NCBI GenBank assembly: GCA_041650295.1
Contig: JBAZLM010000002.1
Span: 118,911 to 182,910, forward strand
Direction of reading: 5' to 3'
From: Candidatus Omnitrophota bacterium
GTDB lineage: Bacteria; Omnitrophota; Gorgyraeia; Gygaellales; Profunditerraquicolaceae
Length of the DNA: 64,000 nucleotides
The translations under genes and the position numbers were made by a program. Positions within the stretch are counted from its first letter, which is position 1. Each line of letters opens with the position of its first letter. The notes under the pieces were generated by a model. It worked only from the letters and a program-made list of their open reading frames with translations. It did no database searches and was not told the DNA's origin. Below, one piece after another: positions 1 to 64,000 of the stretch.

Positions 1-1
1 G

Positions 2-190
2 CTAATTGATAAATTAGAAGAGAGTACGTTTCATGCTAAGATTATTGTAAAAACCGCTAGCAAAGAGATTAAAAGTATTGATGCTCGGCCTAGTGATAGT
101 ATTGCTTTAGCGGTAAGAAGTCATGCCCCGATATTTGTTGAGGATTCGATTATTCAGCAGTACGAGGCCTTTAATAAGGACAAGCAGTAA
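2..190 (+). CDS. C-terminal fragment (start lies outside the window) of a bifunctional-nuclease (BFN/DUF151) domain protein
   Basis: In-frame translation ending at TAA 188-190 reads '...HAKIIVKTASKEIKSIDARPSDSIALAVRSHAPIFVEDSII...', which matches the 'ARPSDAIALALR..APIYV' signature of the BFN domain family. Confidence 0.45.
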   Translation, partial: LIDKLEESTFHAKIIVKTASKEIKSIDARPSDSIALAVRSHAPIFVEDSIIQQYEAFNKDKQ

Positions 191-210
191 ATATCCTTCC
201 GTAAATACCT

Positions 211-1656
211 ATGTTCAAATTTGCCAAAACTGATCAGGATCTCTTAAAGCCTATTTATAATTTTGCTCAGTCTAAAAAGGTTAAATTATATTTAGTTGGC
301 GGAGCGCTGCGTGATTTAATTTTAAAAAGAAAAAAAGAAAATCCGGATTTTGATTTTTGTTTAAAGAGTGGAGCTTTAAGTTTTGGGCAAAAGTTGGCCA
401 AGCAGCTAAGAGCAGCCTATGTTATTTTAGATCAAGAGCATGCTGCTTGTCGTTTAGTGAAAAGAATCGGGGATAAGCTTTATACCTTTGATTTTACTGA
501 TTTTCGAGCGCCCACTATAGAAAAAGATCTGTTACATCGTGATTTTACGATCAACTCTATGGCTTTAAAACTAGCAGATGTTTTTTCTAATGCGGATTTA
601 AATAAAACAATTATTGATCCTTATTTTGGGCGAGAAGATCTTTGTCATAAAACGATTAAAGTTACCGCTGAAAAATCTTTTAGTGAAGATCCTTTAAGGA
701 TTTTACGGGCTTTTAGTTTTAGCTGCATGCTGGGTTTTAATTTAGATAAGCAGACCTTACGTTTAGCTAAACAAGAGAAAAATAAAATTAGTACAGTTTC
801 TAGTGAACGTATCCGAGAAGAGTTATTTAAAATTTTCGATAGTTCTCTGGCCCACACTTCTTTTGTAACTTTAGATAAATTAAAAATTTTAGATATTATT
901 TTTCCGGAGATTAAACCGATGCGTAACATCGGTCAAGGGCCGTATCATCATCTAGATGTTTGGCAGCATACTTTGGAGACTTTAAATCAGTTTGAATTAA
1001 TTTTAAAAACGGTAAAGCTTAATCCTCAAATAAATAGTTATTTAGAAGCTGAGGTTTCGGGGCTACGTAAACGAGCTAGTCTTTTAAAGTTTGCTTGTAT
1101 ATTGCATGATGTGGGTAAGCCTAAGGCATTGCGCAGAGAAAAGGGGAAGATTATTTTTCATGGTCATGAAAGAGTGGGGTTAGGGCTTACCCGGGTTATT
1201 GCGCGTCGTTTAAAATTATCTAATGAAGAGTGTCGCTCTTTAGAACGGATTGTGCTTTGGCATTTAAGGCCGGGGTATTTGGCTGATAATCAAACGCCCA
1301 CTAAACGGGCAATTTTTAGATATTTTCGGGATACCGGTAGCGATGCATTAGCGGTGCTTCTATTATCGCTAGCCGATCAGCGTGCCACTAAGGGGCCATT
1401 AACTACGGCGTTGTCGCGGGTGAATCATGAAAAAACAGTGAAATCTTTAATTCGTAAATTGTTAAAGAAAAATAGTGAAAAGAAATTGGTACGCTTGCTT
1501 AATGGTAATGATATTATGAAGAAATTTAAATTAGCGGCGTCACCACTTGTCGGAAAAGTGCTTAGCACCTTAGAAGAGGCGCAGGCAATTGGAAAAATTA
1601 AAAATAAAAAAGAGGCATTTGTCTTAGCTGCTAAAATTATTAATAAAGGAAAATGA
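211..1656 (+). CDS. cca: CCA-adding tRNA nucleotidyltransferase / poly(A) polymerase family protein with an HD domain
   Basis: N-terminal 'LYLVGGALRDLIL' pol-beta nucleotidyltransferase motif. 'RDFTINSMA' head-domain motif. 'ILHDVGKP' HD-domain motif. 481 aa. Confidence 0.75.
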   Translation: MFKFAKTDQDLLKPIYNFAQSKKVKLYLVGGALRDLILKRKKENPDFDFCLKSGALSFGQKLAKQLRAAYVILDQEHAACRLVKRIGDKLYTFDFTDFRAPTIEKDLLHRDFTINSMALKLADVFSNADLNKTIIDPYFGREDLCHKTIKVTAEKSFSEDPLRILRAFSFSCMLGFNLDKQTLRLAKQEKNKISTVSSERIREELFKIFDSSLAHTSFVTLDKLKILDIIFPEIKPMRNIGQGPYHHLDVWQHTLETLNQFELILKTVKLNPQINSYLEAEVSGLRKRASLLKFACILHDVGKPKALRREKGKIIFHGHERVGLGLTRVIARRLKLSNEECRSLERIVLWHLRPGYLADNQTPTKRAIFRYFRDTGSDALAVLLLSLADQRATKGPLTTALSRVNHEKTVKSLIRKLLKKNSEKKLVRLLNGNDIMKKFKLAASPLVGKVLSTLEEAQAIGKIKNKKEAFVLAAKIINKGK

Positions 1657-4088
1657 AGAAATTCATTATTATTGTATTAATATTATTACTAGTTCTGGTT
1701 GGAGGTCTGACCTACCTAAATAAAGTAGTTCTTCCTGTTAAGTTAAAATCCCTGATTATTACAACTCTAGTAAAGCAAACCGGTAAAGATGTATCATTAA
1801 AATCTGTAGAATTTAGCCTTTTTCGTGGGCTAATTCTGCGGGATTTAGTAATTTCAGACACTCAAAATGTAATTTTAAGTACTCGCCAAGCCAGTGCTAG
1901 TATATTTGTCTGGCCGATTTTTAAAAAACAAATTATTATTCCTGGAATAACATTGAGGAGTCCGTATATTTTCTTAGAGCGCAAAAATGATGGAAGTTTT
2001 AATTTAGCAGATCTTTTTGCAGTTCCTGATGTTGCAGAAAAAAAACAAGATTTTGCTATCACGGTACTTAAAGTTAGTGTTACTAATGGTGATGTTGTTT
2101 ATCAGGATGATACCTTAGCGCAGAAATTTAAAAAAGAAATTAAAAATATTCAACTTAATTTGAATTTGGGGTTACCGGCAAGCGTAAAATTTAATTTTAA
2201 AGGGGAGATACTTTCTACTCCAGTTGTGTTTATTAGTGCTTCTGGTCAATATAGAATTTTAACCCAAGAATTAAGCAGTGAAATCGCCATTAAGAATCTA
2301 CCCCCTAAAGAATTTGCCGCTTATTATGAAGGCCTGAATAATCTAGCTTCTGGGTTACTTGATTTGCGTGCAGGGATCAATCTAAGAGATCAAATTTTAC
2401 AAGCTACGCTTAATGTTAAAGGAGAAAGCCTAGTTTTAGAGAAAGATAAATTAAAAGCTAAATTAAATTCTGGGTTGCAGATTAAGGTTGACTATAATTT
2501 GCAAACTAAAAAAACGGTTTTTGATGGATTTTGTAATATTTGGCAGGCTGATATTACAGGAATAGATTTATTGGGCGAGATAAAAAATTTACATGGAAAA
2601 TTTTCTTTTAATCAGCGGTCTTTGCTAGCGGATAGTTTAAAAGCTGAGCTTTGGGGGGTGCCTTTTGAGATAAAATTAGGAATTAAAGATTTCAATACTC
2701 TAGTATTAAATTTAAAAACTGATTTTAATTTAAATATTTTACCGACAATTGCTAAAGATAAATTTAATTCTGCTTTAATTAATGCCGCTAGCGGTAAAGC
2801 AGATCTTTTGATCACAGCTTATCCAGATGATGCAGGTATTTGGAGGGTGCAGGGCGAGCTTAAGGTTGCTGAGGCAAATTTAAAATTGGATAAGCAGGAT
2901 AAGCCAATAGAAAATATTTCTGGGATTATTGAGTTTAGCCAAGATGGATTAAGCTGGAAAGATACTAAATTTAATTATCAGGGAGTTAATTACCAAAGTA
3001 ATGGGTCACTATCTGATTTTAAAGCTCCTAATATTAATTTAAAACTTTTTGCTGAAGAGCTGTCATTAACTACCGATTTTAGTTTATTAGGTAAAAAAAT
3101 AAAAATTAACGAGCTTAAGGGTAAGTATCTTGATTCGCAATTTTTAATTAATGGTACGGTAGATGACTTTGATACTGTCAATTTGTCAGTAGATTTAGGG
3201 GGGAATGTTAATTTTGAGCTTAGTAGTATTGCTAAGTTGTTGGAAAAACAAAACCCGGCAATAAAATCAATGCAATTGACAGGCCAGCTGTCTGCCCAAT
3301 TTAATTTTAATGGCCATCCCAATGATTTTAAAAATTGTTACTTACAAGCAAAGTTAAGTAGTAATAATTTTTCTATGTATGGATTAAATCTGCAGGGTTT
3401 GGGGGTAGATTTTTTACTAGATCAAAAAGTAGTAAGAATACCAGATATTAAAATTAATTTTTATGACGGTTTGATCGAAGCGGTAGGTTCTTTGAATCTT
3501 GATGCAGCTAACCCGCCTTATCAACTAGATTTAAAGGCTAGCGGAATTAATTTAGAAAAACTTAAGAATGATACTGCTTCTAAAAATAAAAAGATATCGG
3601 GAACTTTATCGGGTGAGCTAAAGCTTAACGGCTATCAAAATGATCTTAATAAACTTAGTGGATCCGGAAAGTTTTCTATTCTAGAGGGTAATCTTTGGGA
3701 GCTTAATTTGTTACAAGGTTTAGGTAAATTATTATTTACTAAAGATTTAGGTAATATTAAATTTTCGCAATGTGATGCAAATTTTATGATAAAAGATAAA
3801 GCTGTTTTTACTGATAGTTTAAAGTTGATAAGTAGTTTAGTTAATTTTTCTGGGCCTCTAAGAATAGGTTTTGATGGTTCATTAGATGGGGCACTGGATG
3901 CAGAGATTACCAGTGATATGGTCCCGGTAACTGGAACTTTTAAAGATATTACCACTGCGATTATCGGTAGCTCAGGAAAATTTGGTTTAGTTAAATTAAG
4001 CGGTACACTTAAAGAACCTAAGTATAATTTTAAACCGGCAGTAAATAATATTATTAAAGGTTTAGCGGATGTATTTTTTGGAAAATAA
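1653..4088 (+). CDS. AsmA-family outer-membrane biogenesis protein
   Basis: Single N-terminal TM helix 'IIIVLILLLVLVGGL'. Followed by about 780 aa of N/S/G/K-rich repetitive beta-strand sequence typical of the AsmA/TamB-like family. 4-nt overlap with the upstream gene. Confidence 0.6.
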   Translation: MKKFIIIVLILLLVLVGGLTYLNKVVLPVKLKSLIITTLVKQTGKDVSLKSVEFSLFRGLILRDLVISDTQNVILSTRQASASIFVWPIFKKQIIIPGITLRSPYIFLERKNDGSFNLADLFAVPDVAEKKQDFAITVLKVSVTNGDVVYQDDTLAQKFKKEIKNIQLNLNLGLPASVKFNFKGEILSTPVVFISASGQYRILTQELSSEIAIKNLPPKEFAAYYEGLNNLASGLLDLRAGINLRDQILQATLNVKGESLVLEKDKLKAKLNSGLQIKVDYNLQTKKTVFDGFCNIWQADITGIDLLGEIKNLHGKFSFNQRSLLADSLKAELWGVPFEIKLGIKDFNTLVLNLKTDFNLNILPTIAKDKFNSALINAASGKADLLITAYPDDAGIWRVQGELKVAEANLKLDKQDKPIENISGIIEFSQDGLSWKDTKFNYQGVNYQSNGSLSDFKAPNINLKLFAEELSLTTDFSLLGKKIKINELKGKYLDSQFLINGTVDDFDTVNLSVDLGGNVNFELSSIAKLLEKQNPAIKSMQLTGQLSAQFNFNGHPNDFKNCYLQAKLSSNNFSMYGLNLQGLGVDFLLDQKVVRIPDIKINFYDGLIEAVGSLNLDAANPPYQLDLKASGINLEKLKNDTASKNKKISGTLSGELKLNGYQNDLNKLSGSGKFSILEGNLWELNLLQGLGKLLFTKDLGNIKFSQCDANFMIKDKAVFTDSLKLISSLVNFSGPLRIGFDGSLDGALDAEITSDMVPVTGTFKDITTAIIGSSGKFGLVKLSGTLKEPKYNFKPAVNNIIKGLADVFFGK

Positions 4089-4101
4089 CTAAGGAGAAAA
4101 A

Positions 4102-5496
4102 ATGCTTGCGAAAAATAAAATTTTTCTAGATGAGAAGGATATCCCCCGACAGTGGTATAATTTGGCTGCAGATCTGCCTACACCTATGCAACCGCCATTG
4201 GCCCCTAATGGTATACCGTTAACTCCAGAGATGTTAGAAAAAGTCTTTCCTGGCAATATTATTGAGCAGGAGATGAGTCAAAAGCGCTGGATCGATATTC
4301 CTGAGGAGATTTTAGAGATTTTAACTTTATGGCGTCCAGCACCATTACGCAGAGCTCGGGCTTTAGAGAAATATTTAAAAACTCCGGCGCATATTTATTA
4401 TAAAGATGAAAGTGTGAGTCCGGCCGGAAGTCATAAACCTAATACTGCTGTAGCACAGGCTTGGTACAATAAAAAATTTGGGATTAAAAGATTAACTACA
4501 GAAACCGGAGCCGGACAGTGGGGGAGCGCTTTGGCGTTTGCTTGTAATTTAATTGGCTTAGAGTGTAAGGTTTATATGGTGCGTATTAGCTTTGATCAGA
4601 AACCTATGCGTAAAATTATGATGCAAACCTGGGGAGCGCAGTGTGTAGCCAGTCCTAGTATACATACTCACATCGGAAGAGAAATTCTTAAAAAAATGCC
4701 ACATACTCCGGGAAGTTTAGGGATTGCTATTAGTGAGGCGGTAGAAGATGCAGTCAGTGATAAAAGTGGTAAATCTCGCTATACATTGGGCAGTGTTTTA
4801 AATCATGTCTTATTGCATCAGACCATTATTGGTTTAGAAGCTAAAAAACAATTAAAGATTGCCGGTGAGAAAAAGCCAGATGTTGTGATTGGTTGTGTGG
4901 GTGGTGGAAGTAACTTCGCTGGTATTGCCTTTCCATTTATTAATGATAAGATTCATGGCGAAAAGATAGAAATTATTCCGGTTGAGCCGACGGCCTGCCC
5001 GACTTTAACTAAAGGTCCATTTGCCTATGATTTCGGTGATACGGCGGGATTAACTCCGTTATTGCCGATGTTTACATTAGGACATGGTTTTGTACCTGAA
5101 CCCATTCATGCTGGAGGTCTACGTTATCATGGGATGGCACCTCTGGTAAGTCAGGCGGCAGTTGAGGGGTTAATTACTCCGCGCTCTTATGATCAGATTA
5201 AATGTTATGAGTCGGCACTGCTTTGGGCAAAAACGGAAGGAACCATTTGCGCTCCAGAGACTAGTCATGCGATTGCTTGTGCCATTGATGAAGCAAAGAA
5301 AGCTAAAAAGGAAGGTAAACAGAAAGTAATTTTATTTTGTTACAGTGGTCACGGTTTAATGGATTTAGTTGGTTATGATAAGTTTATGACTGGTAAATTA
5401 ACGGCATATTCTATGCCGAAACATAAAATTGAAGCTTCACTTTGTGCTTTGAAGAAATTTCCTAAAGTTAAAAGAGTAAAAACAGGAAAGTGGTAA
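4102..5496 (+). CDS. TrpB-like PLP-dependent enzyme (tryptophan synthase beta chain type 2, TrpB2 family)
   Basis: '[23 protein letters not shown]', '[11 protein letters not shown]' (PLP lysine region) and '[12 protein letters not shown]'. Length 464 aa is typical of TrpB2. RBS AAGGAG upstream. Confidence 0.75.
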
Positions 5497-5499
5497 GCT

Positions 5500-5916
5500 A
5501 TGAAAACATATACTCAAGAGTTGTTTTTCAATACGCAAAAGCGATATGATTTTATTAATATTACTGAGCAAGTAGAAGCAGCGTTGAGTAAAAGCGGAAT
5601 TAAAGAAGGATTATGTTTAGTTAATCCGATGCATATTACCGCTAGTGTTTTTATTAATGATGATGAAAGTGGGCTGCATAAAGATTTTGCTGTGTGGCTA
5701 GAGAAATTAGCGCCGTTTGGCAAAGATAAATATCAGCATAATTTAACTGGGGAGGATAATGCCGATGCGCATTTGAAGCGCACGATTATGGGTCGGGAGG
5801 TAGTGGTGGCGGTGACCGACGGCAAGTTGCATTTTGGCCCCTGGGAGCAGATCTTTTACGGTGAGTTTGACGGCCAACGTAAGAAAAAAGTATTGATCAA
5901 AATTATCGGAGAATAA
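5500..5916 (+). CDS. YjbQ/UPF0047 family protein (secondary thiamine-phosphate synthase-like)
   Basis: 138 aa. 'FINITEQV...[24 protein letters not shown]' and '[18 protein letters not shown]' match the YjbQ family. Confidence 0.7.
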
Positions 5917-5919
5917 TTA

Positions 5920-8109
5920 GTGCGTAAAATATCGGTCTTAAATGTCATTACATTTTTATCCGCTTTTCTTTTGTTCCAAATCGAATTGATCATCTCTAAA
6001 TTTTTGTTGCCGTATTTCGGGGGTAGCTACCTGGTCTGGGGGGCTTGCGTAGTTTTCTTCCAAGCAACATTATTTTTAGGTTATTTCTTTTCCTATGTTT
6101 TTTTGCAGAAGATCGGGATTAGGCGCCTGCTACCGGTTTATCTGATCTTATACCTTTTGCCTTTATTGGTTTTTCCGGGTAAGGCTTTACCTGCCGTCGG
6201 CCATTTTAATTTTCCTTTAGTTATTAGCGTTTTCTGGCAGTTGGTGTTATTGATCGGTGCGGTTTTTTTTGTGCTTTCTACCAGCAGCGTTATCTTGCAA
6301 TCTTGGCTGGCCAGCAGCGAATTATCAGAACGCAAGAATCCTTATACCCTTTATGCCGTCTCGAACTTCGGATCATTTGCGGCGCTAATCAGCTATCCTT
6401 TTTTCTTTGAGTTTTTTTTAAGTCTGGATCAACAGCTTCTCTTTTGGCGGATAATTTATTTTTTATTAGCCGGGCTGGTTATTTATGCCGTATGGACAAT
6501 CAAGGTTAATACCGAAAATAAGCCGTCAAAACTTTGGGATAGGCAAGGTATCCTTTGGCAGGATATTTTACAATGGCTATTGTTCAGCTGTGCCGGGGTG
6601 ATTATGTTTCTTTCGGTCACCAATATCCTTACTTATGAAATTGCTCCGGTGCCTTTATTGTGGGTCATTCCGTTATGTATCTACCTTATTTCTTTTGTTT
6701 TGAATTTTAAACGCTCGAGCTGGTCACCGGCCTGGGTAGAGGATAAGTTTTATCTGACTTTTGCCTGGAGCATAATTTTATTTTTTATTACGATCATGCG
6801 GATCTTGCCGCTGGCGATCGGGATATTGGCAATCTGCTGGTTTTTATTCCATAGTTGCATGTTTTGTCAGCGCCGGTTGTATAAACTTAAACCGGTTAAT
6901 TTAACCGGTCTTGCGTTGTTTTATTTGGTGGTTGCTTTAGGCGGGTTTTTGGGGGGAGTGGTGGCTACCTGGTTGATGCCGTTATTTTCCGTAGTGGTTA
7001 GTGAATATCTCTTAGGCCTGGTGGTTATCGCTTTGGCCTTAGTTTTTGGCGCTAAACCTCAAAAGATCGGCTGGCTAAATACCGTTTTTATAATTTTGGT
7101 TTGTTTTACATTGATTGTCTGGCCGGTTCTTTTTAAAAAGTATAATTTTTTCGGCATAATCATACTTCTATTAGTTTTTAAGATCTGTTTTCAGCGTTTG
7201 ATTAAGAATCCTCCGGCGATTTTATTGAGTATTCTATTAATTTTTATATTTGCTCCCCGGATGTGTTCTTTTTGGGATAACTCCCAGGAGCTCTTTAGCC
7301 ACCGCAATTATTATGGGATTTACCGGGTTTTTGATCAAGGCGATAAAATTGTGTTGATGAACGGAACGACGATGCATGGTTTTCAATTTAAAGATAAGAA
7401 TAAAGAAAAGTTGCCTTTGGCATATTACCATCGCTTAACGCCTATCGGAGATTATTTGAGTTCGGAGAAGGTGGGGGCAAATATCGGTTTAATCGGATTA
7501 GGTACCGGAGCCTTATCTGCTTATATGAACGATCGCCAGGAGGCTGATTTTTTTGAGATTGATCCGGATATGTATTTTATTGCCCGTAATCTATTTACGC
7601 ATTTAAAGTATTCATCAGGCAAGGTTAATTTTATTTTTGGCGATGCCCGGCTTTCCATTCAAGCAGCACCGCTGAAGCGTTATGATCTTTTAGTTGTAGA
7701 TGCTTTTAGCGGGGATGCGATCCCGGTGCACCTTTTAACGGTAGAAGCGATTAAGGAATACAGGCGGCATTTAAAAGATAACGGGATAATTTTTTTTCAT
7801 ACCTCTAATCGCTATCTTAATTTGTCTCCCGTTTTATTTAGTAACGCCAATGATTTAGACGCCTGGGCAGTTTATAAAAATAATCCCGAAGATGTTCCTG
7901 CCGGGCTTTGCCGGACCAGTTGGTTTGCTTTAACCTGGGATAGGGGTTCTTTTGATAAGTTGGTGGATAAGTTTGCCTGGCATAAATGGCTCCCCGGTAA
8001 AAATAAATTGATCCGGCCCTGGACAGATAGATATTCCAATGTACTGATGATTCTGGATTTAAATAATTTTTTAAATTCTTTAAAAGATTTTCGGCCATTT
8101 TATTGGTAG
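5920..8109 (+). CDS. Fused polytopic membrane domain / spermidine synthase-like protein
   Basis: GTG start. N-terminal about 480 aa with at least 12 predicted TM helices. C-terminal '[12 protein letters not shown]...[16 protein letters not shown]...[23 protein letters not shown]' spermidine/spermine synthase fold. Confidence 0.65.
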
Positions 8110-8120
8110 GAGAATATGCG

Positions 8121-9056
8121 ATGAAGATAAAAAATACAGAGATTAAAGTGGTAATGGGCGATATTACTCAACAGCGTGCGGATGTTTTAGTGAATGCTGC
8201 CAATAATAAATTAGTGATGGGCGGGGGAGTAGCAGGAGCAATAAAAAGAAATGGCGGCCAAGTTATTGAGGAGGAGGCGGTAAAAAGGGGACCGATTGAA
8301 ATTGGGCAGGCTGTCGAAACTGGCGCTGGAAAATTAGCAGCAAAATATATAATTCATGCCGCAACTATGGGTATGGATTTTAAGACTGATGAAATTAAAA
8401 TTCGTAATGCTTGTAAGAGTGCTTTAGATTTAGCTAAAGAATTAAAAGTTAGTTCAATTGTTTTTCCGGCCCTAGGTTGTGGAACCGGAGGTTTTCCATT
8501 GTTAGCTTCGGCTAAGATCATGGGTCAGGAAGTATTGAAACATTTGCGCCAAGACCAAACTACTTTAAAAGAAATAATTTTTTGTGTGCAAGACCAGGAA
8601 GCGATTAATATTTTTAATAAAGGGATATTAAGTTATTTAGAGTATGTGACCACTAAGTTATCCGGTGGGCCCTACACGACTGTAGATGTAATTATTGAAT
8701 TGCCTGAAGGGATTGTGATCATCCAACGCAGTAATCCGCCTTTTGGTTGGGCGCTACCTGGTGGATTTGTGGATTATGGGGAAAGTTTAGAGGATGCGGT
8801 AGTGCGCGAAGCTAAAGAAGAGACGAATTTAGATTTGCTGGAAGTTAAACAATTTCATACTTATTCTGATCCTAGTCGCGATCTTAGATTTCATACGATT
8901 GGCACGGTATTTATTGCTCAAGCTAAAGGAGTGCCTTGCGCCGGAGATGATGCTGCAGATTTAAAGATTATTAAATTAAGCGAAATAAATAAGATGCAGT
9001 TTGCTTTTGATCATAAAAAGATTTTAGAGGATTATTTAAAAGCTAAAAACTCTTAG
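8121..9056 (+). CDS. Macro domain (ADP-ribose binding/processing) - NUDIX hydrolase fusion protein
   Basis: N-terminal '[36 protein letters not shown]' Macro signature. C-terminal '[24 protein letters not shown]' Nudix box. ATG at 8121 is preferred over TTG at 8103 because AGGAG at 8108-8112 gives an 8-nt spacer. Confidence 0.7.
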
Positions 9057-10933
9057 CCTTCCCGCAGTTGTTTTTCCGCATCAACAATATCGCGATTAAT
9101 TACCCGAATGGTTTCTTTGATCTTATCTTTTAATAGGTAGGAGGCAACCGGAGCTTGTGAAATCTCTCTTAAAACTTGCACACTCATTCTAAAATAGCGC
9201 ACTACTTCACCTTCGTCACAATCGGTCATCTGTAAGGTTGAGTCAAAATTTGTTCCGCGCAGCCAGGCTTCCATACTGGAGCACAGGTGAAAATAGGGGA
9301 GCTTGCTAAAAGGATGAATTTTATAGCGACGTTCTTTGTCTTTGACGCGGTCATAAGTTTCTTCGCATAATCTCTTTAATCTTTGTGTAGATTTAGAAAT
9401 TCCGCAAGGCATACGTTGATTTTTGCGAGGCTCAAAGACTACTGAAGCGGCCACTACCCCTAATCCAAATTCATCCAGTTGTTCCAAAGTATTATCGGCA
9501 TATAGCTCCGATAGAACCAATTCATAACCGTAAATTGTCTTACCAAATTTTCCTTTATCGGTAAGTTTTCCGTCGTGAATATAGCCGGTATCTTTGAGCA
9601 GTCTTAATTTTGCTTCTAATAAATTGAGTGCCTGCTTTTGTTCATTTTTGCGGGATTGGAAATAGTGTAAAGAGAGCGGATAAATTTTAAATAAATCTTC
9701 CTGATATTTTTCATAAAGGTTAAGAATGGTGGCGTATGATGTGTTTAGCTGGCTTCTGACCTCTTCGGGTTGACCGTAAATTATGCGACGCACTTCTTCA
9801 AAAGTCATTCTTTGTGTGTTCACGCGCGTGTAAACAAAACCCTCGTTATCAATGCCGCGTCGCCCGGCACGACCAGCCATCTGATAAAAATCGCGGGTTT
9901 TTAAATTTCTCACATAAGTACCATAAAATTTACGCAGGCCATCAAACATTACCGAACGACTCGGCATATTAATTCCTAAAGCAAAAGTTTCGGTAGTAAA
10001 AATAACTTTTAGTAATCGGCTGGTAAAAAGACGCTCAATTACTTCTTTGAGCGTGGGGAGCATCCCGGCATGATGATAAGCAATTCCACGTTGAACCAGA
10101 GGAAAGAGGAGTTGTGCCGATTGTTCATGAGTTAAATTAAATCTATTTAATAAATCTTCATACATTTGAGTGATTGCTCTGCTTTCTTTAGAGTCTAAAA
10201 ATTTAAAGCCATAAAGATCGTGGGCTAATTCTTCGGCGCGTTTGCGGGAAAAAACAAAATAGATTGCCGGTAAGCCTTCTTTTTCTTGGACGTAGCGAAT
10301 TAATGCGTGCAGACTGCTGGGTTTGCTAGAGCGAATACGCTTGAGATGTTCAATTTTATTGACAATTTCGTTTTGACATTGAAAAAGAAAATGTAAAGGC
10401 ACCGGGCGCTGGTTCTCAATAACTACTTTTACGGTCTTGTCGTGGATGGATTCAATCCATTTAGCAAATTGATCGATGTTGGGAATAGTGGCGGAAAGTC
10501 CCAATAGATTCATGTGTTTAGGTAAGAAGATCAGGGATTCTTCCCAGACGGTGCCGCGTTCAGGATTATCGATATAATGAATTTCGTCAAAGATAATCCA
10601 GGAGTATTTATCTAAACTTCTGGGTTCATCTAAAAGTTTGTTGCGAAAGATCTCGGTAGTCATAATTAAGACCGGAGCGTGCGGATTAATGGAAACATCC
10701 CCGGTAAGAATACCGATATTATCTTGAAATTGACCCTGAAAATCGCGAAATTTTTGATTGGAGAGGGCTTTGATGGGAGCGGTGTAAATTACTCCTAAAT
10801 TATTACGGATCGCTCCTTCAATAATATATTCAGCAATCGCAGTCTTTCCGGCTCCGGTGGGAGCTGAGACGATGACGGAGTGACCGGCATTGATATGGTC
10901 AATAGCTTCTTGTTGAAAACGGTCGTAAATCAT
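9053..10933 (-). CDS. Ski2/HelY-like DEAD/DEAH-box superfamily-2 helicase
   Basis: '[15 protein letters not shown]' Walker A. 'IFDEIHYI' DExH box. 'LGLSATIPN' motif III. '[11 protein letters not shown]' motif VI. C-terminal DSHCT-like region. This is the only gene on the minus strand. Confidence 0.7.
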
Positions 10934-10992
10934 AAGATTTATTATAATCTAAATTCATTGATTTATCTAATAATAAATAATATAATAAAACT

Positions 10993-11544
10993 ATGGGATA
11001 TGAGGTGGCCTTTAAAAAAGCTTGGGATGATTTAGCTAACCAAAAGGGGCCCAACAATTTATCGGTAAAGTTTTTAGCAGATGAGTATAGTGTAGATACG
11101 CAAAATAAAGAAGTTATCTCTTTGTCATGCAATGTTGTGGCTAAGGCTTTTTCGAGTATTTTAATTTTGCATTATTTAATGCAAAAATTAAAAGGGTTAC
11201 CGGCATTAACCGGTCAGTGGCTTACTTTTAGAGAACTCTCAGGGGTTGAAGGGTATGCGCAGGCTTATCATCAACGTTCGATTGAGCCGATTATTCGAAA
11301 GTATAGTAAAAATCCAGATGCGCTTAAAAGTGTTTTAGATAGATTTCCCGGGCGTCTTTGCGACGGTGGCGATATAGGCATTATTATTCAAGCTTTTGAA
11401 AATGTTCCCGTGTTAATTAAGTTTTGGAGATCAGATGAAGAGTTTGGTGCGGATGCTAATATCTATTTTGATGCTAGCATAAAAGATATTTTTTGTACTG
11501 AGGATATCGTGGTTTTGGCACAAACAGTGGCTAGTCAATTATGA
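10993..11544 (+). CDS. Hypothetical protein, tentatively DUF3786-like
   Basis: 183 aa soluble protein. The family assignment is from memory only and is weak. In an operon with the downstream nuclease (4-nt overlap). Confidence 0.35.
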   Translation: MGYEVAFKKAWDDLANQKGPNNLSVKFLADEYSVDTQNKEVISLSCNVVAKAFSSILILHYLMQKLKGLPALTGQWLTFRELSGVEGYAQAYHQRSIEPIIRKYSKNPDALKSVLDRFPGRLCDGGDIGIIIQAFENVPVLIKFWRSDEEFGADANIYFDASIKDIFCTEDIVVLAQTVASQL

Positions 11545-12113
11545 AGCTGATGAATAAAAAATCAATTTTATTATCGATTGCAGCAGCAGTAGCTTTAATT
11601 GGATATCTTTTTAGTGGTAATACTAGTGTAAATTCTTTTTTTCAGCAGGGATCTAGACCTTCAGTAATTTCAGGTAAGAATTTTGATTATAATAATGCCT
11701 TAATCATTAGAGTTGTAGATGGGGATACTCTGGTGTTAGAAAATAAAGAAAAAGTACGTTTGATTGGTATCGATACTCCAGAGATGCATGAATCCGCTAA
11801 GTTAGATCGTGACGCTGTGCGTAGTGGGCAGAGCAAGGAAGTAATTAGAAAATTAGGGAGGCAGTCTTATCAATTTACTAGAGGACTGGTTGAAGGTAAA
11901 CGCGTAAGGTTAGAGTTTGATAAAGAAAGATATGATCGGTATAATAGAGTGCTAGCCTATGTTTATTTGTTAGATGGTACATTTGTAAATGCTAAAATTA
12001 TTCAGGATGGATTTGCTTCAGTGATGCGCTATCCTCCGAATGTGTTATATGCGGATTTATTTTTAAAATTATATCAAGAGGCACGTGAAAATAAGCGTGG
12101 ACTTTGGCAATAG
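11541..12113 (+). CDS. Secreted thermonuclease (staphylococcal nuclease, SNase-like)
   Basis: Signal peptide 'KSILLSIAAAVALIGYLFS'. 'VVDGDTLVL...VRLIGIDTPEMHE' SNase catalytic motif. Confidence 0.7.
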   Translation: MKLMNKKSILLSIAAAVALIGYLFSGNTSVNSFFQQGSRPSVISGKNFDYNNALIIRVVDGDTLVLENKEKVRLIGIDTPEMHESAKLDRDAVRSGQSKEVIRKLGRQSYQFTRGLVEGKRVRLEFDKERYDRYNRVLAYVYLLDGTFVNAKIIQDGFASVMRYPPNVLYADLFLKLYQEARENKRGLWQ

Positions 12114-12143
12114 TTTGCTTGAGGGCAAACAGGAAGGATTACT

Positions 12144-13184
12144 ATGTTAAGAAGTTTAACGGCAGGCGAATCACACGGCAAAGGAATGGTGGCGATTTTA
12201 GAAGGAGTCCCCGCTGGGCTTAAAATTGACGAAGTAACAATAAATAAAGAATTAAAACGTAGACAGTTTGGATTTGGCCGTGGTAAGCGCATGCAGATAG
12301 AAAGTGACCGTGCTGAGATTGTTTCAGGATTAAAAAATAATGTTACGTTGGGCAGTCCAATTACTTTATTAATTAAAAATAAAGATGCTAGTATTGAAAA
12401 ATTACATAAAGTAATGGCGGCACGTCCCGGACATGCGGATTTAGCTGGATTATTAAAATATGGTTTTACCGATATTCGTGAAGTATTAGAGCGTGCCTCT
12501 GCCCGTAGTACAGTAGCTACCGTAGGAATTGGGGCTTTGTGTAAAATATTCTTGAATGAATTTAAAATTAAGGTTATGAGTAAAGTATTATCGGTAGGCG
12601 GAGAATCGGATACAGAGGGAATAAAAGCAAAAATTACTGAGGCGATTAAAAATAAAGATACCGTAGGCGGAATTTTCCAAGTTTTAGCTAAAAATGTTTG
12701 CGTGGGACTGGGAAGTTATGTGCAGGCAGATCGTCGTCTAGATAGTAGATTAGCGGCGGGGATTGTTTCTATTCCAGGAATCAAGTCTTTTGAAATTGGT
12801 TTAGGCTCAGGATATGGCGTAAGTTTTGGTTCTGAAGTGCATGATGTAATTCATTACCATAAAAATAAAGGTTATTTTCATTCGACTAACAATGCCGGTG
12901 GGATCGAAGGTGGAATTTCTAATGGTGAAGAAATTATTTTGCGTGGCTGTATGAAGCCTATCGCCACGTTAATGAAGCCTTTAGATTCAATAAATGTTAA
13001 TACTAAAAAATTAGCTAAAGCGGCAACTGAACGCTCAGACACTTGTGTGGTGGAAGCGGCCGCAGTAGTGGCGGAGTCGGTGGTGGCTTTTGTATTAGCG
13101 CAAGCTTTCTTAGAAAAATTTGGCGCAGATAATTTAAAGGATATAAAAGAAAGCTATAAAAATTATTTGAAAAGAATCGGTTAG
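12144..13184 (+). CDS. aroC: Chorismate synthase
   Basis: 'MLRSLTAGESHGKGMVAILEGVPAGL' is the canonical AroC N-terminus. 346 aa. Confidence 0.8.
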   Translation: MLRSLTAGESHGKGMVAILEGVPAGLKIDEVTINKELKRRQFGFGRGKRMQIESDRAEIVSGLKNNVTLGSPITLLIKNKDASIEKLHKVMAARPGHADLAGLLKYGFTDIREVLERASARSTVATVGIGALCKIFLNEFKIKVMSKVLSVGGESDTEGIKAKITEAIKNKDTVGGIFQVLAKNVCVGLGSYVQADRRLDSRLAAGIVSIPGIKSFEIGLGSGYGVSFGSEVHDVIHYHKNKGYFHSTNNAGGIEGGISNGEEIILRGCMKPIATLMKPLDSINVNTKKLAKAATERSDTCVVEAAAVVAESVVAFVLAQAFLEKFGADNLKDIKESYKNYLKRIG

Positions 13185-13231
13185 ATTTTTTTACCTCTTT
13201 CGTCTATTGGTGTAGAAGGAGGTGATAAAAG

Positions 13232-13489
13232 ATGGATGATAGCATTATTAGCGTCAGCCGCATTTATAAGTTAGATACCGATTCTAAGCTTAAAGCTTTT
13301 GCGGATGTAACATTTTCGGGAGTAGTGATTAAAGGTTTTAGTGTAGTTGATGGTCAGAAGGGGTTATTTGTGAGTATGCCGCGTCATCAAGGTAAAGATG
13401 GTAAGTGGTATGACACTGTAACTACGCAGACCAAAGAGTTGAAACAGCAATTAGCAGAAGTTGTTTTAGAGGCCTATAAAGGCAGCTAA
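13232..13489 (+). CDS. spoVG: SpoVG family septation protein
   Basis: 85 aa. 'LKAFADVTFSGVVIKGFSVVDGQKGLFVSMP' matches SpoVG. RBS GGAGGTG upstream. Confidence 0.75.
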   Translation: MDDSIISVSRIYKLDTDSKLKAFADVTFSGVVIKGFSVVDGQKGLFVSMPRHQGKDGKWYDTVTTQTKELKQQLAEVVLEAYKGS

Positions 13490-13498
13490 ACAAATTAG

Positions 13499-13535
13499 GG
13501 GACGGTTCTTAAAAAGGACCGTCCCTATTATAAAA
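13499..13535 (+). terminator. Rho-independent terminator after spoVG
   Basis: GGGACGGT (13499-13506) / ACCGTCCC (13519-13526) form an 8-bp GC-rich stem with a 12-nt loop, followed by the T/A-rich 'TATTATAAAATA'. Confidence 0.5.
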
Positions 13536-13536
13536 T

Positions 13537-14043
13537 ATGAATATTTATTTAGTAGGGTTTATGGGTACAGGTAAAAGTACGGTTGGCCGTCTTTTGGCTC
13601 AAAAGCAGGGCTTAAATTTTCTTGACCTGGATGAGCTAATTGAGTTAAAAGAACAGCGCAGAATTGTGGATATCTTTGCTAAAGACGGTGAATTAGCTTT
13701 TAGAAAGATTGAGAAAAAAATGTTAAAACAGGTCTCTACGCAGAAGAAATTTGTAGTGGCTTGTGGCGGTGGTATTGTTTTAGATAAAGATAATATTAAA
13801 TTAATGAAGAAAACCGGAATTTTAATTTGTCTTTGTGCTAATTGCCATGAGATTTTAAAAAGAGTCTCATCCAGTACACATCGACCGATTTTAAATGTAG
13901 AAAAACCTAAAGAGCGCATTGAACTTTTATTAAAGATGCGCGCTCCGTATTATGCGCAGGCGGATAAATCGATAGATACTTCGGCTTTGTCGGTTAAGCA
14001 GGTAGTCACAAAAATTTCTAAAATACTTACTGCTAAAAAATGA
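13537..14043 (+). CDS. aroK: Shikimate kinase
   Basis: 'IYLVGFMGTGKSTVGRLLA' P-loop. 168 aa. Confidence 0.8.
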   Translation: MNIYLVGFMGTGKSTVGRLLAQKQGLNFLDLDELIELKEQRRIVDIFAKDGELAFRKIEKKMLKQVSTQKKFVVACGGGIVLDKDNIKLMKKTGILICLCANCHEILKRVSSSTHRPILNVEKPKERIELLLKMRAPYYAQADKSIDTSALSVKQVVTKISKILTAKK

Positions 14044-15125
14044 ATGATTTCCAAGCGCTAGTTAGTTTAAATCTTATCCCGCAGGTAGGCAGTGTGCGCC
14101 TGGAGGCTTTATTAAATCGTTTTCAGCTGCCGCAAAATATTTTTAAGGCTAATCTTAATGATTTGATTGCGGTGGTCGGTGAGAAAATAGGCATGAGTAT
14201 CCATTCTTTTAATATTAAATTATTAGAGAAGGATTTAGCTTTAGCTAAAAAAGCGAATATTAAGATTGTAACACTTTTTGACGCGGATTATCCGCAAGTG
14301 CTTAAGGAGATTCCGGGTGCGCCCATTGTACTTTATATTTTAGGTGATATTACAGCGCAGGATAATCTAGCGGTCGGTATTGTGGGTTCGCGTCGAGCTT
14401 CATTATATGGTTTAAATAGTGCTGAAAAATTTGCGGCGGGTTTAGCGGCTCAGGGGATAACGATTGTTTCGGGAATGGCCCGTGGCGTGGATACATATGC
14501 GCATCGTGGGGCATTAAAAGTAAAAGGACGTACCATTGCAGTAATCGGGAGTGGCTTTAATCATATTTATCCAGAAGAAAATGCGGATTTAGCTAAAGAG
14601 ATCTCCAAATCTGGAGCCGTGATCTCTGAATTTTCTATGGATACAGAACCTTTGACGTATAATTTTCCGCGTCGTAATAGATTAATTAGTGGGTTGTGCC
14701 GTGGAGTTTTAGTAACGGAAGCAGCTAGAAATAGCGGTGCTTTAATTACGGCTGATTTTGCATTAGAACAAGGCCGGGAAGTTTTTGCTTTACCGGGACG
14801 CATTGATTCCAATGCTTCTACTGGAACCAATAATTTGATTAAGCAGGGAGCAAAATTAGTTACTTGCTGTGAGGATATCCTTGAGGAGTTAGATTTAGTA
14901 GCAGCAGGTAAAAATGAAAAGAGCGCGGTGTCGGCTAACCAAAGAGTAGAATGTTTAGGCGATGAAGGATCGCTTTACGATTATATTACAGAACAACCGG
15001 TGGCTATTGATGATTTAGTGGAAAAAACAGCGTTGCCTAGTCAACAAGTATTGAGTTTGATTTTAAAGTTACAATTTAAAAAATTAATCAGAGAACTGCC
15101 AGGTAAACAATTTATGAGGAACTAA
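14040..15125 (+). CDS. dprA: DNA-processing protein DprA (Smf)
   Basis: 'IVGSRRASLYG...GITIVSGMARGVDTYAHRGAL' Rossmann-like DprA core. C-terminal winged-helix-like tail. Confidence 0.75.
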   Translation: MNDFQALVSLNLIPQVGSVRLEALLNRFQLPQNIFKANLNDLIAVVGEKIGMSIHSFNIKLLEKDLALAKKANIKIVTLFDADYPQVLKEIPGAPIVLYILGDITAQDNLAVGIVGSRRASLYGLNSAEKFAAGLAAQGITIVSGMARGVDTYAHRGALKVKGRTIAVIGSGFNHIYPEENADLAKEISKSGAVISEFSMDTEPLTYNFPRRNRLISGLCRGVLVTEAARNSGALITADFALEQGREVFALPGRIDSNASTGTNNLIKQGAKLVTCCEDILEELDLVAAGKNEKSAVSANQRVECLGDEGSLYDYITEQPVAIDDLVEKTALPSQQVLSLILKLQFKKLIRELPGKQFMRN

Positions 15126-15127
15126 AA

Positions 15128-17149
15128 TTGAGTAAAAATCTTGTGATCGTTGAATCTCCGACAAAAGCTAGAACCATAGGTAAAATTTTAGGTAGTGACT
15201 ATACCGTTGTCTCATCGATGGGGCATATTATTGATCTACCGGCTAAAAGATTAGGGGTGGACGTAGAAAATAAATTTGAGCCAGAGTATGTGGTTATTCC
15301 GGGTAAGAAAAAATTATTAGCGCAGTTAAAAAAAGATGCCAAGGGAAAAGAAAAAATTTATGTGGCTACTGACCCTGACCGTGAAGGTGAGGCGATCGGT
15401 TGGCAGATCAAAGAAAAAGTTTTTAAAAATAAAGGAGAGATCTTACGGGTAAGTTTTCATGAAATTACTCCGCATGCCGTAGCGCAAGCTTTTAAAAGTG
15501 CTAGAGAATTCGATCATAAAATGATTGAGGCACAGGTGGGTCGCAGAGTTTTGGATCGCATGGTGGGTTATTTTTTAAGTCCTTTGCTTTGGAAGAAATT
15601 AGCTCGCGGCTTAAGTGCCGGTCGAGTGCAATCAGTGGGTTTAAGATTGATTGTGGATCGGGAACGGCAGATTCAGAAATTTGTCGCCAGTGAATATTGG
15701 CAGGTCCAAGCAGATTTATTTAAGCCTAAGGTTTCCGGAGAAAGTCAATTTAGTGCTAAGCTTGAAAAAATTGAAGGTAAGAAAGCTGAAATTAAGCATA
15801 GTCAAGATGCGCAAAGTATTTGTGAACAATTAAAAGATAAAGAGTTTAAAGTTGTTGAGATTAAAAAGTCTGAAAAGAAACGCAATCCGTCCGCGCCTTT
15901 TATTACTAGTACGATGCAGCAGGAAGCATTTAATAAACTAAGATTTAATGCTTCTAAGACGATGTTGGTGGCCCAGCAGCTTTATGAAGGTATTGATATT
16001 GGAGGAGATAATCCAGTGGGTTTGATTACTTATATGCGTACGGATTCTCCGAATGTTGCCGCTGAGGCAATTGTTGAGGTGCGTGAACATATTGGAAGAA
16101 GCTTTGGCAAAGAGTTCCTTCCTGAGAAACCCAATGTTTATAAAGCTAAGAAATCGGCACAAGAAGCGCATGAGGCAATTCGGCCTAGTTATGTTAATCG
16201 TTCTCCGGAAAGTTTAAAAACATTTCTTAATCACGATCAGATTCGTCTGTATGAACTTATTTATAATCGGTTTTTGGCTAGTCAGATGAAACCGGCCGAG
16301 TTTTTGGCTACTTCTGTAGATATTGTTGCGGATAAATATTCATTTGTGGCCAATGGCAGTAATTTAATCTTTGAAGGATTTTTAGCTGCTTATAATAAAG
16401 AGGAAGTGGAGGAAAAAGAAGATAAGGACGAAAAAGAGGAAGATGAAGATAAAGAAAAGACTAAGAATGTGGTTCCTCATCTAGAAAAAGGGGAAATTTT
16501 AGGTTTAGAAAAACTTACTCCTTCGCAGCATTTTACTAAACCACCGGGGAGATATTCGGATAGTTCATTGATTAAAGCTTTGGAAGAAGAAGGGATCGGT
16601 CGACCTTCAACTTATGCACCGATTATTTATACGATTATTTTGCGTGATTATGTGCGCCGGATTAAAGGCTATCTTAATCCTACGGAATTAGGATTTAAAG
16701 TTTGCGATATGTTGGTGGAGTATTTTCCTAAGATTTTAGATGTTAAGTTTACGGCGTTAATGGAAGAAGAGCTAGATGGGATCGAAGAGGGCAGTTGTAA
16801 CCGTCAACAAGTTTTAGAGGAGTTCTATAAACCATTTAAAGAAAGTTTGGATTTTGCACAGACCAATATTGTCAAGGAAGTGATTACTACCGACCAGATC
16901 TGTGATAAGTGTGGTAAGCCACTGATTGTGAAATGGGGTAGGCGGGGTAAATTTTTAAGTTGTTCTGATTTTCCGACCTGTAAGAATTCTAAATCAATCA
17001 CTTCTGGAGTTAAGTGTCCGACAGAGAATTGTGGGGGAGAGTTAATTGAGCGCCATTCACGTCGCGGAGTATTTTTTGGTTGCTCCAATTTTCCCAAGTG
17101 TACTTTTACTTCGCGCACTTTGCCAGAGGATAAAGAGAATAAAGAATAA
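15128..17149 (+). CDS. topA: DNA topoisomerase I
   Basis: TTG start. 'LVIVESPTKARTIGKILG' TOPRIM. 'GLITYMRTDS' active-site Tyr region. C-terminal Cys4 zinc ribbons 'CDKCGKP...CSDFPTCKN', 'CPTENCGG...CSNFPKC'. Confidence 0.85.
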   Translation: MSKNLVIVESPTKARTIGKILGSDYTVVSSMGHIIDLPAKRLGVDVENKFEPEYVVIPGKKKLLAQLKKDAKGKEKIYVATDPDREGEAIGWQIKEKVFKNKGEILRVSFHEITPHAVAQAFKSAREFDHKMIEAQVGRRVLDRMVGYFLSPLLWKKLARGLSAGRVQSVGLRLIVDRERQIQKFVASEYWQVQADLFKPKVSGESQFSAKLEKIEGKKAEIKHSQDAQSICEQLKDKEFKVVEIKKSEKKRNPSAPFITSTMQQEAFNKLRFNASKTMLVAQQLYEGIDIGGDNPVGLITYMRTDSPNVAAEAIVEVREHIGRSFGKEFLPEKPNVYKAKKSAQEAHEAIRPSYVNRSPESLKTFLNHDQIRLYELIYNRFLASQMKPAEFLATSVDIVADKYSFVANGSNLIFEGFLAAYNKEEVEEKEDKDEKEEDEDKEKTKNVVPHLEKGEILGLEKLTPSQHFTKPPGRYSDSSLIKALEEEGIGRPSTYAPIIYTIILRDYVRRIKGYLNPTELGFKVCDMLVEYFPKILDVKFTALMEEELDGIEEGSCNRQQVLEEFYKPFKESLDFAQTNIVKEVITTDQICDKCGKPLIVKWGRRGKFLSCSDFPTCKNSKSITSGVKCPTENCGGELIERHSRRGVFFGCSNFPKCTFTSRTLPEDKENKE

Positions 17150-17151
17150 TT

Positions 17152-18021
17152 ATGGATAAATTTATTGAAAAGTTTGTCCGCTACCTTGAAATTGAGAAGA
17201 ATTATTCTCCTTATACAATTCTAAATTATAAATTAGATCTGGAAGGTTTTAATAAATTTATCGGCGAAGCAGATTTAGAAAAGATTGATTATTTAACTTT
17301 AAGAAAATATTTAGCGGTTTTAAAGGAAAAAAATTTAGGTAACCGTACGGTGGGCCGCCGTCTTTCTTCATTGCGTAGTTTTTTTAAGTTTTTAACGCGG
17401 GAAAGCTATATTAAGACCAATCCGATGTTGATGCTTTCTAGCCCAAAGTTAGAAAAACATCTGCCGTCTTTTATGACTGAGGATGAGGTTTACAAATTAA
17501 TCGAGTCGTCTTTTGCTAAAGATAAAGACGATCTTTTAGGCTTGCGGGACCGAGCAATTTTAGAATCATTTTATTCTAGCGGTTTACGTATTTCGGAGCT
17601 AGTAGGATTAAATTTGGATGATGTTGATTTTATTAGTGGTATTCTTAAGATTAGAGGAAAAGGAAAAAAAGAGAGAATTGTGCCGATGGGAGAGACTGCG
17701 CTTTTAGCTATCCGTAAATATTTAGATAAACGTAAAAAACAATCCAACGTGGTTTTTTTAAATAACAATAGCCAACGCTTAACTACCCGCGGCGTGCGTT
17801 TTGTTTTAGTTAAATACTTAAAGGCCGCAGGTATTAAACCGGGAGTCTCGGCACATACCTTTCGACATTCTTTTGCTACGCATCTTTTAAATCGCGGAGC
17901 TGACCTGCGTACAGTGCAAGAGCTTTTGGGCCATGCTAATTTATCGACTACCCAGATTTATACGCATTTAACTACTGAAAAATTAAAAAGCGTTTACGAT
18001 AAAGCACATCCACATGCTTAA
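17152..18021 (+). CDS. Tyrosine recombinase XerC/XerD family
   Basis: 'RDRAILESFYSSGLRISELVGL' and 'HTFRHSFATHLLNRGADLRTVQELLGH...TQIYTH' catalytic R-H-R-Y pattern. Confidence 0.75.
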   Translation: MDKFIEKFVRYLEIEKNYSPYTILNYKLDLEGFNKFIGEADLEKIDYLTLRKYLAVLKEKNLGNRTVGRRLSSLRSFFKFLTRESYIKTNPMLMLSSPKLEKHLPSFMTEDEVYKLIESSFAKDKDDLLGLRDRAILESFYSSGLRISELVGLNLDDVDFISGILKIRGKGKKERIVPMGETALLAIRKYLDKRKKQSNVVFLNNNSQRLTTRGVRFVLVKYLKAAGIKPGVSAHTFRHSFATHLLNRGADLRTVQELLGHANLSTTQIYTHLTTEKLKSVYDKAHPHA

Positions 18022-18030
18022 AATTAAACT

Positions 18031-19311
18031 ATGTTTATAATTTATGATTTAATATTTTTTATTTTTATTTTAATTTTTTTTCCGGTGTATTTATTTAAGG
18101 GAAAATTTCATCAGGGGTTCTCTCGACGCTTTGGTTGTTTACCTAAAGATCTGAATTTAAATCGGCCGATCTGGGTCCATGCGGTAAGCGTGGGGGAAGT
18201 AGTGGCCATCAAAGGGTTAGTTGAGCAGTTAAGAAAAATTTATCCTGATAAAAAAATTGTTATCTCTACGGTAACTACTACTGGTAATAAAGTTGCGCAA
18301 GGTCTAATTAAAGAAGGGGACTTTTTAACCTATTTACCTTTGGATTTTAGTTTTATTGTGCGTAAAGTATTAAAAAAAATTGATCCTTGTTTATTTATTA
18401 TTGCGGAAACAGAGATTTGGCCGAATTTAATCAATTGTCTTGATCGACTAAAAGTTCCGTTAATTACAGTTAATGGCAGGATCTCGGATAGTTCTTTTGG
18501 TGGGTATCGGGCAATTAAATTATTTATTCAACCGATTTTAAAAAAGATTAATCAATTTTGCGTACAATCTTCCACTGATGCCTTACGTCTGCAGAAGTTA
18601 GGGGTGAGCCAAGAAAATATTCAGATTACGGGAAACGTAAAATTTGATATTAATTTAGAGATGGCTGCTTTGGTTGATGGTTTAGGCTATCGCAAAAGAT
18701 TAGGTTTAGACCAGAATGATCAACTATTAGTTTGTGGAAGTACTCACTCCCAAGAAGAAGAAATAATTATTGATGCTTATCAGCAGTTATTATTAGGTTA
18801 TCCTAAATTAAAACTTTTAATTGCTCCGCGGCATCCACAGCGGGCCAAAGAGATTGCTGATCTTGCCGTAAAAAATAGTTTTATGCCGATTCTTATATCC
18901 AATATTTCTACTTCATGTCCGACTTGTGTTAATAAAGCCGTTTTTATTTTGGATGTTATTGGCCAACTATTTAATTATTATGCGGCGGCGGATATTGTTT
19001 TTATGGGAGGTAGCTTAATTAAAAAAGGCGGACACAATATTATTGAGCCGGCGAGTTTAAAAAGACCGGTAATCTTTGGACCGCAGATGTTTAACTTTCG
19101 TGATATTAGCGAGTTATTTATAAATAATCAAGCCGCTTTCATGGTTAAAGATGGTAGTCAGTTGGTTAGCAAGATTAAAGAAATTTTAAATAATCCTTTG
19201 CTGGCTAAAGAGATGACCCAAAGAGCTTATGATTTAATTATTTCTCATAAAGGGGCAACATTAAAAAATATTCAGGTAATTCAACAATTAGGGGGTAAGT
19301 ATGTCTGGTGA
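18031..19311 (+). CDS. waaA: 3-deoxy-D-manno-octulosonic acid (KDO) transferase
   Basis: N-terminal TM. 'GKFHQGFSRRFGCLPKD...IWVHAVSVGEV' is the typical KdtA start. 426 aa. Confidence 0.75.
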   Translation: MFIIYDLIFFIFILIFFPVYLFKGKFHQGFSRRFGCLPKDLNLNRPIWVHAVSVGEVVAIKGLVEQLRKIYPDKKIVISTVTTTGNKVAQGLIKEGDFLTYLPLDFSFIVRKVLKKIDPCLFIIAETEIWPNLINCLDRLKVPLITVNGRISDSSFGGYRAIKLFIQPILKKINQFCVQSSTDALRLQKLGVSQENIQITGNVKFDINLEMAALVDGLGYRKRLGLDQNDQLLVCGSTHSQEEEIIIDAYQQLLLGYPKLKLLIAPRHPQRAKEIADLAVKNSFMPILISNISTSCPTCVNKAVFILDVIGQLFNYYAAADIVFMGGSLIKKGGHNIIEPASLKRPVIFGPQMFNFRDISELFINNQAAFMVKDGSQLVSKIKEILNNPLLAKEMTQRAYDLIISHKGATLKNIQVIQQLGGKYVW

Positions 19312-19771
19312 AATTTATATGACTCAAGAAGGTTATGAAAAATTAGTGAATGAATTGGAAAATTTAAAGACGGTTAAGCGGCGCGCACTTTCTAAGGCAG
19401 TCGGGGAAGCCAGAAGCCAAGGTGATATTAGTGAAAATGCCGAGTATGATGCGGCCAGGGATGCTCAGGCACATAATGAAAAACGCATTATGGAGTTAGA
19501 AAATAAATTAGCCCAAGTGCGTATTTTAGATAAAAATATCCCTAAGGACGAAGTGTTAATTGGGGCAACGGTAAAATTAAAAGATATGGATACAGATGAA
19601 GAGCTGGAGTACACCTTAGTTTCGGAGCTTGAGAGCGATTATAGTCAAAATAAAATTTCGGTTAATTCTCCGGTTGGTCAAGGGTTATTGGGCCATAAAG
19701 AAAATGAAGTCGCCCAGATAAAAATTCCTGCTGGAATTCTAAAATATAAGATTATTAAAATATCGCGTTAA
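19301..19771 (+). CDS. greA: Transcription elongation factor GreA
   Basis: 'MTQEGYEKLVNELENLK...RRALSKAVGEARSQGDISENAEYDAAR' is the GreA coiled-coil signature. Confidence 0.8.
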   Translation: MSGEIYMTQEGYEKLVNELENLKTVKRRALSKAVGEARSQGDISENAEYDAARDAQAHNEKRIMELENKLAQVRILDKNIPKDEVLIGATVKLKDMDTDEELEYTLVSELESDYSQNKISVNSPVGQGLLGHKENEVAQIKIPAGILKYKIIKISR

Positions 19772-19790
19772 TAAAATTTAAGAGTAAAGT

Positions 19791-20540
19791 ATGTCTAAAA
19801 ATAAAATAATTAGCTGGCAGGTTGCCCTAGGTGCGGTTTTGATTTTACTTTGCGCGGCAGTTTATTATTTGCATTTTTTAATTTTTCGTGATGCGCATCA
19901 TATTTTTTTATATTTGATTGGAGATATTGCTTTTGTTTTTTTAGAAGTATTTTTAGTCACTTTGGTGGTGCATAATCTTTTAGCGGCGAGAGAGAAGCAA
20001 ACGTTATTAAAAAAGATGAATATGGTGATTGGCGCTTTTTTTAGCGAAGTAGGCCGTGAGTTGATAAAATTTACTCTTGCTTTTGATGTTGCCGGCTGCC
20101 CTTTTGCACAAAAATTGCTGGTGCGCGCGGAGTGGACAGATGCGCAGTTTAGCCAGTTGCAAAAACAGATTACGAATTTTGCCTGCGATGTTGATTCCCA
20201 TAAAGGTAATCTGGATACGTTAAAAAATTTCTTAGTAAAAAAGCGCACTTTTTTAATGACTTTACTGGAGAATCAAAATATTTTAGAACACGAATCATTT
20301 ACGGATTTACTTTGGGCGGTTTTTCATCTTACCGAAGAGCTACAAGGACGTGATAATTTGCAAAATTTATCATCGGCAGATTATGAGCATTTGTCTGTAG
20401 ATATCAAGCGGGTTTACCGACAAACCGTCGCGCAGTGGTTACTTTATATGAAGCATTTTAAGGCGGATTATCCGTACTTATTTTCATTAGCCATGCGCAC
20501 TAATCCTTTTGATCCTGAAGCCAAGGTTGAGGTAAAATAA
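19791..20540 (+). CDS. Hypothetical membrane-anchored protein (two N-terminal TM helices plus a cytoplasmic domain)
   Basis: ORF with RBS. No recognisable family. Confidence 0.4.
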   Translation: MSKNKIISWQVALGAVLILLCAAVYYLHFLIFRDAHHIFLYLIGDIAFVFLEVFLVTLVVHNLLAAREKQTLLKKMNMVIGAFFSEVGRELIKFTLAFDVAGCPFAQKLLVRAEWTDAQFSQLQKQITNFACDVDSHKGNLDTLKNFLVKKRTFLMTLLENQNILEHESFTDLLWAVFHLTEELQGRDNLQNLSSADYEHLSVDIKRVYRQTVAQWLLYMKHFKADYPYLFSLAMRTNPFDPEAKVEVK

Positions 20541-20541
20541 A

Positions 20542-20706
20542 ATGTTGGATAAAATTGGTCATTTAAAAGTTGAAATATTTAAAATCAAAAATCGATCAGG
20601 GTTTGCCGCCATTTGTTGTGAGCACCTGACTGAAGGCAAGAATCCTCAAGAGGCTTATGAACGGATGGTTAAAGCTTTGCGACGGAGTAATCGTAAAAAT
20701 ATTTAA
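20542..20706 (+). CDS. Small hypothetical protein, 54 aa (possible HicB-like fold)
   Basis: ATG 20542 lies 2 nt after the upstream stop. Translation 'MLDKIGHLKVEIFKIKNRSGFAAICCEHLTEGKNPQEAYERMVKALRRSNRKNI'. Too short for the ORF track. Weak resemblance to the HicB/UPF0150 'G(F/Y)xAxCxE...GxT.EEA...EA' pattern. Confidence 0.25.
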   Translation: MLDKIGHLKVEIFKIKNRSGFAAICCEHLTEGKNPQEAYERMVKALRRSNRKNI

Positions 20707-20715
20707 TTTATAACT

Positions 20716-21153
20716 ATGTTTAAAACTAAAAAAGAATGCCAAAACTGTCAAATTGCCCAGTTATGTCGTGATTCTGCGATCTCCTGGGTTTTTCTAGTGA
20801 TTGGGTTAGTGGCAACTATTTCAATTAGAGTAGTTAATTTGGTTTTACCATTCGGGATCTTTTGGCCTAAGTTTTTTTGGTATTTAGGGGTAGGGGGATT
20901 CTTTTTGTATTTTTTTTACAAGTTTAGAGAAGATAAAAAATTGCGGTTAAAATTAGAAAAATATCAAATTCATTATAAATTATCACTGCCGCAGCATTTA
21001 GGAGATGAAGAGAAGGAATTTTTAAGGGTAATGTTATGTCGGATGCGTAGTAATAAAGATGCGATAAATTATTTTTTTATTTTTAGTAGTTCGGCGATTG
21101 TTTTAGTTTTAGCGCTTTATCAAGATTTTATTAAAAGAATAATATGGCCTTAA
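20716..21153 (+). CDS. Hypothetical polytopic membrane protein with an N-terminal CxxC...C motif
   Basis: 'KKECQNCQIAQLCRDS' followed by about 4 TM helices. First gene of a tight operon. Confidence 0.4.
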   Translation: MFKTKKECQNCQIAQLCRDSAISWVFLVIGLVATISIRVVNLVLPFGIFWPKFFWYLGVGGFFLYFFYKFREDKKLRLKLEKYQIHYKLSLPQHLGDEEKEFLRVMLCRMRSNKDAINYFFIFSSSAIVLVLALYQDFIKRIIWP

Positions 21154-22061
21154 AATATTGGTTGTTGCTTTCGCGAATTCCCTTTTTGAGTGTGATGATT
21201 TTACCATATATCCTAGGGAGTCTTTATGCTAATTATATTACGGGGAAATTTAATTTAGTTATTTTTTTATTAGGTTTGAGTGGAGCAATGTTAGTGCAAT
21301 TAGCTACGCATTATGCTGGTGAAGTTTATGATATTAAGGAAGATCGTTTAAGCATAACTTTAGAGAAAAATTTTTTCTCTGGAGGAAGCCAGATACTGGT
21401 AGAGAATACTATTGCTCCTAAAAATGTAAAAATTTTAATTAAAGTTGTGATATTTTTAACTCTAGTTATTGGTGTTATTTTGCAGTTTTATTTTCATACT
21501 GGTAGATGGACATTATTATTGGGTGTATCGGGCTTATTATGCGGGGTTTTTTATTCCCAACCACCTTTGCGTTGGGTGAGTCGCGGAATAGGCGAGATAT
21601 TTATTGCTTATGCTTTTGGTTGGTTGGCAGTGAATACAGGTTACTATATTCAAACTGGTCAGTTTAATCTTTTGGCCACTTTGATCTCTTTGCCGATTGC
21701 TGCTACGGTGGTAAATATAATTTTGATTAATGAGTATCCGGATTATCCGGCGGATATTTTAGCCGGTAAGCGTAATCTTTTAGTGCGGATTGGTAAACAG
21801 AAAGTGGCGATAATTTATGTTTTGTTAGTGTTGATTGCTACGGTGACCTTTTTCTTAAGTTTAAGTAAGGGTTTTCCGATGATGAGCGCAGCATTCTGTT
21901 TTCCCGTATTTATTTTGGCGATTATTTTAGCTGCTAAGATGTTGTTAGGTGAGTATAAAGATCGCAAAAAATTAGAAAAGATCTGCGGCTTAACTATTTT
22001 GGTTAGTTTGGGTACGTCTTTAAGTTATATTTTAGGCTTATTGGTAAAAAACCCATGGTAA
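21144..22061 (+). CDS. UbiA-family aromatic prenyltransferase (MenA-like)
   Basis: About 8 TM helices. 'GEVYDIKED' (a D/ExxDxxxD variant) and 'DYPAD' (DxxxD) Mg-diphosphate motifs. Overlaps the upstream gene by 10 nt. Confidence 0.7.
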   Translation: MALKYWLLLSRIPFLSVMILPYILGSLYANYITGKFNLVIFLLGLSGAMLVQLATHYAGEVYDIKEDRLSITLEKNFFSGGSQILVENTIAPKNVKILIKVVIFLTLVIGVILQFYFHTGRWTLLLGVSGLLCGVFYSQPPLRWVSRGIGEIFIAYAFGWLAVNTGYYIQTGQFNLLATLISLPIAATVVNIILINEYPDYPADILAGKRNLLVRIGKQKVAIIYVLLVLIATVTFFLSLSKGFPMMSAAFCFPVFILAIILAAKMLLGEYKDRKKLEKICGLTILVSLGTSLSYILGLLVKNPW

Positions 22062-22534
22062 AAAATCAGGATTGTAAATTTATGCGTTTGGCAATTAAGA
22101 AGGCCAAAAGTGGGATTAGAAGAGGACAGACTCCTTTTGGTGCTTGCATTGTAAAGAATAATCGAGTAATTGCCTGTGAGCATAATATAGTTTGGAAGAA
22201 TATTGATATTACCGCACATGCCGAAATTACCGCTCTTAGAGCAGCATGTAATAAAGTTAAGCAAATTGATTTATCAGGGGCTACGATTTATTCTACTTGT
22301 GAGCCCTGTCCGATGTGTTTTTCTGCTTGTCACTGGGCTCGGATCTCGCGGATAGTTTATGGTGTTGGCATTAAAGATGCTAAAAAATTTGGTTTTAATG
22401 AATTAGCGATCTCTAATTTTAAACTAAAAAAGTTAGGTAAAAGTAAAATGCAAATTACTGCCGGATTATTGATGGCTGAGAATATCAAGCTTTTTAAGTT
22501 TTGGCAAAAGCAAGCTAAGATAAAAACATATTAA
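22055..22534 (+). CDS. CDA-fold nucleoside/nucleotide deaminase (TadA / guanine deaminase-like)
   Basis: 'HAEITALRAAC...STCEPCPMCFSACHWARISRIVYG' zinc-binding H-A-E / PC..C motifs. Confidence 0.7.
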   Translation: MVKNQDCKFMRLAIKKAKSGIRRGQTPFGACIVKNNRVIACEHNIVWKNIDITAHAEITALRAACNKVKQIDLSGATIYSTCEPCPMCFSACHWARISRIVYGVGIKDAKKFGFNELAISNFKLKKLGKSKMQITAGLLMAENIKLFKFWQKQAKIKTY

Positions 22535-22550
22535 CCGGATTTAAATTATT

Positions 22551-23273
22551 ATGTTAGAGATAAAAGCTCGACAATTAGGGGGTGTAGTGGTTTTAGATTT
22601 AGCTGGTCGTATTGACGTGGATTCTGCTAATCTAATTGAAGTGGTCGGACAATGCCTACGCGATGGATATTTAGATATTCTTTGTAATTTAGAAGATGTT
22701 GAAATGATCGATTATATGGGAGTGTCGGTAGTGGTGATTGCCTATAAAGAGGTAATTAATCATAATGGTAGAATAAAATTTTCTAATGTCCCAGTACATT
22801 TGCGCGGTGTATTTACTATCTCTGGCACAGACAGGGTGATGGAGATTTATGCTACTCAAGATTTAGCACTAAATAGTTTTAAAGAAGATAAGATTATTGA
22901 AAAAATTAAGAAGATGCAGCTGCGTCGCAGATTTAAGCGTCTACCAGTTGATTTAAAAGTTGAATTGAAATTTAAAACTCAGAGTTCACCGCATTGTTTA
23001 AAAGCAGAGGTAGTTAATTTAAGTGCGATTGGGGCATTTATCTTCGGTTGTAATAATTTTAAATTAGGTGATGAAGTGATACTTAAAATGAAGCTGGCGC
23101 CAAAGCAGGAAGAGCTGGAACTTGCTGCGCAGGTAGTTTGGGTGCCCGATAAACTAGTTCAGCTGCATGAATATCCGGGAATTGGCGTGGAATTTATTAA
23201 TATCTCATCTGTAAATCAGCATAAATTGATCGAATTCATCGATCGCAATCTTTCCCTTAGAACTTCGGATTAA
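22551..23273 (+). CDS. STAS-domain (anti-sigma-factor-antagonist-like) - PilZ-domain fusion protein
   Basis: N-terminal 'GVVVLDLAGRIDVDSANLIEVVGQ...IDYMGVSVVVIAYKEV' STAS fold. C-terminal 'RRRFKRLPVDLKVELKF...VVNLSAIGAFI...GIGVEFINIS' PilZ c-di-GMP-binding signature (RxxxR ... D/NxSxxG). Confidence 0.6.
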   Translation: MLEIKARQLGGVVVLDLAGRIDVDSANLIEVVGQCLRDGYLDILCNLEDVEMIDYMGVSVVVIAYKEVINHNGRIKFSNVPVHLRGVFTISGTDRVMEIYATQDLALNSFKEDKIIEKIKKMQLRRRFKRLPVDLKVELKFKTQSSPHCLKAEVVNLSAIGAFIFGCNNFKLGDEVILKMKLAPKQEELELAAQVVWVPDKLVQLHEYPGIGVEFINISSVNQHKLIEFIDRNLSLRTSD

Positions 23274-23287
23274 TTTAGTAAAAGCTG

Positions 23288-23510
23288 ACGCGGGTCCTGC
23301 CTTGTCTTGGTTCTCGCGGGAGCGCTTGTTGCGGCCTAGCGTGCCGCAACTACGCTCGGGTCGGCTGCGTCGCTCTGCCAAGACAAATCTAAGAGGCAAC
23401 CGTGCCCGCCCCGTTGTAAACCAAATCCTTTGAAAATTATAGTTTGCAACGGGGCCCGCTCCTTGCCTCCACGTCCCGCTCGAATCCAAGACAAGTCACC
23501 CGCTAATAGC
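23288..23510. repeat. GC-rich structured repeat, copy 1 (223 bp, includes a 52-nt hairpin insertion)
   Basis: Nearly identical to 33126-33296. 5' 'CCTTGTCTTGG...TCGCGGGAGCG' is complementary to 3' 'CGCTCC...TCCCGCTCGAATCCAAGACAAG'. Internal GTTGCGGC/GCCGCAAC hairpin. Local GC is far above the genome background. Confidence 0.7.
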
Positions 23511-23517
23511 TTAAATT

Positions 23518-23773
23518 AAATAATCCTGTTGGTTTTCGAGTGAGTGTCGATTTTAGCAAAAGCAGCTTGAGTAGCCAAGGTATCCCCGTGGAGTTCGCCA
23601 ACGGTTTAATGGCGAACGACAAAACGGGGACGGCGAAGCTGTTCGAGTAGTTTTTGTTAGAACAAAAACTACGAGTTCTGCAGCCGCTTGGCTACGAAAG
23701 ATCTTTTGCGTCCGCCTGTACTTTGTTGTCGTGGCGGAAATCGACCCGAACGAGAAAAACAACAGGATTATTT
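23518..23773. repeat. 256-bp element bounded by about 35-bp imperfect terminal inverted repeats (MITE-like, or a long-hairpin ncRNA)
   Basis: Left end 'AATAATCCTGTTGGTTTTCGAGTGAGTGTCGATTT'. Reverse complement of the right end 'AATAATCCTGTTGTTTTTCTCGTTCGGGTCGATTT'. Interior folds into nested hairpins (GTTCGCCA/TGGCGAAC, TAGTTTTTGTT/AACAAAAACTA, GCCAAGG/CCGCTTGGC). Confidence 0.55.
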
Positions 23774-23897
23774 CAATGTCTATATCTTGTTGTCGGACTT
23801 AAGTTTTAGGAGGGAAATCATTTGCTCGCAGGGCTTGCGTATGTTATCATAATTATTCATAAATGTTTAATTAATAGAGAGATTTGAGCTTAAAATT

Positions 23898-24959
23898 ATG
23901 TCTTCTGTCCGTGAATATCTTTATAATTTAGTGACTGGTAAGATCAGTGGACCGGTGGCAGTGTTTTTACGTGCTTGCCTGTGGGTGCTCTCACTGGTTT
24001 ATGGTTTAGGGGTTACTATTTTGGCCAATTTTTACCGTGCAAAGGCCAAGCGTTTTAAGGCCAAAGTAATTAGCGTGGGCAATATTACTTTAGGGGGTAC
24101 GGGTAAAACTACTTTAGTGGAATATTTAAGTAGTAAAATAACTTCAGCTGGTCATAAAGTTGCGGTGTTAAGTCGAGGCTATAAGCGTGATACTCGTCGT
24201 CTGGGCACTCAAAGCTTAGGTGATGAGCCTACGATGCTAGTCAAGAATTTGCCGTTAGTAAAAGTGGTAGTGAATAAAAATAGGATTAAAGGAGCGCAAA
24301 CCGCGATTGATGGTTATGCTGCGGATACTTTGATTATTGATGATGGCTTGCAACAATGGAAGATCGCTAAAGACTTAGAGATCGTGACTATTGATGCGGC
24401 TAATCCTTTTGGAAATGGTCGCTTGCTTCCAGCAGGATTTTTACGTGAGCCACTAAGTGCTTTAAAGCGGGCGGATGTTTTTGTTTTGACTCAAGTTAGG
24501 CCAGAGCAGGATATCGTTGAGCTTTACGCCAGATTAAGAGGAATAAATTCTCGAGCTTTAATTGTGGAGTCTATTCATAAAATGGATGGGTTTAATAGTT
24601 TGAGTACTCCGAATGAAACCTTAGATTTAAATTCTTTTAAAAGTAAGATTGCGGTAGTTTTTTCTGGTATTGGTAACCCAGAAGGATTTGAAAAAAATAT
24701 TCAGGACTTAGGAATTCATGTTGCAAAATCGTTTAGGTTTATCGATCACCATGATTATCTGCAGGCGGATATCGATAAAATTATAAAAATGGCCCGTTTG
24801 ATGCAGGCAGATACAATTATTACCACACAAAAAGATGCGGTAAAGATTAGGGAGTTAGAAATTAAAGGTGCACAGATTGTTTGGTTGAATATAAAACTGA
24901 GTATTACTCACAATGAAACAGAATTTAATCGCCGATTACTTAAGTTGTATTCTCTTTAG
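23898..24959 (+). CDS. lpxK: Tetraacyldisaccharide 4'-kinase
   Basis: 'VISVGNITLGGTGKTTLVEYL' P-loop. C-terminal 'DHHDY...TTQKDAVKI'. Confidence 0.8.
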   Translation: MSSVREYLYNLVTGKISGPVAVFLRACLWVLSLVYGLGVTILANFYRAKAKRFKAKVISVGNITLGGTGKTTLVEYLSSKITSAGHKVAVLSRGYKRDTRRLGTQSLGDEPTMLVKNLPLVKVVVNKNRIKGAQTAIDGYAADTLIIDDGLQQWKIAKDLEIVTIDAANPFGNGRLLPAGFLREPLSALKRADVFVLTQVRPEQDIVELYARLRGINSRALIVESIHKMDGFNSLSTPNETLDLNSFKSKIAVVFSGIGNPEGFEKNIQDLGIHVAKSFRFIDHHDYLQADIDKIIKMARLMQADTIITTQKDAVKIRELEIKGAQIVWLNIKLSITHNETEFNRRLLKLYSL

Positions 24960-26832
24960 AGGTTTAAGTTTTTTTACTTATTTTTTACCTCTGGATGTTA
25001 GCCTTTTTTTGGGTCGCAGGCTAGGAGATCTGGTCTATCTTTTTGATCGTAAGCATCGCTTAATTGCTAATGCTAATATTAGAAAGACGGTCGCTAATAA
25101 TTTTGATCTTTCATCTAGCAAAAAGATTACGCGTAAAGCTTATCAGGCGTTTGGTCAAAATATTGTAGAGATTTCGCTTATCCCGCGGATTAATCAAGCC
25201 TATCTAAAAAAATATATTCAATTTGAAAATCAACATTATAAAGATGAAGCCTTTAAGCGGGGTAAAGGAGTAATCTTTTTGATTGTGCACGAGGGTAACT
25301 GGGAGCTTTCCAATATTATCTGTGCGAATTTAGGTTTTCCTTTTGTCTTGTTTATTCGTGATCAAGGTTTTCCCAGATTAAATGCATTATTAAACTCCTA
25401 TCGGCTTAAACAGGGATCTAAGATTATTCATAAAACAGCCGGGGTACGTCAGTTAATTGAAACTTTAAAAGCAAATCAAGGAATTGGCATGACCGTAGAC
25501 CAAGGCGGTAAAGCTGGAGAGATTGTTAAATTTTTTGGCAAAGATGCCTCGATGTCGACTGGCGCAGTAAAGATGGCTTTAAAATACGACTGTGCAATTA
25601 TTCCGATCTTTTATACCCGAATTAATGGCCCACATACCAAAGTAATTTTAGATCAGGTTTTTACGGTTACTAGAAGTGATGACCCGCAAAAGGACTTAAA
25701 AAATAATTTACAGAGATTGATCAATCTTTATGAAAAGTATCTGCGTCAATATCCGCATGAATATTTGTGGACTTATAAAATTTGGAAGTATGGATTAGAA
25801 AGAGAAATTTTGATTTTGTCTGATGGTAAGACCGGACACCTACGTCAATCTGAAGGCTTAGCTAAGTTGATGATTGAGCAATTAGCTAAGCGTAAGATAA
25901 AAACTAATTTATCGGTGGTAGAGATAAAATTTCGCTCGTCGGTTTTTAGATTTATTTTTAATTATTTATCGTTGGCTAAATTGCGTTGTTTGCGTTTTGC
26001 TTTAACTAAAGAAAGCTGGGAGAGGGTAGTTAATTTAAAACCAGATTTTATTATCTCTACCGGTAGCGCAATTAGCGGGGTAAATTACTGCTTGGCTAAA
26101 GAAAATCAAGCTAAGTCGGTGGTGTTGATGCGACCAGCGAAATTTAAGAAATTTGATTTAGTCGTTATCCCTGAACATGATCGGCCGATAAAGGCAAAAA
26201 ATGTGGTGATTACTCAAGGAGCGCTTAATTTAATTGACCTTAATTATTTAAATCAAAGTTCAAAGAGATTAGAGCAATCTGGTTTATTAAAAGCTCCACT
26301 GTCTAATCTTTGCATTGGAATATTGATTGGTGGCAATAGCAAAAAATTTAATATCTCTGTTGATGATATAAAAGAGTTGTCTAGGCGAATTAAGAAATCT
26401 GCACAAAGTTTAAATGCGGATATTTTAATTTCTACTTCTCGGCGTACCTCTTCGCTAGTAGAGCAGGTGATCAAAGAGGAATTTATTAATTATCCTAATT
26501 GTAAATTGCTAGTTGTGGCTAATGAAAATAATAATCCTGATGTTGTAGGGGGAATTTTAGGATTAAGTAATATTGTGATTTGTTCGCCGGAAAGTATTTC
26601 AATGATCTCTGAAGCAGTGGCCGCAGAAAAGTATGTGCTTGTTTATCGGGCCAAAGGCCTAAGCCAGAAACATCAGAAATTTTTAAACCGCTATCATAAG
26701 CAGGGATATATATATTTAAAAGAAATTAATGAGTTAACCGGAGCAATTGAGCAGATCTGGTTACAGCAACCTAAGATTAATTCACCTAAGGATAATCTAA
26801 AAGTAAGTGATGCATTAAATAAAATACTATGA
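24913..26832 (+). CDS. Lipid A lauroyl/myristoyl acyltransferase (LpxL/HtrB family) fused to a C-terminal Elm1/DUF1022-like (GT-B-like) domain
   Basis: N-terminal about 290 aa. 'GKGVIFLIVHEGNWEL' is the HX4E-variant acyltransferase motif and 'YPHEYLWTYK' matches LpxL. C-terminal about 340 aa starts 'ILILSDGKTGHLRQSEGLAKLM', resembling Elm1-like proteins. Confidence 0.6.
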   Translation: MKQNLIADYLSCILFRGLSFFTYFLPLDVSLFLGRRLGDLVYLFDRKHRLIANANIRKTVANNFDLSSSKKITRKAYQAFGQNIVEISLIPRINQAYLKKYIQFENQHYKDEAFKRGKGVIFLIVHEGNWELSNIICANLGFPFVLFIRDQGFPRLNALLNSYRLKQGSKIIHKTAGVRQLIETLKANQGIGMTVDQGGKAGEIVKFFGKDASMSTGAVKMALKYDCAIIPIFYTRINGPHTKVILDQVFTVTRSDDPQKDLKNNLQRLINLYEKYLRQYPHEYLWTYKIWKYGLEREILILSDGKTGHLRQSEGLAKLMIEQLAKRKIKTNLSVVEIKFRSSVFRFIFNYLSLAKLRCLRFALTKESWERVVNLKPDFIISTGSAISGVNYCLAKENQAKSVVLMRPAKFKKFDLVVIPEHDRPIKAKNVVITQGALNLIDLNYLNQSSKRLEQSGLLKAPLSNLCIGILIGGNSKKFNISVDDIKELSRRIKKSAQSLNADILISTSRRTSSLVEQVIKEEFINYPNCKLLVVANENNNPDVVGGILGLSNIVICSPESISMISEAVAAEKYVLVYRAKGLSQKHQKFLNRYHKQGYIYLKEINELTGAIEQIWLQQPKINSPKDNLKVSDALNKIL

Positions 26833-26906
26833 ACCCCGTTACATCTCTAATTTGTGATTTTAGAGATTTAAGGGGTTAGGAATAAAAAAGGAGATGTAAC
26901 GGGGTG
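26832..26906 (+). promoter_or_regulatory. Candidate RBS/start-codon-sequestering RNA switch in the leader of the GT4-GT9 gene
   Basis: CCCCGTTACATCTC (26834-26847) is the perfect 14-nt complement of GAGATGTAACGGGG (26891-26904), which contains part of the SD (AAGGAG 26887-26892) and the G of GTG start 26904. Mutually exclusive alternative: AACCCC (26832-37)/GGGGTT (26872-77) closing the hairpin ATCTCTAA/TTAGAGAT (26844-26868). Confidence 0.4.
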
Positions 26907-28997
26907 AAAATATTACAAATATTACCGGAGCTAAATGTTGGCGGAGTAGAAACTGGAACACTAGATCTTTCGAAATATCTGGTGCGTTTGGGGCATAAAT
27001 CGGTGGTGGTTTCTGCCGGGGGATCATTGGTTAAAGAGTTAGAGGCCAGTGGGGCAAAGCATTATACGCTACCGGTAAATAAAAAATCAATAATTTCTAT
27101 TTATAAATTAATTCCGGTATTAGCCCAGATAATTAAGCAAGAAGAGATTGATATTGTGCATGCTCGTTCTAGGGTTCCGGCTTGGATTGCTTTTTTTGCC
27201 TGCCGCAGAACCAAAGCTATCTTTATTACTACTTGTCACGGTTATTATAAAAAACATTTATTTAGTTCAGTAATGGGCTGGGGCAAAAGAGTAATTGTTT
27301 TAAGCAATGTGATTGCTCGGCACATGATTGAAGATTTTTTTGTACCGCATGAACGAATTAACTTGGTGCCGCGCAGTGTAGATTTAGAAAGATTTAAATA
27401 CTCTGATCCGCAAGTTAAAAGAAAAGATGTTTTTAACGTGGGAATTATCGGTAGGATTACTCCTTTAAAGGGACACTTGCATTTTATTAAAGCGATGGCG
27501 CGTATCTCTAGATTAGTGCCGCGGCTAAAGATTTGGATTGTCGGGGATGCTCCGGCTTCAAAAGAAGCATATAAAGAAGAGGTACAAGTTTTAGTGCGCA
27601 GGTTAGGACTTTGGCATTGTACCGAATTTTTAGGTACGCAACGCGATATTCCGGGAATATTAGCGCATTTGGATTTGGTAGTTTTGGCCACGACTACGCA
27701 TGAAGCATTTGGTAGAGTGGTGGTAGAAGCGATGGCCTCAGGGGTACCGGTGGTAGCCACCAGAGTCGGTGGGGTAGTAGATATTATTGAGGACGGTAAG
27801 GACGGATTTTTAGTACCTCCTGCGGATGCTAAAAGTATGGCCGAGGCAATCATGCGTATTTTTAATGATGCGCAATTAGCTAAAGATATGGCGCTGGCTG
27901 CGTATGAAAAAGTTAAATTAAAATATAATGTAGAGTTGATGGTTAAGAATACTTTGGATGTCTACCGACAGGCTTTGAGTAATTTTAAAATTTTAATTAT
28001 TAAATTTAGTTCTTTAGGGGACATTATTCTTTCTACTGCTGCATTAAGAGCAATTCGAGAAAAGTTTAATAAAGAGAATTTTAAATTAAGTTTTTTAGTG
28101 CAAGAAGAATCAAAGGAGTTGCTTCTTAGAAGTCCTTATATTGATGAGTTGTTAGTTTGTGATTTGAAAAATCGCGATAAAGGTTGGATGGGCTTATGGG
28201 TGATGGGCAAAATTTTAAGAAATAAAGGTTTTGATATTGTTATTGATCTACAGAATAATCGGGCTAGTCATATTTTATCTTATCTGAGCGGTTGTATTAA
28301 TCGTTACGGATACAGTAATAAAAAATTTGATTTTTTACTTAATCATACGATTGTGGATGATAAGCCTCCGATTGATCCAGTTACTCATCAATTCCGTATT
28401 TTAAAGTTGCTGGGGGTGGATCTCTTAGATAATCGACTTGAACTTTGGCCTTCGATTGAAGATGAAAAATTGGTGGATGAGCTTTTAAATGCGCAGTGGA
28501 TTAGCCAGATGCAAAAAATTGTGGGAATTAATATTAGTGCTTCTAAAAGATGGGCCACTAAACGTTGGCCTTTAGAATACTTGACTTGTCTTTGTCAGGA
28601 GTTAGAGCTAAAAGATATTCGGGTAGTCATTACCGGTACCGCTGATGATTTGGATTTTGCCAATGCTTTGGTTAGTTCATTAAAAAATACGAAGATCATT
28701 AATGCTTGTGGAAAAACTTCGATTAATGAGTTAGCAATTTTAATTAAAAAATGTCATGTTTTTATTTCGGCTGATTCCTCACCTTTACATATTGCCTCAG
28801 CCGTAGGGACACCATTTGTGGCATTATTTGGTCCAACTGATCAGCGTCGACATCTACCTCCTGGTAAAAATTGTATTGTGATTAATAAAAATTTAAATTG
28901 TAGCCCTTGTTATAAAACCAAATGTCGTTCTAAGCGCTGCATGATTGAGATTAATCCGGCAGAGGTTTTAGAGGCAGTGCATAAATTACTTAAATGA
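26904..28997 (+). CDS. Fused GT4 glycosyltransferase (N) / GT9 ADP-heptose:LPS heptosyltransferase (C)
   Basis: GTG start with AGGAG RBS. N-terminal 'MKILQILPELNVGGVETGTLDL...EAFGRVVVEAMASGVPVVAT' GT4. C-terminal 'ILIIKFSSLGDIILSTAALRAIREKF...ADSSPLHIASAVGTPFVALFGPTD' GT9. 697 aa. Confidence 0.7.
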   Translation: MKILQILPELNVGGVETGTLDLSKYLVRLGHKSVVVSAGGSLVKELEASGAKHYTLPVNKKSIISIYKLIPVLAQIIKQEEIDIVHARSRVPAWIAFFACRRTKAIFITTCHGYYKKHLFSSVMGWGKRVIVLSNVIARHMIEDFFVPHERINLVPRSVDLERFKYSDPQVKRKDVFNVGIIGRITPLKGHLHFIKAMARISRLVPRLKIWIVGDAPASKEAYKEEVQVLVRRLGLWHCTEFLGTQRDIPGILAHLDLVVLATTTHEAFGRVVVEAMASGVPVVATRVGGVVDIIEDGKDGFLVPPADAKSMAEAIMRIFNDAQLAKDMALAAYEKVKLKYNVELMVKNTLDVYRQALSNFKILIIKFSSLGDIILSTAALRAIREKFNKENFKLSFLVQEESKELLLRSPYIDELLVCDLKNRDKGWMGLWVMGKILRNKGFDIVIDLQNNRASHILSYLSGCINRYGYSNKKFDFLLNHTIVDDKPPIDPVTHQFRILKLLGVDLLDNRLELWPSIEDEKLVDELLNAQWISQMQKIVGINISASKRWATKRWPLEYLTCLCQELELKDIRVVITGTADDLDFANALVSSLKNTKIINACGKTSINELAILIKKCHVFISADSSPLHIASAVGTPFVALFGPTDQRRHLPPGKNCIVINKNLNCSPCYKTKCRSKRCMIEINPAEVLEAVHKLLK

Positions 28998-30082
28998 GAA
29001 TACTATTTATTGCCAATCATTTAAATGTCGGAGGGATAACTAGTTATTTGCTTACTCTGACCAGTGGATTAAAGGAAAAAGGCTACGACATTTATTTAGC
29101 TTCTAGTGGCGGAGAATGGGCGGATAAATTTAGTGTTTTAGGTATAAAGCATATTTATTTGCCTTTAAAAACCAAGCAAGCAGTTAGTCCTAATATTATT
29201 TTTAGTTTCTTTAGATTAAAAAAAGAGATTAAAAATTTAAAGATCGATTTAATTCATACTCATAGTCGTACGACTCAAGTCTTGGGAGATCTCTTAAGTC
29301 GGACTTTAGGTGTAGTGCATATTTTTACCTGCCACGGTTTTTTTAAGCCAAAATTATCGCGTCGATTATTTCCTTGTTGGGGTAAGGGGGTTATTGCGAT
29401 TAGTCAGGAAGTTAAGGAGCATTTAATTAACGATCTTAAGTTAGATGCTAAAAAGATTGCAGTGATTAATAATGGTATCGATGTAAAAAAGTTTGGCGAT
29501 GCTGGTACAAGAAACTTAGTGCGTAAGAATTTAAAAATAGAAAGTAATGATTTTTTAGTAGGAATTATCGCTCGTTTATCCGACGTTAAAGGACATCTTT
29601 ATCTTATTCAGGCGATGCAGAAAGTTATGCAGAGTTTTTCTAATGTTAAATTGTTAATTGTTGGTCAGGGTAAGATGCAGGATTTTTTAGTTAGGGAAGT
29701 TGATTCGTTAGGAATTAAATCTAATGTAATATTTCTAGCTAAGGCAGATAATACTCAAGATCTGCTTTCGGCGATGGATGTTTTTGTGATGCCGTCTTTG
29801 CAGGAAGGTTTAGGGTTAGCGTTAATGGAAGCGATGGCAGGAGGCTTGGCGGTAGTTGGTTCGGCAGTAGGGGGAATAAAAACTTTAATTCAGGATAAAG
29901 CAAACGGTTTGTTAGTTGCTGCTACGGATGTTTCAGGATTAGTTAAAGCGATTACGCAGTTACTGGATAATCCTCAAATGCGCGCCGAACTAGGAAAAAA
30001 TGCCCAGAAGTTTATTATCGATAATTTTTCTAAAACCAAGATGGTCAATCAAACTGAGGAATTTTATAAACTCCATGGCTAA
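28994..30082 (+). CDS. Glycosyltransferase family 4 (GT4)
   Basis: 'MRILFIANHLNVGGITSY...' and 'EGLGLALMEAMAGGLAVVGSAVGG' (E-x7-E motif region). Confidence 0.7.
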   Translation: MRILFIANHLNVGGITSYLLTLTSGLKEKGYDIYLASSGGEWADKFSVLGIKHIYLPLKTKQAVSPNIIFSFFRLKKEIKNLKIDLIHTHSRTTQVLGDLLSRTLGVVHIFTCHGFFKPKLSRRLFPCWGKGVIAISQEVKEHLINDLKLDAKKIAVINNGIDVKKFGDAGTRNLVRKNLKIESNDFLVGIIARLSDVKGHLYLIQAMQKVMQSFSNVKLLIVGQGKMQDFLVREVDSLGIKSNVIFLAKADNTQDLLSAMDVFVMPSLQEGLGLALMEAMAGGLAVVGSAVGGIKTLIQDKANGLLVAATDVSGLVKAITQLLDNPQMRAELGKNAQKFIIDNFSKTKMVNQTEEFYKLHG

Positions 30083-31112
30083 GGATTCTGCTTTAGAAAG
30101 TATCTTAATTTTTAATGTTAATTGGCTAGGAGATGTTTTGTTCTCTACTGCCACAATTAGAAATATTCGGCGTAATTATCCAAAGAGTTTTTTGGCTTGT
30201 GTGATTCCTAGTCGCTGTTATCCGATTTTAAAAGATAATCCTTATCTGGATGAAGTGATTATCTTTGATGAGAAAGATAGACACAAAGGAGTGATAGCCA
30301 AACTAAAGTTTGTTAATTTACTCAAGAGTAAAGGATTTGATACAGCATTTATTTTGCACCGTTCTTTTAGTCGCGCGTTAATCTGTCGATTAGCAGGGAT
30401 AAAAAATAGAATTGGTCATTATACTAAGAAGCGCGCTTTTTTACTTACCAAGAGCATTGTTCCTCCGCAAAAAGATTCATTACATCGCATAGATTATTAT
30501 TTGGATGTAATCGAAAAAGCGGGATTACGAGTCGAGGACCGGTATTTAGATTTTTTCTATTCAGTTGATGATGAAAAGCAAGTAGGTGATTTTTTAATTC
30601 AGAATTCGGTTGATTCAAATAATTTTGTAGTGGCGCTTAATCCCGGAGGTAATTGGATACCTAAGCGTTGGCCTAAAGAGTATTGGGCACTTTTGGCGGA
30701 TCGTTTAATTAAAGAGGTAAAAGCAAAAGTGATTATTACCGGAAGTGCTGCGGATTTGGTATTGGTCAATCAGATTAAAGATGCGATGCAAGAGGTGCCG
30801 TTGGTGGCCTGCGGAGTTTTTAATATAAAACAGTTAGGGGCCTTAGCTAAAAGAGCGGATTTATTTATTACTGCTGATACCGGACCGTTACATATTGCCA
30901 ATGCAGTAGGGGCAAAAAAAATAATTGCAATCTTTGGTCCCACTGCTCAAGGTATTACTGGTCCGTATCCAGCTAATAATGCCGTTATTTTACAAAAAGA
31001 TATCGGATGTCTGGTTCCTTGTTATAAAGTGCATTGTCAGGATAACCGTTGCATGAAAGCAATTACCCCCGAAGATGTTTTAAATGCAGTACATAAGATT
31101 AAACAATCATGA
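30075..31112 (+). CDS. GT9 ADP-heptose:LPS heptosyltransferase (RfaF/WaaC family)
   Basis: Preferred start is ATG 30075 ('MAKDSALESILIFNVNWLGDVLFSTATIRNI'), overlapping the upstream stop. 'TADTGPLHIANAVGAKKIIAIFGPT' GT9 C-terminal motif. Confidence 0.7.
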   Translation: MAKDSALESILIFNVNWLGDVLFSTATIRNIRRNYPKSFLACVIPSRCYPILKDNPYLDEVIIFDEKDRHKGVIAKLKFVNLLKSKGFDTAFILHRSFSRALICRLAGIKNRIGHYTKKRAFLLTKSIVPPQKDSLHRIDYYLDVIEKAGLRVEDRYLDFFYSVDDEKQVGDFLIQNSVDSNNFVVALNPGGNWIPKRWPKEYWALLADRLIKEVKAKVIITGSAADLVLVNQIKDAMQEVPLVACGVFNIKQLGALAKRADLFITADTGPLHIANAVGAKKIIAIFGPTAQGITGPYPANNAVILQKDIGCLVPCYKVHCQDNRCMKAITPEDVLNAVHKIKQS

Positions 31113-33118
31113 AAATACTTTTTATCACTTTAAGTAATATCGGTGACTGTATTCTTACTTTGCCGGTTTTAGATGCGTTGCATGAAAAATATCCGCAGGC
31201 AAAAGTTACTTGTTTAGTCCCCCCGCGGCCCAAAGAGATATTTCTTAACAACCCCATTGTAGAAAAAGTAATTATTTTTGATAAACAGAGTAAATTAATT
31301 GAAAAAATTAAACTATTTTTTTCTTTGCATAAAGAAAAATTTGATCTAGTGGTGGATTTGCGTAATAGTTTTTTTGGAGCATTTTTGTCAGCTAAAAAAA
31401 GGAGTTCTCCGCTAAGGATGATTCCTCGTCAGATCAAACATATGAGAGAGCGGCATTTATTTTGGGCCAATCTTTCTAACTCTTTAATAGCGTCTAAAGC
31501 TAAGTCATTAAATATAACTTTGCAAGATAATCAGTACATCGATAGTATTTTAAAAGATGAAAATTTAAATAATGATAATTTGATTGTGATTTCTCCTGGC
31601 TCAAGAAGTCAAACTAAATGCTGGGACAAGCAAAATTTTAGTCAACTATGTAGTCAACTTATTCAAGATGGCTACGCCGTAGTTTTAGTCGGAGATAAAG
31701 GAGATTTGCCGGTATGTGCATATTTGCAGAATGCGGTAGTGGGAATACATAATTTTTGTGCAAAGACAACTATCGGTCAATTGGCGGCTTTATTAAAAAG
31801 GGTAAAAATTTTGGTGACTAATGATAGTGCGATAATGCATTTGGCCAGCTATTTAAATATTCCAGTGGTTGCGATATTTGGTCCGACAGATGAATTTAAA
31901 TATGGTCCTTGGTCAGAACAAAGCACAGTAGTAAAAAAAGATGTTTTTTGTCGGCCTTGTCAGAAAGCGGTTTGTCGTTTTAATGCTTTGACTTGCTTGG
32001 CTTGCATAAAACCAAGGGATGTGCTTAATCAAATTAAGTTAATTTTAACGAATAATTATAAAAAAAATTACATTCAAGAACAATCGCAGCATCGAATTTT
32101 AATTAGTCGCACGGATCGCCTAGGTGATGTAGTTCTGTCAACTCCGGTGGTCAAAGCTTTAAGAGAAAAATTCCCCCAGGCATATATCGCTATGATGGTT
32201 GCTCCTTGTGCTAGAGATGTTGTTGATGGTAATCCTTATCTGGATGAAGTGATTATTTATGATAAAGATGGCAAGCATAAGAGCTGGTTACGCACTTTAA
32301 AGTTTGCTAATAACTTAGCGAAAAGAAAATTTGATTTAGCTATTATTTTGCATCCGACAAATCGAGTGCATTTATTAATTTCTTTAGCCAGGATTCCACA
32401 GCGTCTAGGTTATAATCGTAAACTTGGTTTTTTACTTAATTGTCGTAAACTACATTTAAAACAAGAAGGTATTCGTCATGAAGCAGAATATAATTTAGAT
32501 TTAATTTCCGATTTAGGGGTTACGGGAAGTGCGCAGGATTTATTTATGCCGCTTAAACAAGAGTCAGAGCGTTACGTTTCAGAATTATTGAGTCAGGCAG
32601 GTTTTACACAAAAAGATAAAATTTTAGCGATTAATCCTGGGGCAAGCTGTCCTTCTAAAGTTTGGTCAACCCAGCGTTTTGCTCAAGTTTGTGAAAAGTT
32701 AGTGAGTTTATATAATTTTAAAATACTTATTTTAGGTGGGCCTAAAGAGATGCAGCTGGCAAATAAAATCGAAGTAGAGTATAAGGGGAGCGCAAAGATT
32801 TTAAATTTAGTGGGCAAGACTTCGGTGAGTCAATTAGCGAGTTTACTTAAACGTTGTACTTTATTTATCTCTAATGATTCTGGTCCAGTGCACATTGCTT
32901 CGGCATTAGGAACCCCGGTGATTTCGATCTTTGGGCGCAATCAGCCGGGGCTTAGTCCCAAACGTTGGGGTCCTTTGGGAAAGCGCGATAAATATTTACA
33001 TAAAGATATTGGATGTATGCAATGTTTGGCGCATAACTGCACAAAAGAATTTGCCTGCCTTAAAGCGATCACCGTCGAGGATGTAGTCTCTGCTGCAGAA
33101 TCAATTTTAAAAATTTAA
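31109..33118 (+). CDS. Tandem double GT9 heptosyltransferase (two complete GT9 modules in one 669-aa polypeptide)
   Basis: Module 1 'MKILFITLSNIGDCILTLPVLDALHEKYP ... NDSAIMHLASYLNIPVVAIFGPTD'. Module 2 'RILISRTDRLGDVVLSTPVVKALREKFPQ ... NDSGPVHIASALGTPVISIFG'. Confidence 0.7.
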   Translation: MKILFITLSNIGDCILTLPVLDALHEKYPQAKVTCLVPPRPKEIFLNNPIVEKVIIFDKQSKLIEKIKLFFSLHKEKFDLVVDLRNSFFGAFLSAKKRSSPLRMIPRQIKHMRERHLFWANLSNSLIASKAKSLNITLQDNQYIDSILKDENLNNDNLIVISPGSRSQTKCWDKQNFSQLCSQLIQDGYAVVLVGDKGDLPVCAYLQNAVVGIHNFCAKTTIGQLAALLKRVKILVTNDSAIMHLASYLNIPVVAIFGPTDEFKYGPWSEQSTVVKKDVFCRPCQKAVCRFNALTCLACIKPRDVLNQIKLILTNNYKKNYIQEQSQHRILISRTDRLGDVVLSTPVVKALREKFPQAYIAMMVAPCARDVVDGNPYLDEVIIYDKDGKHKSWLRTLKFANNLAKRKFDLAIILHPTNRVHLLISLARIPQRLGYNRKLGFLLNCRKLHLKQEGIRHEAEYNLDLISDLGVTGSAQDLFMPLKQESERYVSELLSQAGFTQKDKILAINPGASCPSKVWSTQRFAQVCEKLVSLYNFKILILGGPKEMQLANKIEVEYKGSAKILNLVGKTSVSQLASLLKRCTLFISNDSGPVHIASALGTPVISIFGRNQPGLSPKRWGPLGKRDKYLHKDIGCMQCLAHNCTKEFACLKAITVEDVVSAAESILKI

Positions 33119-33125
33119 CAATTTT

Positions 33126-33296
33126 ACGCGGTTGCCTTGTCTTGGTTCTCGCGGGAGCGCTTGTTGCGGCCCAGCGTGCCGCAACTACGCTCGGGTCGGC
33201 TGCGTCGCTCTGCCAAGACAAATCTAAGGGGCATCCGTGCCCGCTCCTTGCCTCCACGTCCCGCTCGAATCCAAGACAAGTCACCCGCTAACAGCT
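33126..33296. repeat. GC-rich structured repeat, copy 2 (171 bp, lacks the 52-nt insertion)
   Basis: Direct repeat of 23288-23510, same orientation. Begins 8 nt after the stop of the GT9-GT9 gene. Confidence 0.7.
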
Positions 33297-33474
33297 TTCT
33301 GGCTTTTGCTGGAGGCGCGTTCAAAGTTTTCGGCTGGCTAACTTTTCGTTAGTGTGCAAGGAATTACGTCGAGTGAAGGCGGTGTCCATCTAGCGTAAGG
33401 TATAAGCCGTAACGAGACGTAAGCCGCAGCACACGGCGAAAACTTTGAGCGCCGGAAGCAAAAGACGGAAAGCT
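33293..33474. repeat. About 180-bp long imperfect hairpin element (candidate structured ncRNA or MITE-like element)
   Basis: Arms 'GCTTTTGCTGGAGGCGCGTTCAAAGTTTTCGGC' (33302-33334) and 'CGGCGAAAACTTTGAGCGCCGGAAGCAAAAG' (33435-33465) are near-complementary. Outer AGCTTTC/GAAAGCT pairing. Inner GTGTGC...GCACAC and TTACGTC/GACGTAA stems. Confidence 0.5.
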
Positions 33475-33610
33475 TAAACAGGACCCGCGTAAATGTAACA
33501 TAAATATCTGTTTGATTTCAGAGCAAATTATGCTAAAATCATTAAGCTTTGCGGTTAAATATTGATAGCTTAATGTCCTGAGCGCAGCGAAGGATCTTCC
33601 AATAAATCAT

Positions 33611-34540
33611 ATGATTAATCCAAATAAGGTAAAGAGATATTCAATTAAAACGCGCTTGAGTAAGGTGAATAAGGGAGATTTTGCGCTTAAACCGGCAAAA
33701 GCGAAGAGCTTTTCTGATTTTTTAGATTCTTTGCCTAATATCTTAAAAGCTAAAGATTTGCGCGCGGTTTCTGCTGCGATTGTTAAAGGTCGCCAGAAGA
33801 ATAAAGGGGTGATCTTTATGGCCGGAGCGCACGTAATTAAATGTGGGCTTAATCCGGTTTTAATTGAATTAATTAAGAAAAAAGTAATTACTTGCATCTG
33901 TTTAAATGGTGCAGGGATTATTCATGATTTTGAAGTTGCTTACCAGGGTAAGACTTCTGAAGATGTAGCTGCCAATCTTAAAACTGGTAAGTTTGGCATG
34001 GGTAAAGAGACCGCAGATTTTTTAAACTTTGCAGCTAAAGAAGGTGTGAAAAAAGGTTTTGGATTAGGTTATGCCATTGCTAATGCTATGGCTACTGCCG
34101 ATTTGCCTAATAAAGATTTAAGTTTAATTTATAATGCTTATAAACATAAAGTTCCGGTCTGTGTTTTTGTGGGTATTGGCACAGATATAATTCACCAGCA
34201 TCCATCATTTGATGCAGGTTTGACGGCCAATGGTTCGTTGCGCGATTTCCATATTTTAGTAGAAAATATTCGTACGCTGAATAAGGGTGGAGTAGTTTTA
34301 AATTTTGGCTCAGCAGTAATTTTGCCGGAAGTATTCTTAAAGGCTTTGAATTTGGCGCGTAATTTAGGAAATAAAGTGACCGATTTTACGTCGGCCAATT
34401 TTGATATGATTTATCAGTATCGATCCTCTCAAAATGTAGTTAATCGGCCAACGCAAGGCAGTGGCAATGGTTATTACATTATCGGTCATCACGAAATTAT
34501 GCTGCCTTTGTTGGCGCAAAGCGTAATTGAAAAGTTATGA
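33611..34540 (+). CDS. Deoxyhypusine synthase-like (DHS-like NAD-binding fold) family protein
   Basis: 'GVIFMAGAHVIKCGLNPVLIELIKKKVITCICLNGAGIIHDFEVA' parallels the DHS 'FLGFTSNLISSGLRE...VDVIVTTAGGVEEDLIK' core. Assignment is from memory. Confidence 0.45.
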   Translation: MINPNKVKRYSIKTRLSKVNKGDFALKPAKAKSFSDFLDSLPNILKAKDLRAVSAAIVKGRQKNKGVIFMAGAHVIKCGLNPVLIELIKKKVITCICLNGAGIIHDFEVAYQGKTSEDVAANLKTGKFGMGKETADFLNFAAKEGVKKGFGLGYAIANAMATADLPNKDLSLIYNAYKHKVPVCVFVGIGTDIIHQHPSFDAGLTANGSLRDFHILVENIRTLNKGGVVLNFGSAVILPEVFLKALNLARNLGNKVTDFTSANFDMIYQYRSSQNVVNRPTQGSGNGYYIIGHHEIMLPLLAQSVIEKL

Positions 34541-35550
34541 AAAATCTAAAAAATATAATTCAAAAATTTAAACAAGCTAAAATTTTAGTAGTGGGTGATT
34601 TAATTTTAGATGAATATATTTGGGGTAGCGTAGAAAGAATCTCTCCTGAGGCACCGGTGCCGGTACTTTGGGCTAAGAAGCGCACTTTTGTTCCGGGAGG
34701 CACAGCCAATGTAGCCAATAATATTAGTGCTTTTGGTGCAGCAGTTACTTTATTAGGAGTAATTGGCGATGATGCTAATTCTAAAATTTTACTTAATGAA
34801 TTAAAGAGAAGAAAAATTGGTACAGGAGGAATTTTTGTTGAAAGTAATCGCCATACGACGGTAAAAACCCGGATCCTTGCCGGACATCAACAGGTAGTCA
34901 GAGTCGATTGGGAGCATACCCATGCACTAACGCCTCAATTAAATTTAAAGATAATAAAATATATTAAGCAAAATATTAAATCCTTTGATGCCATTATTAT
35001 TGAAGACTACGGCAAAGGAGTAATTAACGTTGCGCTGTTAAAGGAATTAATTGCCCTGGCTAAAATTAATAAAAAGATTGTGACGGTTGATCCTAAAGAA
35101 GATCATTTTCAATATTATTCTGGGGTCACCTCGATAACGCCGAATCGTAAAGAATTGGAAAATGCGATTAGGAATCTTAAAATTCAGGATACTGCCAATC
35201 GTTTTAAAATAAATACGGATAAATTGTTTAGCGATAAAGATGTGGATCTGGCAGCGCGGGAAATTTTGGAGTATTTAAAATTAGATTCTATTTTAGTTAC
35301 TTTAGGTGAACAGGGGATGAAGCTAGTAGAAAGAAAAGGAGCGCTGACACATATTCCGACTCAGGCTCAAGAGGTCTTTGATGTTTCCGGAGCCGGGGAT
35401 ACGGTGATTAGTACTTTTACTTTGGCCCTTTGTGTAGGAGCGACTAAATTAGAAGCAGCGCATATCGCTAATTTTGCCGCTGGCATTGTAGTTGGGAAAT
35501 TAGGTACTGCGGTCACAAATTCTGGTGAGCTTTTAGAGAGGATAAAATAA
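34537..35550 (+). CDS. D-glycero-beta-D-manno-heptose-7-phosphate kinase (RfaE/HldE domain I, PfkB family)
   Basis: 'KILVVGDLILDEYIWGSVERISPEAPVPV' and 'VFDVSGAGDTVISTF'. Kinase domain only, with no adenylyltransferase domain. Confidence 0.75.
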   Translation: MKNLKNIIQKFKQAKILVVGDLILDEYIWGSVERISPEAPVPVLWAKKRTFVPGGTANVANNISAFGAAVTLLGVIGDDANSKILLNELKRRKIGTGGIFVESNRHTTVKTRILAGHQQVVRVDWEHTHALTPQLNLKIIKYIKQNIKSFDAIIIEDYGKGVINVALLKELIALAKINKKIVTVDPKEDHFQYYSGVTSITPNRKELENAIRNLKIQDTANRFKINTDKLFSDKDVDLAAREILEYLKLDSILVTLGEQGMKLVERKGALTHIPTQAQEVFDVSGAGDTVISTFTLALCVGATKLEAAHIANFAAGIVVGKLGTAVTNSGELLERIK

Positions 35551-36291
35551 ATGGATGTGATCGGAGTTATTCCAGCACGTTATTCATCGACCAGATTTGC
35601 TGGTAAGATCTTAGCAGATATTATGGGTAAGCCGATGTTACAACATGTTTGGGAGCAAGCCAAACAGTGTCGTATGCTGGATGATCTGATCATTGCTTGC
35701 GATAATGAAATTATTTTAAAAGTAGCCACAGATTTTGGTGCTCATGCGATGATGACCTCTAAAGAGCATACCTGTGGAACGGATAGAATTAGTGAAGTGG
35801 TTAACCCTTTAGACGTTAAAGTAATTATTAATATTCAGGGTGATGAACCGTTAGTGCATCCGATGATGATTGATAATTTAGCGCGCGCATTAATGGAAGA
35901 CCGATCAATTAATATGGTTACTCTAATGAAAAAAATTGAAAATATTACGGATGCGGCTGATCCGAATGTGGTAAAAGTGGTTGTGGACAAAGATAATTTT
36001 GCTTTGTATTTTTCGCGTGCACCGATTCCATTTTTAGCTTCGGGATCTGAAATTACTCAAGCTACTTATTACAAGCACATTGGTCTTTATGGCTATACTA
36101 AAGATTTTCTTTTTACTTATAAAAATTTACCGGTTTCAACTTTAGAGAAAACGGAAAAATTAGAGCAGCTACGGGTTTTGCAAGAGGGCTTTAAGATAAA
36201 AGTGATTGAAACTAATTATGAAACTATTGGCGTAGATACACCAGAAGATTTACAGCGGGTAAAAGAACAACTACAAAAAAGGATAAGCTAA
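35551..36291 (+). CDS. kdsB: 3-deoxy-manno-octulosonate cytidylyltransferase (CMP-KDO synthetase)
   Basis: 'VIGVIPARYSSTRFAGKILADIMGKPMLQHV' and 'NIQGDEPL'. Confidence 0.85.
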   Translation: MDVIGVIPARYSSTRFAGKILADIMGKPMLQHVWEQAKQCRMLDDLIIACDNEIILKVATDFGAHAMMTSKEHTCGTDRISEVVNPLDVKVIINIQGDEPLVHPMMIDNLARALMEDRSINMVTLMKKIENITDAADPNVVKVVVDKDNFALYFSRAPIPFLASGSEITQATYYKHIGLYGYTKDFLFTYKNLPVSTLEKTEKLEQLRVLQEGFKIKVIETNYETIGVDTPEDLQRVKEQLQKRIS

Positions 36292-37104
36292 ATGCAGCAG
36301 GTTAAGGTGGGGAATATAAAATTTGGCGATAAGTTTCCGTTAGTATTGATTGCCGGACCTTGTGTAATTGAATCCGAGAGTGCTTGTTTAAGTGCGGCAA
36401 AAAAAATTAAAGATATTGCTGCAGGACAAGGAATTCCATTTATCTTTAAATCTAGTTTTGATAAAGCTAATCGCTTATCCGCAACTTCTTTTCGCGGTCC
36501 GGGAATTAAAAAAGGTTTAGCGATTTTAAAGAAAGTTAAAACTGCACTCAAGGTTCCTATCCTAAGTGATGTGCATTGTGCCAAAGATATGACTGCCGTA
36601 GCGCAGGTTCTAGATATTATTCAGATCCCCGCATTTTTATGTCGACAGACCGATATTGTCTTGGCTGCAGCTAGAACCGGCAAAGTAGTGAATATTAAAA
36701 AAGGCCAATTTTTAGCTCCCTGGGATATGTTACCGATAATTAAAAAAGTAGAATCGGCAGGAAGTAAACAAATTTTACTCACGGAAAGAGGAGCAAGTTT
36801 TGGTTATAATAATTTAGTTACGGATCTGCGTAGTTTAAAAATTATGCGGGATTTTGGTTATCCGGTAATTTACGATGCTACTCATAGCGTGCAGCTTCCC
36901 GGTGGAAAAGGAAATTGCTCTAGTGGTCAGAGTGAATTTGTGGCTGGGCTTTCGCGCGCAGCGGTAGCTTTTGGCTGTGATAGTTTATTTTTAGAGGTGC
37001 ATCCGGATCCTAAAAATGCGCCCTGTGACGGAGCGAATATGATTAATTTTAAAGAATTAGAAGATCTTTTAAAACAAATTAAGAAGATTAGGCAGGCACT
37101 ATGA
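36292..37104 (+). CDS. kdsA: 2-dehydro-3-deoxyphosphooctonate aldolase (KDO-8-P synthase)
   Basis: 'FPLVLIAGPCVIESE', 'KSSFDKANRLS' and 'DATHSVQLPGG'. Confidence 0.85.
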   Translation: MQQVKVGNIKFGDKFPLVLIAGPCVIESESACLSAAKKIKDIAAGQGIPFIFKSSFDKANRLSATSFRGPGIKKGLAILKKVKTALKVPILSDVHCAKDMTAVAQVLDIIQIPAFLCRQTDIVLAAARTGKVVNIKKGQFLAPWDMLPIIKKVESAGSKQILLTERGASFGYNNLVTDLRSLKIMRDFGYPVIYDATHSVQLPGGKGNCSSGQSEFVAGLSRAAVAFGCDSLFLEVHPDPKNAPCDGANMINFKELEDLLKQIKKIRQAL

Positions 37105-38069
37105 AGATAAATATTATTAAGCGGGCCAAAGAAGTTTTTGAGATTGAGGCACAAGCCATTAGATTATTAAAAGGCCGCCTAGGTAAAGATTTTATTAAAG
37201 CCGTAGATTTAATTTTAAAATGTAAAGGTAGGGTGGTAGTCAGTGGAATGGGTAAAACCGGAATTATCGCTCAGAAATTTTCTGCAACACTAGCGTCTAC
37301 CGGAACGCCGAGTTTATTTTTGCATACGGCCGAAGCCATCCACGGTGATTTAGGTAAAGTTACTAAAGAAGATATTATAATTATTCTTTCTTATAGTGGC
37401 TCAACTGATGAGATGAAGCAAATTTTACCGATACTGAAAAAAATTGGTTCGCCGATAATTTCTTTGACTGGAAATATAAAATCAGTTTTGGCTAAATACA
37501 GTGATCTGGTTTTAGATGTTTCAGTAAAAAAAGAAGCTTGTCCGTTAGGTTTGGCTCCGACTGCTTCAACCACGGCGTCTTTAGCCATGGCGGATGCTTT
37601 AGCGGTATGTTTGTTAGAGCGTAAAGGTTTTAAAGAAAAAGATTTTGCATTTTTCCATCCTGGAGGAGCCTTAGGAAGACGTTTACTTTTGACAGTGGAA
37701 GATATTATGCGCCGGGGTCAATCCAATGCTATCGTGGATGAAAAGAAAAAAGTTTCACAAGTCTTGTTTGCGATTACCCGGGCTCGGGCCGGTTCAGCAA
37801 TTGTGGTGGATCGTCAGGGGAAATTAAAAGGGATCTTTACTGACGGAGATTTGCGTAGACACCTAGGAACGGATATGCAATTGCCAAATCGCAAAATTTG
37901 CGAAGTCATGACTAAAAATCCTACGGTTGTGAATAAGGATATGTTAGCCGCACAAGCGATGCGCATATTGCAGGATAAAAGAATCGATGAGGTTCCCGTG
38001 GTAGATAAGTTGATGCGTCCGGTAGGTTTATTGGATGTGCAGGATTTACTTAAGGCAGGATTAGTTTAA
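37101..38069 (+). CDS. kdsD: Arabinose-5-phosphate isomerase (SIS + tandem CBS)
   Basis: 'GRVVVSGMGKTGIIAQKFSATLASTGTPSLFLH' SIS domain. C-terminal CBS pair. Confidence 0.8.
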   Translation: MKINIIKRAKEVFEIEAQAIRLLKGRLGKDFIKAVDLILKCKGRVVVSGMGKTGIIAQKFSATLASTGTPSLFLHTAEAIHGDLGKVTKEDIIIILSYSGSTDEMKQILPILKKIGSPIISLTGNIKSVLAKYSDLVLDVSVKKEACPLGLAPTASTTASLAMADALAVCLLERKGFKEKDFAFFHPGGALGRRLLLTVEDIMRRGQSNAIVDEKKKVSQVLFAITRARAGSAIVVDRQGKLKGIFTDGDLRRHLGTDMQLPNRKICEVMTKNPTVVNKDMLAAQAMRILQDKRIDEVPVVDKLMRPVGLLDVQDLLKAGLV

Positions 38070-38093
38070 ATTTGCAGAGCAGGAGTAATTAAA

Positions 38094-38630
38094 ATGAGTG
38101 AGATAACTGAAGAATTAAAAGCACGTTTTAAGAAAATTAAATTACTTTTACTAGATGTTGATGGGGTTTTAACAGACGGACGCATAATTTATGATTCGCA
38201 CGGCCGAGATTCAAAATTTTTCGATGTACATGATGGCTTAGGGGTTTTTGTTTTAGCTAAATCCGGAATTAAGACAATTTTAATTACAGCTAAAAGCTCT
38301 AAGACAATTAAGCCGCGGGCGCGCGATATGCATGTGGCCGAAGTTTTTGCGGATATTTTTCCTAAGACAGCAGTTTTAGATAAAATTTTAAAAAAATATA
38401 ATGTAAAGGTAGATGAAGTTTGTTTTATGGGAGATGATTTAGTAGATCTAGCGTTAATGCGTAAAGTAGGTTTGCCGATTGCCGTGGCCAATGCTGCTTT
38501 AGAAATTAAAGAGGCCGCTCTTTTCACTACTAATCGTTTAGGTGGTCGAGGTGCGGTCAGAGAAGTTGCGGAGTTAATTCTTAAATTACAGAATAAGTGG
38601 AAAGATATTCTAGGTTTTTATGGAGCTTAA
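38094..38630 (+). CDS. kdsC: KDO-8-phosphate phosphatase (HAD family)
   Basis: 'LLLLDVDGVLTDGRIIYDS' DxD HAD motif. 'CFMGDDLVDL'. Confidence 0.75.
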   Translation: MSEITEELKARFKKIKLLLLDVDGVLTDGRIIYDSHGRDSKFFDVHDGLGVFVLAKSGIKTILITAKSSKTIKPRARDMHVAEVFADIFPKTAVLDKILKKYNVKVDEVCFMGDDLVDLALMRKVGLPIAVANAALEIKEAALFTTNRLGGRGAVREVAELILKLQNKWKDILGFYGA

Positions 38631-39498
38631 AAAAGTATTTTTAGTTTTTGCACTCATGTTTCTTAGTTGCCAGATTTTAATCGCTGAAGAAACTAAAGAA
38701 TCCGCTCAACAGATTGGAGATTTTACTCTTTCTGGTTCTGGAGAAAAAGGCAAAAAGGCTTGGGATTTAGCGGGAAAATCTGCGGATATTGATAATAACG
38801 TAGTTAAGCTTAAAGAAGTAGTGGCGAATAATTATGGTGATAAAGATAGCATTAATTTAACTGCAGATAACGGTAATTTTAATAAAACTAGCGGAGTAGT
38901 GAAATTAAAAGATAATGTGGTAATTACTACTGCCAGTGGAGTAAAGCTTACTACTGATTCATTAGATTGGGACCGTAAGCAGCAGATGTTAACTACTTTA
39001 GATAAAGTTAATTTGGCACGTTCGGATATGAATTTATCTGGCGATGGAGCCAGAGGCCAAACCGCTTTAAAGCAGATTGTTTTAGAAAAGAATGTGCGCT
39101 TGGATATCTCGCCGACAGATAAACAGACTAATAAAAAAGAAAAGATTATGATTATCTGTGATGGTCCGTTAGATGTAGATTATGAAAAAAATATTGCCAT
39201 ATTTAATAATAATGTTAAAGTAGAAAAATCAGATTTAACTATTTATAGCGATAAACTGCAGGTTTATTTTACGACTAAACAGGAAAAAAATAATAAATCA
39301 CAAGATTCTGTAGCTGGGATCTCTAGTGCGATTGATAAAATTATCGCTTTAGGTAATGTGCGTATATTGCGTGGGGAAAATATCTCTTGTAGCCAAGAGG
39401 CAGTTTATACTGCTTTAGATAAAAAGATTACACTCACCGGTAAACCGCAAATCATTATTTATCAAACGGAGAATATGAATGCAACTTTTGGAAACTAA
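38620..39498 (+). CDS. Fused LptC-like / LptA-like periplasmic LPS transport protein (OstA-like beta-jellyroll)
   Basis: Signal/anchor '[17 protein letters not shown]'. Two successive OstA-like halves ('FTLSGS...[22 protein letters not shown]' and 'IICDGPL...[23 protein letters not shown]...ALGNV'). Sits between kdsC and lptB, where separate lptC and lptA genes normally lie. Confidence 0.55.
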
Positions 39499-40201
39499 AG
39501 GATTAGCTAAAGTTTATGACGGTCGTATGGTAGTTAAAGGCGTAGATATTACCGTTAAGCGCGGAGAGATTGTGGGGTTATTGGGGCCAAACGGCGCTGG
39601 TAAAACTACAACTTTTTATATGATTGTAGGAATTGTGCCTCCGAATAAGGGGACAATTGTTTTTGATAATCACGATATTACTAGACTGCCTATTCATGAA
39701 CGTGCGCGTTTTGGGATCGGCTATCTTTCACAAGAGGCTTCTATTTTTCGTAAATTAACGGTAGAAGAAAATATCAATGCAATTTTAGAGACTTTGCCAT
39801 TAAGTCGAACTCAGCGTAAGCGTAGGTTGGCTTCCTTGTTAGAAGAGTTAAATATTGCGCATCTGGCAAAAAATAAAGCTTATACGCTTAGTGGTGGCGA
39901 GCGAAGACGTCTGGAGATAACGCGCGCTTTAGTGACTAATCCTTCGTTTATTCTTTTGGATGAACCGTTTTCCGGGATTGATCCGATTGTGGTCAACGAA
40001 GCGCAAGAAATTATTAAAGAATTAAAAGCAAAAGGGCTAGGTATTTTATTGACCGATCACAATGTACGGGAAACTCTCTCGATTACTGACCGGGCTTATT
40101 TGATTTCTGACGGATCAATATTAATTGCTGGCACGGCGCATGACTTGATTAATCATCCTCAAGCGCGTCAGGTTTATTTGGGTGAAAAATTTCGAATGTG
40201 A
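39479..40201 (+). CDS. lptB: LPS export ABC transporter ATP-binding protein
   Basis: '[14 protein letters not shown]' Walker A. '[15 protein letters not shown]' ABC signature. '[11 protein letters not shown]' Walker B. 240 aa. Confidence 0.8.
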
Positions 40202-40205
40202 GTGA

Positions 40206-40312
40206 GGGCATAACTTATGGAGCGCTTAGCGCGACATAAGTTATCTGCCCGAACTCATACCCACCAACGTATAAAAATTTTAGAAAATTTTTATACGGCT
40301 TTGAGTGGGTAT
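40206..40312 (+). other. Two strong hairpins between lptB and tig (terminator, attenuator or operator)
   Basis: Hairpin 1: GGGCA-TAACTTATG (40206-19) / CATAAGTTA-tc-TGCCC (40235-50) with an inner GCGC-TTA-GCGC. Hairpin 2: perfect 30-nt AT-rich palindrome CGTATAAAAATTTT-AG-AAAATTTTTATACG (40268-40297), nested in ATACCCAC (40257-64) / GTGGGTAT (40305-12). Confidence 0.35.
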
Positions 40313-40337
40313 TATCGAATGTTAAGAAAGGGAACAA

Positions 40338-41216
40338 ATGAAAACCGAAGTTAAGAAGTTAGATCAAACAAAGTGTGAAATTAATGTAGTGGTAGCCGGT
40401 GAACAGGTAAAAAATAAATTCGAAGAAGTTTTTGCCCAAATTGCAAAAGAAGCAAAAGTTCCGGGTTTTCGTCCGGGTAAAGCTCCGCGGGATCTTTTAG
40501 AAAAACACTATGCAGCACATGTCCACGAGCAGGTTTTAAAAGAGTTGGTTCCAGATGTTTATAATCAGGCAATTAATGCGGAAAAATTAGACGTGATTGA
40601 GCTTCCTCAGATTACTGATGTAAAGCTAGATCGCAGTAATCTTTCTTTTAAAGCAGTGGTAGAGGTGACTCCGGAAATTGCGCTTAAAAATTATAAGAAT
40701 CAAAAGATTACTTTTAAAACGGTTTCGGTGACTGCAGATGAAATTAAAAGACAGATTGATTCGGTTAAAGAAGCGCGCAAAGCAGAAGCTTTAGATGATA
40801 AGTTTAGCCGTTCTTTAGGTTATCCTAATTTCGCGGAACTAGAGAAGGCCGTAGAGCGACAGATTTTTATCACTAAAGAAAATCAAGAACGGGCACGCAT
40901 TGAAAATGAATTGATTGAAAATATTATGAAAGGTTTAGAGTTTAAAGTTCCGCAAAGTTTAGTGGAGCGACAAACTCAAGATATGTTACGCCAGTCTAAA
41001 ATTGATTTGGCAATGAAAGGAATCCCTCGGGAAAAAATTGATGAGCAGGAGAAATTATTATTAGAAGGGATCGAGCCAGAAGCCAAAAAACAAGTTAAAG
41101 TGTATTTGGTCTTATCGCAAATTGCCAAAAAAGAAAATATAGCTATTGATGATCATATGCCACGCAAGGTCATAGAATTTTTATTAAAAGAAGCGGATTG
41201 GCAGGAGACTGCTTAA
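40338..41216 (+). CDS. tig: Trigger factor, short form lacking the central FKBP-type PPIase domain
   Basis: 'FAQIAKEAKVPGFRPGKAPRDLLEKHY' is the ribosome-binding signature. Only 292 aa, versus about 430 for canonical Tig. The N-domain runs directly into a C-domain-like helical region. Confidence 0.7.
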   Translation: MKTEVKKLDQTKCEINVVVAGEQVKNKFEEVFAQIAKEAKVPGFRPGKAPRDLLEKHYAAHVHEQVLKELVPDVYNQAINAEKLDVIELPQITDVKLDRSNLSFKAVVEVTPEIALKNYKNQKITFKTVSVTADEIKRQIDSVKEARKAEALDDKFSRSLGYPNFAELEKAVERQIFITKENQERARIENELIENIMKGLEFKVPQSLVERQTQDMLRQSKIDLAMKGIPREKIDEQEKLLLEGIEPEAKKQVKVYLVLSQIAKKENIAIDDHMPRKVIEFLLKEADWQETA

Positions 41217-41231
41217 AAACGGAGGAGAAAA

Positions 41232-41858
41232 ATGGAAACTAAAATAGAAACTAGAATGCAAAATTTTGTTCCAATGGTTATTGAACAAACTCCCCGGGGT
41301 TTTGAGCGGGCTTATGATATTTATTCGCGTCTCTTAAAAGATCGCATCTTATTCATCGGCACTCCGATTGATGATTATGTAGCTAATTTAGTGATTGCGC
41401 AGCTACTTTTTTTACAGATGGAAGATAAGGACAAGGATATTAATGTTTATATTAATTCTCCTGGGGGTTCAGTGACTGCAGGTTTAGCTATTTATGATAC
41501 GATGCAATTTATAAAGTGTGATGTAGCCACTTATTGTGTCGGCCAAGCTGCAAGTATGGGGGCAGTTTTATTATCTGCGGGGACTAAAGGAAAGCGTTTT
41601 GTTTTGCCCAACTCTCGGGTGATGATTCATCAACCTTGGGGTGGCGTACAAGGTGCGGCGGCGGATATCTCAATTCAAGCCAAGGAAATTTTAAAACTTC
41701 GTGATCGACTCAACGAGATTTTAATGCGACATACCGGTCAGTCATTAGAAAAAATACAAAAAGATACGGATCGCGATTATTTTATGTCGGCTCAAGAATC
41801 TAAGGATTATGGTTTGGTGGATGAGGTAATCTTGCCGGAAACCAAAAAAAACAGGTAA
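41232..41858 (+). CDS. clpP: ATP-dependent Clp protease proteolytic subunit
   Basis: '[23 protein letters not shown]', '[14 protein letters not shown]' (active-site Ser) and 'VMIHQP' (His). Confidence 0.9.
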
Positions 41859-41941
41859 GACTATAACCTATACAGTAAAACAAAACAAGTTGTTTTGATT
41901 CAATCCAATATTTATAACTTAATAGAAAGAGAGAGAATAAG

Positions 41942-43078
41942 ATGAGAAAAGAATATTTGTTAACACCTGGTCCTACTCCTTTACCACCGCAAATTAGTTT
42001 AACTATGGCTAAGCCGATTATTCATCACCGGACGCCGCAGTTTCAAGAGATTTTAAAAGAAGCTACTGCTGGATTAAAATGGGCTTTTCAAACTGCCAAT
42101 GACGTTTTTATTATTTCTTCTTCAGGTACAGGGGCAATGGAAGCAGCAGTGATTAATTTGCTTTCAGCTGGGGATACCGCTTTAGTGGTACAGGGTGGAA
42201 AATTTGGCGAAAGATGGACGGAACTTTGCAAGGCTTATGGAATTAATGCTGAAGTTCTGGATGTAGAGTGGGGCAAATCAGTAAGCCCGGATGAAATTGC
42301 TAAAAGATTAAAAGCTAATCCGCAGATCAAGGTGGTATTTATAACTTTATGTGAAACTTCTACGGGCGTGGATAATGATGTAGAAGCGATTGCTTCGGTA
42401 GTTAAGCAAACTTCCGCAGTTTTAGCTGTAGATGCAATTAGCGGACTCGGCGCTGTAGATTTAAAAACTGATGCCTGGGGAGTTGATGTGGTAGTTGCCG
42501 GATCTCAAAAAGGGTTAATGTTACCTCCGGGATTAGGTTTTATTACCGTGGGAGCAAAAGCCTGGAAATTGGTTGAGGCTTCTAAAACTGGTCGCTACTA
42601 TTTAGATTTAAGAAAAGCTAAAAAAGCGATTGATAAAAATGATACGCCATTTACTTCGGCGATTACTTTAATCGATGCTTTAAATGAAGCTTTAAAATTG
42701 ATGCAAAAAGATGGCTTAGAATATATTTTCAAACGTCACAAGACTATGGCTATGGCTACTCGAGCTGCCGCTAAAGCTTTAGGACTAGAACTATTTGCCC
42801 CGACGGCAGCTTCCAATGGCGTTACGGCAATTAGGATGCCTGCAGGTGTTGATGGTGAAAAATTAGTGAAGACTATGCGTGATACCTATGGAGTAACTAT
42901 TGCTGGAGGTCAGGATGTTTTAAAGGGTAAAGTTATTCGTATTGCGCATATGGGTTATATTACTGAAAGTGATATTATTACTGGTTTAGCTTGTTTAGAA
43001 AAAGTTTTAACGCAAATGGGTTATAAGTTTACGCTAGGTGCTGGGGTTGCCGCTGCGCAAGCAATATTTCTTCAATAA
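41942..43078 (+). CDS. Class V aminotransferase (AGXT / serine-pyruvate family; likely the phosphoserine aminotransferase partner of serA)
   Basis: 'LLTPGPTPLPPQI' N-terminus. 'VAGSQKGLMLPPGLGF' PLP-lysine region. Lies immediately upstream of serA. Confidence 0.7.
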   Translation: MRKEYLLTPGPTPLPPQISLTMAKPIIHHRTPQFQEILKEATAGLKWAFQTANDVFIISSSGTGAMEAAVINLLSAGDTALVVQGGKFGERWTELCKAYGINAEVLDVEWGKSVSPDEIAKRLKANPQIKVVFITLCETSTGVDNDVEAIASVVKQTSAVLAVDAISGLGAVDLKTDAWGVDVVVAGSQKGLMLPPGLGFITVGAKAWKLVEASKTGRYYLDLRKAKKAIDKNDTPFTSAITLIDALNEALKLMQKDGLEYIFKRHKTMAMATRAAAKALGLELFAPTAASNGVTAIRMPAGVDGEKLVKTMRDTYGVTIAGGQDVLKGKVIRIAHMGYITESDIITGLACLEKVLTQMGYKFTLGAGVAAAQAIFLQ

Positions 43079-43099
43079 TTATAATTAAGGGGAACTAAG

Positions 43100-44694
43100 A
43101 TGATTAAAGTTTTGATTAGCGATGCATTAAGTGAAGAAGGATTAAAAGTATTTAAAGATTCTAAAGAGTTGACCGTGGATGTCAAAACAGATTTAAAGCC
43201 AGATGCTTTAAAAGAAATTATTAAAGATTATGATGCTTTGGTGGTGCGCAGTGCCACTAAAGTGACTAAAGAAATTATTGAGGCAGCTAAAAAATTAAAA
43301 GTTATTGGTCGAGCCGGTGTGGGTTTAGATAACGTGGATTTAGAGGCGGCAACCGCTAAGGGGATTATTGTGATGAATACTCCGGCGGGAAATACCATTT
43401 CTACTGCCGAACATACCTTTAGTATGATTTTAGCTTTGTCACGTAGTATTCCTCAGGCAAATTCTTCCATGAAAAAAGGAGAGTGGAAACGTTCTAAGTT
43501 TATGGGAGTAGAGCTATATAGTAAAGTTTTAGGTATTGTGGGATTTGGCAGAATCGGTTCAGAGGTTGCCAAGCGTGCTAAATCATTTGGGATGAAAGTT
43601 TTAGCTTTTGATCCTTTCTTATCTAAGCAAGTAGCTGAAGATATTGGAGTAGAGATTGCTGAATTAAAAAAAGTATTGCAGGAATCCGATTATATCACGG
43701 TACATACTCCTTTGACTGACGAGACTCGACATATGATTTCGGATGCACAGTTTGGGATGATGAAAAAAGGTGTGCGCATGATTAATTGTGCTCGCGGTGG
43801 AATTATCGATGAAGTGGCTTTAGCCAAAGCGGTTAAAGAGGGTAAAGTGGCTGGTGCAGCGATGGATGTTTTCGAAAATGAACCGCTTTCTGCAGAGAGT
43901 GAACTTTTAAAATTAGATAATGTGATTACTACTCCACATTTGGGTGCGTCGACGGAAGAGGCACAGGTTAATGTGGCCATCGAAGTAGCTGAAATTGTGC
44001 GGGATGCACTTTTAGGTAAAGGAATTCGTAACGCCGCCAATTATCCTTGTTTAGATGCAGAGAGTTGCAATACTTTAAATCCTTATATTAATTTAGCGGA
44101 AAAATTAGGAATGTTTGCCGCACAATTGGTGGAGGGAAGATTTTAGAATTAACGATTAGTTATAGCGGACAGATTACTAAATATAATTTAAGTCCGGTAA
44201 CCATGGCTTTGGTTAAAGGGATGTTGACTCCAATATTAAAAGATACCGTGAATTTTGTGAATGGTTTATCTTTACTTAAGGAAAGAGGAATAAAGTTACT
44301 TGAGTCAAAATCCGGGCAAGAAGGTGAATTTGTTAATCTTATCCAATTAGAGATTAAAACCGATAAAGAAACTAAGTCGATTATGGGGACACTTTCGGCA
44401 AATAAACAGCCTAGAATTGTTAAGATCGACGATTATTATTTAGACTTATATCCGATTGGGGAGATGATTTTTATTCGTAATTTAGATAAGCCAGGTTTAA
44501 TTGGAAATTTAGGGACATTGATGGCTAAGAATAGTATTAATATTGCGGCGATGGCTTTGGGGCGCAATAAACCCGGCGATAAAGCGATTAGTGTTTGGAG
44601 CGTAGATAAGCAGGTAACTGCAGAGCTCCAAGATAAAATAAAACAATTAGAAAATATTGTAACGGTAAAGGTAATTCGACTTGAAAAAAATTAA
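43100..44694 (+). pseudogene. serA: D-3-phosphoglycerate dehydrogenase, interrupted by an apparent frameshift near 44125-44140 (genuine pseudogene or sequencing indel)
   Basis: Frame A (43100-44146) reads '...LNPYINLAEKLGMFAAQLVEGRF*'. The frame of 44203-44694 is open back to at least 44101 and reads '...TIGGGKILELTISYSGQITKYNLSPVTMALVKG...' (ASB + ACT domains). A single indel within 'TTGGTGGAGGGAAG' restores one SerA of about 530 aa. Confidence 0.7.
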
Positions 44695-46408
44695 AATCGC
44701 AGTACTATTTCTAAGTCTTTTAGGTTTAACTGCTACTAGTTTGCATGCTAAGAATATAACTATTCTTTATACTGGCCAAACGCATGCTATGCTTTATCCA
44801 TGTAGTTGTCCAGTGCAAGTTGACGGTGGAATTGCGCGTCGAGCTAGTTTAGTGCAGGAGTTAAGAAGAAAAGATCCGCAGCTTTTACTTTTGGATTGTG
44901 GTAATTTCACGGCTAGTGGTTTGATGGACGAATATACCCAGAACACGCAGTTGGATATGGCGCGTTCGCAAGTTAATTATCAGTCGATGGAGTTAATGAA
45001 ATACGATGCGGTAGCGATAGGCTCGGATGAATTTAATTTTGGTAAAGAGTTCTTTTTAAAAAATGCTAAAAAAAATAATCCGGTTTATCTGAGTGCTAAT
45101 CTAGAGGCAGAAAACGTATCTCCCTATATAATTAAAGATGTTAACGGGGTTAAGGTTGGGATTATCGGGCTAACTGGTTTATCTGTGCGTCAGAAAGCAG
45201 AGGGGATAAATATTAGTGAACCTAGAAAAATTGCCGAACTTGTTAAGCAATTAAAAAATGAGGGTGTTGCGGTAATTGTTCTTTTAAGTACTTTGGGTGA
45301 ACAGGAAGATTTGAAATTAGTTGCTGAAGTCAAAGGTATTGATATTGTTTTTATTGGACAAAATCCTTTAAAAGATGAGTCTTTGACTAAAATTGGCTCA
45401 ACTTTCTTTTTGCGTCCGAGTTGGCAGGCTCGCAAGCTAGGAAGATTAATTTTAGAGATTAATAATGGTCATTTGATTAATTGTAAGTTGGATGAAATAC
45501 GTTTATCGGATAAGTACGTTGATCATGAAGAGATCAAAGCTATTTTACCTAGCTGTTATTCTGATGTTAATTGTAAAGATAAAGGGTTAACCGGAAGTTG
45601 TCAGAATCCCGGTAAGTTAACTGCTAGCTGTTCATTTAAAGTACCAAATAAAATTAATTTATGGGTAGTTACGGCTAAAGATTGTTCTATCTGTAATTCC
45701 GAGGAAGTAGTAAATGCGTTAAAGAAAAAATTTCCTGGGGTAATTACTAAATATTTTTATTATCCTGACCCTTCGGCAAAAAAATTAATTAAGGATTTAT
45801 CTATTCCGGGTTTACCGGCTTATCTCTTTGGTAAGGAAGTAGCTAAAGATGAAAATTTTTACGGGATTAAAGATGATTTATCGTTAGTTCAAGATCGTTA
45901 TCTATTAAAATTACAAAAAACCGGGATCTCTTATTTTTTTGATCGACCACTTAAGAATTCTGCTTTTGATCTGTTTTTAAGTATATATGAAAAAGATGCG
46001 ACTGGGGTATTAGAGGCGACCAAAGAGTTTAAAACAACCTTACATTTTTTGGCTATTCAAACCGATAAAGGATTTGAAGCAAAAAATGGTGTAGCCGAAG
46101 TTGAAGAAGATTTGCGCGGGGTTTGTGTGGCGAAATATTATCCGCAAAAGTTTTGGGATTATTTGATCTGTCGTTCTAAGAATATTCATAGTGCTTATTG
46201 GGAAGACTGTCTGGGAGATTTAGATGCATCTAGAATTAAGAGTTGTGCTAGAGGTTCTCAAGGTGAAGAACTATTAAAAGAAAATATTAGTTTAAATAAA
46301 GAACTTAAAATTATGTTTGGCCCGACATATCTTTTACATAATCGAGAAGTATTTTCTACTCAAGGTAAAGTAACTAAACAAGGGCTTAAGAAGATAATAA
46401 AAAATTAA
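44681..46408 (+). CDS. Secreted protein: degenerate 5'-nucleotidase/calcineurin-like phosphoesterase domain + thioredoxin-like (CxxC) domain + second DsbA/Trx-like domain
   Basis: Signal peptide. 'ITILYTGQTHAMLYP', 'LLLDCGNFTASG' and 'AVAIGSDEFNFG' align to the UshA 'ILHTNDxHG / LLLDAGDxxQG / ALGNHEFD' motifs but with the metal ligands substituted. 'WVVTAKDCSICNSEE...PGLPAYLFG' is a Trx fold with CxxC and cis-Pro. Later 'FGPTYLLHN' is a second cis-Pro/Trx-like fold. Confidence 0.4.
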   Translation: MKKIKIAVLFLSLLGLTATSLHAKNITILYTGQTHAMLYPCSCPVQVDGGIARRASLVQELRRKDPQLLLLDCGNFTASGLMDEYTQNTQLDMARSQVNYQSMELMKYDAVAIGSDEFNFGKEFFLKNAKKNNPVYLSANLEAENVSPYIIKDVNGVKVGIIGLTGLSVRQKAEGINISEPRKIAELVKQLKNEGVAVIVLLSTLGEQEDLKLVAEVKGIDIVFIGQNPLKDESLTKIGSTFFLRPSWQARKLGRLILEINNGHLINCKLDEIRLSDKYVDHEEIKAILPSCYSDVNCKDKGLTGSCQNPGKLTASCSFKVPNKINLWVVTAKDCSICNSEEVVNALKKKFPGVITKYFYYPDPSAKKLIKDLSIPGLPAYLFGKEVAKDENFYGIKDDLSLVQDRYLLKLQKTGISYFFDRPLKNSAFDLFLSIYEKDATGVLEATKEFKTTLHFLAIQTDKGFEAKNGVAEVEEDLRGVCVAKYYPQKFWDYLICRSKNIHSAYWEDCLGDLDASRIKSCARGSQGEELLKENISLNKELKIMFGPTYLLHNREVFSTQGKVTKQGLKKIIKN

Positions 46409-46446
46409 CGGAGGATCCTTGGTAATTGAACCAGGATTAAATAATT

Positions 46447-47685
46447 ATGGCGCATAAACCAACAATTTATTTATTGGATGTAACTAATCGTGATGGTGTA
46501 CAGACTTCACGGATCTGTCTTTCTAAATTACAGAAGACAATGATTAACTGGTATCTTGATCGGATGGGTGTTTATCAATCGGAGTTTGGTTTTCCCTTAA
46601 CCCGTCATGAGACTAATTATTTAAATGCCAATCTGGAGTTAGTTAAATTAGGTGGTTTTTCTAGAATTTGGTTAAGTGGATGGTTGAGGGCGACTAAAGA
46701 TGATGTTAAGACTGCTTTTAAATTAGTGCCGCAATTAAAATATTTAAACCTTTCAATTTCTACTAGTGATCAGATGATTGTGCATAAATTTAAAGGTAAA
46801 CTTGATCACCAATCAATTATTGCTGAGATGCAGGAGGCGGTGCTTGAAGCGAAAAAATTAGGTGCTGAATCTATTGGGGTAAATGCTGAAGATGCTTCGC
46901 GTACTAAGATTGATTATTTAATTGAGTTTGCGTTAAAAGCCAAAGAGGCAGGAGCAGCTAGAATTCGTTATTGTGATACTTTAGGCTGCGATACTCCTTT
47001 TAGTATTTATGAACGGATTAAATTATTAGCGCAAGCAGTAAAACTACCTATTGAAGTGCACTGTCATAATGATTTAGGTTTAGTTGTTGCCAATTCTATT
47101 GCTGGGGCTAAGGCGGCTAGTGATGCTGGAGTAGATTCTTATATTAACACTTGTGTTAATGGTATGGGAGAGCGTGCAGGAAATGCTGATTTGGTTTCCG
47201 TAATTTTAGCAATTAAACATGGCCAAGGTATGCAAGATTATCATTTGGATGAAAAAGTAGATTTAAAGATGGCTTGGAAGATTTGCAAATATGCTTCTTA
47301 TGCTTTTGGTGTACCGATTCCGATAAATCAACCCGGTGTGGGAGCTAATGCTTTTGCGCATGAATCCGGAATTCATGCTGACGGCGCCTTAAAAGATAGA
47401 CGTAATTATGAACTTTATGATTATGAAGAGTTAGGCCGTGGGGAGCCAGAGATAATTGAAACTGGTAGAAAGATTACGGCTGGAGAATACTCTGGAATTA
47501 AGGGCTTTCGCAATGTTTATGAAAAATTAGAAGTGGCTTTTAAAGATGATGCGCAGGCGACGCGTATTTTAGAGCTGGTTCGCTATGCTAATGTGCATAA
47601 TCAAAGGCCATTGGTAGATGATGAGCTAAATTTTATTGCTAAGTATCCAGATATTGCGCATAAAATTTTTACGATGACTCCGTAA
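46447..47685 (+). CDS. HMGL-like DRE-TIM metallolyase (homocitrate / 2-isopropylmalate / citramalate synthase family)
   Basis: 'YLLDVTNRDGVQT' N-terminal catalytic motif. 'HCHNDLGLVVANSIAGAKAASDAG' metal-binding region. 412 aa without the LeuA regulatory domain. Confidence 0.55.
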   Translation: MAHKPTIYLLDVTNRDGVQTSRICLSKLQKTMINWYLDRMGVYQSEFGFPLTRHETNYLNANLELVKLGGFSRIWLSGWLRATKDDVKTAFKLVPQLKYLNLSISTSDQMIVHKFKGKLDHQSIIAEMQEAVLEAKKLGAESIGVNAEDASRTKIDYLIEFALKAKEAGAARIRYCDTLGCDTPFSIYERIKLLAQAVKLPIEVHCHNDLGLVVANSIAGAKAASDAGVDSYINTCVNGMGERAGNADLVSVILAIKHGQGMQDYHLDEKVDLKMAWKICKYASYAFGVPIPINQPGVGANAFAHESGIHADGALKDRRNYELYDYEELGRGEPEIIETGRKITAGEYSGIKGFRNVYEKLEVAFKDDAQATRILELVRYANVHNQRPLVDDELNFIAKYPDIAHKIFTMTP

Positions 47686-47706
47686 GTAATTATTTAATCA
47701 AGTTAA

Positions 47707-48990
<1,284 letters not shown>

Positions 48991-49009
48991 GTGGTTGAAG
49001 ACAAAACAC

Positions 49010-49038
49010 TTGACTGCAATAGATGGTTGTGTTATATT
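49010..49038 (+). promoter_or_regulatory. Near-consensus sigma70-type promoter upstream of the OmpA-family gene
   Basis: TTGACT (49010-15), 17-nt spacer, TATATT (49033-38). RBS AAGGAG before ATG 49067. Confidence 0.45.
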
Positions 49039-49066
49039 CAGATTTCAATCAAAAAAGGAGAGTTAA

Positions 49067-49732
49067 ATGAAAAATAATTACTTAAAAATTGCATTTGTCT
49101 TATTCTTAAGTTTTTCTTTGGCCGGTTGTACCTTTATCTTCCAAAGTGGGAAACGCTCTGACGCCCAAAAAATTGAAGAATTAAATAATCAATTGGATGA
49201 ACTTTTGCGTCAAAAGAGCTTATTAGAGCAAAAATTTGGCCAAGAGATTAACGATAAACAGATTAAGCTGCAGATGATGGAGAAAGGCTTAGTCATTACT
49301 GTAGTCGGAGACCTGATCTTTGATTCTGGGAAAGCTAAAATTAGATCTGAAGCTTATCCTTTATTAGATAAAGTATCGGCAGTTTTAAAAGATAATATGG
49401 CACAATTTAGCGTAGGAATTGAAGGTCATACCGATAATACACCGATTAAACATTCTGGTTGGAAATCTAACTGGGAGCTTTCTACAGCGCGTGCTTTAAG
49501 CGTAGTACATTATTTAGTGAGTGATCAAGGAATTTCCCCGGAGCGTTTATCTGCGATTGGTTACGGTGAGTATCGTCCAGTAGCTACTAATGACACGAAA
49601 GATGGCCGTAAGCAAAATCGCCGAGTAGAGATAGTGATCTTACCTAACGTTACTAAAGTTAAAGGTGATTCTGTAGTTACTTCCGTACCTAAGAATATTG
49701 AAGAAAATTCTCAAGAAGAGAATCTTAAATAG
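49067..49732 (+). CDS. OmpA/MotB-domain lipoprotein
   Basis: Lipobox 'LAGC'. Coiled-coil linker. 'GHTDNTPIK...NWELSTARALSVVHYL...GYGEYRPVATNDT...NRRVEIVI' OmpA C-terminal peptidoglycan-binding domain. Confidence 0.7.
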   Translation: MKNNYLKIAFVLFLSFSLAGCTFIFQSGKRSDAQKIEELNNQLDELLRQKSLLEQKFGQEINDKQIKLQMMEKGLVITVVGDLIFDSGKAKIRSEAYPLLDKVSAVLKDNMAQFSVGIEGHTDNTPIKHSGWKSNWELSTARALSVVHYLVSDQGISPERLSAIGYGEYRPVATNDTKDGRKQNRRVEIVILPNVTKVKGDSVVTSVPKNIEENSQEENLK

Positions 49733-49777
49733 TTCTGAATTTGAATGGTCCTGCTCGTGGGCAGGTAGTAATTAACT

Positions 49778-50161
49778 ATGGATGAAACTTTGAGGAATCG
49801 CTTAGTTTTAATTTTAGCTGTGTTATCGGTAATATTTTTCTTTAGCACACTTAGTTCTTGTAATAGCTCTCTTCGTCAAAAATCAGCTCGTGATAAAGAG
49901 ATGGCGATGCGCTTAGCATTAGAAGAGCGGATGAGCAAATTTGCTCAAGATAAATCATCGTTAGAAGAAAAAGCTAAGGCTAAAGAAAATGAAGCGCAAG
50001 AGCTAAAAGTTACTTTGGAGACGACTAAAAAAGCTTTAGTACAGGAGCAGTTGGTTAATCAAAGCTTAAAAGAAGATCTAGATAAATTAACTAAACTTAA
50101 AGATACTTTAGAACAAAACTTGAAGGAAGCATCAGCCGTTGCTAAGAAATCTAAAAAATGA
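49778..50161 (+). CDS. Hypothetical membrane-anchored coiled-coil protein
   Basis: N-terminal hydrophobic segment, then about 90 aa of heptad-like E/K/L-rich sequence. Confidence 0.35.
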   Translation: MDETLRNRLVLILAVLSVIFFFSTLSSCNSSLRQKSARDKEMAMRLALEERMSKFAQDKSSLEEKAKAKENEAQELKVTLETTKKALVQEQLVNQSLKEDLDKLTKLKDTLEQNLKEASAVAKKSKK

Positions 50162-50192
50162 ATTAAGGAGGTTAAAGAGCAAGGGTAAGTTT

Positions 50193-50225
50193 TAAAAAAA
50201 AGGGGAGAGATTCCCTTTTTTTATT
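50193..50225 (+). terminator. Rho-independent terminator
   Basis: AAAAAAAAGGG-gagagatt-CCCTTTTTTT is a perfectly complementary A/GGG : CCC/T stem, followed by a T tract. Confidence 0.55.
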
Positions 50226-50239
50226 GAGGGGAGGCAAGT

Positions 50240-51211
50240 ATGAAGATATTTAAAAAAATTATAGCGCTATTAATGCAGTGGTTTTCTAAAATTACCGCTA
50301 TGTTGAAATCGTTATTTAAAAAGCAACCTAAAATAGTTAAGATAGATCAACAGTCAAATAAAAATGCGGCGATCTTTCAGGAAACGGCTATTGCTAATAC
50401 AAAATTTTCTCACGCACAAAATGCTTGCGTGGTAAATACTTTTCCTCAAGAGTTACCTGATATTTATGATCAAGATAAAATTGTTCTGCAGGTGCGCGAC
50501 CCACATTGGTTACATACGTATTGGGAAGTAAAGTTTGTAACCATAGAAGGATTAAAATCAAAGTTTGGTCAGGAGTTTAATAAAGCGCGCAGAGTTTTAA
50601 GGGTTTATGATGTTACCAATATTATATTTAACGGAACTAACGCTAATCGATTCTTTGATATTGCGATTAATGATTTTGCTAATAGCTGGTATATCGATGC
50701 TGGTCCGGGTAGAGCTTGGTGCGTTGATTTAGGATTGATGTTGTCTGATGGAAGATTTATTACGATTTTACGTTCTAATGTGGTGCAGACTCCTTTAGAT
50801 GGACCGTCGCCAGTTACCGATGAAGAATGGATGATTCCGGAAGAGATCTTTGCTCGTCTTTATGGAATGGGCTTTGGTTTAGGAAAGAGTTCTCCAGTGG
50901 GAGGTGCCTGGCAGGAACGGATTAAGCAAGGATTGTTTAGTTCAGGGTTATCTTCTAGTCCGGTGAAAAAAGAGATTAAAGAGAGAAGTTTTTGGTTAAA
51001 GGTTGATTGTGAATTAATTGTTTATGGCTCAACCGAACCCGATGCTAAAGTGATGGTACAAGGGGTGCCGATTAAATTAAGATCAGATGGTACCTTTACA
51101 CTACGTTATTATTTACCAGATGGAAAGCAGATAATTCCCGTGAAAGCGGTCTCTTCGGATAAATTAGAAGAGCGCACAATTACTCCAATCGTTACTCGAG
51201 AAACCAAATAA
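50240..51211 (+). CDS. DUF4912-like protein (usual genomic partner of GH57 enzymes)
   Basis: 'VRDPHWLHTYWEV' motif. Immediately upstream of the GH57 gene. Assignment is from memory. Confidence 0.5.
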   Translation: MKIFKKIIALLMQWFSKITAMLKSLFKKQPKIVKIDQQSNKNAAIFQETAIANTKFSHAQNACVVNTFPQELPDIYDQDKIVLQVRDPHWLHTYWEVKFVTIEGLKSKFGQEFNKARRVLRVYDVTNIIFNGTNANRFFDIAINDFANSWYIDAGPGRAWCVDLGLMLSDGRFITILRSNVVQTPLDGPSPVTDEEWMIPEEIFARLYGMGFGLGKSSPVGGAWQERIKQGLFSSGLSSSPVKKEIKERSFWLKVDCELIVYGSTEPDAKVMVQGVPIKLRSDGTFTLRYYLPDGKQIIPVKAVSSDKLEERTITPIVTRETK

Positions 51212-51214
51212 AAT

Positions 51215-52795
51215 ATGACTAAAGGATACCTTTGCTTAGTTTTGCACGGCCACTTGCCTTTCGTGCGCCATCCGGAGCATGAAAATTTTCTAGAAGAAGA
51301 TTGGCTTTATGAGGCGATTACGGAAACTTATGTTCCGTTGATCTCTGTTTTTCAGGGATTAGTTAATGACGGAATTGATTTTCGCATTACTATGACTCTG
51401 AGTCCTACGCTCATCTCTATGCTTGCTGATCCTTTATTGCAGGAGCGATATTTGAAGCATATTAATAAAGTCATAGAATTAGCGGGTAAGGAAGTGGAAA
51501 GGACAAAATGGCAGCCGGATTTTAAAAAACTAGCCTTGATGTATTTTGATCGTTTTTCACATGCTCGCGATACCTTTAAAAGATATAATTGTAATTTAGT
51601 TCATGCTTTTAAAAAGTTTCAAGACTTAGGAAAACTAGAGATAATTACTTGCGGGGCCACACACGGATTTCTTCCGTTAATGGATGTTTGCCGAGATTCA
51701 GTACGGGCTCAGGTTAAAGTAGCTGCGGATCACTATCAGAGTGTTTTTGGCAGAAGACCGCGAGGCATTTGGATGCCGGAGTGTGGTTATCATCCGGGCC
51801 ATGATGCGATACTTAAGGAAGCCGGAATCAGTTACTTCTTTACAGATTCGCATGGTATTTTACATGCTACTCCACGTCCTAAATACGGAGTTTTTGCTCC
51901 GGTTTATTGTAAGGGTAGCGGAGTAGCGGCTTTTGGTCGTGATTTAGAGTCATCAAAACAAGTTTGGAGCTCAATCGAAGGGTATCCGGGAGATTATAAT
52001 TATCGGGAATTTTATCGAGATGTTGGGTTTGATTTAGAGTTTGATTATATTAAACCGTATATTCATCCCGATGGTGTGCGTATTAATACCGGAATAAAAT
52101 ATTACCGGATTACTGGAACCGGAAATAATAAAGAGCCTTATGTGCCGGAATGGGCGCAAGAGCGCGCTGCCGATCATGCTGGCAACTTTATGTTTAATCG
52201 TCAGAAGCAGGCTGGTTATTTAAATGAACTAATGGGTAAGGCTCCGATTATTGTTTCTCCGTATGATGCGGAACTTTTTGGACACTGGTGGTATGAAGGG
52301 CCGATGTGGCTAGATTTCTTATTCCGCAAAGTGGCCTGTGATCAACAAGAAATTGCCATGATTACTCCGTCTGAATACCTGCTTTCTAATCCGCGTAATC
52401 AGGTGGTCACTCCGTCATTTTCTAGTTGGGGTTATAAAGGTTATTCGGAGATGTGGCTACAGGGAACTAATGACTGGATCTATCGTCATTTACATGTAGC
52501 TTCAGAACGCATGAGTGAATTAGCAAAGAGTTTTCCGCAAGCCGGTGGGTTGCAATGTCGAGCGTTAAATCAAGCTTTACGTGAATTGTTGTTGGCACAA
52601 AGCTCAGACTGGGCTTTTATTTTAGGTACAGGAACGCATACTAGTTATGCAATTGCCCGTACTAAGGATCATCTTTTAAGGTTTAATCGTATTTATGCAG
52701 ATGTTAAGTCTGGTCACCTTGATGAGCAGTGGCTGGCGGATATTGAATATAAAGATAATATTTTTCCTGAGATAAATTATCAACTCCATCAATAA
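51215..52795 (+). CDS. Glycoside hydrolase family 57 (1,4-alpha-glucan branching enzyme-type, with DUF1957 C-terminal domain)
   Basis: 'GYLCLVLHGHLPFVRHPE' and 'HGFLPLM...WMPECGY' GH57 catalytic region. 526 aa. Confidence 0.75.
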   Translation: MTKGYLCLVLHGHLPFVRHPEHENFLEEDWLYEAITETYVPLISVFQGLVNDGIDFRITMTLSPTLISMLADPLLQERYLKHINKVIELAGKEVERTKWQPDFKKLALMYFDRFSHARDTFKRYNCNLVHAFKKFQDLGKLEIITCGATHGFLPLMDVCRDSVRAQVKVAADHYQSVFGRRPRGIWMPECGYHPGHDAILKEAGISYFFTDSHGILHATPRPKYGVFAPVYCKGSGVAAFGRDLESSKQVWSSIEGYPGDYNYREFYRDVGFDLEFDYIKPYIHPDGVRINTGIKYYRITGTGNNKEPYVPEWAQERAADHAGNFMFNRQKQAGYLNELMGKAPIIVSPYDAELFGHWWYEGPMWLDFLFRKVACDQQEIAMITPSEYLLSNPRNQVVTPSFSSWGYKGYSEMWLQGTNDWIYRHLHVASERMSELAKSFPQAGGLQCRALNQALRELLLAQSSDWAFILGTGTHTSYAIARTKDHLLRFNRIYADVKSGHLDEQWLADIEYKDNIFPEINYQLHQ

Positions 52796-52796
52796 C

Positions 52797-53516
52797 ATGG
52801 CGAATAATTTAACAGCCCCTAAGCATGTCGCTTTTATTATGGATGGTAATGGTCGCTGGGCAAAGCAAAAAGGTTTAGCGCGTACTGCTGGGCACAGAGA
52901 AGGTGTAGCCCGGGTTAAAGAAATTATTCGCGGCGCTTTTGAATTAGGTATTCAAACAATTACTTTCTTTGCTTTTTCAACGGAGAATTGGAGTCGTCCT
53001 AAGAATGAGATCTCCGTTTTAATGCGCTATCTGGATAATTTTTTAACCAAAGAAATTAGTGAGTTTAATAAAAATAATGTGCGTTTTTTAGCCATTGGCC
53101 GAGGTAATCCTATTCCTAGATATTTACAGGAAAAGATTAAGCAGGCGCAGGAGATGACTAAGGATAATACCGGTTTAAAAGTGGTGTTGGCCTTAAATTA
53201 TGGAGGTCGTCAAGAGATTGTGGATGCGGCAAAAAAATTTGCCAAAGATGTATTAGCTAAAAAGATCGTTTGCGAAAGTTTGGATGAAAAGAAGTTTCGC
53301 AGTTATTTTTATCAGGCTAGTTTAACTGATCCAGATCTTTTAATTCGCACTAGCAATGAAATGCGCATCAGTAATTTTTTACTTTGGCAGTTGTCTTATG
53401 CTGAGTTTTATTTTACATCGAAGAATTGGCCGGATTTTGGGATTACGGAATTAAAAGAGGCGATTAAAGAGTATCAAAAAAGAGAGAGACGGTTTGGGGG
53501 CCTAGATGCTCATTAA
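52797..53516 (+). CDS. uppS: Undecaprenyl-diphosphate synthase
   Basis: 'HVAFIMDGNGRWAK', 'FAFSTENWSRP' and 'RTSNEMRISNFLLWQLSYAEFYF'. Confidence 0.85.
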   Translation: MANNLTAPKHVAFIMDGNGRWAKQKGLARTAGHREGVARVKEIIRGAFELGIQTITFFAFSTENWSRPKNEISVLMRYLDNFLTKEISEFNKNNVRFLAIGRGNPIPRYLQEKIKQAQEMTKDNTGLKVVLALNYGGRQEIVDAAKKFAKDVLAKKIVCESLDEKKFRSYFYQASLTDPDLLIRTSNEMRISNFLLWQLSYAEFYFTSKNWPDFGITELKEAIKEYQKRERRFGGLDAH

Positions 53517-54300
53517 AAGAATAATTAGTTCGATTGTGTTAATTAGCTTAATTTGCGTAGTAATCTTTTTTGATTGGCTGTGCGCATTAATTGTTACCCT
53601 TTTTATTATCGGTGGGCTTTATGAATATTTTCAGATGCTTGAAAAAAAGGGGATTAAGATTTATAAGTATTTTGGCATTGGCATGGGGGCAATTATTCCT
53701 TTGTCGATTATGTTTAGATTTGAGCCAACCAAAAGTTGGGAGTTGTTATTTATTGTTTTGGCTTTAGTTTTTTTAATTTTAATGCAGTTTAAGCGTCGGG
53801 ATAATCAGGGAGTAATTGTGGATATCTCCACCACGCTTTTTGGCATTCTTTATGTTTCTTGGTTTTTTAGTTTTTTAATTAAGATTAGATATCTGCCGCA
53901 AGGATTGGGTTTGTTAGCGGGTTTGTTGTTGATTACAAAATTTGGCGATATTGGCGCTTATCTAGTCGGCAGCAAGTGGGGCAAGCACCTTTTGATTCCG
54001 CGCATTAGTCCTCATAAAACTGTGGAAGGATCGCTTGGCGGTTTAGCTTTTAATGTCTTGGGAGCTTTTGCCAGTAAATCGTTTTTACCTTTTAGTTATG
54101 GTGAATTATTTATATTGGCAATTTGTTTTGGCGTTTTAGGACAATTAGGGGATCTTTCGGAGTCTTTATTAAAAAGAGATTGTCAGGTTAAGGATTCTGG
54201 TAGTGTATTCCCAGGGATGGGTGGGGTTTTAGATGAAATCGATAGTTTGTTGTTTACTGCTCCGGTATTTTATTTCTATCTTAGTGCGGTTATAAAATAA
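53506..54300 (+). CDS. cdsA: Phosphatidate cytidylyltransferase
   Basis: Polytopic membrane protein. C-terminal 'SPHKTVEGSLGG...KRDCQVKDSGSVFPGMGGVLDEIDSLLF' CTP-transferase signature. Confidence 0.7.
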   Translation: MLIKRIISSIVLISLICVVIFFDWLCALIVTLFIIGGLYEYFQMLEKKGIKIYKYFGIGMGAIIPLSIMFRFEPTKSWELLFIVLALVFLILMQFKRRDNQGVIVDISTTLFGILYVSWFFSFLIKIRYLPQGLGLLAGLLLITKFGDIGAYLVGSKWGKHLLIPRISPHKTVEGSLGGLAFNVLGAFASKSFLPFSYGELFILAICFGVLGQLGDLSESLLKRDCQVKDSGSVFPGMGGVLDEIDSLLFTAPVFYFYLSAVIK

Positions 54301-55445
54301 TGAAAAAGATTGCGATTTTAGGGTCTAGTGGTTCTATCGGGCAAAGTACGCTTGCGGTAGCTAGAAATCTTCCTAAACAATTTAAGGTAGTGGCTCTAAG
54401 TGTCAATTGCGATATTATAAAATTAAAACAGCAGATTGTTGAGTTTAAACCGCGTTTGGTTTGTGTGAGAGATAAATTAGCTGCGCAGCAGTTAAAGAAG
54501 CAAATTGGTTCAAAGGTAAAGATTTTATCTGGGGATGAAGGATTAGAAGAGCTAGTTGCGGATAAAGAGATTCAACAGATTATGTTTGCTATCTCTGGTT
54601 CGGCGGCGTTAAAACCTTTAATTACAGCAATTAAAAACGGTAAAGATATTGCTTTAGCAAATAAAGAGGCTTTAGTGATGGCCGGGCCGATTATTATGTG
54701 TCTGGCTAGTAAGCATAAAGTTAAAATTTTGCCGGTAGATAGTGAGCAGTCGGCAATTTGGCAAGGTTTATTAGGGGCAAAGAGTGCGGATGTCAGAAGA
54801 GTTTATTTAACTGCTTCCGGAGGTTCATTAAGAAAAATCCCGGCAGATAAATTTAAACAGGTAAGTATTGAAAAAGTATTAGCGCATCCGCGTTGGAAGA
54901 TGGGGAAAAAGATTACTGTTGATTCGGCAACTTTAATGAATAAAGGTTTGGAGTTGTTGGAAGCGATGTTCTTGTTTAATCTAGAAGTTGAAAAGATTAA
55001 AGTGTTGGTGCATCCGGAAGCTTTAATTCATTCAATGGTAGAATTTAATGATGGAGTGATTATGGCGCAGCTTTCGGTGACGGATATGCGTATTCCTATT
55101 CAATATGCTTTATCTTATCCTGTGCGATTGCCTAATACTTTGGTTGGTATTGATTTTTATCGTTTAAGTAAATTACATTTTGAAAAACCTGATTTTAAGA
55201 AGTTTCCATCATTAAGATTAGCTTATCAGGCGGCCAAGGATTTAGGTACGATGCCTGCGGTTTTAAATGCGGCTAATGAAGAAAGTGTTAATCGTTTTTT
55301 GAATAGAGAGATAAATTTTTTAACTATACCTAAAATAGTGGAGAAGGTAATGCGGGCTCATACAAAAATAACTAATCCTAATCTTACCGAGATTATGGCT
55401 GCAGATCTTTGGGCTAGAGACGAAGTTATGCGTATTAGTGGCTAA
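54300..55445 (+). CDS. dxr: 1-deoxy-D-xylulose-5-phosphate reductoisomerase
   Basis: 'IAILGSSGSIGQSTL', 'LANKEALV' and 'PVDSEQSAIWQ'. Confidence 0.85.
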   Translation: MKKIAILGSSGSIGQSTLAVARNLPKQFKVVALSVNCDIIKLKQQIVEFKPRLVCVRDKLAAQQLKKQIGSKVKILSGDEGLEELVADKEIQQIMFAISGSAALKPLITAIKNGKDIALANKEALVMAGPIIMCLASKHKVKILPVDSEQSAIWQGLLGAKSADVRRVYLTASGGSLRKIPADKFKQVSIEKVLAHPRWKMGKKITVDSATLMNKGLELLEAMFLFNLEVEKIKVLVHPEALIHSMVEFNDGVIMAQLSVTDMRIPIQYALSYPVRLPNTLVGIDFYRLSKLHFEKPDFKKFPSLRLAYQAAKDLGTMPAVLNAANEESVNRFLNREINFLTIPKIVEKVMRAHTKITNPNLTEIMAADLWARDEVMRISG

Positions 55446-55458
55446 CCTTAATTAGAAA

Positions 55459-56541
55459 ATGATGGCAATAATTATTTTTATTTTAATTTTAAGTTTACTA
55501 ATTATCGTGCATGAGTTTGGACATTTTATGGCCGCACGCATTAGTGGGGTGCGCGTTGAGCAGTTTTCTTTAGGGTTTGGTCCGCAGATCTTTAAAAAGA
55601 AAAAAGGGGATACTGAATATAGTTTAAGTTTGATCCCTTTGGGTGGTTATGTCAAGATGGCTGGTGACAGTCAAGCAGAGTATAAAGGGGCGCCTGATGA
55701 ATATCTTTCTAAAAGTTGTGGCAGTAGATTTTGGATTATTTTTTGCGGGCCATTTTTAAATTATCTTTTAGGTTTTTTATTTTTCTGGTCAATATTTTTA
55801 ATTGGTTATCCTACTTTGACTGCAAAAGTTGGTGGCTTAATTGATGGATATGGAGCCAAGATCGCCGGTTTGCAAGTTGCTGATAAAATTATCGCAGTTG
55901 AGGATAAAAAAATAGATCTTTGGGAAGATCTGCAGCGACAGATTCAAGAAAGAAAAACAAAGGATAGCGTTACAGTGACTGTATTACGCGGCAATCAGGA
56001 GTTAATCTTTAAAATTCCAATTAAAGATAAAGTAGTTGATGATCAATCTGGCAAGAAACGTGCTTTAGGAATTATTGGAATTACTCCTTTTGATGAGATT
56101 GTCGAGGTTAAATACGGTTTATTTAAATCTGCTTATTTCAGTTTTAGAAAAGTTTTAAATTTAACGGTACTTACTTATCAGGGGTTGTGGAGATTGGTCA
56201 GCGGAAAGATGTCGATGCGTGATTCTATGACTGGCCCTTTAGGGATATATTTTATTACCTCTAATGCGGCTAAGTTAGGGTTGATTGCGTTAATGCATTT
56301 GATTGCTATTCTGAGTGTAAGTTTAGCGATCTTTAATCTTTTACCCTTACCAATATTAGATGGTGGGCACTTATTTCTATTAGGTTTAGAAAAATTAAGA
56401 AAAAAAGCCTTAGGAATTAAAACCGAAGAGATCGTTAATAATGTGGGTTTTACTTTAATTATTAGCTTAGCGGTATTTGTAACTTATAACGATATCGTTC
56501 GACTTTATGGAGATAAATTGAGCAAATTAATCTCTAAATAA
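55459..56541 (+). CDS. rseP: RIP site-2 metalloprotease RseP
   Basis: 'HEFGHFMAA' HExxH zinc motif. PDZ region. 'NLLPLPILDGGH' LDG motif. Confidence 0.8.
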   Translation: MMAIIIFILILSLLIIVHEFGHFMAARISGVRVEQFSLGFGPQIFKKKKGDTEYSLSLIPLGGYVKMAGDSQAEYKGAPDEYLSKSCGSRFWIIFCGPFLNYLLGFLFFWSIFLIGYPTLTAKVGGLIDGYGAKIAGLQVADKIIAVEDKKIDLWEDLQRQIQERKTKDSVTVTVLRGNQELIFKIPIKDKVVDDQSGKKRALGIIGITPFDEIVEVKYGLFKSAYFSFRKVLNLTVLTYQGLWRLVSGKMSMRDSMTGPLGIYFITSNAAKLGLIALMHLIAILSVSLAIFNLLPLPILDGGHLFLLGLEKLRKKALGIKTEEIVNNVGFTLIISLAVFVTYNDIVRLYGDKLSKLISK

Positions 56542-56542
56542 T

Positions 56543-57625
56543 ATGGAAATTAAAAGAAGGAAATCAAAAGTAATTAAAATTGGAGATCTTTTAATTGGCG
56601 GTGATCATCCGATTGCTATTCAATCGATGACTAAGGTTAAGAGTTCCCATGTAGATAGTGTTGTGCAACAGATTAAGCAATTAGAAGCGGCGGGTTGTCA
56701 GATTGTGCGCTTAGCAGTTAAAGATCCTGCGGATGCTTTAGCAATAAAAAAGATTAAAGCTCAAGTTAAATTACCGTTGGTGGCGGATATTCATTTTTCT
56801 TATAAGTTAGCACTTGCGGCGATTGAAAATGGTGCTGATAAAATTAGACTTAATCCGGGGAATATTGATAAAACTAAAGAGATTAAGGCGGTGGTTAGTG
56901 CTTTAAAGTCAGCCAAGATTCCTTTGCGCATTGGGCTTAACAGTGGTTCGGTAAAAGAAATTGGTGCAAGAAAGTCAGCGATGACTGACCGATTGGTGGC
57001 TTCGTGTATGGATTATGTACACAGAATTGAGAAGCTTAAATTTGATAAAATTGTAATTTCGCTTAAAGCCAACAATGTTTTAGATACAGTAGAAGCTTAT
57101 CGTAAAGTAGCTAAGGTGTGCAGCTATCCTTTGCATTTGGGCTTAACTGCTACTGGCTCTACTTATAACGGTGTGGTAAAATCTAGTGTGGCGATCGGAG
57201 CTTTGCTATTAGATGGGATTGGTGATACAATAAGGGTGTCGCTTACGGATAAGCCGCAGGAAGAGATTAGGGCGGCAAAATGTATTTTAGAATCATTAGG
57301 GTTATTTGAATCTAGTATTAGAATAATTAGTTGTCCTACCTGCGGGCGCTGTGAAGTTAATTTGATTAATATTGTTAAGAATCTAGAAGATAAATTAACG
57401 GCTAAAGAATATAAAAAACTTAAAAAACCTCTAGAAGTAGCAGTGATGGGTTGTGTAGTTAACGGTCCGGGAGAGGCAAAAGAGGCAGATTTAGGCGTAG
57501 CTTTTGGTAAGGATTCAGGTATTTTGTTTTCTCACGGTAAAATTGTAAAAAAAATATTAGCTAAAGATTGTGTAAAAGTTTTGTTAGGAGAAATTAAGGT
57601 CGCCCAATTGCGGGCAAGGAGATAA
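56543..57625 (+). CDS. ispG: 4-hydroxy-3-methylbut-2-en-1-yl diphosphate synthase (GcpE)
   Basis: 'IKIGDLLIGGDHPIAIQSMTK' and 'RIISCPTCGRCEVNL' [4Fe-4S] cysteines. Confidence 0.85.
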   Translation: MEIKRRKSKVIKIGDLLIGGDHPIAIQSMTKVKSSHVDSVVQQIKQLEAAGCQIVRLAVKDPADALAIKKIKAQVKLPLVADIHFSYKLALAAIENGADKIRLNPGNIDKTKEIKAVVSALKSAKIPLRIGLNSGSVKEIGARKSAMTDRLVASCMDYVHRIEKLKFDKIVISLKANNVLDTVEAYRKVAKVCSYPLHLGLTATGSTYNGVVKSSVAIGALLLDGIGDTIRVSLTDKPQEEIRAAKCILESLGLFESSIRIISCPTCGRCEVNLINIVKNLEDKLTAKEYKKLKKPLEVAVMGCVVNGPGEAKEADLGVAFGKDSGILFSHGKIVKKILAKDCVKVLLGEIKVAQLRARR

Positions 57626-57626
57626 T

Positions 57627-58889
57627 ATGGCTCAGCAAACGCTAAAAAATAGGATACGCGAAGATTTTATTGCTAAGTACAGCAGTATTTTATTTAAAGG
57701 GACCAGTAATAAAACTGAAGTGGCAGCGGTGGTGCGTAAAATTTTAGAGGGTATTTTAAGTCAGCCGCGCGGTGCACTTAAAGATCAGGATCGGGATAAC
57801 ATCATTAATGAGCTGGTGGATGAGATCTCCGGATTTGGCCCAATTGAAAAATTAATGATGGATCCGGATGTTACGGAAATTATGATTAATGGTGCTAGTA
57901 AGGTGTATGTGGAAAAATACGGAAAAAAAGAATTAACGGATATGAAGTTTGATAGTGATCAACAGTTGATGTATGTTATTCAGAAAATTTTATCACCGAC
58001 TAGAAGAAGAGTTGATGAGACAGTGCCTTATGCGGATGTTTGTCTGCCAGATGGTTCGCGAGTTAATATTATTATTCCGCCGCTAGCTTTAGATGGTCCA
58101 ACGATAACTATTCGAAAATTTTTGCGAAAAATTATTAAAGTTGAAGATTTGATTGATTTAGGAACGATGAACCGTAAGATGGCCGATTTTCTCGTGGCTT
58201 GCATTAGAGCTAAAATAAATATTATTTTTGCCGGTGCCACGGGTTCTGGTAAAACCACTACGGTAGGAGTGCTCTCTGGATATATTGCTAATGATGAACG
58301 TACGATTACTATTGAAGATACTGCTGAACTACATTTAGCTCAGGACCATGTGGTTAGGCTAGAAACTAAACCAGCTAATATTGAGGGCAAGGGTGAGATT
58401 TCTATCCGTGATCTTTTTCGTAATACTTTGCGTATGCGTCCACAGAGAATAATTTTAGGTGAAATTAGAAGTGCGGAGGCTTTAGATATGTTGCAAGCGA
58501 TGAGCTCTGGTCATAATGGCGCGCTTTCTGTGATTCATGCTAATACTCCGCAGGAGGTTATGCATCGTTTAGAGACGATGATTTTGATGTCAGGGATTCC
58601 GATTACTTTAGAAGCAATTCACCGGCAGATCGGTTCGAGTTTGCATTTAATCGTGCAACAGGATCAGTTGGCTGACGGAACACGTAAAATTACCCGCATT
58701 ACCCAAGTTAATGGGTTAAAAGATGGATGGGCAAATTTAGAGGATCTTTTTGTTTATGAAATCGCTAGTTTGTCTGAAGGTGGTAAAGTGCACGGACATT
58801 TTAAGGCTACTGGAGTATCGCCGGCGTTTTATCCTCTTTTTGCGAAAAGAGGAGTAAATTTATCCAAAGAAATTTTTAACAAGGACTAA
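57627..58889 (+). CDS. CpaF/TadA-family type II/IV secretion system ATPase (paralog 1)
   Basis: 'TEIMINGASKVYVE', 'IIFAGATGSGKTTTV' Walker A, 'RIILGEIRSAEA' Walker B region, 'SVIHANTP' His box. Confidence 0.7.
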   Translation: MAQQTLKNRIREDFIAKYSSILFKGTSNKTEVAAVVRKILEGILSQPRGALKDQDRDNIINELVDEISGFGPIEKLMMDPDVTEIMINGASKVYVEKYGKKELTDMKFDSDQQLMYVIQKILSPTRRRVDETVPYADVCLPDGSRVNIIIPPLALDGPTITIRKFLRKIIKVEDLIDLGTMNRKMADFLVACIRAKINIIFAGATGSGKTTTVGVLSGYIANDERTITIEDTAELHLAQDHVVRLETKPANIEGKGEISIRDLFRNTLRMRPQRIILGEIRSAEALDMLQAMSSGHNGALSVIHANTPQEVMHRLETMILMSGIPITLEAIHRQIGSSLHLIVQQDQLADGTRKITRITQVNGLKDGWANLEDLFVYEIASLSEGGKVHGHFKATGVSPAFYPLFAKRGVNLSKEIFNKD

Positions 58890-58891
58890 CT

Positions 58892-60136
58892 ATGTTTTGG
58901 AGTAAAGCTTTTATTCCAACGTTAAAAGAGACACCTAAAGAAGCAGAATCTTTGAGTCACCAATTATTGCTACGTGCAGGATGCGCGCGGATGTTGATGG
59001 CCGGTGCTTATACTTATTTGCCGCTAGGCTTGCGGGTTTTAGAAAATATTCAACGGATTATTCGACAAGAGATGAATGCCAGTGGTGCTAGCGAGTTGCT
59101 TCTACCGGCTTTGCATCCTTTGGAGCTTTGGCAAAAAACCGGTCGAGATAAAGATATTGGTGAAGTAATGTTTAAGTTTAAAGATCGTCGCGACAGAGCC
59201 TTAGCTTTGGGTCCTACTCACGAAGAGGTAATTACGGATTTAGTAAAGAATAATTGCTCAAGCTATCGACAATTGCCGCTGGTTTTATATCAGATTCAGA
59301 CTAAATTTCGTGATGAGATCCGTCCGCGTTTTGGTCTAATTCGTTGTTGTGAATTTATAATGAAAGATGCTTACAGTTTTGATCAAGATGAAGCAGGCTT
59401 AGATAAAAATTATAGTTTAATGTATGAAGCTTATAAACGTATATTTGCTCGTTGTGGATTAAAGACTTTGATCACTGAGGCAGATTCGGGAGTGATGGGC
59501 GGAAAAGTTTCACATGAGTTTATGGTCGAAGCTCCATTAGGTGAAGACGTAGTTTTGGTTTGTCCAAAATGTAATGCAGCGCTAGCTTTTAAAGAAGAAG
59601 TTAAAAATTGTTCCAAGTGTAATCTGGCGATGCAAAAAGTTAATACGATAGAAGTTGGCCATATTTTTAAATTGGGAACAAAATATAGTCAGGCATTAGA
59701 GTGTAATTTTTCTGATGCCAAAGGAAATTTACAGCCAATGATTATGGGTTGTTACGGGATCGGGGTTTCGCGTTTAATTTCAGCGATTATCGAGCAGAAT
59801 AATGATGCCAATGGAATTATCTGGCCTAAAGAAGTCGCTCCTTTTCAGATGATCATTTTACCTTTAGATGTGACTAATGTGCAGATTATGCAAGAGGCTT
59901 TGACTCTTTATAGTCAGCTTAATGGCGCCGGTTTTAGTGTTTTACTGGACGATCGCGATGAGCGAGCCGGAGTAAAATTTAAAGATGCTGATTTAATTGG
60001 CCTACCGGTCAGTGTAGTGATTGGTAAAAAAAGTATTCAGGAGAATAGCGTTGAAGTAAGAATTCGTAAAGATCAATCAACTCAACTTATGCCAAAAGCA
60101 GAGCTGATAAATTTTATCTCTAAAATTATTGTTTAG
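58892..60136 (+). CDS. proS: Proline--tRNA ligase, short form lacking the INS editing domain, with a Cys4 zinc-ribbon-like insertion
   Basis: 'FIPTLKETPKEAESLSHQLLLRAGCARMLMAGAYTYLPLGLRVLENI' is the class II ProRS N-terminus. 'CPKCNAALAFKEEVKNCSKCNL' insertion. 414 aa, versus about 570 for INS-containing bacterial ProRS. Confidence 0.75.
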   Translation: MFWSKAFIPTLKETPKEAESLSHQLLLRAGCARMLMAGAYTYLPLGLRVLENIQRIIRQEMNASGASELLLPALHPLELWQKTGRDKDIGEVMFKFKDRRDRALALGPTHEEVITDLVKNNCSSYRQLPLVLYQIQTKFRDEIRPRFGLIRCCEFIMKDAYSFDQDEAGLDKNYSLMYEAYKRIFARCGLKTLITEADSGVMGGKVSHEFMVEAPLGEDVVLVCPKCNAALAFKEEVKNCSKCNLAMQKVNTIEVGHIFKLGTKYSQALECNFSDAKGNLQPMIMGCYGIGVSRLISAIIEQNNDANGIIWPKEVAPFQMIILPLDVTNVQIMQEALTLYSQLNGAGFSVLLDDRDERAGVKFKDADLIGLPVSVVIGKKSIQENSVEVRIRKDQSTQLMPKAELINFISKIIV

Positions 60137-60156
60137 TAAAAGGGAGGTCACGTAAC

Positions 60157-61383
60157 ATGGATCTGCGTTTAACAGCGATTAAAGATGATTTAGTTAGTAA
60201 ATTAACGGCCAGGGAGCAAGAATTTAAATTTAATTTTGCACAATCTAATCGCGTTGAGTTTAAGCATGTAATTGAGACAGCTTTTAAAATGTTACTGCGA
60301 GAACAGAAGATTAATCTTAATCGTCAGGAGCAAGACGAAATTCTTAGTGAAATAATTTCGTATTTTATTGCTTTTGGTCCGATTGAAAGTTTACTTAGAG
60401 ATCCGGAAATTACAGAGATTATGATTAATGGACCAACTCAAGTCTATGTTGAACGTAAAGGAAAACTTGAGTTGACCGATATTACTTTTGAAAATCAAGC
60501 CCAGGTGGCTTATCTGATCGAAAATATTATTGCACCTTTAGGTAGAAGGATCTCGGAATTTGAACCGTTTGTTGACGCCAGACTTAATGATGGTTCGCGT
60601 GTAAATATTGTGCGTTCACCGGTTTCAAGAATCGGCCCGCTCTTAACGATTAGAAAATTCTCTTATCGAGTTTTACGTATGGACGATTTAATTAAATCTG
60701 GCAGCGTTACTTCGGTGGCCGCGCAATTCTTAAAAGCTTGTGTTATTGCTCGAATAAATATTTTAATTGCCGGGGGTGCTGGAACCGGCAAGACCACATT
60801 TTTAAATGCTTTGATTGATTTTATCCCAGAGAATGAAAGATTAATTACGATTGAAGATACCCGGGAATTAATTGTTGCCCGTAAACATACTGTACCGATG
60901 GAAACCAGGCCTTTTAATATTGAAGGTAAGGGTGAGATTGCGATGCGGGATCTATTTAGAAATGCTTTGCATATGCGTCCGGATCGAGTAATTGCTGGTG
61001 AGGTTAGAGGCGAAGAAGTTTTAGAGATGATTCAGGCGATGAATACTGGTCATGAAGGTTCAATGACTACAATTCATGCCAGTTCTCCTTTAGAAACTTT
61101 AGATCGTTTAGAGATTTTAGCTTTAACCGGAAGCAATAATATGTCTAGTGAAGTGGCCAGAAGACAGATTATCGGTGCGGTAGACTTGATTGTTTATTTA
61201 TCTAGATTTCCTGATGGCTCAAGAAAAGTTACGCAAATTAGCGAAGTAGTAAAAACAAAAGAATATGCGATCCAAGACATTTTTGTTTATGATTACGATG
61301 CTAAAACTCTTAAGCCGACTAATGCTAAACCGCATTTTGTCGATAAATTGCGCAAGGCAGCTAACTATACGCTGGGTGGCTAG
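60157..61383 (+). CDS. CpaF/TadA-family type II/IV secretion system ATPase (paralog 2)
   Basis: 'TEIMINGPTQVYVE', 'LIAGGAGTGKTTFL', 'RVIAGEVRGEEV' and 'TTIHASSP'. Same architecture as 57627-58889. Confidence 0.7.
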   Translation: MDLRLTAIKDDLVSKLTAREQEFKFNFAQSNRVEFKHVIETAFKMLLREQKINLNRQEQDEILSEIISYFIAFGPIESLLRDPEITEIMINGPTQVYVERKGKLELTDITFENQAQVAYLIENIIAPLGRRISEFEPFVDARLNDGSRVNIVRSPVSRIGPLLTIRKFSYRVLRMDDLIKSGSVTSVAAQFLKACVIARINILIAGGAGTGKTTFLNALIDFIPENERLITIEDTRELIVARKHTVPMETRPFNIEGKGEIAMRDLFRNALHMRPDRVIAGEVRGEEVLEMIQAMNTGHEGSMTTIHASSPLETLDRLEILALTGSNNMSSEVARRQIIGAVDLIVYLSRFPDGSRKVTQISEVVKTKEYAIQDIFVYDYDAKTLKPTNAKPHFVDKLRKAANYTLGG

Positions 61384-61398
61384 TAGATTGGGGTTACT

Positions 61399-61854
61399 TT
61401 GGTTAGAGAAGATTTGATTAAAGAATTAAATGAATTATTTTTGCAGTTTCTTAGCCAAGAGAATATTGAGTTAGTTGATTTAATTTGTCGCGATGAAAGT
61501 AATCGGCTTGTTTTAAGGATATTAGTAGATAAGGTTGGCAAAATTACTTTAGGAGAGTGTGCTTTAGTTAATCGCAAGTTGGGTAATTTATTGGCAGAAA
61601 AAAATATTATTGCCTCTGATTATGTTTTAGAAGTAGCTTCACCCGGACTGGATCGGAATTTAAAAACCCAGAGAGATTTTTTGCGCTGTATAAATAAAGA
61701 AGTGGTGTTTTATCTAAATGATTTAATAAATGATAAATGTCAGTGGCAGGGAGTAGTGAATAAAGTAGATAATATAAATGTATGGATTGAAAATGCGGGA
61801 GAGATTTTAGAGATCCCATTATTAAAAATAAACAAAGCAAAGTTAGTATTTTAA
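61399..61854 (+). CDS. rimP: Ribosome maturation factor RimP
   Basis: 'LEVASPGLDRNLKTQRDF' matches RimP. Upstream of nusA. Confidence 0.7.
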   Translation: MVREDLIKELNELFLQFLSQENIELVDLICRDESNRLVLRILVDKVGKITLGECALVNRKLGNLLAEKNIIASDYVLEVASPGLDRNLKTQRDFLRCINKEVVFYLNDLINDKCQWQGVVNKVDNINVWIENAGEILEIPLLKINKAKLVF

Positions 61855-61868
61855 CTGGAGAGAAAAAA

Positions 61869-63137
61869 ATGAGTCAGGAATTGATTGCCATTATTGAACA
61901 GATTGAACGTGAAAAAGGAATTAAAAAAGAAATTATGTTAGAGGCAGTAGAAAGTGCGATGCTCAGTGCTGCTAAGCGTGTGATTGATTTAAAGCCAGAC
62001 GAAGAGTTTAAGGTACAGATTGATCGCTCTACCGGAGAGATTACTGCGTTTCGCAATAATGAACGGGTAACGCATATTGATTTTGGTCGGATCGCTGCTT
62101 CTACTGCGCGTCAGGTAATTATTCAAAAGATGCGTGAAGCCGAAAAAGATGTTGTTTTTGGTGAATTTCAAAGCCGTGTAGGTGAAATTGTTAGCGGTAC
62201 AGTTTATCGTTTTGAAAAAGGAAACGTGATCGTTGATTTATTAGGTAAAGCCGAAGGCGTTTTACTTAAACGCGAACAGTCTCCTAAAGAAGAGTTTAAG
62301 CAAGGTCAGCGTATTCGGGCTTATGTAGTGGAAGTAAAAAAAGATACTAAAGGCCCGCAAATTATCTTATCACGTGCACATCCTAATTTAGTTAAAGAAT
62401 TATTTGAATTAGAGGTTCCGGAAATTTATGAAGGGATCGTAGAGATTAGAGGTATTTCGCGCCAAGCCGGTGAGCGCACCAAGATCTCTGTTTATTCAAA
62501 AAATGATAAAGTGGATGCGGTGGGAGCTTGCGTTGGAATGCGGGGAAATCGCGTGAGAAACATTGTTAATGAATTGCAGGGTGAAAAAATTGACATTGTG
62601 CGTTTTAATGAAGATGTGCGTGAGTATATTAAGGCCGCTCTTTCTCCGGCCAAGGTTTCAGAGATTAAATTGGATCGTGAAAAGATGAAGGCAGGGGTGA
62701 TTGTCGATGATGATCAACTTTCTTTATCGATTGGTAAACACGGACAGAATGTGCGTCTGGCCTCTCGGTTAGTCGGTTGGGAGCTAGATATTCGCACTAA
62801 GAGTATGATTGCTGCGGAAGCGTTGGGCGGAGTTAAAACTGCAGAAGCTGCCGTTGCAACAACAGAAACAGCTAAAGAGGAAGCGAAAGTTAAAAAGGTA
62901 AAGAAAGCAGTTAAGAAAACAATAAAGAAGGAAACTAAAAAAGAAACTAAAAAAGAAAATGTTTCTTTAGCGGATCTTTCTGGCGTGGGAGAAACAATTG
63001 TAGAAAGTTTAAAAGAGGCGGGAATTAAAAATATAAATGATATAATCGAGGCAAAGATCGAAGGATTGACTCAGATTAAAGGGATTGGCGAAGCCAAGGC
63101 TAAGAAAATTATCGCTGCCGCTAAAAAATTATTATAA
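61869..63137 (+). CDS. nusA: Transcription termination/antitermination factor NusA
   Basis: 'MSQELIAIIEQIEREKGI', S1 domain 'GEIVSGTV', KH domains 'VGACVGMRGNRV...IGKHGQNVRLAS', Lys-rich C-terminal tail with HhH-like end. Confidence 0.85.
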   Translation: MSQELIAIIEQIEREKGIKKEIMLEAVESAMLSAAKRVIDLKPDEEFKVQIDRSTGEITAFRNNERVTHIDFGRIAASTARQVIIQKMREAEKDVVFGEFQSRVGEIVSGTVYRFEKGNVIVDLLGKAEGVLLKREQSPKEEFKQGQRIRAYVVEVKKDTKGPQIILSRAHPNLVKELFELEVPEIYEGIVEIRGISRQAGERTKISVYSKNDKVDAVGACVGMRGNRVRNIVNELQGEKIDIVRFNEDVREYIKAALSPAKVSEIKLDREKMKAGVIVDDDQLSLSIGKHGQNVRLASRLVGWELDIRTKSMIAAEALGGVKTAEAAVATTETAKEEAKVKKVKKAVKKTIKKETKKETKKENVSLADLSGVGETIVESLKEAGIKNINDIIEAKIEGLTQIKGIGEAKAKKIIAAAKKLL

Positions 63138-63180
63138 TTTTTTAAGAAAAAAAATTTTAACGTAGAAAAGGAAGGGATGT

Positions 63181-64000
63181 ATGCCCAAAACTAAGAAAGA
63201 TAAAACAGTAGTAAAAAAATTGGTTAAGTCTAAGCCGAAGATTGCGGCTAAAGTTAAAAAGGCTCCAGCTAAAGCACATCCCTTAAAGGCAAAAGTTAGC
63301 GTTAAACTGGTGAAAGCTAAACCGACTGTAAAAAAGGTAAAAGAAGTAACTAAGCTGGTATCAGAATCGGTTAAGCATGAAATAAAACATGAAGTAAAAC
63401 CAGTTGCGCATCCTGTGCATGTTGCGCATTTGCACCATTTACCTAAAGTTGAAAGTAAAGCTGAAGTTAAAGCTGAAGTTAAAGCTGAAGTTAAGCCGGT
63501 AATTAAGCCTAAACCGATAACTTCTCCTCATCCAGAGCCAGTGGTAGAGGTTAAGGTTGCAGTAGATACGAGTAAAGAACTTGAGTTGGAACTTCCGATT
63601 ACGGTAAAAGATTTAGCGATAAAATTACAGGAAAAATCATCGGTGATTATTAAGCAATTGATGGATATGAAAATAATGACCGGAATTAATCAGACTTTAA
63701 GTGAAGATATTCTAAGTAAACTTTGTTTAAAATATAATTTTAAAATTAAGAAAGCTCCAGATGCTGAAGAGTTGGCTTTGCAGGATCATAAAAAAACAGA
63801 TAAACCATCAGAGCTTAAGAATCGTTCGCCAATAGTTACTTTTATGGGTCATGTTGATCACGGTAAAACTTCGCTTTTAGACGCTATTCGTAAAACCAAT
63901 GTCACTGAGGCAGAGCACGGTGGGATTACTCAACACATTGGTGCCTATCGTGTTAGTCTTCCCCAGGGAGAGATAACTTTTTTAGATACGCCTGGTCATG
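63181..64000 (+). CDS. infB: Translation initiation factor IF-2, N-terminal part (continues beyond the window)
   Basis: Lys/Val-rich N-terminal region, then the G-domain '[21 protein letters not shown]...FLDTPGH' at the window edge. Confidence 0.85.
63450..63500 (+). repeat. Three-unit 12-bp tandem repeat (AAAGCTGAAGTT)x3 inside infB, encoding (KAEV)n
   Basis: 'gtaaagctgaagttaaagctgaagttaaagctgaagttaag' read directly in the sequence. Confidence 0.6.

Follow-up and report, generated by a model that had tools for sequence, protein, structure and literature searches.

The window, which is the whole 64,000-nt stretch analyzed here, comes from a Candidatus Omnitrophota MAG and carries an LPS block encoding LpxK, an LpxL-Elm1 fusion, a GT4-GT9 fusion, GT4, GT9, and a GT9-GT9 fusion. 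A first-pass annotation of the sequence had placed these genes, from lpxK through the GT9-GT9 fusion, between two repeats, and this gene content is confirmed. The repeats, referred to as element A, are located in two gaps of 624 and 492 nt, the window having no other long non-coding gaps, and the long hairpins that follow them differ, being B1 after copy 1 and B2 after copy 2. The 352 nt at 13185-13536 are accounted for by a spoVG-like gene and a terminator, while the gap at 20541-20715 contains a conserved small ORF. The features relevant to the discussion are:

22551-23273, + strand: STAS-PilZ gene; its stop is 15 nt upstream of A copy 1
23288-23512, + strand: element A copy 1, a foldback with a multi-helix core and an nhmmer member of the A family
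23410-23459, + strand: 50-nt extra segment nested in A copy 1
23518-23773, + strand: element B1, 36-nt arms of a long closing stem around a three-way junction
31109-33118, + strand: GT9-GT9 fusion gene, the last of the LPS block; its stop is 7 nt upstream of A copy 2
33126-33297, + strand: element A copy 2, which is without the nested insert and nearest to the family consensus
33293-33476, + strand: element B2, a long imperfect hairpin
33478-33493, + strand: inverted fragment of the A 5′ terminus (CAGGACCCGCGTAAA), closing the A-B2 composite
33512-33539, + strand: sigma-70-like promoter of the DS-like/pfkB operon (TTGATT-16-TGCTAAAAT), just beyond the elements

The two A copies are 97-98% identical and have the same orientation, and no additional copy was detected in the 64-kb window. 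They align in two parts, both on the same strand: 23298-23412 corresponds to 33133-33247 (115 nt, 97%) and 23454-23512 to 33239-33297 (59 nt, 98%). In both cases, it is the A 5′ end (ACGCGG...) that begins shortly after the preceding stop codon, at 15 nt in copy 1 and at 7 nt in copy 2. The G+C content of the elements is 52-61% compared with approximately 37% for the window, and the fold z-scores are -4.1 and -7.2 for the two A copies, -9.9 for B1, and -5.1 for B2. Hence, the first-pass description of near-identical, GC-rich repeats in the same orientation, starting within 15 nt of a stop codon and followed by different hairpins, is accurate, and its suggestion that the high G+C content is tied to RNA structure agrees with the finding that the two go together. 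The A termini form imperfect terminal inverted repeats (ACGCGGGTCCTGCCTTGTCTTGG / CCAAGACAAGTCACCCGCT), and such inverted ends are a criterion for MITEs. The extra segment in copy 1 consists of a 44-nt hairpin (CCCGTTGTAAAC...GTTTGCAACGGG) and a second GCCCGC (a 6-nt duplication), and it breaks up the conserved A block GAACCGTGCCCGCTCC. This segment is missing from copy 2 and from every homolog, and no other copy of it was found at any locus examined.

The 36-nt terminal arms of B1 show 83% complementarity. The B1 of the window carries two extra, lineage-specific hairpins; its homologs were found in three relatives [L019 (two copies), L017, and L076]. The B2 family has 12 members; the B2 ends are inverted repeats (AAGCTTTCCGGCTTTTGC / GCAAAAGACGGAAAGCTT), and an internal motif is conserved (CAAGGAATTACG...CGTAAGCCGCAG). 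Moreover, residues 33478-33489 (CAGGACCCGCGT) are the exact reverse complement of the 5′ end of A copy 1 (23289-23300), and therefore the A-B2 composite has a terminal inverted repeat of its own, TTTACGCGG...CCGCGTAAA. The A-terminus 10-mer is also present in element-bearing gaps of L017, L018, L036, L053, and L095; its seven exact matches in 1.36 Mb are all within such gaps. Where A and B are adjacent, the two share a strand, with A on the 5′ side, in nine of nine cases, and A, B1, and B2 are each found alone as well.

Compensatory covariation is strong in all three families. In A, 25 of 44 pairs are changed on both sides, and 87% of the cells are paired compared with 33-45% in slid controls, a value reached by none of 500 shuffles. 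Covarying pairs number 30 of 70 in B1 and 10 of the 17 predicted in B2. Stem P3 of A is wholly rewritten among genomes (GTTGCGGC, GTTTTGCC, GCCCCGCC, and GCATTTCC) with the 7-nt loop above it retained, and four different sequence versions support the long-range helix P5. The unpaired A blocks GGGTCGGCTGCGTCGCTCT and GAACCGTGCCCGCTCCTTGCC and the loop CCAGCGT are near-invariant among genomes whose LpxK proteins are only 43-67% identical. The better-folding strand is the reverse strand in 12 of 12 A copies and the forward strand in 11 of 12 B2 copies. Behind the closing stems there is no T-run in either orientation, the flanks having a T-run on the 5′ side and an A-run on the 3′ side. In the absence of a U tract directly behind the stems, the elements were rejected as intrinsic (Rho-independent) terminators; ordinary terminators of this type are present in the genome, e.g., after spoVG.

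As the first-pass annotation had anticipated, the elements belong to no named family that we could recognize. With the Rfam 15 covariance models, the whole window gave no match at the gathering score and only chance matches at E<=5, the best sub-threshold match being mir-986 (23 bits vs. a gathering score of 70). The elements match no phage, plasmid, or viral contig, and ARAGORN finds no tRNA or tmRNA gene in the window. A retron msr/msd was rejected since the neighbors are STAS-PilZ/lpxK and GT9-GT9/DS-like and there is no RT. The elements resemble the riboswitch- and ribozyme-sized RNAs in Rfam in size, in multi-helix architecture, in compensatory covariation, and in being rich in G+C within an AT-rich genome. 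They also resemble MITEs [Correia/CREE of Neisseria, ERIC/IRU of Enterobacteriaceae, Nezha, and RUP] in being non-coding and intergenic, with terminal inverted repeats, TA at both ends, stable hairpins, variable presence among relatives, and internal-insertion/deletion derivatives, and they are probably co-transcribed with neighboring genes. The elements here are 75-260 nt; bacterial MITEs range over 104-435 bp in a review table, and TA is reported at both ends of ERIC-type elements (PMC3184786). However, there is no sequence similarity to Correia/CREE, ERIC/IRU, Nezha, or RUP, and instead of simple hairpins the cores form junctions of several helices, in which loops are conserved and covariation is deep. 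BOX of Streptococcus pneumoniae (boxA-boxB-boxC) is likewise modular, with a fixed subunit order and ends that can pair; it is non-autonomous, lies between genes, and has structure at the RNA level (PMC3184786). It differs in phylum and sequence; the modules here are three to five times longer, each also occurs solo, and there are no tandem boxB-like arrays. REPs are 20-40 bp, have an unpaired GTAG or CGTC tag, and are RAYT-associated (PMC3733652). Similar to REP/BIME and REPIN (PMC3733652), the present elements are G+C-rich extragenic palindromes that form mosaics in the spacers behind genes, where the ORFs on both sides are co-directional, and their transcription is plausible. Membership in REP/BIME was nevertheless rejected because the elements are 170-260 nt and without the unpaired tag: GTAG is absent, and the CGTC that some copies have is part of the paired terminus (GCGTCTG). 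Nor was a RAYT gene seen here.

The distribution of the elements was compared in 80 related MAGs, with the sampling biased to lpxK and trxA neighborhoods. The ENA sample of the window has a third A copy, 97% identical, on a different contig (L090, which matches L009 exactly over the 500 nt compared); it is located upstream of trxA, 5 nt past the stop of a BNR-repeat gene. In this cluster, A and only the first 34 nt of B1, i.e., one arm, are joined to a resident B2. Approximately 112 kb of one assembly thus contain three A clusters (lpxK, DS-like, and trxA loci), and the three A copies are all sense and 5-15 nt past a stop codon. In a different JGI metagenome (L004), an A copy adjoins gatCA, and in L047 two inverted A copies are positioned on either side of a 1.3-kb lipoprotein and AbiGi insert, at the position of the aroK/dprA overlap in the window. 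Copies dispersed in unrelated contexts are, as with the inverted ends, a feature expected of MITEs. Three independent short-read contigs (L002, L004, and L092) end inside A or B. All copies examined are outside genes; both orientations are seen, and in relatives approximately one copy in two is antisense to the genes around it. Within the genome, A copies are 97% alike vs. 67-83% in the same gap of other genomes.

Empty and filled states were observed at three orthologous gaps, and such presence/absence polymorphism is a further MITE criterion. The shortest STAS/PilZ-to-lpxK gap is 40 nt (L047), that of L025 is 125 nt, and the longest exceed 800 nt; depending on the genome, this gap contains A and B1, an inverted A-B2, B1 and B2, B2 alone, or B1 alone. 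The GT9GT9-to-DS-like gap is empty (104-108 nt) in L012, L015, and L028, and has A and/or B in the window and in L016, L018, L019, L036, L048, L060, and L071; A itself is present in this gap in seven genomes. The DS-like/pfkB promoter is conserved in L012, L015, L016, L019, L028, L036, and L071. At trxA, the gap is empty in L096/L097, and it has B2 (+) in L091, B2 (-) and a mini-A in L095, and A, the B1 arm, and B2 in L090; an empty trxA site has an ordinary terminator hairpin instead. The mini-A derivatives (L017, L095, and L011) keep the TA-flanked termini GCGGGTCCTG...GTCACCCGC around unrelated cores. By eye, TA is found beside A-type copies on the left in 12 of 17 and on the right in 11 of 14; since TA...TA is self-complementary, the flanks are AT-rich, and no filled/empty pair is alignably close, a target-site duplication is inseparable here from an extension of the closing stem.

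The order of the genes is unaffected by this variation. In all sampled relatives, with or without repeats, it is waaA-greA-...-STAS/PilZ-lpxK-lpxL/Elm1-GT4/GT9-GT4-GT9-GT9/GT9-DS-like-pfkB, over a range of 39% to 75% LpxK identity. The first-pass annotation raised the possibility of a swappable LPS cassette and proposed a comparison of the bracketed block among relatives. In that comparison the block is constant and the gaps vary: the repeats, not the LPS block, are the variable parts. Because the LPS block and flanking genes have the same order across the 80 MAGs, the block is not a cassette. It is true that direct repeats of 97-98% identity could allow homologous recombination to delete the block, and that accessory genes are found between the two inverted A copies in L047. 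Still, the block is replaced or missing in none of the sampled genomes, the repeats have no recombinase core-site features, and no integrase is adjacent. The XerC/D-like gene (17152-18021) is conserved and 5 kb away, and the sole serine recombinase found is in an unrelated island that splits the BNR gene. Bounding recombination sites of the integron attC, dif module, or composite transposon type were rejected on the basis of the conserved synteny and the lack of an adjacent recombinase. The idea of a 9.8-kb LPS block rendered excisable or exchangeable by the direct A copies on either side is therefore largely refuted already, and we give it almost no credence.

Collectively, these data suggest that A, B1, and B2 represent three previously undescribed families of folded, non-coding, G+C-rich intergenic repeats of 170-260 nt, apparently mobile and, as far as sampled, confined to one clade of Candidatus Omnitrophota. 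In our judgment, they are probably, though by no means certainly, non-autonomous structured mosaic repeats similar to MITE, BOX, ERIC, and Correia elements, for which the bracketing of the LPS genes is incidental. This reading accommodates several dispersed, near-identical A copies per genome, their gain, loss, and inversion at orthologous gaps, the MITE-like anatomy (inverted, usually TA-flanked termini, short termini-only derivatives, and a nested insert), and the fixed module order of composites that can own a terminal inverted repeat; it is likewise in line with the conserved LPS gene order and with stems that are not classical terminators. In compact, nearly one-directional genomes, short inter-operon spacers would be almost the only tolerated landing sites, so that elements would pile up from the last stop codon of one operon to the next promoter. 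Both ends of the LPS-core operon would be such spacers, and the bracketing a by-product of operon structure. Spread might proceed by transposition, with the enzyme supplied in trans, and/or by ectopic gene conversion. Sense copies would be transcribed as 3′ tails of the upstream operon, and the stable fold of such a tail may act as a barrier to 3′-exonucleases or as an insulator rather than as a classical terminator. On the other hand, an unsystematic look at the ~112 kb of the assembly and 1.3 Mb of relatives' loci revealed neither a transposase nor an autonomous element sharing these termini, and to our knowledge no cognate transposase is known for A, B1, or B2. In addition, the presence of A in one gap of seven genomes could reflect long vertical retention instead of repeated insertion, and the changes in orientation could stem from inversion between the arms.

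Near-invariant unpaired blocks and covarying helices are also more typical of functional RNA than of selfish DNA. Thus, the elements could be three new classes of structured RNA, either cis-acting 3′/5′ UTR elements or independent small RNAs, retained by the host because they serve a sequence-specific function (e.g., binding of a protein, processing, or catalysis), with the multiplicity reflecting paralogy and not mobility. The rewriting of P3 and the four versions of P5, the occupation of one gap across deep divergence, and the sense placement of all three A copies of the assembly just past stop codons are consistent with this, yet we consider it unlikely. Many copies elsewhere are antisense, no conserved promoter or terminator was found at the element flanks, close relatives are without elements at the same sites, mini-A drops the entire conserved core, the copy 1 insert splits a conserved block, and the strand is ambiguous given that A folds better in reverse and B2 forward. 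As to paralogous RNAs regulating LPS genes, which the first-pass annotation had offered as an alternative, the conserved, covarying structure stands but the specificity for LPS does not: copies occur at trxA, gatCA, and AbiGi, the same gaps are empty in some relatives, and both orientations occur. Scattering with no LPS association, named at the time as evidence against its proposals, was found in part, as the repeats are dispersed, and yet elements recur in both LPS-flanking gaps in many genomes. Neither a role in bounding a swappable cassette nor one in LPS-specific regulation is supported.

Another, rather improbable view is that the host selects operon-boundary elements (insulators, stabilizers of mRNA 3′ ends, or terminators lacking a U tract) that spread by ectopic recombination or gene conversion and not by transposition. 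The genome is almost entirely co-directional, and read-through is consequently a real issue; the copies in the LPS and trxA gaps lie between a stop codon and the conserved promoter of the next operon, and the trxA-locus A with 34 nt of B1 on a resident B2 resembles a copied A-B1 patch, not a clean insertion. The terminator hairpin at an empty trxA site fits as well. Nonetheless, the stems have no T-run in either orientation, ordinary intrinsic terminators are available in the genome, conserved asymmetric cores would be irrelevant to mere hairpin function, and in many relatives the same boundaries consist of a plain, short spacer. Relative to these possibilities, mobile mosaic repeats remain our preferred explanation. 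Finally, the elements might act as folded single-stranded DNA, e.g., where a mobile element that passes through an ssDNA intermediate is primed or recombines. We regard this as very improbable: HUH, Rep, and relaxase genes are absent nearby, plasmid and phage collections and viral contigs give no match, and copies of both orientations share a conserved region that is presumably co-replicated. Nevertheless, pairing is kept whatever the orientation to transcription, and in copy 1 and L071 the P3 loop is TAGCGT, a sequence that we take to match the CS-6 motif of ssoA-type single-strand origins and that provides a lead in this direction.

The first-pass annotation described two near-identical, G+C-rich repeats on the same strand of the window, each followed by a different long hairpin and together bracketing a block of LPS-core genes. 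These observations hold, and the gene content of the block according to Pfam is as annotated (LpxK, LpxL-Elm1, GT4-GT9, GT4, GT9, and GT9-GT9). The repeat is referred to as A, and the hairpins that follow copies 1 and 2 as B1 and B2, respectively. The features are as follows:

23288-23512, + strand: A copy 1, starting 15 nt past the STAS-PilZ stop codon
23518-23773, 3′ of copy 1: long hairpin B1 (z-score -9.9)
33126-33297, + strand: A copy 2, starting 7 nt past the GT9-GT9 stop codon
33293-33476, 3′ of copy 2: long hairpin B2 (z-score -5.1)
33512-33539, + strand: sigma-70-like promoter with an extended -10 element (TTGATTT-N17-TGCTAAAAT), conserved in the related loci L012, L015, L016, L019, L028, L036, and L071

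The two A copies match over 115 nt (23298-23412 and 33133-33247, 97% identity) and again over 59 nt (23454-23512 and 33239-33297, 98%), and the window holds no others. Copy 1 has an extra 50 nt at 23410-23459, a 44-nt hairpin plus a second GCCCGC, and this segment is missing from copy 2 and from all homologs found. The G+C content of the elements is 52-61% compared with approximately 37% for the window. A is predicted to adopt a multi-helix fold (z-scores -4.1 and -7.2) closed by imperfect terminal inverted repeats, GCGGGTCCTG...GTCACCCGC. Moreover, the A-B2 composite has a terminal inverted repeat of its own, since the 5′ end of copy 1 recurs after B2, at 33478-33489, as its exact reverse complement. 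Apart from the two gaps that bear these elements (624 and 492 nt), the window has no long non-coding gaps. Other apparent gaps proved to be a conserved small ORF and a spoVG-like gene with its terminator, and an ORF-based census of gaps is unreliable because spurious ORFs arise inside the G+C-rich elements. In the sampled regions, A, B1, and B2 make up nearly all long non-coding DNA. The spoVG-like gene (in 13185-13536, approximately 95 aa) is too short for an ORF list starting at 100 aa; its conservation extends to about 20 relatives, and a clean intrinsic terminator (GGGGACGGTTCTTAAAAAGGACCGTCCC) follows it.

Homologs were sought by blastn and with iterated nhmmer profiles in 80 Omnitrophota MAGs, in each case over lpxK and its flanks of 10 kb. 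These loci gave 14 matches to A, which count as 13 elements because the insert splits window copy 1; six to B1, which count as five because locus L002 duplicates the window copy; and 12 to B2. The A homologs are 67-83% identical to the window copies, in genomes whose LpxK is 43-67% identical. For A, covariation was assessed in 12 sequences with a hand-curated structure of five helices. Both sides have changed in 25 of the 44 pairs, and 87% of the cells are paired versus 33-45% when the partners are slid by one to three columns; none of 500 shuffles reached the observed values. The P3 hairpin is wholly rewritten between genomes (GTTGCGGC, GTTTTGCC, GCCCCGCC, and GCATTTCC, each with its complement), and its loop, CC(C/T)(A/T)GCGT, is kept despite the rewriting of the stem. 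P5 is a long-range helix in which the strand 5′ of TCGCTCT pairs with the strand 3′ of GCCCGCTC, and it is backed by four versions (CAAAAATT/AATTTTTG, AGCCCC/GGGGCT, GGCGC/GCGCC, and GTCGGC/GCCGAC). In B2, 10 of 17 predicted pairs covary around the conserved motif CAAGGAATTACG...CGTAAGCCGCAG, and in B1, for which only five sequences were at hand, 30 of 70. In copy 1 (23336-23346) and in the related locus L071 (20070-20080), the P3 loop reads TAGCGT and resembles CS-6, a motif of single-strand replication origins of the ssoA type; the resemblance may be due to chance.

Two readings of this arrangement had been proposed: a swappable LPS cassette bounded by the repeats, or paralogous structured RNAs regulating LPS genes. 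The cassette has to be abandoned, as the synteny of the block is kept and it is the spacers that vary. The order waaA-greA-...-STAS/PilZ-lpxK-lpxL/Elm1-GT4/GT9-GT4-GT9-GT9/GT9-DS-like-pfkB is common to all relatives examined. Differences are minor: some have an extra gene between GT4 and GT9, and the most distant relatives have waaA directly 5′ of lpxK. For the LPS locus, the outcome is negative: the core-oligosaccharide block is a stable, vertically inherited operon and no mobile module. The LpxL-Elm1 (24913-26832), GT4-GT9 (26904-28997), and GT9-GT9 (31109-33118) fusions are conserved as fusions clade-wide among the sampled Omnitrophota. In L011 and L015, LpxL-Elm1 appears as two adjacent tblastn pieces, which in L015 overlap by 2 nt in different frames.

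Across relatives, the same two gaps flanking the LPS block are often occupied. The gap between STAS/PilZ and lpxK measures only 40 nt in L047 and 125 nt in L025; its contents elsewhere are A and B1 in the window, an inverted A-B2 in L012, B1(-) with B2(+) in L019, B2 alone in L010 and L031, and B1(-) in L017. In most relatives a gene for a 90-aa UPF0016/GDT1-like membrane protein lies directly 5′ of lpxK (e.g., L013 8084-8443), and some also have a HAD-like phosphatase gene there (compared region, L015 8955-9996). The window has neither, with A and B1 in their place, and approximately 100 nt of weak similarity to these genes is left at 23774-23897. The gaps of about 1 kb upstream of lpxK in L015 and L020 hold these two extra genes and no elements; the same two genes are assumed, from the similar size of the gap, in L026, L028, and L033. 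The second gap, between GT9-GT9 and the DS-like gene, is empty in L012, L015, and L028 (104-108 nt) and carries A and/or B in the window, L016(-), L018(-), L019, L036, L048, L060, and L071. In L020 (19543-19742), it is occupied by another long hairpin repeat, one arm of which is G-rich (gagtagtgggataggtagtgcgggtgag...) and the other C-rich. This repeat is unrelated to A, B1, and B2; hence, palindromic elements of more than one kind accumulate in the same gap. The elements are always followed, ahead of the DS-like/pfkB operon, by a conserved promoter, TTGATT-N16/17-TGCTAAAAT, which marks the start of the next transcription unit. A flank of the inverted copy in L016 that resembled the C-terminus of GT9-GT9 is this promoter read backwards.

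The proposal of structured RNAs fared better in part: conserved, covarying structures are present, and a specific association with LPS genes is contradicted by copies at the trxA, gatCA, and aroK/dprA loci. The metagenome locus L009 has A, the first 34 nt of B1, and then B2, 5′ of trxA. Over the 500 nt tested it does not differ from L090, part of a second contig (153 kb) from the same ENA sample as the window, and there are therefore at least three A clusters in the approximately 112 kb sampled of the window's assembly (ERZ27247363), in which the window spans 118916-182915 of the 186-kb contig k141_279864. No other cluster was found in the 10 kb preceding the window or in the remainder of L090 and L098, which belong to one contig (k141_1439332). 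Occupancy of the trxA locus varies: a plain terminator hairpin in L096 and L097, B2(+) in L091, B2(-) with a 75-nt mini-A in L095, and A, a B1 arm, and B2 in L090. In another metagenome locus, L004, A adjoins gatCA at the contig end. In L047 (1757-3526), a 1.75-kb insert between the aroK/Zn-ribbon genes and dprA consists of A(+), a small lipoprotein gene, a terminator-like hairpin, an AbiGi-family gene, and A(-), so that accessory or defence-type genes lie between inverted A copies; the corresponding point in the window (14040-14043) is where aroK and dprA overlap.

The trxA cluster of L090 lies next to a 14.5-kb island integrated in a BNR-repeat gene of the window's assembly (L098 11417-21416 and L090 1-8950; k141_1439332 approximately 54950-69200). 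The island carries a UvrD-like helicase, DUF2290, MauJ, an N6/N4 methyltransferase with a CfrBI-type restriction enzyme, and SpoVG, with a large serine recombinase gene at its right edge, near A. It splits the BNR-repeat gene into a 471-aa N-terminal part at the left junction and a 77-aa C-terminal ORF; the gene is intact, and the island absent, in L091, L095, and L096. A link between A and the recombinase island was rejected: the 77-aa ORF that ends 5 nt 5′ of A is the BNR-repeat gene's own C-terminus, which places A outside the island, in the chromosome.

No known family accounts for the elements. Rfam gave no match in the whole window at the gathering score and chance matches only in both gaps at E<=5, and ARAGORN found no genes. 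An exact 20-mer of A had no match in 185,579 GTDB species-representative genomes. In JGI metagenomes it had seven: two are in true homologs (L004 and L009), and the other five (L003 and L005-L008) fall by chance within coding sequence. Three conserved A/B2 patterns had no match in IMG/VR viral contigs, and blastn found nothing similar to either composite in plasmids or to the A-B2 composite in phages. REPs measure 20-40 bp and have a GTAG or CGTC tag that is left unpaired (PMC3733652), a definition by size and tag that rules out A, B1, and B2. Classical terminators were likewise dismissed, as no T-run follows the stems and the flanks have a T-run 5′ and an A-run 3′ in both orientations; ordinary terminators are present elsewhere in the window's genome. 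Structured intergenic repeats are a known kind of bacterial element, and as far as the literature found, none has been described before in Omnitrophota; a search for repeats, non-coding RNAs, or RNA motifs of this phylum found no description.

We lean toward the view that A, B1, and B2 are three new families of structured, mosaic, and probably non-autonomous mobile repeats. In shortened copies (mini-A, found in L017, L095, and L011), short cores unrelated to one another sit between retained termini, TTA(C/G)GCGGGTCCTG...GTCACCCGCTA, and the terminal 10-mer of A occurs exactly seven times in 1.36 Mb, always within element-bearing gaps. A copies from one genome are 97% identical, and identity drops to 67-83% when copies in the same gap are compared between genomes. 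Most copies have TA on both sides, as do ERIC-type MITEs (PMC3184786); since TA...TA also extends the stem, these flanks cannot be called a target-site duplication. A or mini-A lies 5′ of the adjacent B on the same strand in nine of nine cases, four of them inverted relative to the genes, an order that recalls the fixed modular order of BOX elements. Beside the elements, no reverse transcriptase, integron integrase, or transposase was found. The main rival, which we consider unlikely, treats the deeply conserved cores as functional RNAs in themselves. The covariation fits it well, and the inverted copies fit it less well; in addition, the better-folding strand is the reverse one for A (12 of 12 copies) and the forward one for B2 (11 of 12), a preference that tracks G-versus-C content. 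It is also conceivable, if doubtful, that A and perhaps B1 and B2 represent a new class of structured nucleic acid with a sequence-specific activity, their MITE-like behaviour being secondary. The conserved multi-helix core of A would then be the functional part, acting as a protein-recruiting or catalytic RNA or as folded single-stranded DNA, and might serve to copy the element into operon boundaries or to insulate co-directional operons. If so, an uncultured phylum of ultra-small bacteria would have three RNA families of its own that had gone unrecognised.

The Omnitrophota are an uncultured group, its members ultra-small for the most part and their genomes compact. All of the 60-odd genes in the window except one (a DEAD/DSHCT helicase, 9053-10933) are on the + strand, their junctions are tiny or overlapping, and the GC skew is uniformly positive (approximately +0.2 to +0.3); the 64 kb therefore run in one orientation throughout, probably that of replication. 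As mobile repeats, the elements would build up in the rare inter-operon spacers of such compact, co-directional genomes, and the bracketing of the LPS operon would reflect no more than the presence of a spacer of this type at each end. Transcription from the operon upstream would run into sense copies and give its mRNA a 3′ tail, whose stable fold may shield or insulate it. The elements mark operon boundaries and vary between close relatives, which makes them useful markers for MAG curation and strain typing. Because their structure is conserved to an unusual depth, they are also well suited to asking whether mosaic repeats of bacteria have effects at the level of RNA. They also break short-read assemblies, contigs of three independent ones ending inside them. 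Elsewhere in the window, a 729-aa ORF (5920-8109) has no recorded Pfam match and lies in a stretch of very strong T-over-A bias (AT skew -0.37 at 6001-7000), unlike the rest of the window.

Follow-up and report, generated by a model that had tools for sequence, protein, structure and literature searches.

Genes and leader at the GT4-GT9 junction

The window analysed here is a 64-kb stretch of a Candidatus Omnitrophota contig. On its forward strand, two lipopolysaccharide (LPS) genes follow each other within one tightly packed operon. The upstream gene (24913..26832) was identified from the ORF list and the Pfam matches PF03279 and PF06258 as a fusion of a LpxL-like lipid A acyltransferase with an ELM1-like domain, and ends with the stop codon TGA at 26830-26832. 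The downstream gene (26904..28997), a GT4 + GT9 fusion with the public name lipopolysaccharide heptosyltransferase II, starts with GTG at 26904-26906. Its Shine-Dalgarno (SD) sequence AAGGAG is located at 26888-26893, 10 nt 5' of the GTG, and not at 26887-92 as given in the first-pass annotation. A consensus promoter scan gave no match at the junction.

The first-pass annotation had described a helix that hides this SD and the start codon. Indeed, CCCCGTTACATCTC (26834-26847) is the exact reverse complement of GAGATGTAACGGGG (26891-26904), and the exact 14-mer is unique within the window. The pairing extends to 15 Watson-Crick pairs (26833-26847 / 26891-26905), or to 16 pairs (26833-26848 / 26890-26905) when one G-U is counted. 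The 5' arm (26833..26848), which is the anti-SD/anti-start strand, starts 1 nt past the upstream stop codon. The 3' arm (26890..26905) contains the GGAG of the SD, the spacer and the G and T of the GTG, all of which are covered by the predicted helix, in agreement with the proposed sequestration. Folding of the leader RNA resulted in -30.6 kcal/mol, compared to a mean of -14.6 for shuffled sequences (z = -5.2), and none of 200 shuffles was as stable.

The mutually exclusive hairpin that had been proposed could also be found. The pairing AACCCC/GGGGTT (26832-37 / 26872-77) surrounds ATCTCTAA/TTAGAGAT and excludes the sequestering helix; as TTAGAGAT occupies 26860-26867, the inner loop has 9 nt instead of the 8 nt first counted. 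With the SD and the start held single-stranded, this hairpin (26832-26877) was predicted at -19.3 kcal/mol, which gives the helix an advantage of 11.3 kcal/mol over the open form. The strand that pairs with the 5' arm is an internal imperfect copy of the right end of the leader (TTAGAGATTTAAGGGGTT, 26860..26877).

A miniature palindromic element in a stop/start overlap

In the three closest relatives (93, 88 and 87% protein identity; L103-L106), the leader is absent and the two genes overlap as ATGA. In L103 the junction reads ...ACTATGAAAATATTACAA, and the ancestral start codon is the ATG of the ATGA. In an alignment of filled and empty sites, the flanks were nearly identical and the window junction corresponded to the empty site plus a 71-nt core plus a duplicated TGAA. 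This core (26834..26904; 75 nt with the duplicated TGAA) is exactly absent from L103, L104, L105, L106, L023, L028, L031 and L034. It is concluded that a 71-nt element inserted into the ancestral 4-nt overlap (ATGA-A) of lpxL-ELM1 and GT4-GT9 and thereby duplicated TGAA.

This insertion is gene-sparing by construction. The left TGAA (26830..26833) preserves the upstream stop codon and the old ATG (26829..26831), which all 19 junction copies examined still have. Together with the right TGAA (26905..26908), the last G of the element forms the new start GTG-AA, and the N-terminus of the protein, (V/M)KILQILPELNVGGVE, is the same as in the empty-site relatives. The purine-rich right end of the element also brings the AAGGAG; empty-site junctions have no SD.

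The two arms of the helix are the terminal inverted repeats of this element, which match perfectly in the window copy (15/15) and form arms of 10-19 nt in all catalogued copies. The 14-nt match was rightly judged not to be fortuitous, but the reason is that both arms belong to an inserted repeat element. The core is non-coding and carries no transposase gene, its longest internal ORF being a 16-codon ORF that is read into from outside. In other Omnitrophota, the terminal repeats CCCCG...CGGGG are found again at further gene junctions and, in frame, within genes, and both ends and subterminal sequences (TTTATATTCA... and ...GAATAAAGGAG) are common to other junctions. Copies were identified at GT4-GT9 to GT4 junctions (L064, L083, L084 and L029), at a further junction in L063, and at the DS-like to PfkB and KdsA to KdsD junctions of L108 (GCA_002771195.1). 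The latter contains at least 8 copies in 21.6 kb (topA, waaA, GT9, four junctions/spacers and the N-terminus of a deacetylase). The same 55-nt sequence, without any difference, is present as a copy in L084 (4592-4646) and in L108 (17967-18021), at junctions that are unrelated. In-frame insertions add 19 aa to a GT9 domain in L066, 19 aa to TopA in L108 and 17-18 aa to WaaA in L108. Identical 4-nt direct repeats (TGAA, TTTA, TCTA) flank 19 of the 28 catalogued copies.

A second family copy is present in the window on the forward strand (23409..23454), and these two are the only copies within the 64 kb. It consists of CCCCGTTGTAAAC and GTTTGCAACGGGG separated by 20 nt (46-nt core), is located inside a GC-rich repeat and is flanked by a duplicated CCCG (23405-08 and 23455-58). 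The other window copy of this GC-rich repeat (33133-33297, 96-98% identical) has the empty paralogous site with a single CCCG on the same strand (33240..33243). The three closest relatives, examined over 22 kb each, have no family copy.

Because of the empty sites, the flanking duplications, the ends recurring elsewhere and the second window copy, the leader is assigned to a family of MITE-like elements with RPE-like habits that is dispersed in Candidatus Omnitrophota genomes. Terminal inverted repeats, small size, flanking duplication, dispersed copies and filled/empty polymorphism, all characteristic of MITEs, were observed. In-frame insertion, characteristic of RPEs, is seen in the family, the window copy itself being intercistronic. 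Copies within one genome share idiosyncrasies. Their loops vary from 16 to 255 nt and are not conserved in sequence, and when copies outside junctions were compared for orientation bias, their interiors aligned poorly in either orientation.

Several other origins were considered. The IS5 element of E. coli K-12 shares the 9-mer GAAGGTGCG with the element, and its ends presumably read GGAAGGTGCG...; an IS5-type end was rejected, as this 9-mer runs in the opposite direction with respect to the tip. The flanking 4-mers, which vary and are duplicated, speak against an origin of the IS200/IS605 or REP/RAYT type; REP/REPIN elements, which go with a RAYT gene in the genome, have a conserved 5' tetranucleotide and no target duplication. 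Integron attC sites, as imperfect palindromes with GTTAG/CTAAC located between ORFs, were also considered. Judged from the sequences, they do not fit: the order of the core sites is wrong, the neighbouring genes are syntenic LPS genes and not cassettes, and copies occur inside genes.

Translation across the inserted element

In all 19 junction copies tested, the helix over the SD and the start is the minimum-free-energy structure and surpasses any SD-free fold by 6-30 kcal/mol. The insertion of a mobile palindrome combined with translational coupling, by way of a relay ORF and unfolding of the helix, is probably the best explanation for these observations. Judging from sequence and folding models, translation of the GT4-GT9 gene is most likely tied to that of the upstream gene.

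The proposed mechanism is as follows. On a polycistronic mRNA the ends of the element would pair and hide SD and start, so that free 30S subunits would largely be excluded and GT4-GT9 expression would rely on ribosomes coming from the upstream gene. A ribosome terminating at the UGA, 1 nt 5' of the helix, would have drawn the initial 5-9 nt of the 5' arm into its mRNA channel. From there it could start anew at the retained AUG (26829), in the same way as at the ancestral AUGA, and would then read the 16-codon ORF (26829..26879, predicted translation MNPVTSLICDFRDLRG, stop TAG at 26877-26879) through the 5' arm and the internal copy. This relay translation would unzip the helix and expose the SD and the GUG, and initiation would take place 24 nt past the ORF stop. 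As a net effect, the coupling of both LPS genes would outlive the 75-nt insertion, with no sensing of temperature or ligand.

In silico, blocking the stretch that a terminating ribosome would cover freed the start codon of the window copy and not the SD. The ORF from the retained ATG covers the whole 5' arm in 19 of 19 copies. In the window its stop precedes the SD by 8 nt and the GTG by 24 nt, and re-initiation over the latter distance is inefficient (PMC10666635); the last step must therefore be initiation at the SD in competition with refolding of the helix. Ribosomes can re-initiate at -4 overlaps, and this breaks down once the gap exceeds about 20-38 nt (PMC10666635, PMC6728339), and coupling by RNA unfolding is established for rpmI-rplT, MS2 and f1 VII-IX (PMC12548453). 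Counting against coupling, a stable structure placed right after the stop codon lowered re-initiation in a synthetic E. coli operon (PMC7518266).

The reading frames inside the element were analyzed in those copies whose length puts the read-in ORF in the frame that leads to an xTGA overlap with the new start. In 8 of these 11 copies this frame is stop-free over 17-43 codons, against 2.1 expected (P about 2.5e-5), and neither of the remaining forward frames is ever open. An unsupervised rescan found 6 of 8 relay frames open (expected 1.7, P = 3.5e-4), both P values being optimistic because the copies are not fully independent. For the family copy L107 J1, public gene callers annotate a mini-ORF of 26 aa with 4-nt overlaps at both ends; for L107 J2, which has a different palindromic spacer, they annotate one of 53 aa. 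L084 J1 has no SD, only the relay frame. The excess of stop-free relay frames, together with the SD-less L084 J1, suggests that translation through the element has been under selection.

The helix itself, as far as the sequences indicate, does not look selected. The copies in coding sequences have arms as perfect as those at junctions, the arms have decayed in several older junction copies (L045, L034, L066 J2, L027 J2), and L024 has lost the 5' arm and kept the 3' arm with SD and start. These three observations would be expected from a neutral selfish insertion, in which the hairpin is a by-product and GT4-GT9 is translated by ordinary SD-dependent initiation, helped by breathing or helicases, or after RNA processing, without dependence on the upstream gene. 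The element is also dispensable in the closest relatives. In addition, inverted arms can be kept perfect at the DNA level by quasi-palindrome correction, and perfect arms could persist in this way. However, a helix of this stability on the SD and start, 11 kcal/mol over the open form, would strongly depress free initiation, and neither the stop-free relay frames nor L084 J1 are accounted for. A purely neutral insertion is considered unlikely.

There is a slim chance that the element acts as an RNase III-type site, at which the 16-bp helix and the inner pairs are cut, parting the cistrons and/or removing the 5' arm and thereby freeing the SD. RNase III usually favours duplexes of roughly two turns; the helix is shorter than that, and the stop-free relay frames would be left unexplained. 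On the other hand, the ends of the element form a long perfect duplex, and cleavage is documented at the inverted-repeat hairpins of the Correia MITEs (PMC10969869).

Differences between the arms of L001, L002 and the window were first read as compensatory evolution of an orthologous helix, that is, as an ancient, inherited and non-mobile cis-regulatory structure kept by compensatory substitutions. Covariation of the arms agrees with this: 91.8% of cells are paired, 12 of 16 pairs have changed on both sides and none of 500 shuffles was as good. This reading was abandoned because the states are patchy among close relatives, the arms occur elsewhere and the closest relatives are empty. In the protein tree, the J1 states are patchy among proteins that are roughly 90% identical, and arm types differ in close relatives, L083 having type I and L084 type II with empty sites between them. 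An inherited helix also does not account for the non-orthologous sites, including coding sequences, the flanking duplications or the identical 55-nt copy at unrelated junctions, and is very improbable.

Still less probable, at a chance close to nil, is the reading of the first-pass annotation as a thermometer or riboswitch-like switch, in which helix and alternative hairpin tune the envelope glycosyltransferase to temperature or ligand. Predicted sequestration and a mutually exclusive local hairpin both stand, and about two thirds of the family copies have an internal right-end copy able to form the alternative hairpin, which is absent in L002, L027, L029, L048 and L083 J1. A sensor dedicated to the envelope gene does not follow from this. 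In RNA thermometers, the helices are short and imperfect and open at physiological temperatures. The element resembles thermometers such as ROSE and fourU in that SD and start are base-paired in a hairpin, but its helix of 15-16 bp is perfect and predicted to be stable to 65 C, and SD/start accessibility was flat in silico from 10 to 65 C. A riboswitch-like switch is contradicted by the unconserved interiors, and no Rfam family came near its threshold: searches of the whole window at gathering thresholds and of the leader at E-value thresholds gave nothing meaningful. The best matches to the leader were generic hairpins and miRNA precursors, and Lst_thermometer scored 22.7 bits against a gathering score of 126. 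Conservation of the arms in relatives, which had been proposed as a check, is contradicted by the closest relatives, where only the ATGA overlap is present instead of the leader. As copies of the element are also found at unrelated junctions and within coding sequences of other genomes, it is not specific to a cell-envelope glycosyltransferase.

Finally, an intrinsic terminator or attenuator of the upstream gene can practically be dismissed: the stable hairpin does follow straight after the stop codon, but it is not followed by a U-tract (GAAAAUAUUACAAAU; tail GAAAAUAUUAC), a consensus terminator scan reported none at 26830-26910, and the GT4-GT9 gene belongs to the same operon.

Known systems and meaning for Omnitrophota operons

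The element resembles the prokaryotic MITEs (Correia/NEMIS of Neisseria, ERIC, RUP) in its small size, the terminal inverted repeats without coding capacity, the short flanking duplications, the many dispersed copies with filled and empty sites, and the co-transcription with neighbours as an mRNA hairpin (PMC10969869). It differs from them in that its sequence is unrelated and that it has no known partner IS. Roles reviewed for MITEs are promoters, IHF sites, RNase III sites, gene inactivation, sRNAs and terminators (PMC10969869). A text search of this 2024 review found no insertion into an ATGA overlap that rebuilds start and SD and is bridged by a relay ORF, and searches of the full-text literature on MITEs combined with translational coupling and on Omnitrophota repeats found no relevant description. 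Rickettsia palindromic elements (RPEs) are likewise in-frame palindromes in unrelated housekeeping genes, tolerated as an extra peptide (PMC10969869). The likeness is one of insertion habit, seen here in topA, waaA and GT9 domains; RPEs belong to another phylum and are about 150 bp long, compared to cores of 26-71 nt and up to about 280 nt in Omnitrophota, and the window copy is not intragenic.

In rpmI-rplT, MS2 coat-lysis/replicase and f1 VII-IX, the downstream ribosome binding site is also locked by a strand that lies on the path of the upstream ribosomes (PMC12548453). At the window junction, however, the masking strand lies just outside the upstream gene, 1 nt past its stop and within the relay ORF, the helix came in with a mobile element, and the coupling is a proposed one. 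Termination-reinitiation at ATGA/TGATG is matched by the ancestral junction and, in relatives, by both ends of the relay ORF, which are -4 overlaps, the commonest coupled arrangement (PMC6728339, PMC10666635). In the window this chain is broken, as the relay ORF stops short of the GTG. Ribosome termination structures share the stable structure immediately 3' of the stop codon (PMC7518266). They are proposed to insulate against re-initiation, whereas here the helix also holds the SD and start of a gene that needs to be expressed.

More tentatively, and with somewhat less than even chances of being correct, the whole family might be regarded as miniature mobile elements that are adapted to operon junctions and carry a portable translation-coupling cassette. 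With a preference for TGAA, the elements would land in ATGA-A stop/start overlaps. The terminal G would rebuild a GTG from the duplicated target next to an SD-like right end, the anti-SD left end would make the new start depend on upstream ribosomes, and many copies would, by their length and stop-free frame, constitute a relay mini-ORF with -4 overlaps at both ends. If true, this would be a transposon whose insertion is translationally silent in gene-dense genomes, and a natural experiment on the distance and means by which ribosomes are handed over between bacterial cistrons.

For annotation, the textbook-looking translational switch before an LPS gene is the footprint of a mobile palindrome and not a sensor. 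Before a thermometer or riboswitch is called in an uncultured phylum, repeat families and empty sites should be tested for. Operons of Omnitrophota have been colonised by small palindromic elements, both at cistron junctions and in frame in essential genes. Copies at junctions supply a rebuilt start codon and SD, and often also a relay ORF that is free of stops and has a -4 overlap on either side. Termination-reinitiation coupling is lost over distances of more than about 20-38 nt (PMC10666635), and the junction copies suggest a way in which compact genomes can put up with insertions that would otherwise disrupt it. Ranging from 46 to 281 nt, and with SD and relay frame each present or absent, the copies represent a natural series for testing models of RNA unfolding and re-initiation.

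The element between the lpxL-ELM1 and GT4-GT9 genes

The host is a Candidatus Omnitrophota bacterium; the region has a G+C content of ~37% and its genes are tightly packed on one strand. An SD-like motif could be found in just ~1/3 of the window genes and was absent in 20 of the 29 genes that overlap the gene before them or lie almost directly after it. The gene for a lipid A acyltransferase with a fused ELM1-like domain (lpxL-ELM1, 24913-26832) is followed by a GT4+GT9 fusion gene (26904-28997, public name LPS heptosyltransferase II), and waaA, lpxK, more GT4 and GT9 genes, kdsB, kdsA and kdsD are neighbors. Calling from the first ATG, lpxK (23898-24959) and lpxL-ELM1 overlap by 47 nt (24913-24959), as is also annotated in the close relatives L103, L105 and L106 (L numbers denote compared loci).

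The first-pass annotation had described a helix covering the SD and start codon of the GT4-GT9 gene and an alternative hairpin, and this observation was confirmed with minor corrections of coordinates. The 14-nt complementarity of 26834-26847 (CCCCGTTACATCTC) with 26891-26904 is exact, and the helix comprises 15 Watson-Crick pairs (26833-47/26891-905), or 16 when one G-U is counted. It takes in GGAG of the SD (AAGGAG, 26888-93), the 10 nt between SD and start, and the first two bases of the start codon GTG (26904-06). Folding of the RNA gave -30.6 kcal/mol (z = -5.2), and none of 200 shuffles folded equally well. The alternative hairpin (26832-26877) is also present, with -19.3 kcal/mol when SD and start are held free. 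The 3' arm further contains an ATG-TAA start-stop pair (26894-26899) immediately 3' of the SD (AGGAGATGTAA), a spacing too short for normal initiation.

The junction (J1) was measured across ~80 orthologous loci. An ATGA 4-nt overlap was found in 39 loci, a gap of 0-18 nt in 10, unrelated, mostly palindromic spacers in 13 and the architecture described here in ~18, and one locus (L024) has a remnant in which AAAGGAGATGTAACGGGG, exactly the right end of the window element, is kept alone and the 5' arm is absent. Filled junctions have the order TGA stop, single A, CCCC-starting arm, variable interior (16-255 nt), complementary GGGG-ending arm and TG of the start codon. The arms occur in types in which both sides change in concert (CCCCGCACCTTCT, CCCCGTTAGAAAC, CCCCGCCCTTCC, CCCCATCCTCTCCTTT and CCCCGTTACATCTC of the window); in an arm-only alignment 91.8% of cells were paired and both partners had changed in 12 of 16 pairs, a result that none of 500 shuffles matched. 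Vertical covariation of a regulatory helix was rejected as the explanation on three grounds: empty junctions in the closest relatives, scattered J1 states, and the same ends elsewhere. The three closest relatives retrieved (93, 88 and 87% protein identity; L103-L106) have the ATGA junction without the element. When the loci were ordered by protein distance, the J1 state varied irregularly among ~90%-identical proteins: the element is present in L038 and missing in L030 and L045, and there are type I arms in L083, type II arms in L084, an empty site in L070 and another palindrome in L063.

The feature has inverted repeats as its ends, duplicates 4 nt of its target and lacks coding capacity, and its copies are dispersed and matched by precise empty sites; together these properties define a MITE-like element of a family showing RPE-like in-frame insertions. 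The J1 feature is one copy of this family, recently inserted in the lineage of the window; no published description of the family was found. Aligned to the empty junction of L103 (...AAATAAAATACTATGAAAATATTACAAATATTACC), the window equals that junction plus the 71-nt core (26834-26904) and a second TGAA. As read from the sequence, the left TGAA preserves the stop of the first gene together with the old ATG (26829-31), and the terminal G of the element together with the right TGAA gives GTG-AA, so that the protein start (f)M-K-I-L-Q is unchanged compared to L103. The right end also supplies AAGGAG 10 nt 5' of the start; an SD is absent at the empty junction. The perfect arms could result from recent insertion or from DNA-level palindrome correction, and the helix itself may not be under selection, since copies in coding sequences are equally perfect, older junction copies decay and L024 lacks the 5' arm.

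Family copies and other repeats

The same ends were identified at the following junction J2 (GT4-GT9 to GT4) in L064, L083, L084, L029, L001, L048 and others, at a later junction in L063, and in L108 (GCA_002771195.1) at the DS-like to PfkB and KdsA to KdsD junctions and in the PfkB to KdsB spacer. In-frame copies add 19 aa to the L066 GT9 domain, 19 aa to TopA and 17-18 aa to WaaA of L108, and others occupy the N-terminal codons of a deacetylase in L069, L072, L100 and L108. L108 has at least eight copies within 21.6 kb, and one 55-nt copy is identical at two unrelated junctions of two genomes. The 4-nt flanks match in 19 of 28 copies and depend on the site (TGAA, TTTA, TCTA). Copies of one genome share quirks, such as five C's in both the J1 and the coding-sequence copy of L066, and the arm type is the same at both junctions (type I in L064 and L083, type II in L084). 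Variant copies with TAA as upstream stop (L027 107-206, L048 2432-2501, L037 4592-4740) have an extra imperfect right-end copy 5' of the 5' arm, or two nested or tandem elements. IS5 ends (GGAAGGTGCGAATAAG... and ...CTTGTTCGCACCTTCC; E. coli K-12 IS5A, L113, NC_000913.3 273955-275149) contain the 9-mer GAAGGTGCG and, close to it, GAATAA, as do type I arms, but flipped with respect to the tip; the likeness is probably a chance match with SD-like sequence.

A second window copy (23409-23454; CCCCGTTGTAAAC, 20 nt and GTTTGCAACGGGG, flanked by duplicated CCCG) lies within one copy (23298-23512) of a GC-rich palindromic repeat, and the window's other copy of this repeat (33133-33297, 96-98% identity) carries CCCG once (33240-33243), without an insert. 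This ~170-nt repeat (ends CCTTGTCTTGG...CCAAGACAAGTCACCCGC; -99.8 kcal/mol, z -6.6) also occurs in L103 (16437-16598 and 6422-6652), with traces in L111 and L066, and has no match in Rfam. It is probably another non-coding mobile repeat, or possibly a structured RNA. The remainder (23513-23897) of the 625-nt spacer 5' of lpxK is 83% conserved in the syntenic L103 spacer, is missing in L105 and L106, and contains a hairpin (23647-23672) as well as a long-range inverted repeat of 14 nt (23518-31/23760-73).

Several unrelated palindromic families (AATGACAAA/TTTGTCATT, GATTACACAGATT/AATCTGTGTAATC, TATCAGG/CCTGATA and AGCGTATAGCG, for example) occupy junctions between cistrons of this operon in relatives: L063, L068 and L072 (J1, where the upstream stop is TAA or TAG), L056, L057, L078, L107 (12095-12300, 14240-14420, 15420-15600) and L108 (11595-11710, 13600-13790, 19900-20055). 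More in-frame insertions of 7-27 aa were found in conserved proteins, in the GT4-GT9 domain linker (L062 1861-1950, L072 3653-3742, L069 3653-3760, L088 2725-2814) and in topA (L108 1481-1588). As four of these five folded stretches are hairpin-forming (e.g., CCCGAATGTAGTG...CACATTCGG) and only L072 folds weakly (-12.0 kcal/mol), they suggest further RPE-like families in Omnitrophota.

Predicted consequences for translation

In each of the 19 junction copies tested, the sequestering helix was the structure of minimum free energy and beat the best SD-free fold by 6-30 kcal/mol (11.3 kcal/mol in the window). In empty-site relatives the old AUG is an SD-less start served by termination-reinitiation. 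Re-initiation requires overlaps and is lost beyond ~20-38 nt (PMC10666635, PMC6728339); therefore, a 75-nt insertion is expected to break coupling unless it is bridged. Relay frames and the RNA-unfolding route to coupling (PMC12548453) would be the obvious candidates for such a bridge.

The retained AUG of the window opens MNPVTSLICDFRDLRG-stop (26829-26879), an ORF that spans the entire 5' arm and the internal right-end copy (26860-26877) and ends 8 nt 5' of the SD. The ATG is retained, with its ORF covering the 5' arm, in 19 of 19 junction copies. Among the 11 copies whose element length leads the relay frame to an xTGA overlap with the new start, this AT-rich frame is stop-free over 17-43 codons in eight (2.1 expected, P ~2.5e-5; 6 of 8 open in an unsupervised rescan, P = 3.5e-4), the remaining two forward frames being closed in every case, and the copies behind these statistics are not fully independent. 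In L107 gene callers predicted mini-ORFs with a 4-nt overlap at either end, one of 26 aa in the J1 copy of this family and one of 53 aa across a different palindromic spacer at J2, and J1 of L084 has no SD and the relay frame only.

When UGA (26830-32) occupies its A site, a ribosome would have ~26833-26841 inside its channel; masking these positions in the fold freed GUG and left the SD paired, a less informative observation than the retained AUG. As the window ORF ends 24 nt short of GTG, the last step would require initiation by way of the SD while the RNA is transiently open. In a synthetic operon, structure directly after the stop codon lowered re-initiation (PMC7518266). Functionally, the insertion would most likely leave translational coupling intact, by means of the read-in ORF and the unfolding of the helix. 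Alternatively or additionally, the duplex may be cleaved by RNase III, as in Correia elements (PMC10969869). The proposed thermometer or riboswitch-like sensor is not a reasonable reading, because predicted SD and start accessibility in the window does not change between 10 and 65°C, the interiors of family copies are unconserved and Rfam gave no match at the element. The novelty lies in the junction-compatible design of the family and not in a new class of regulatory RNA.
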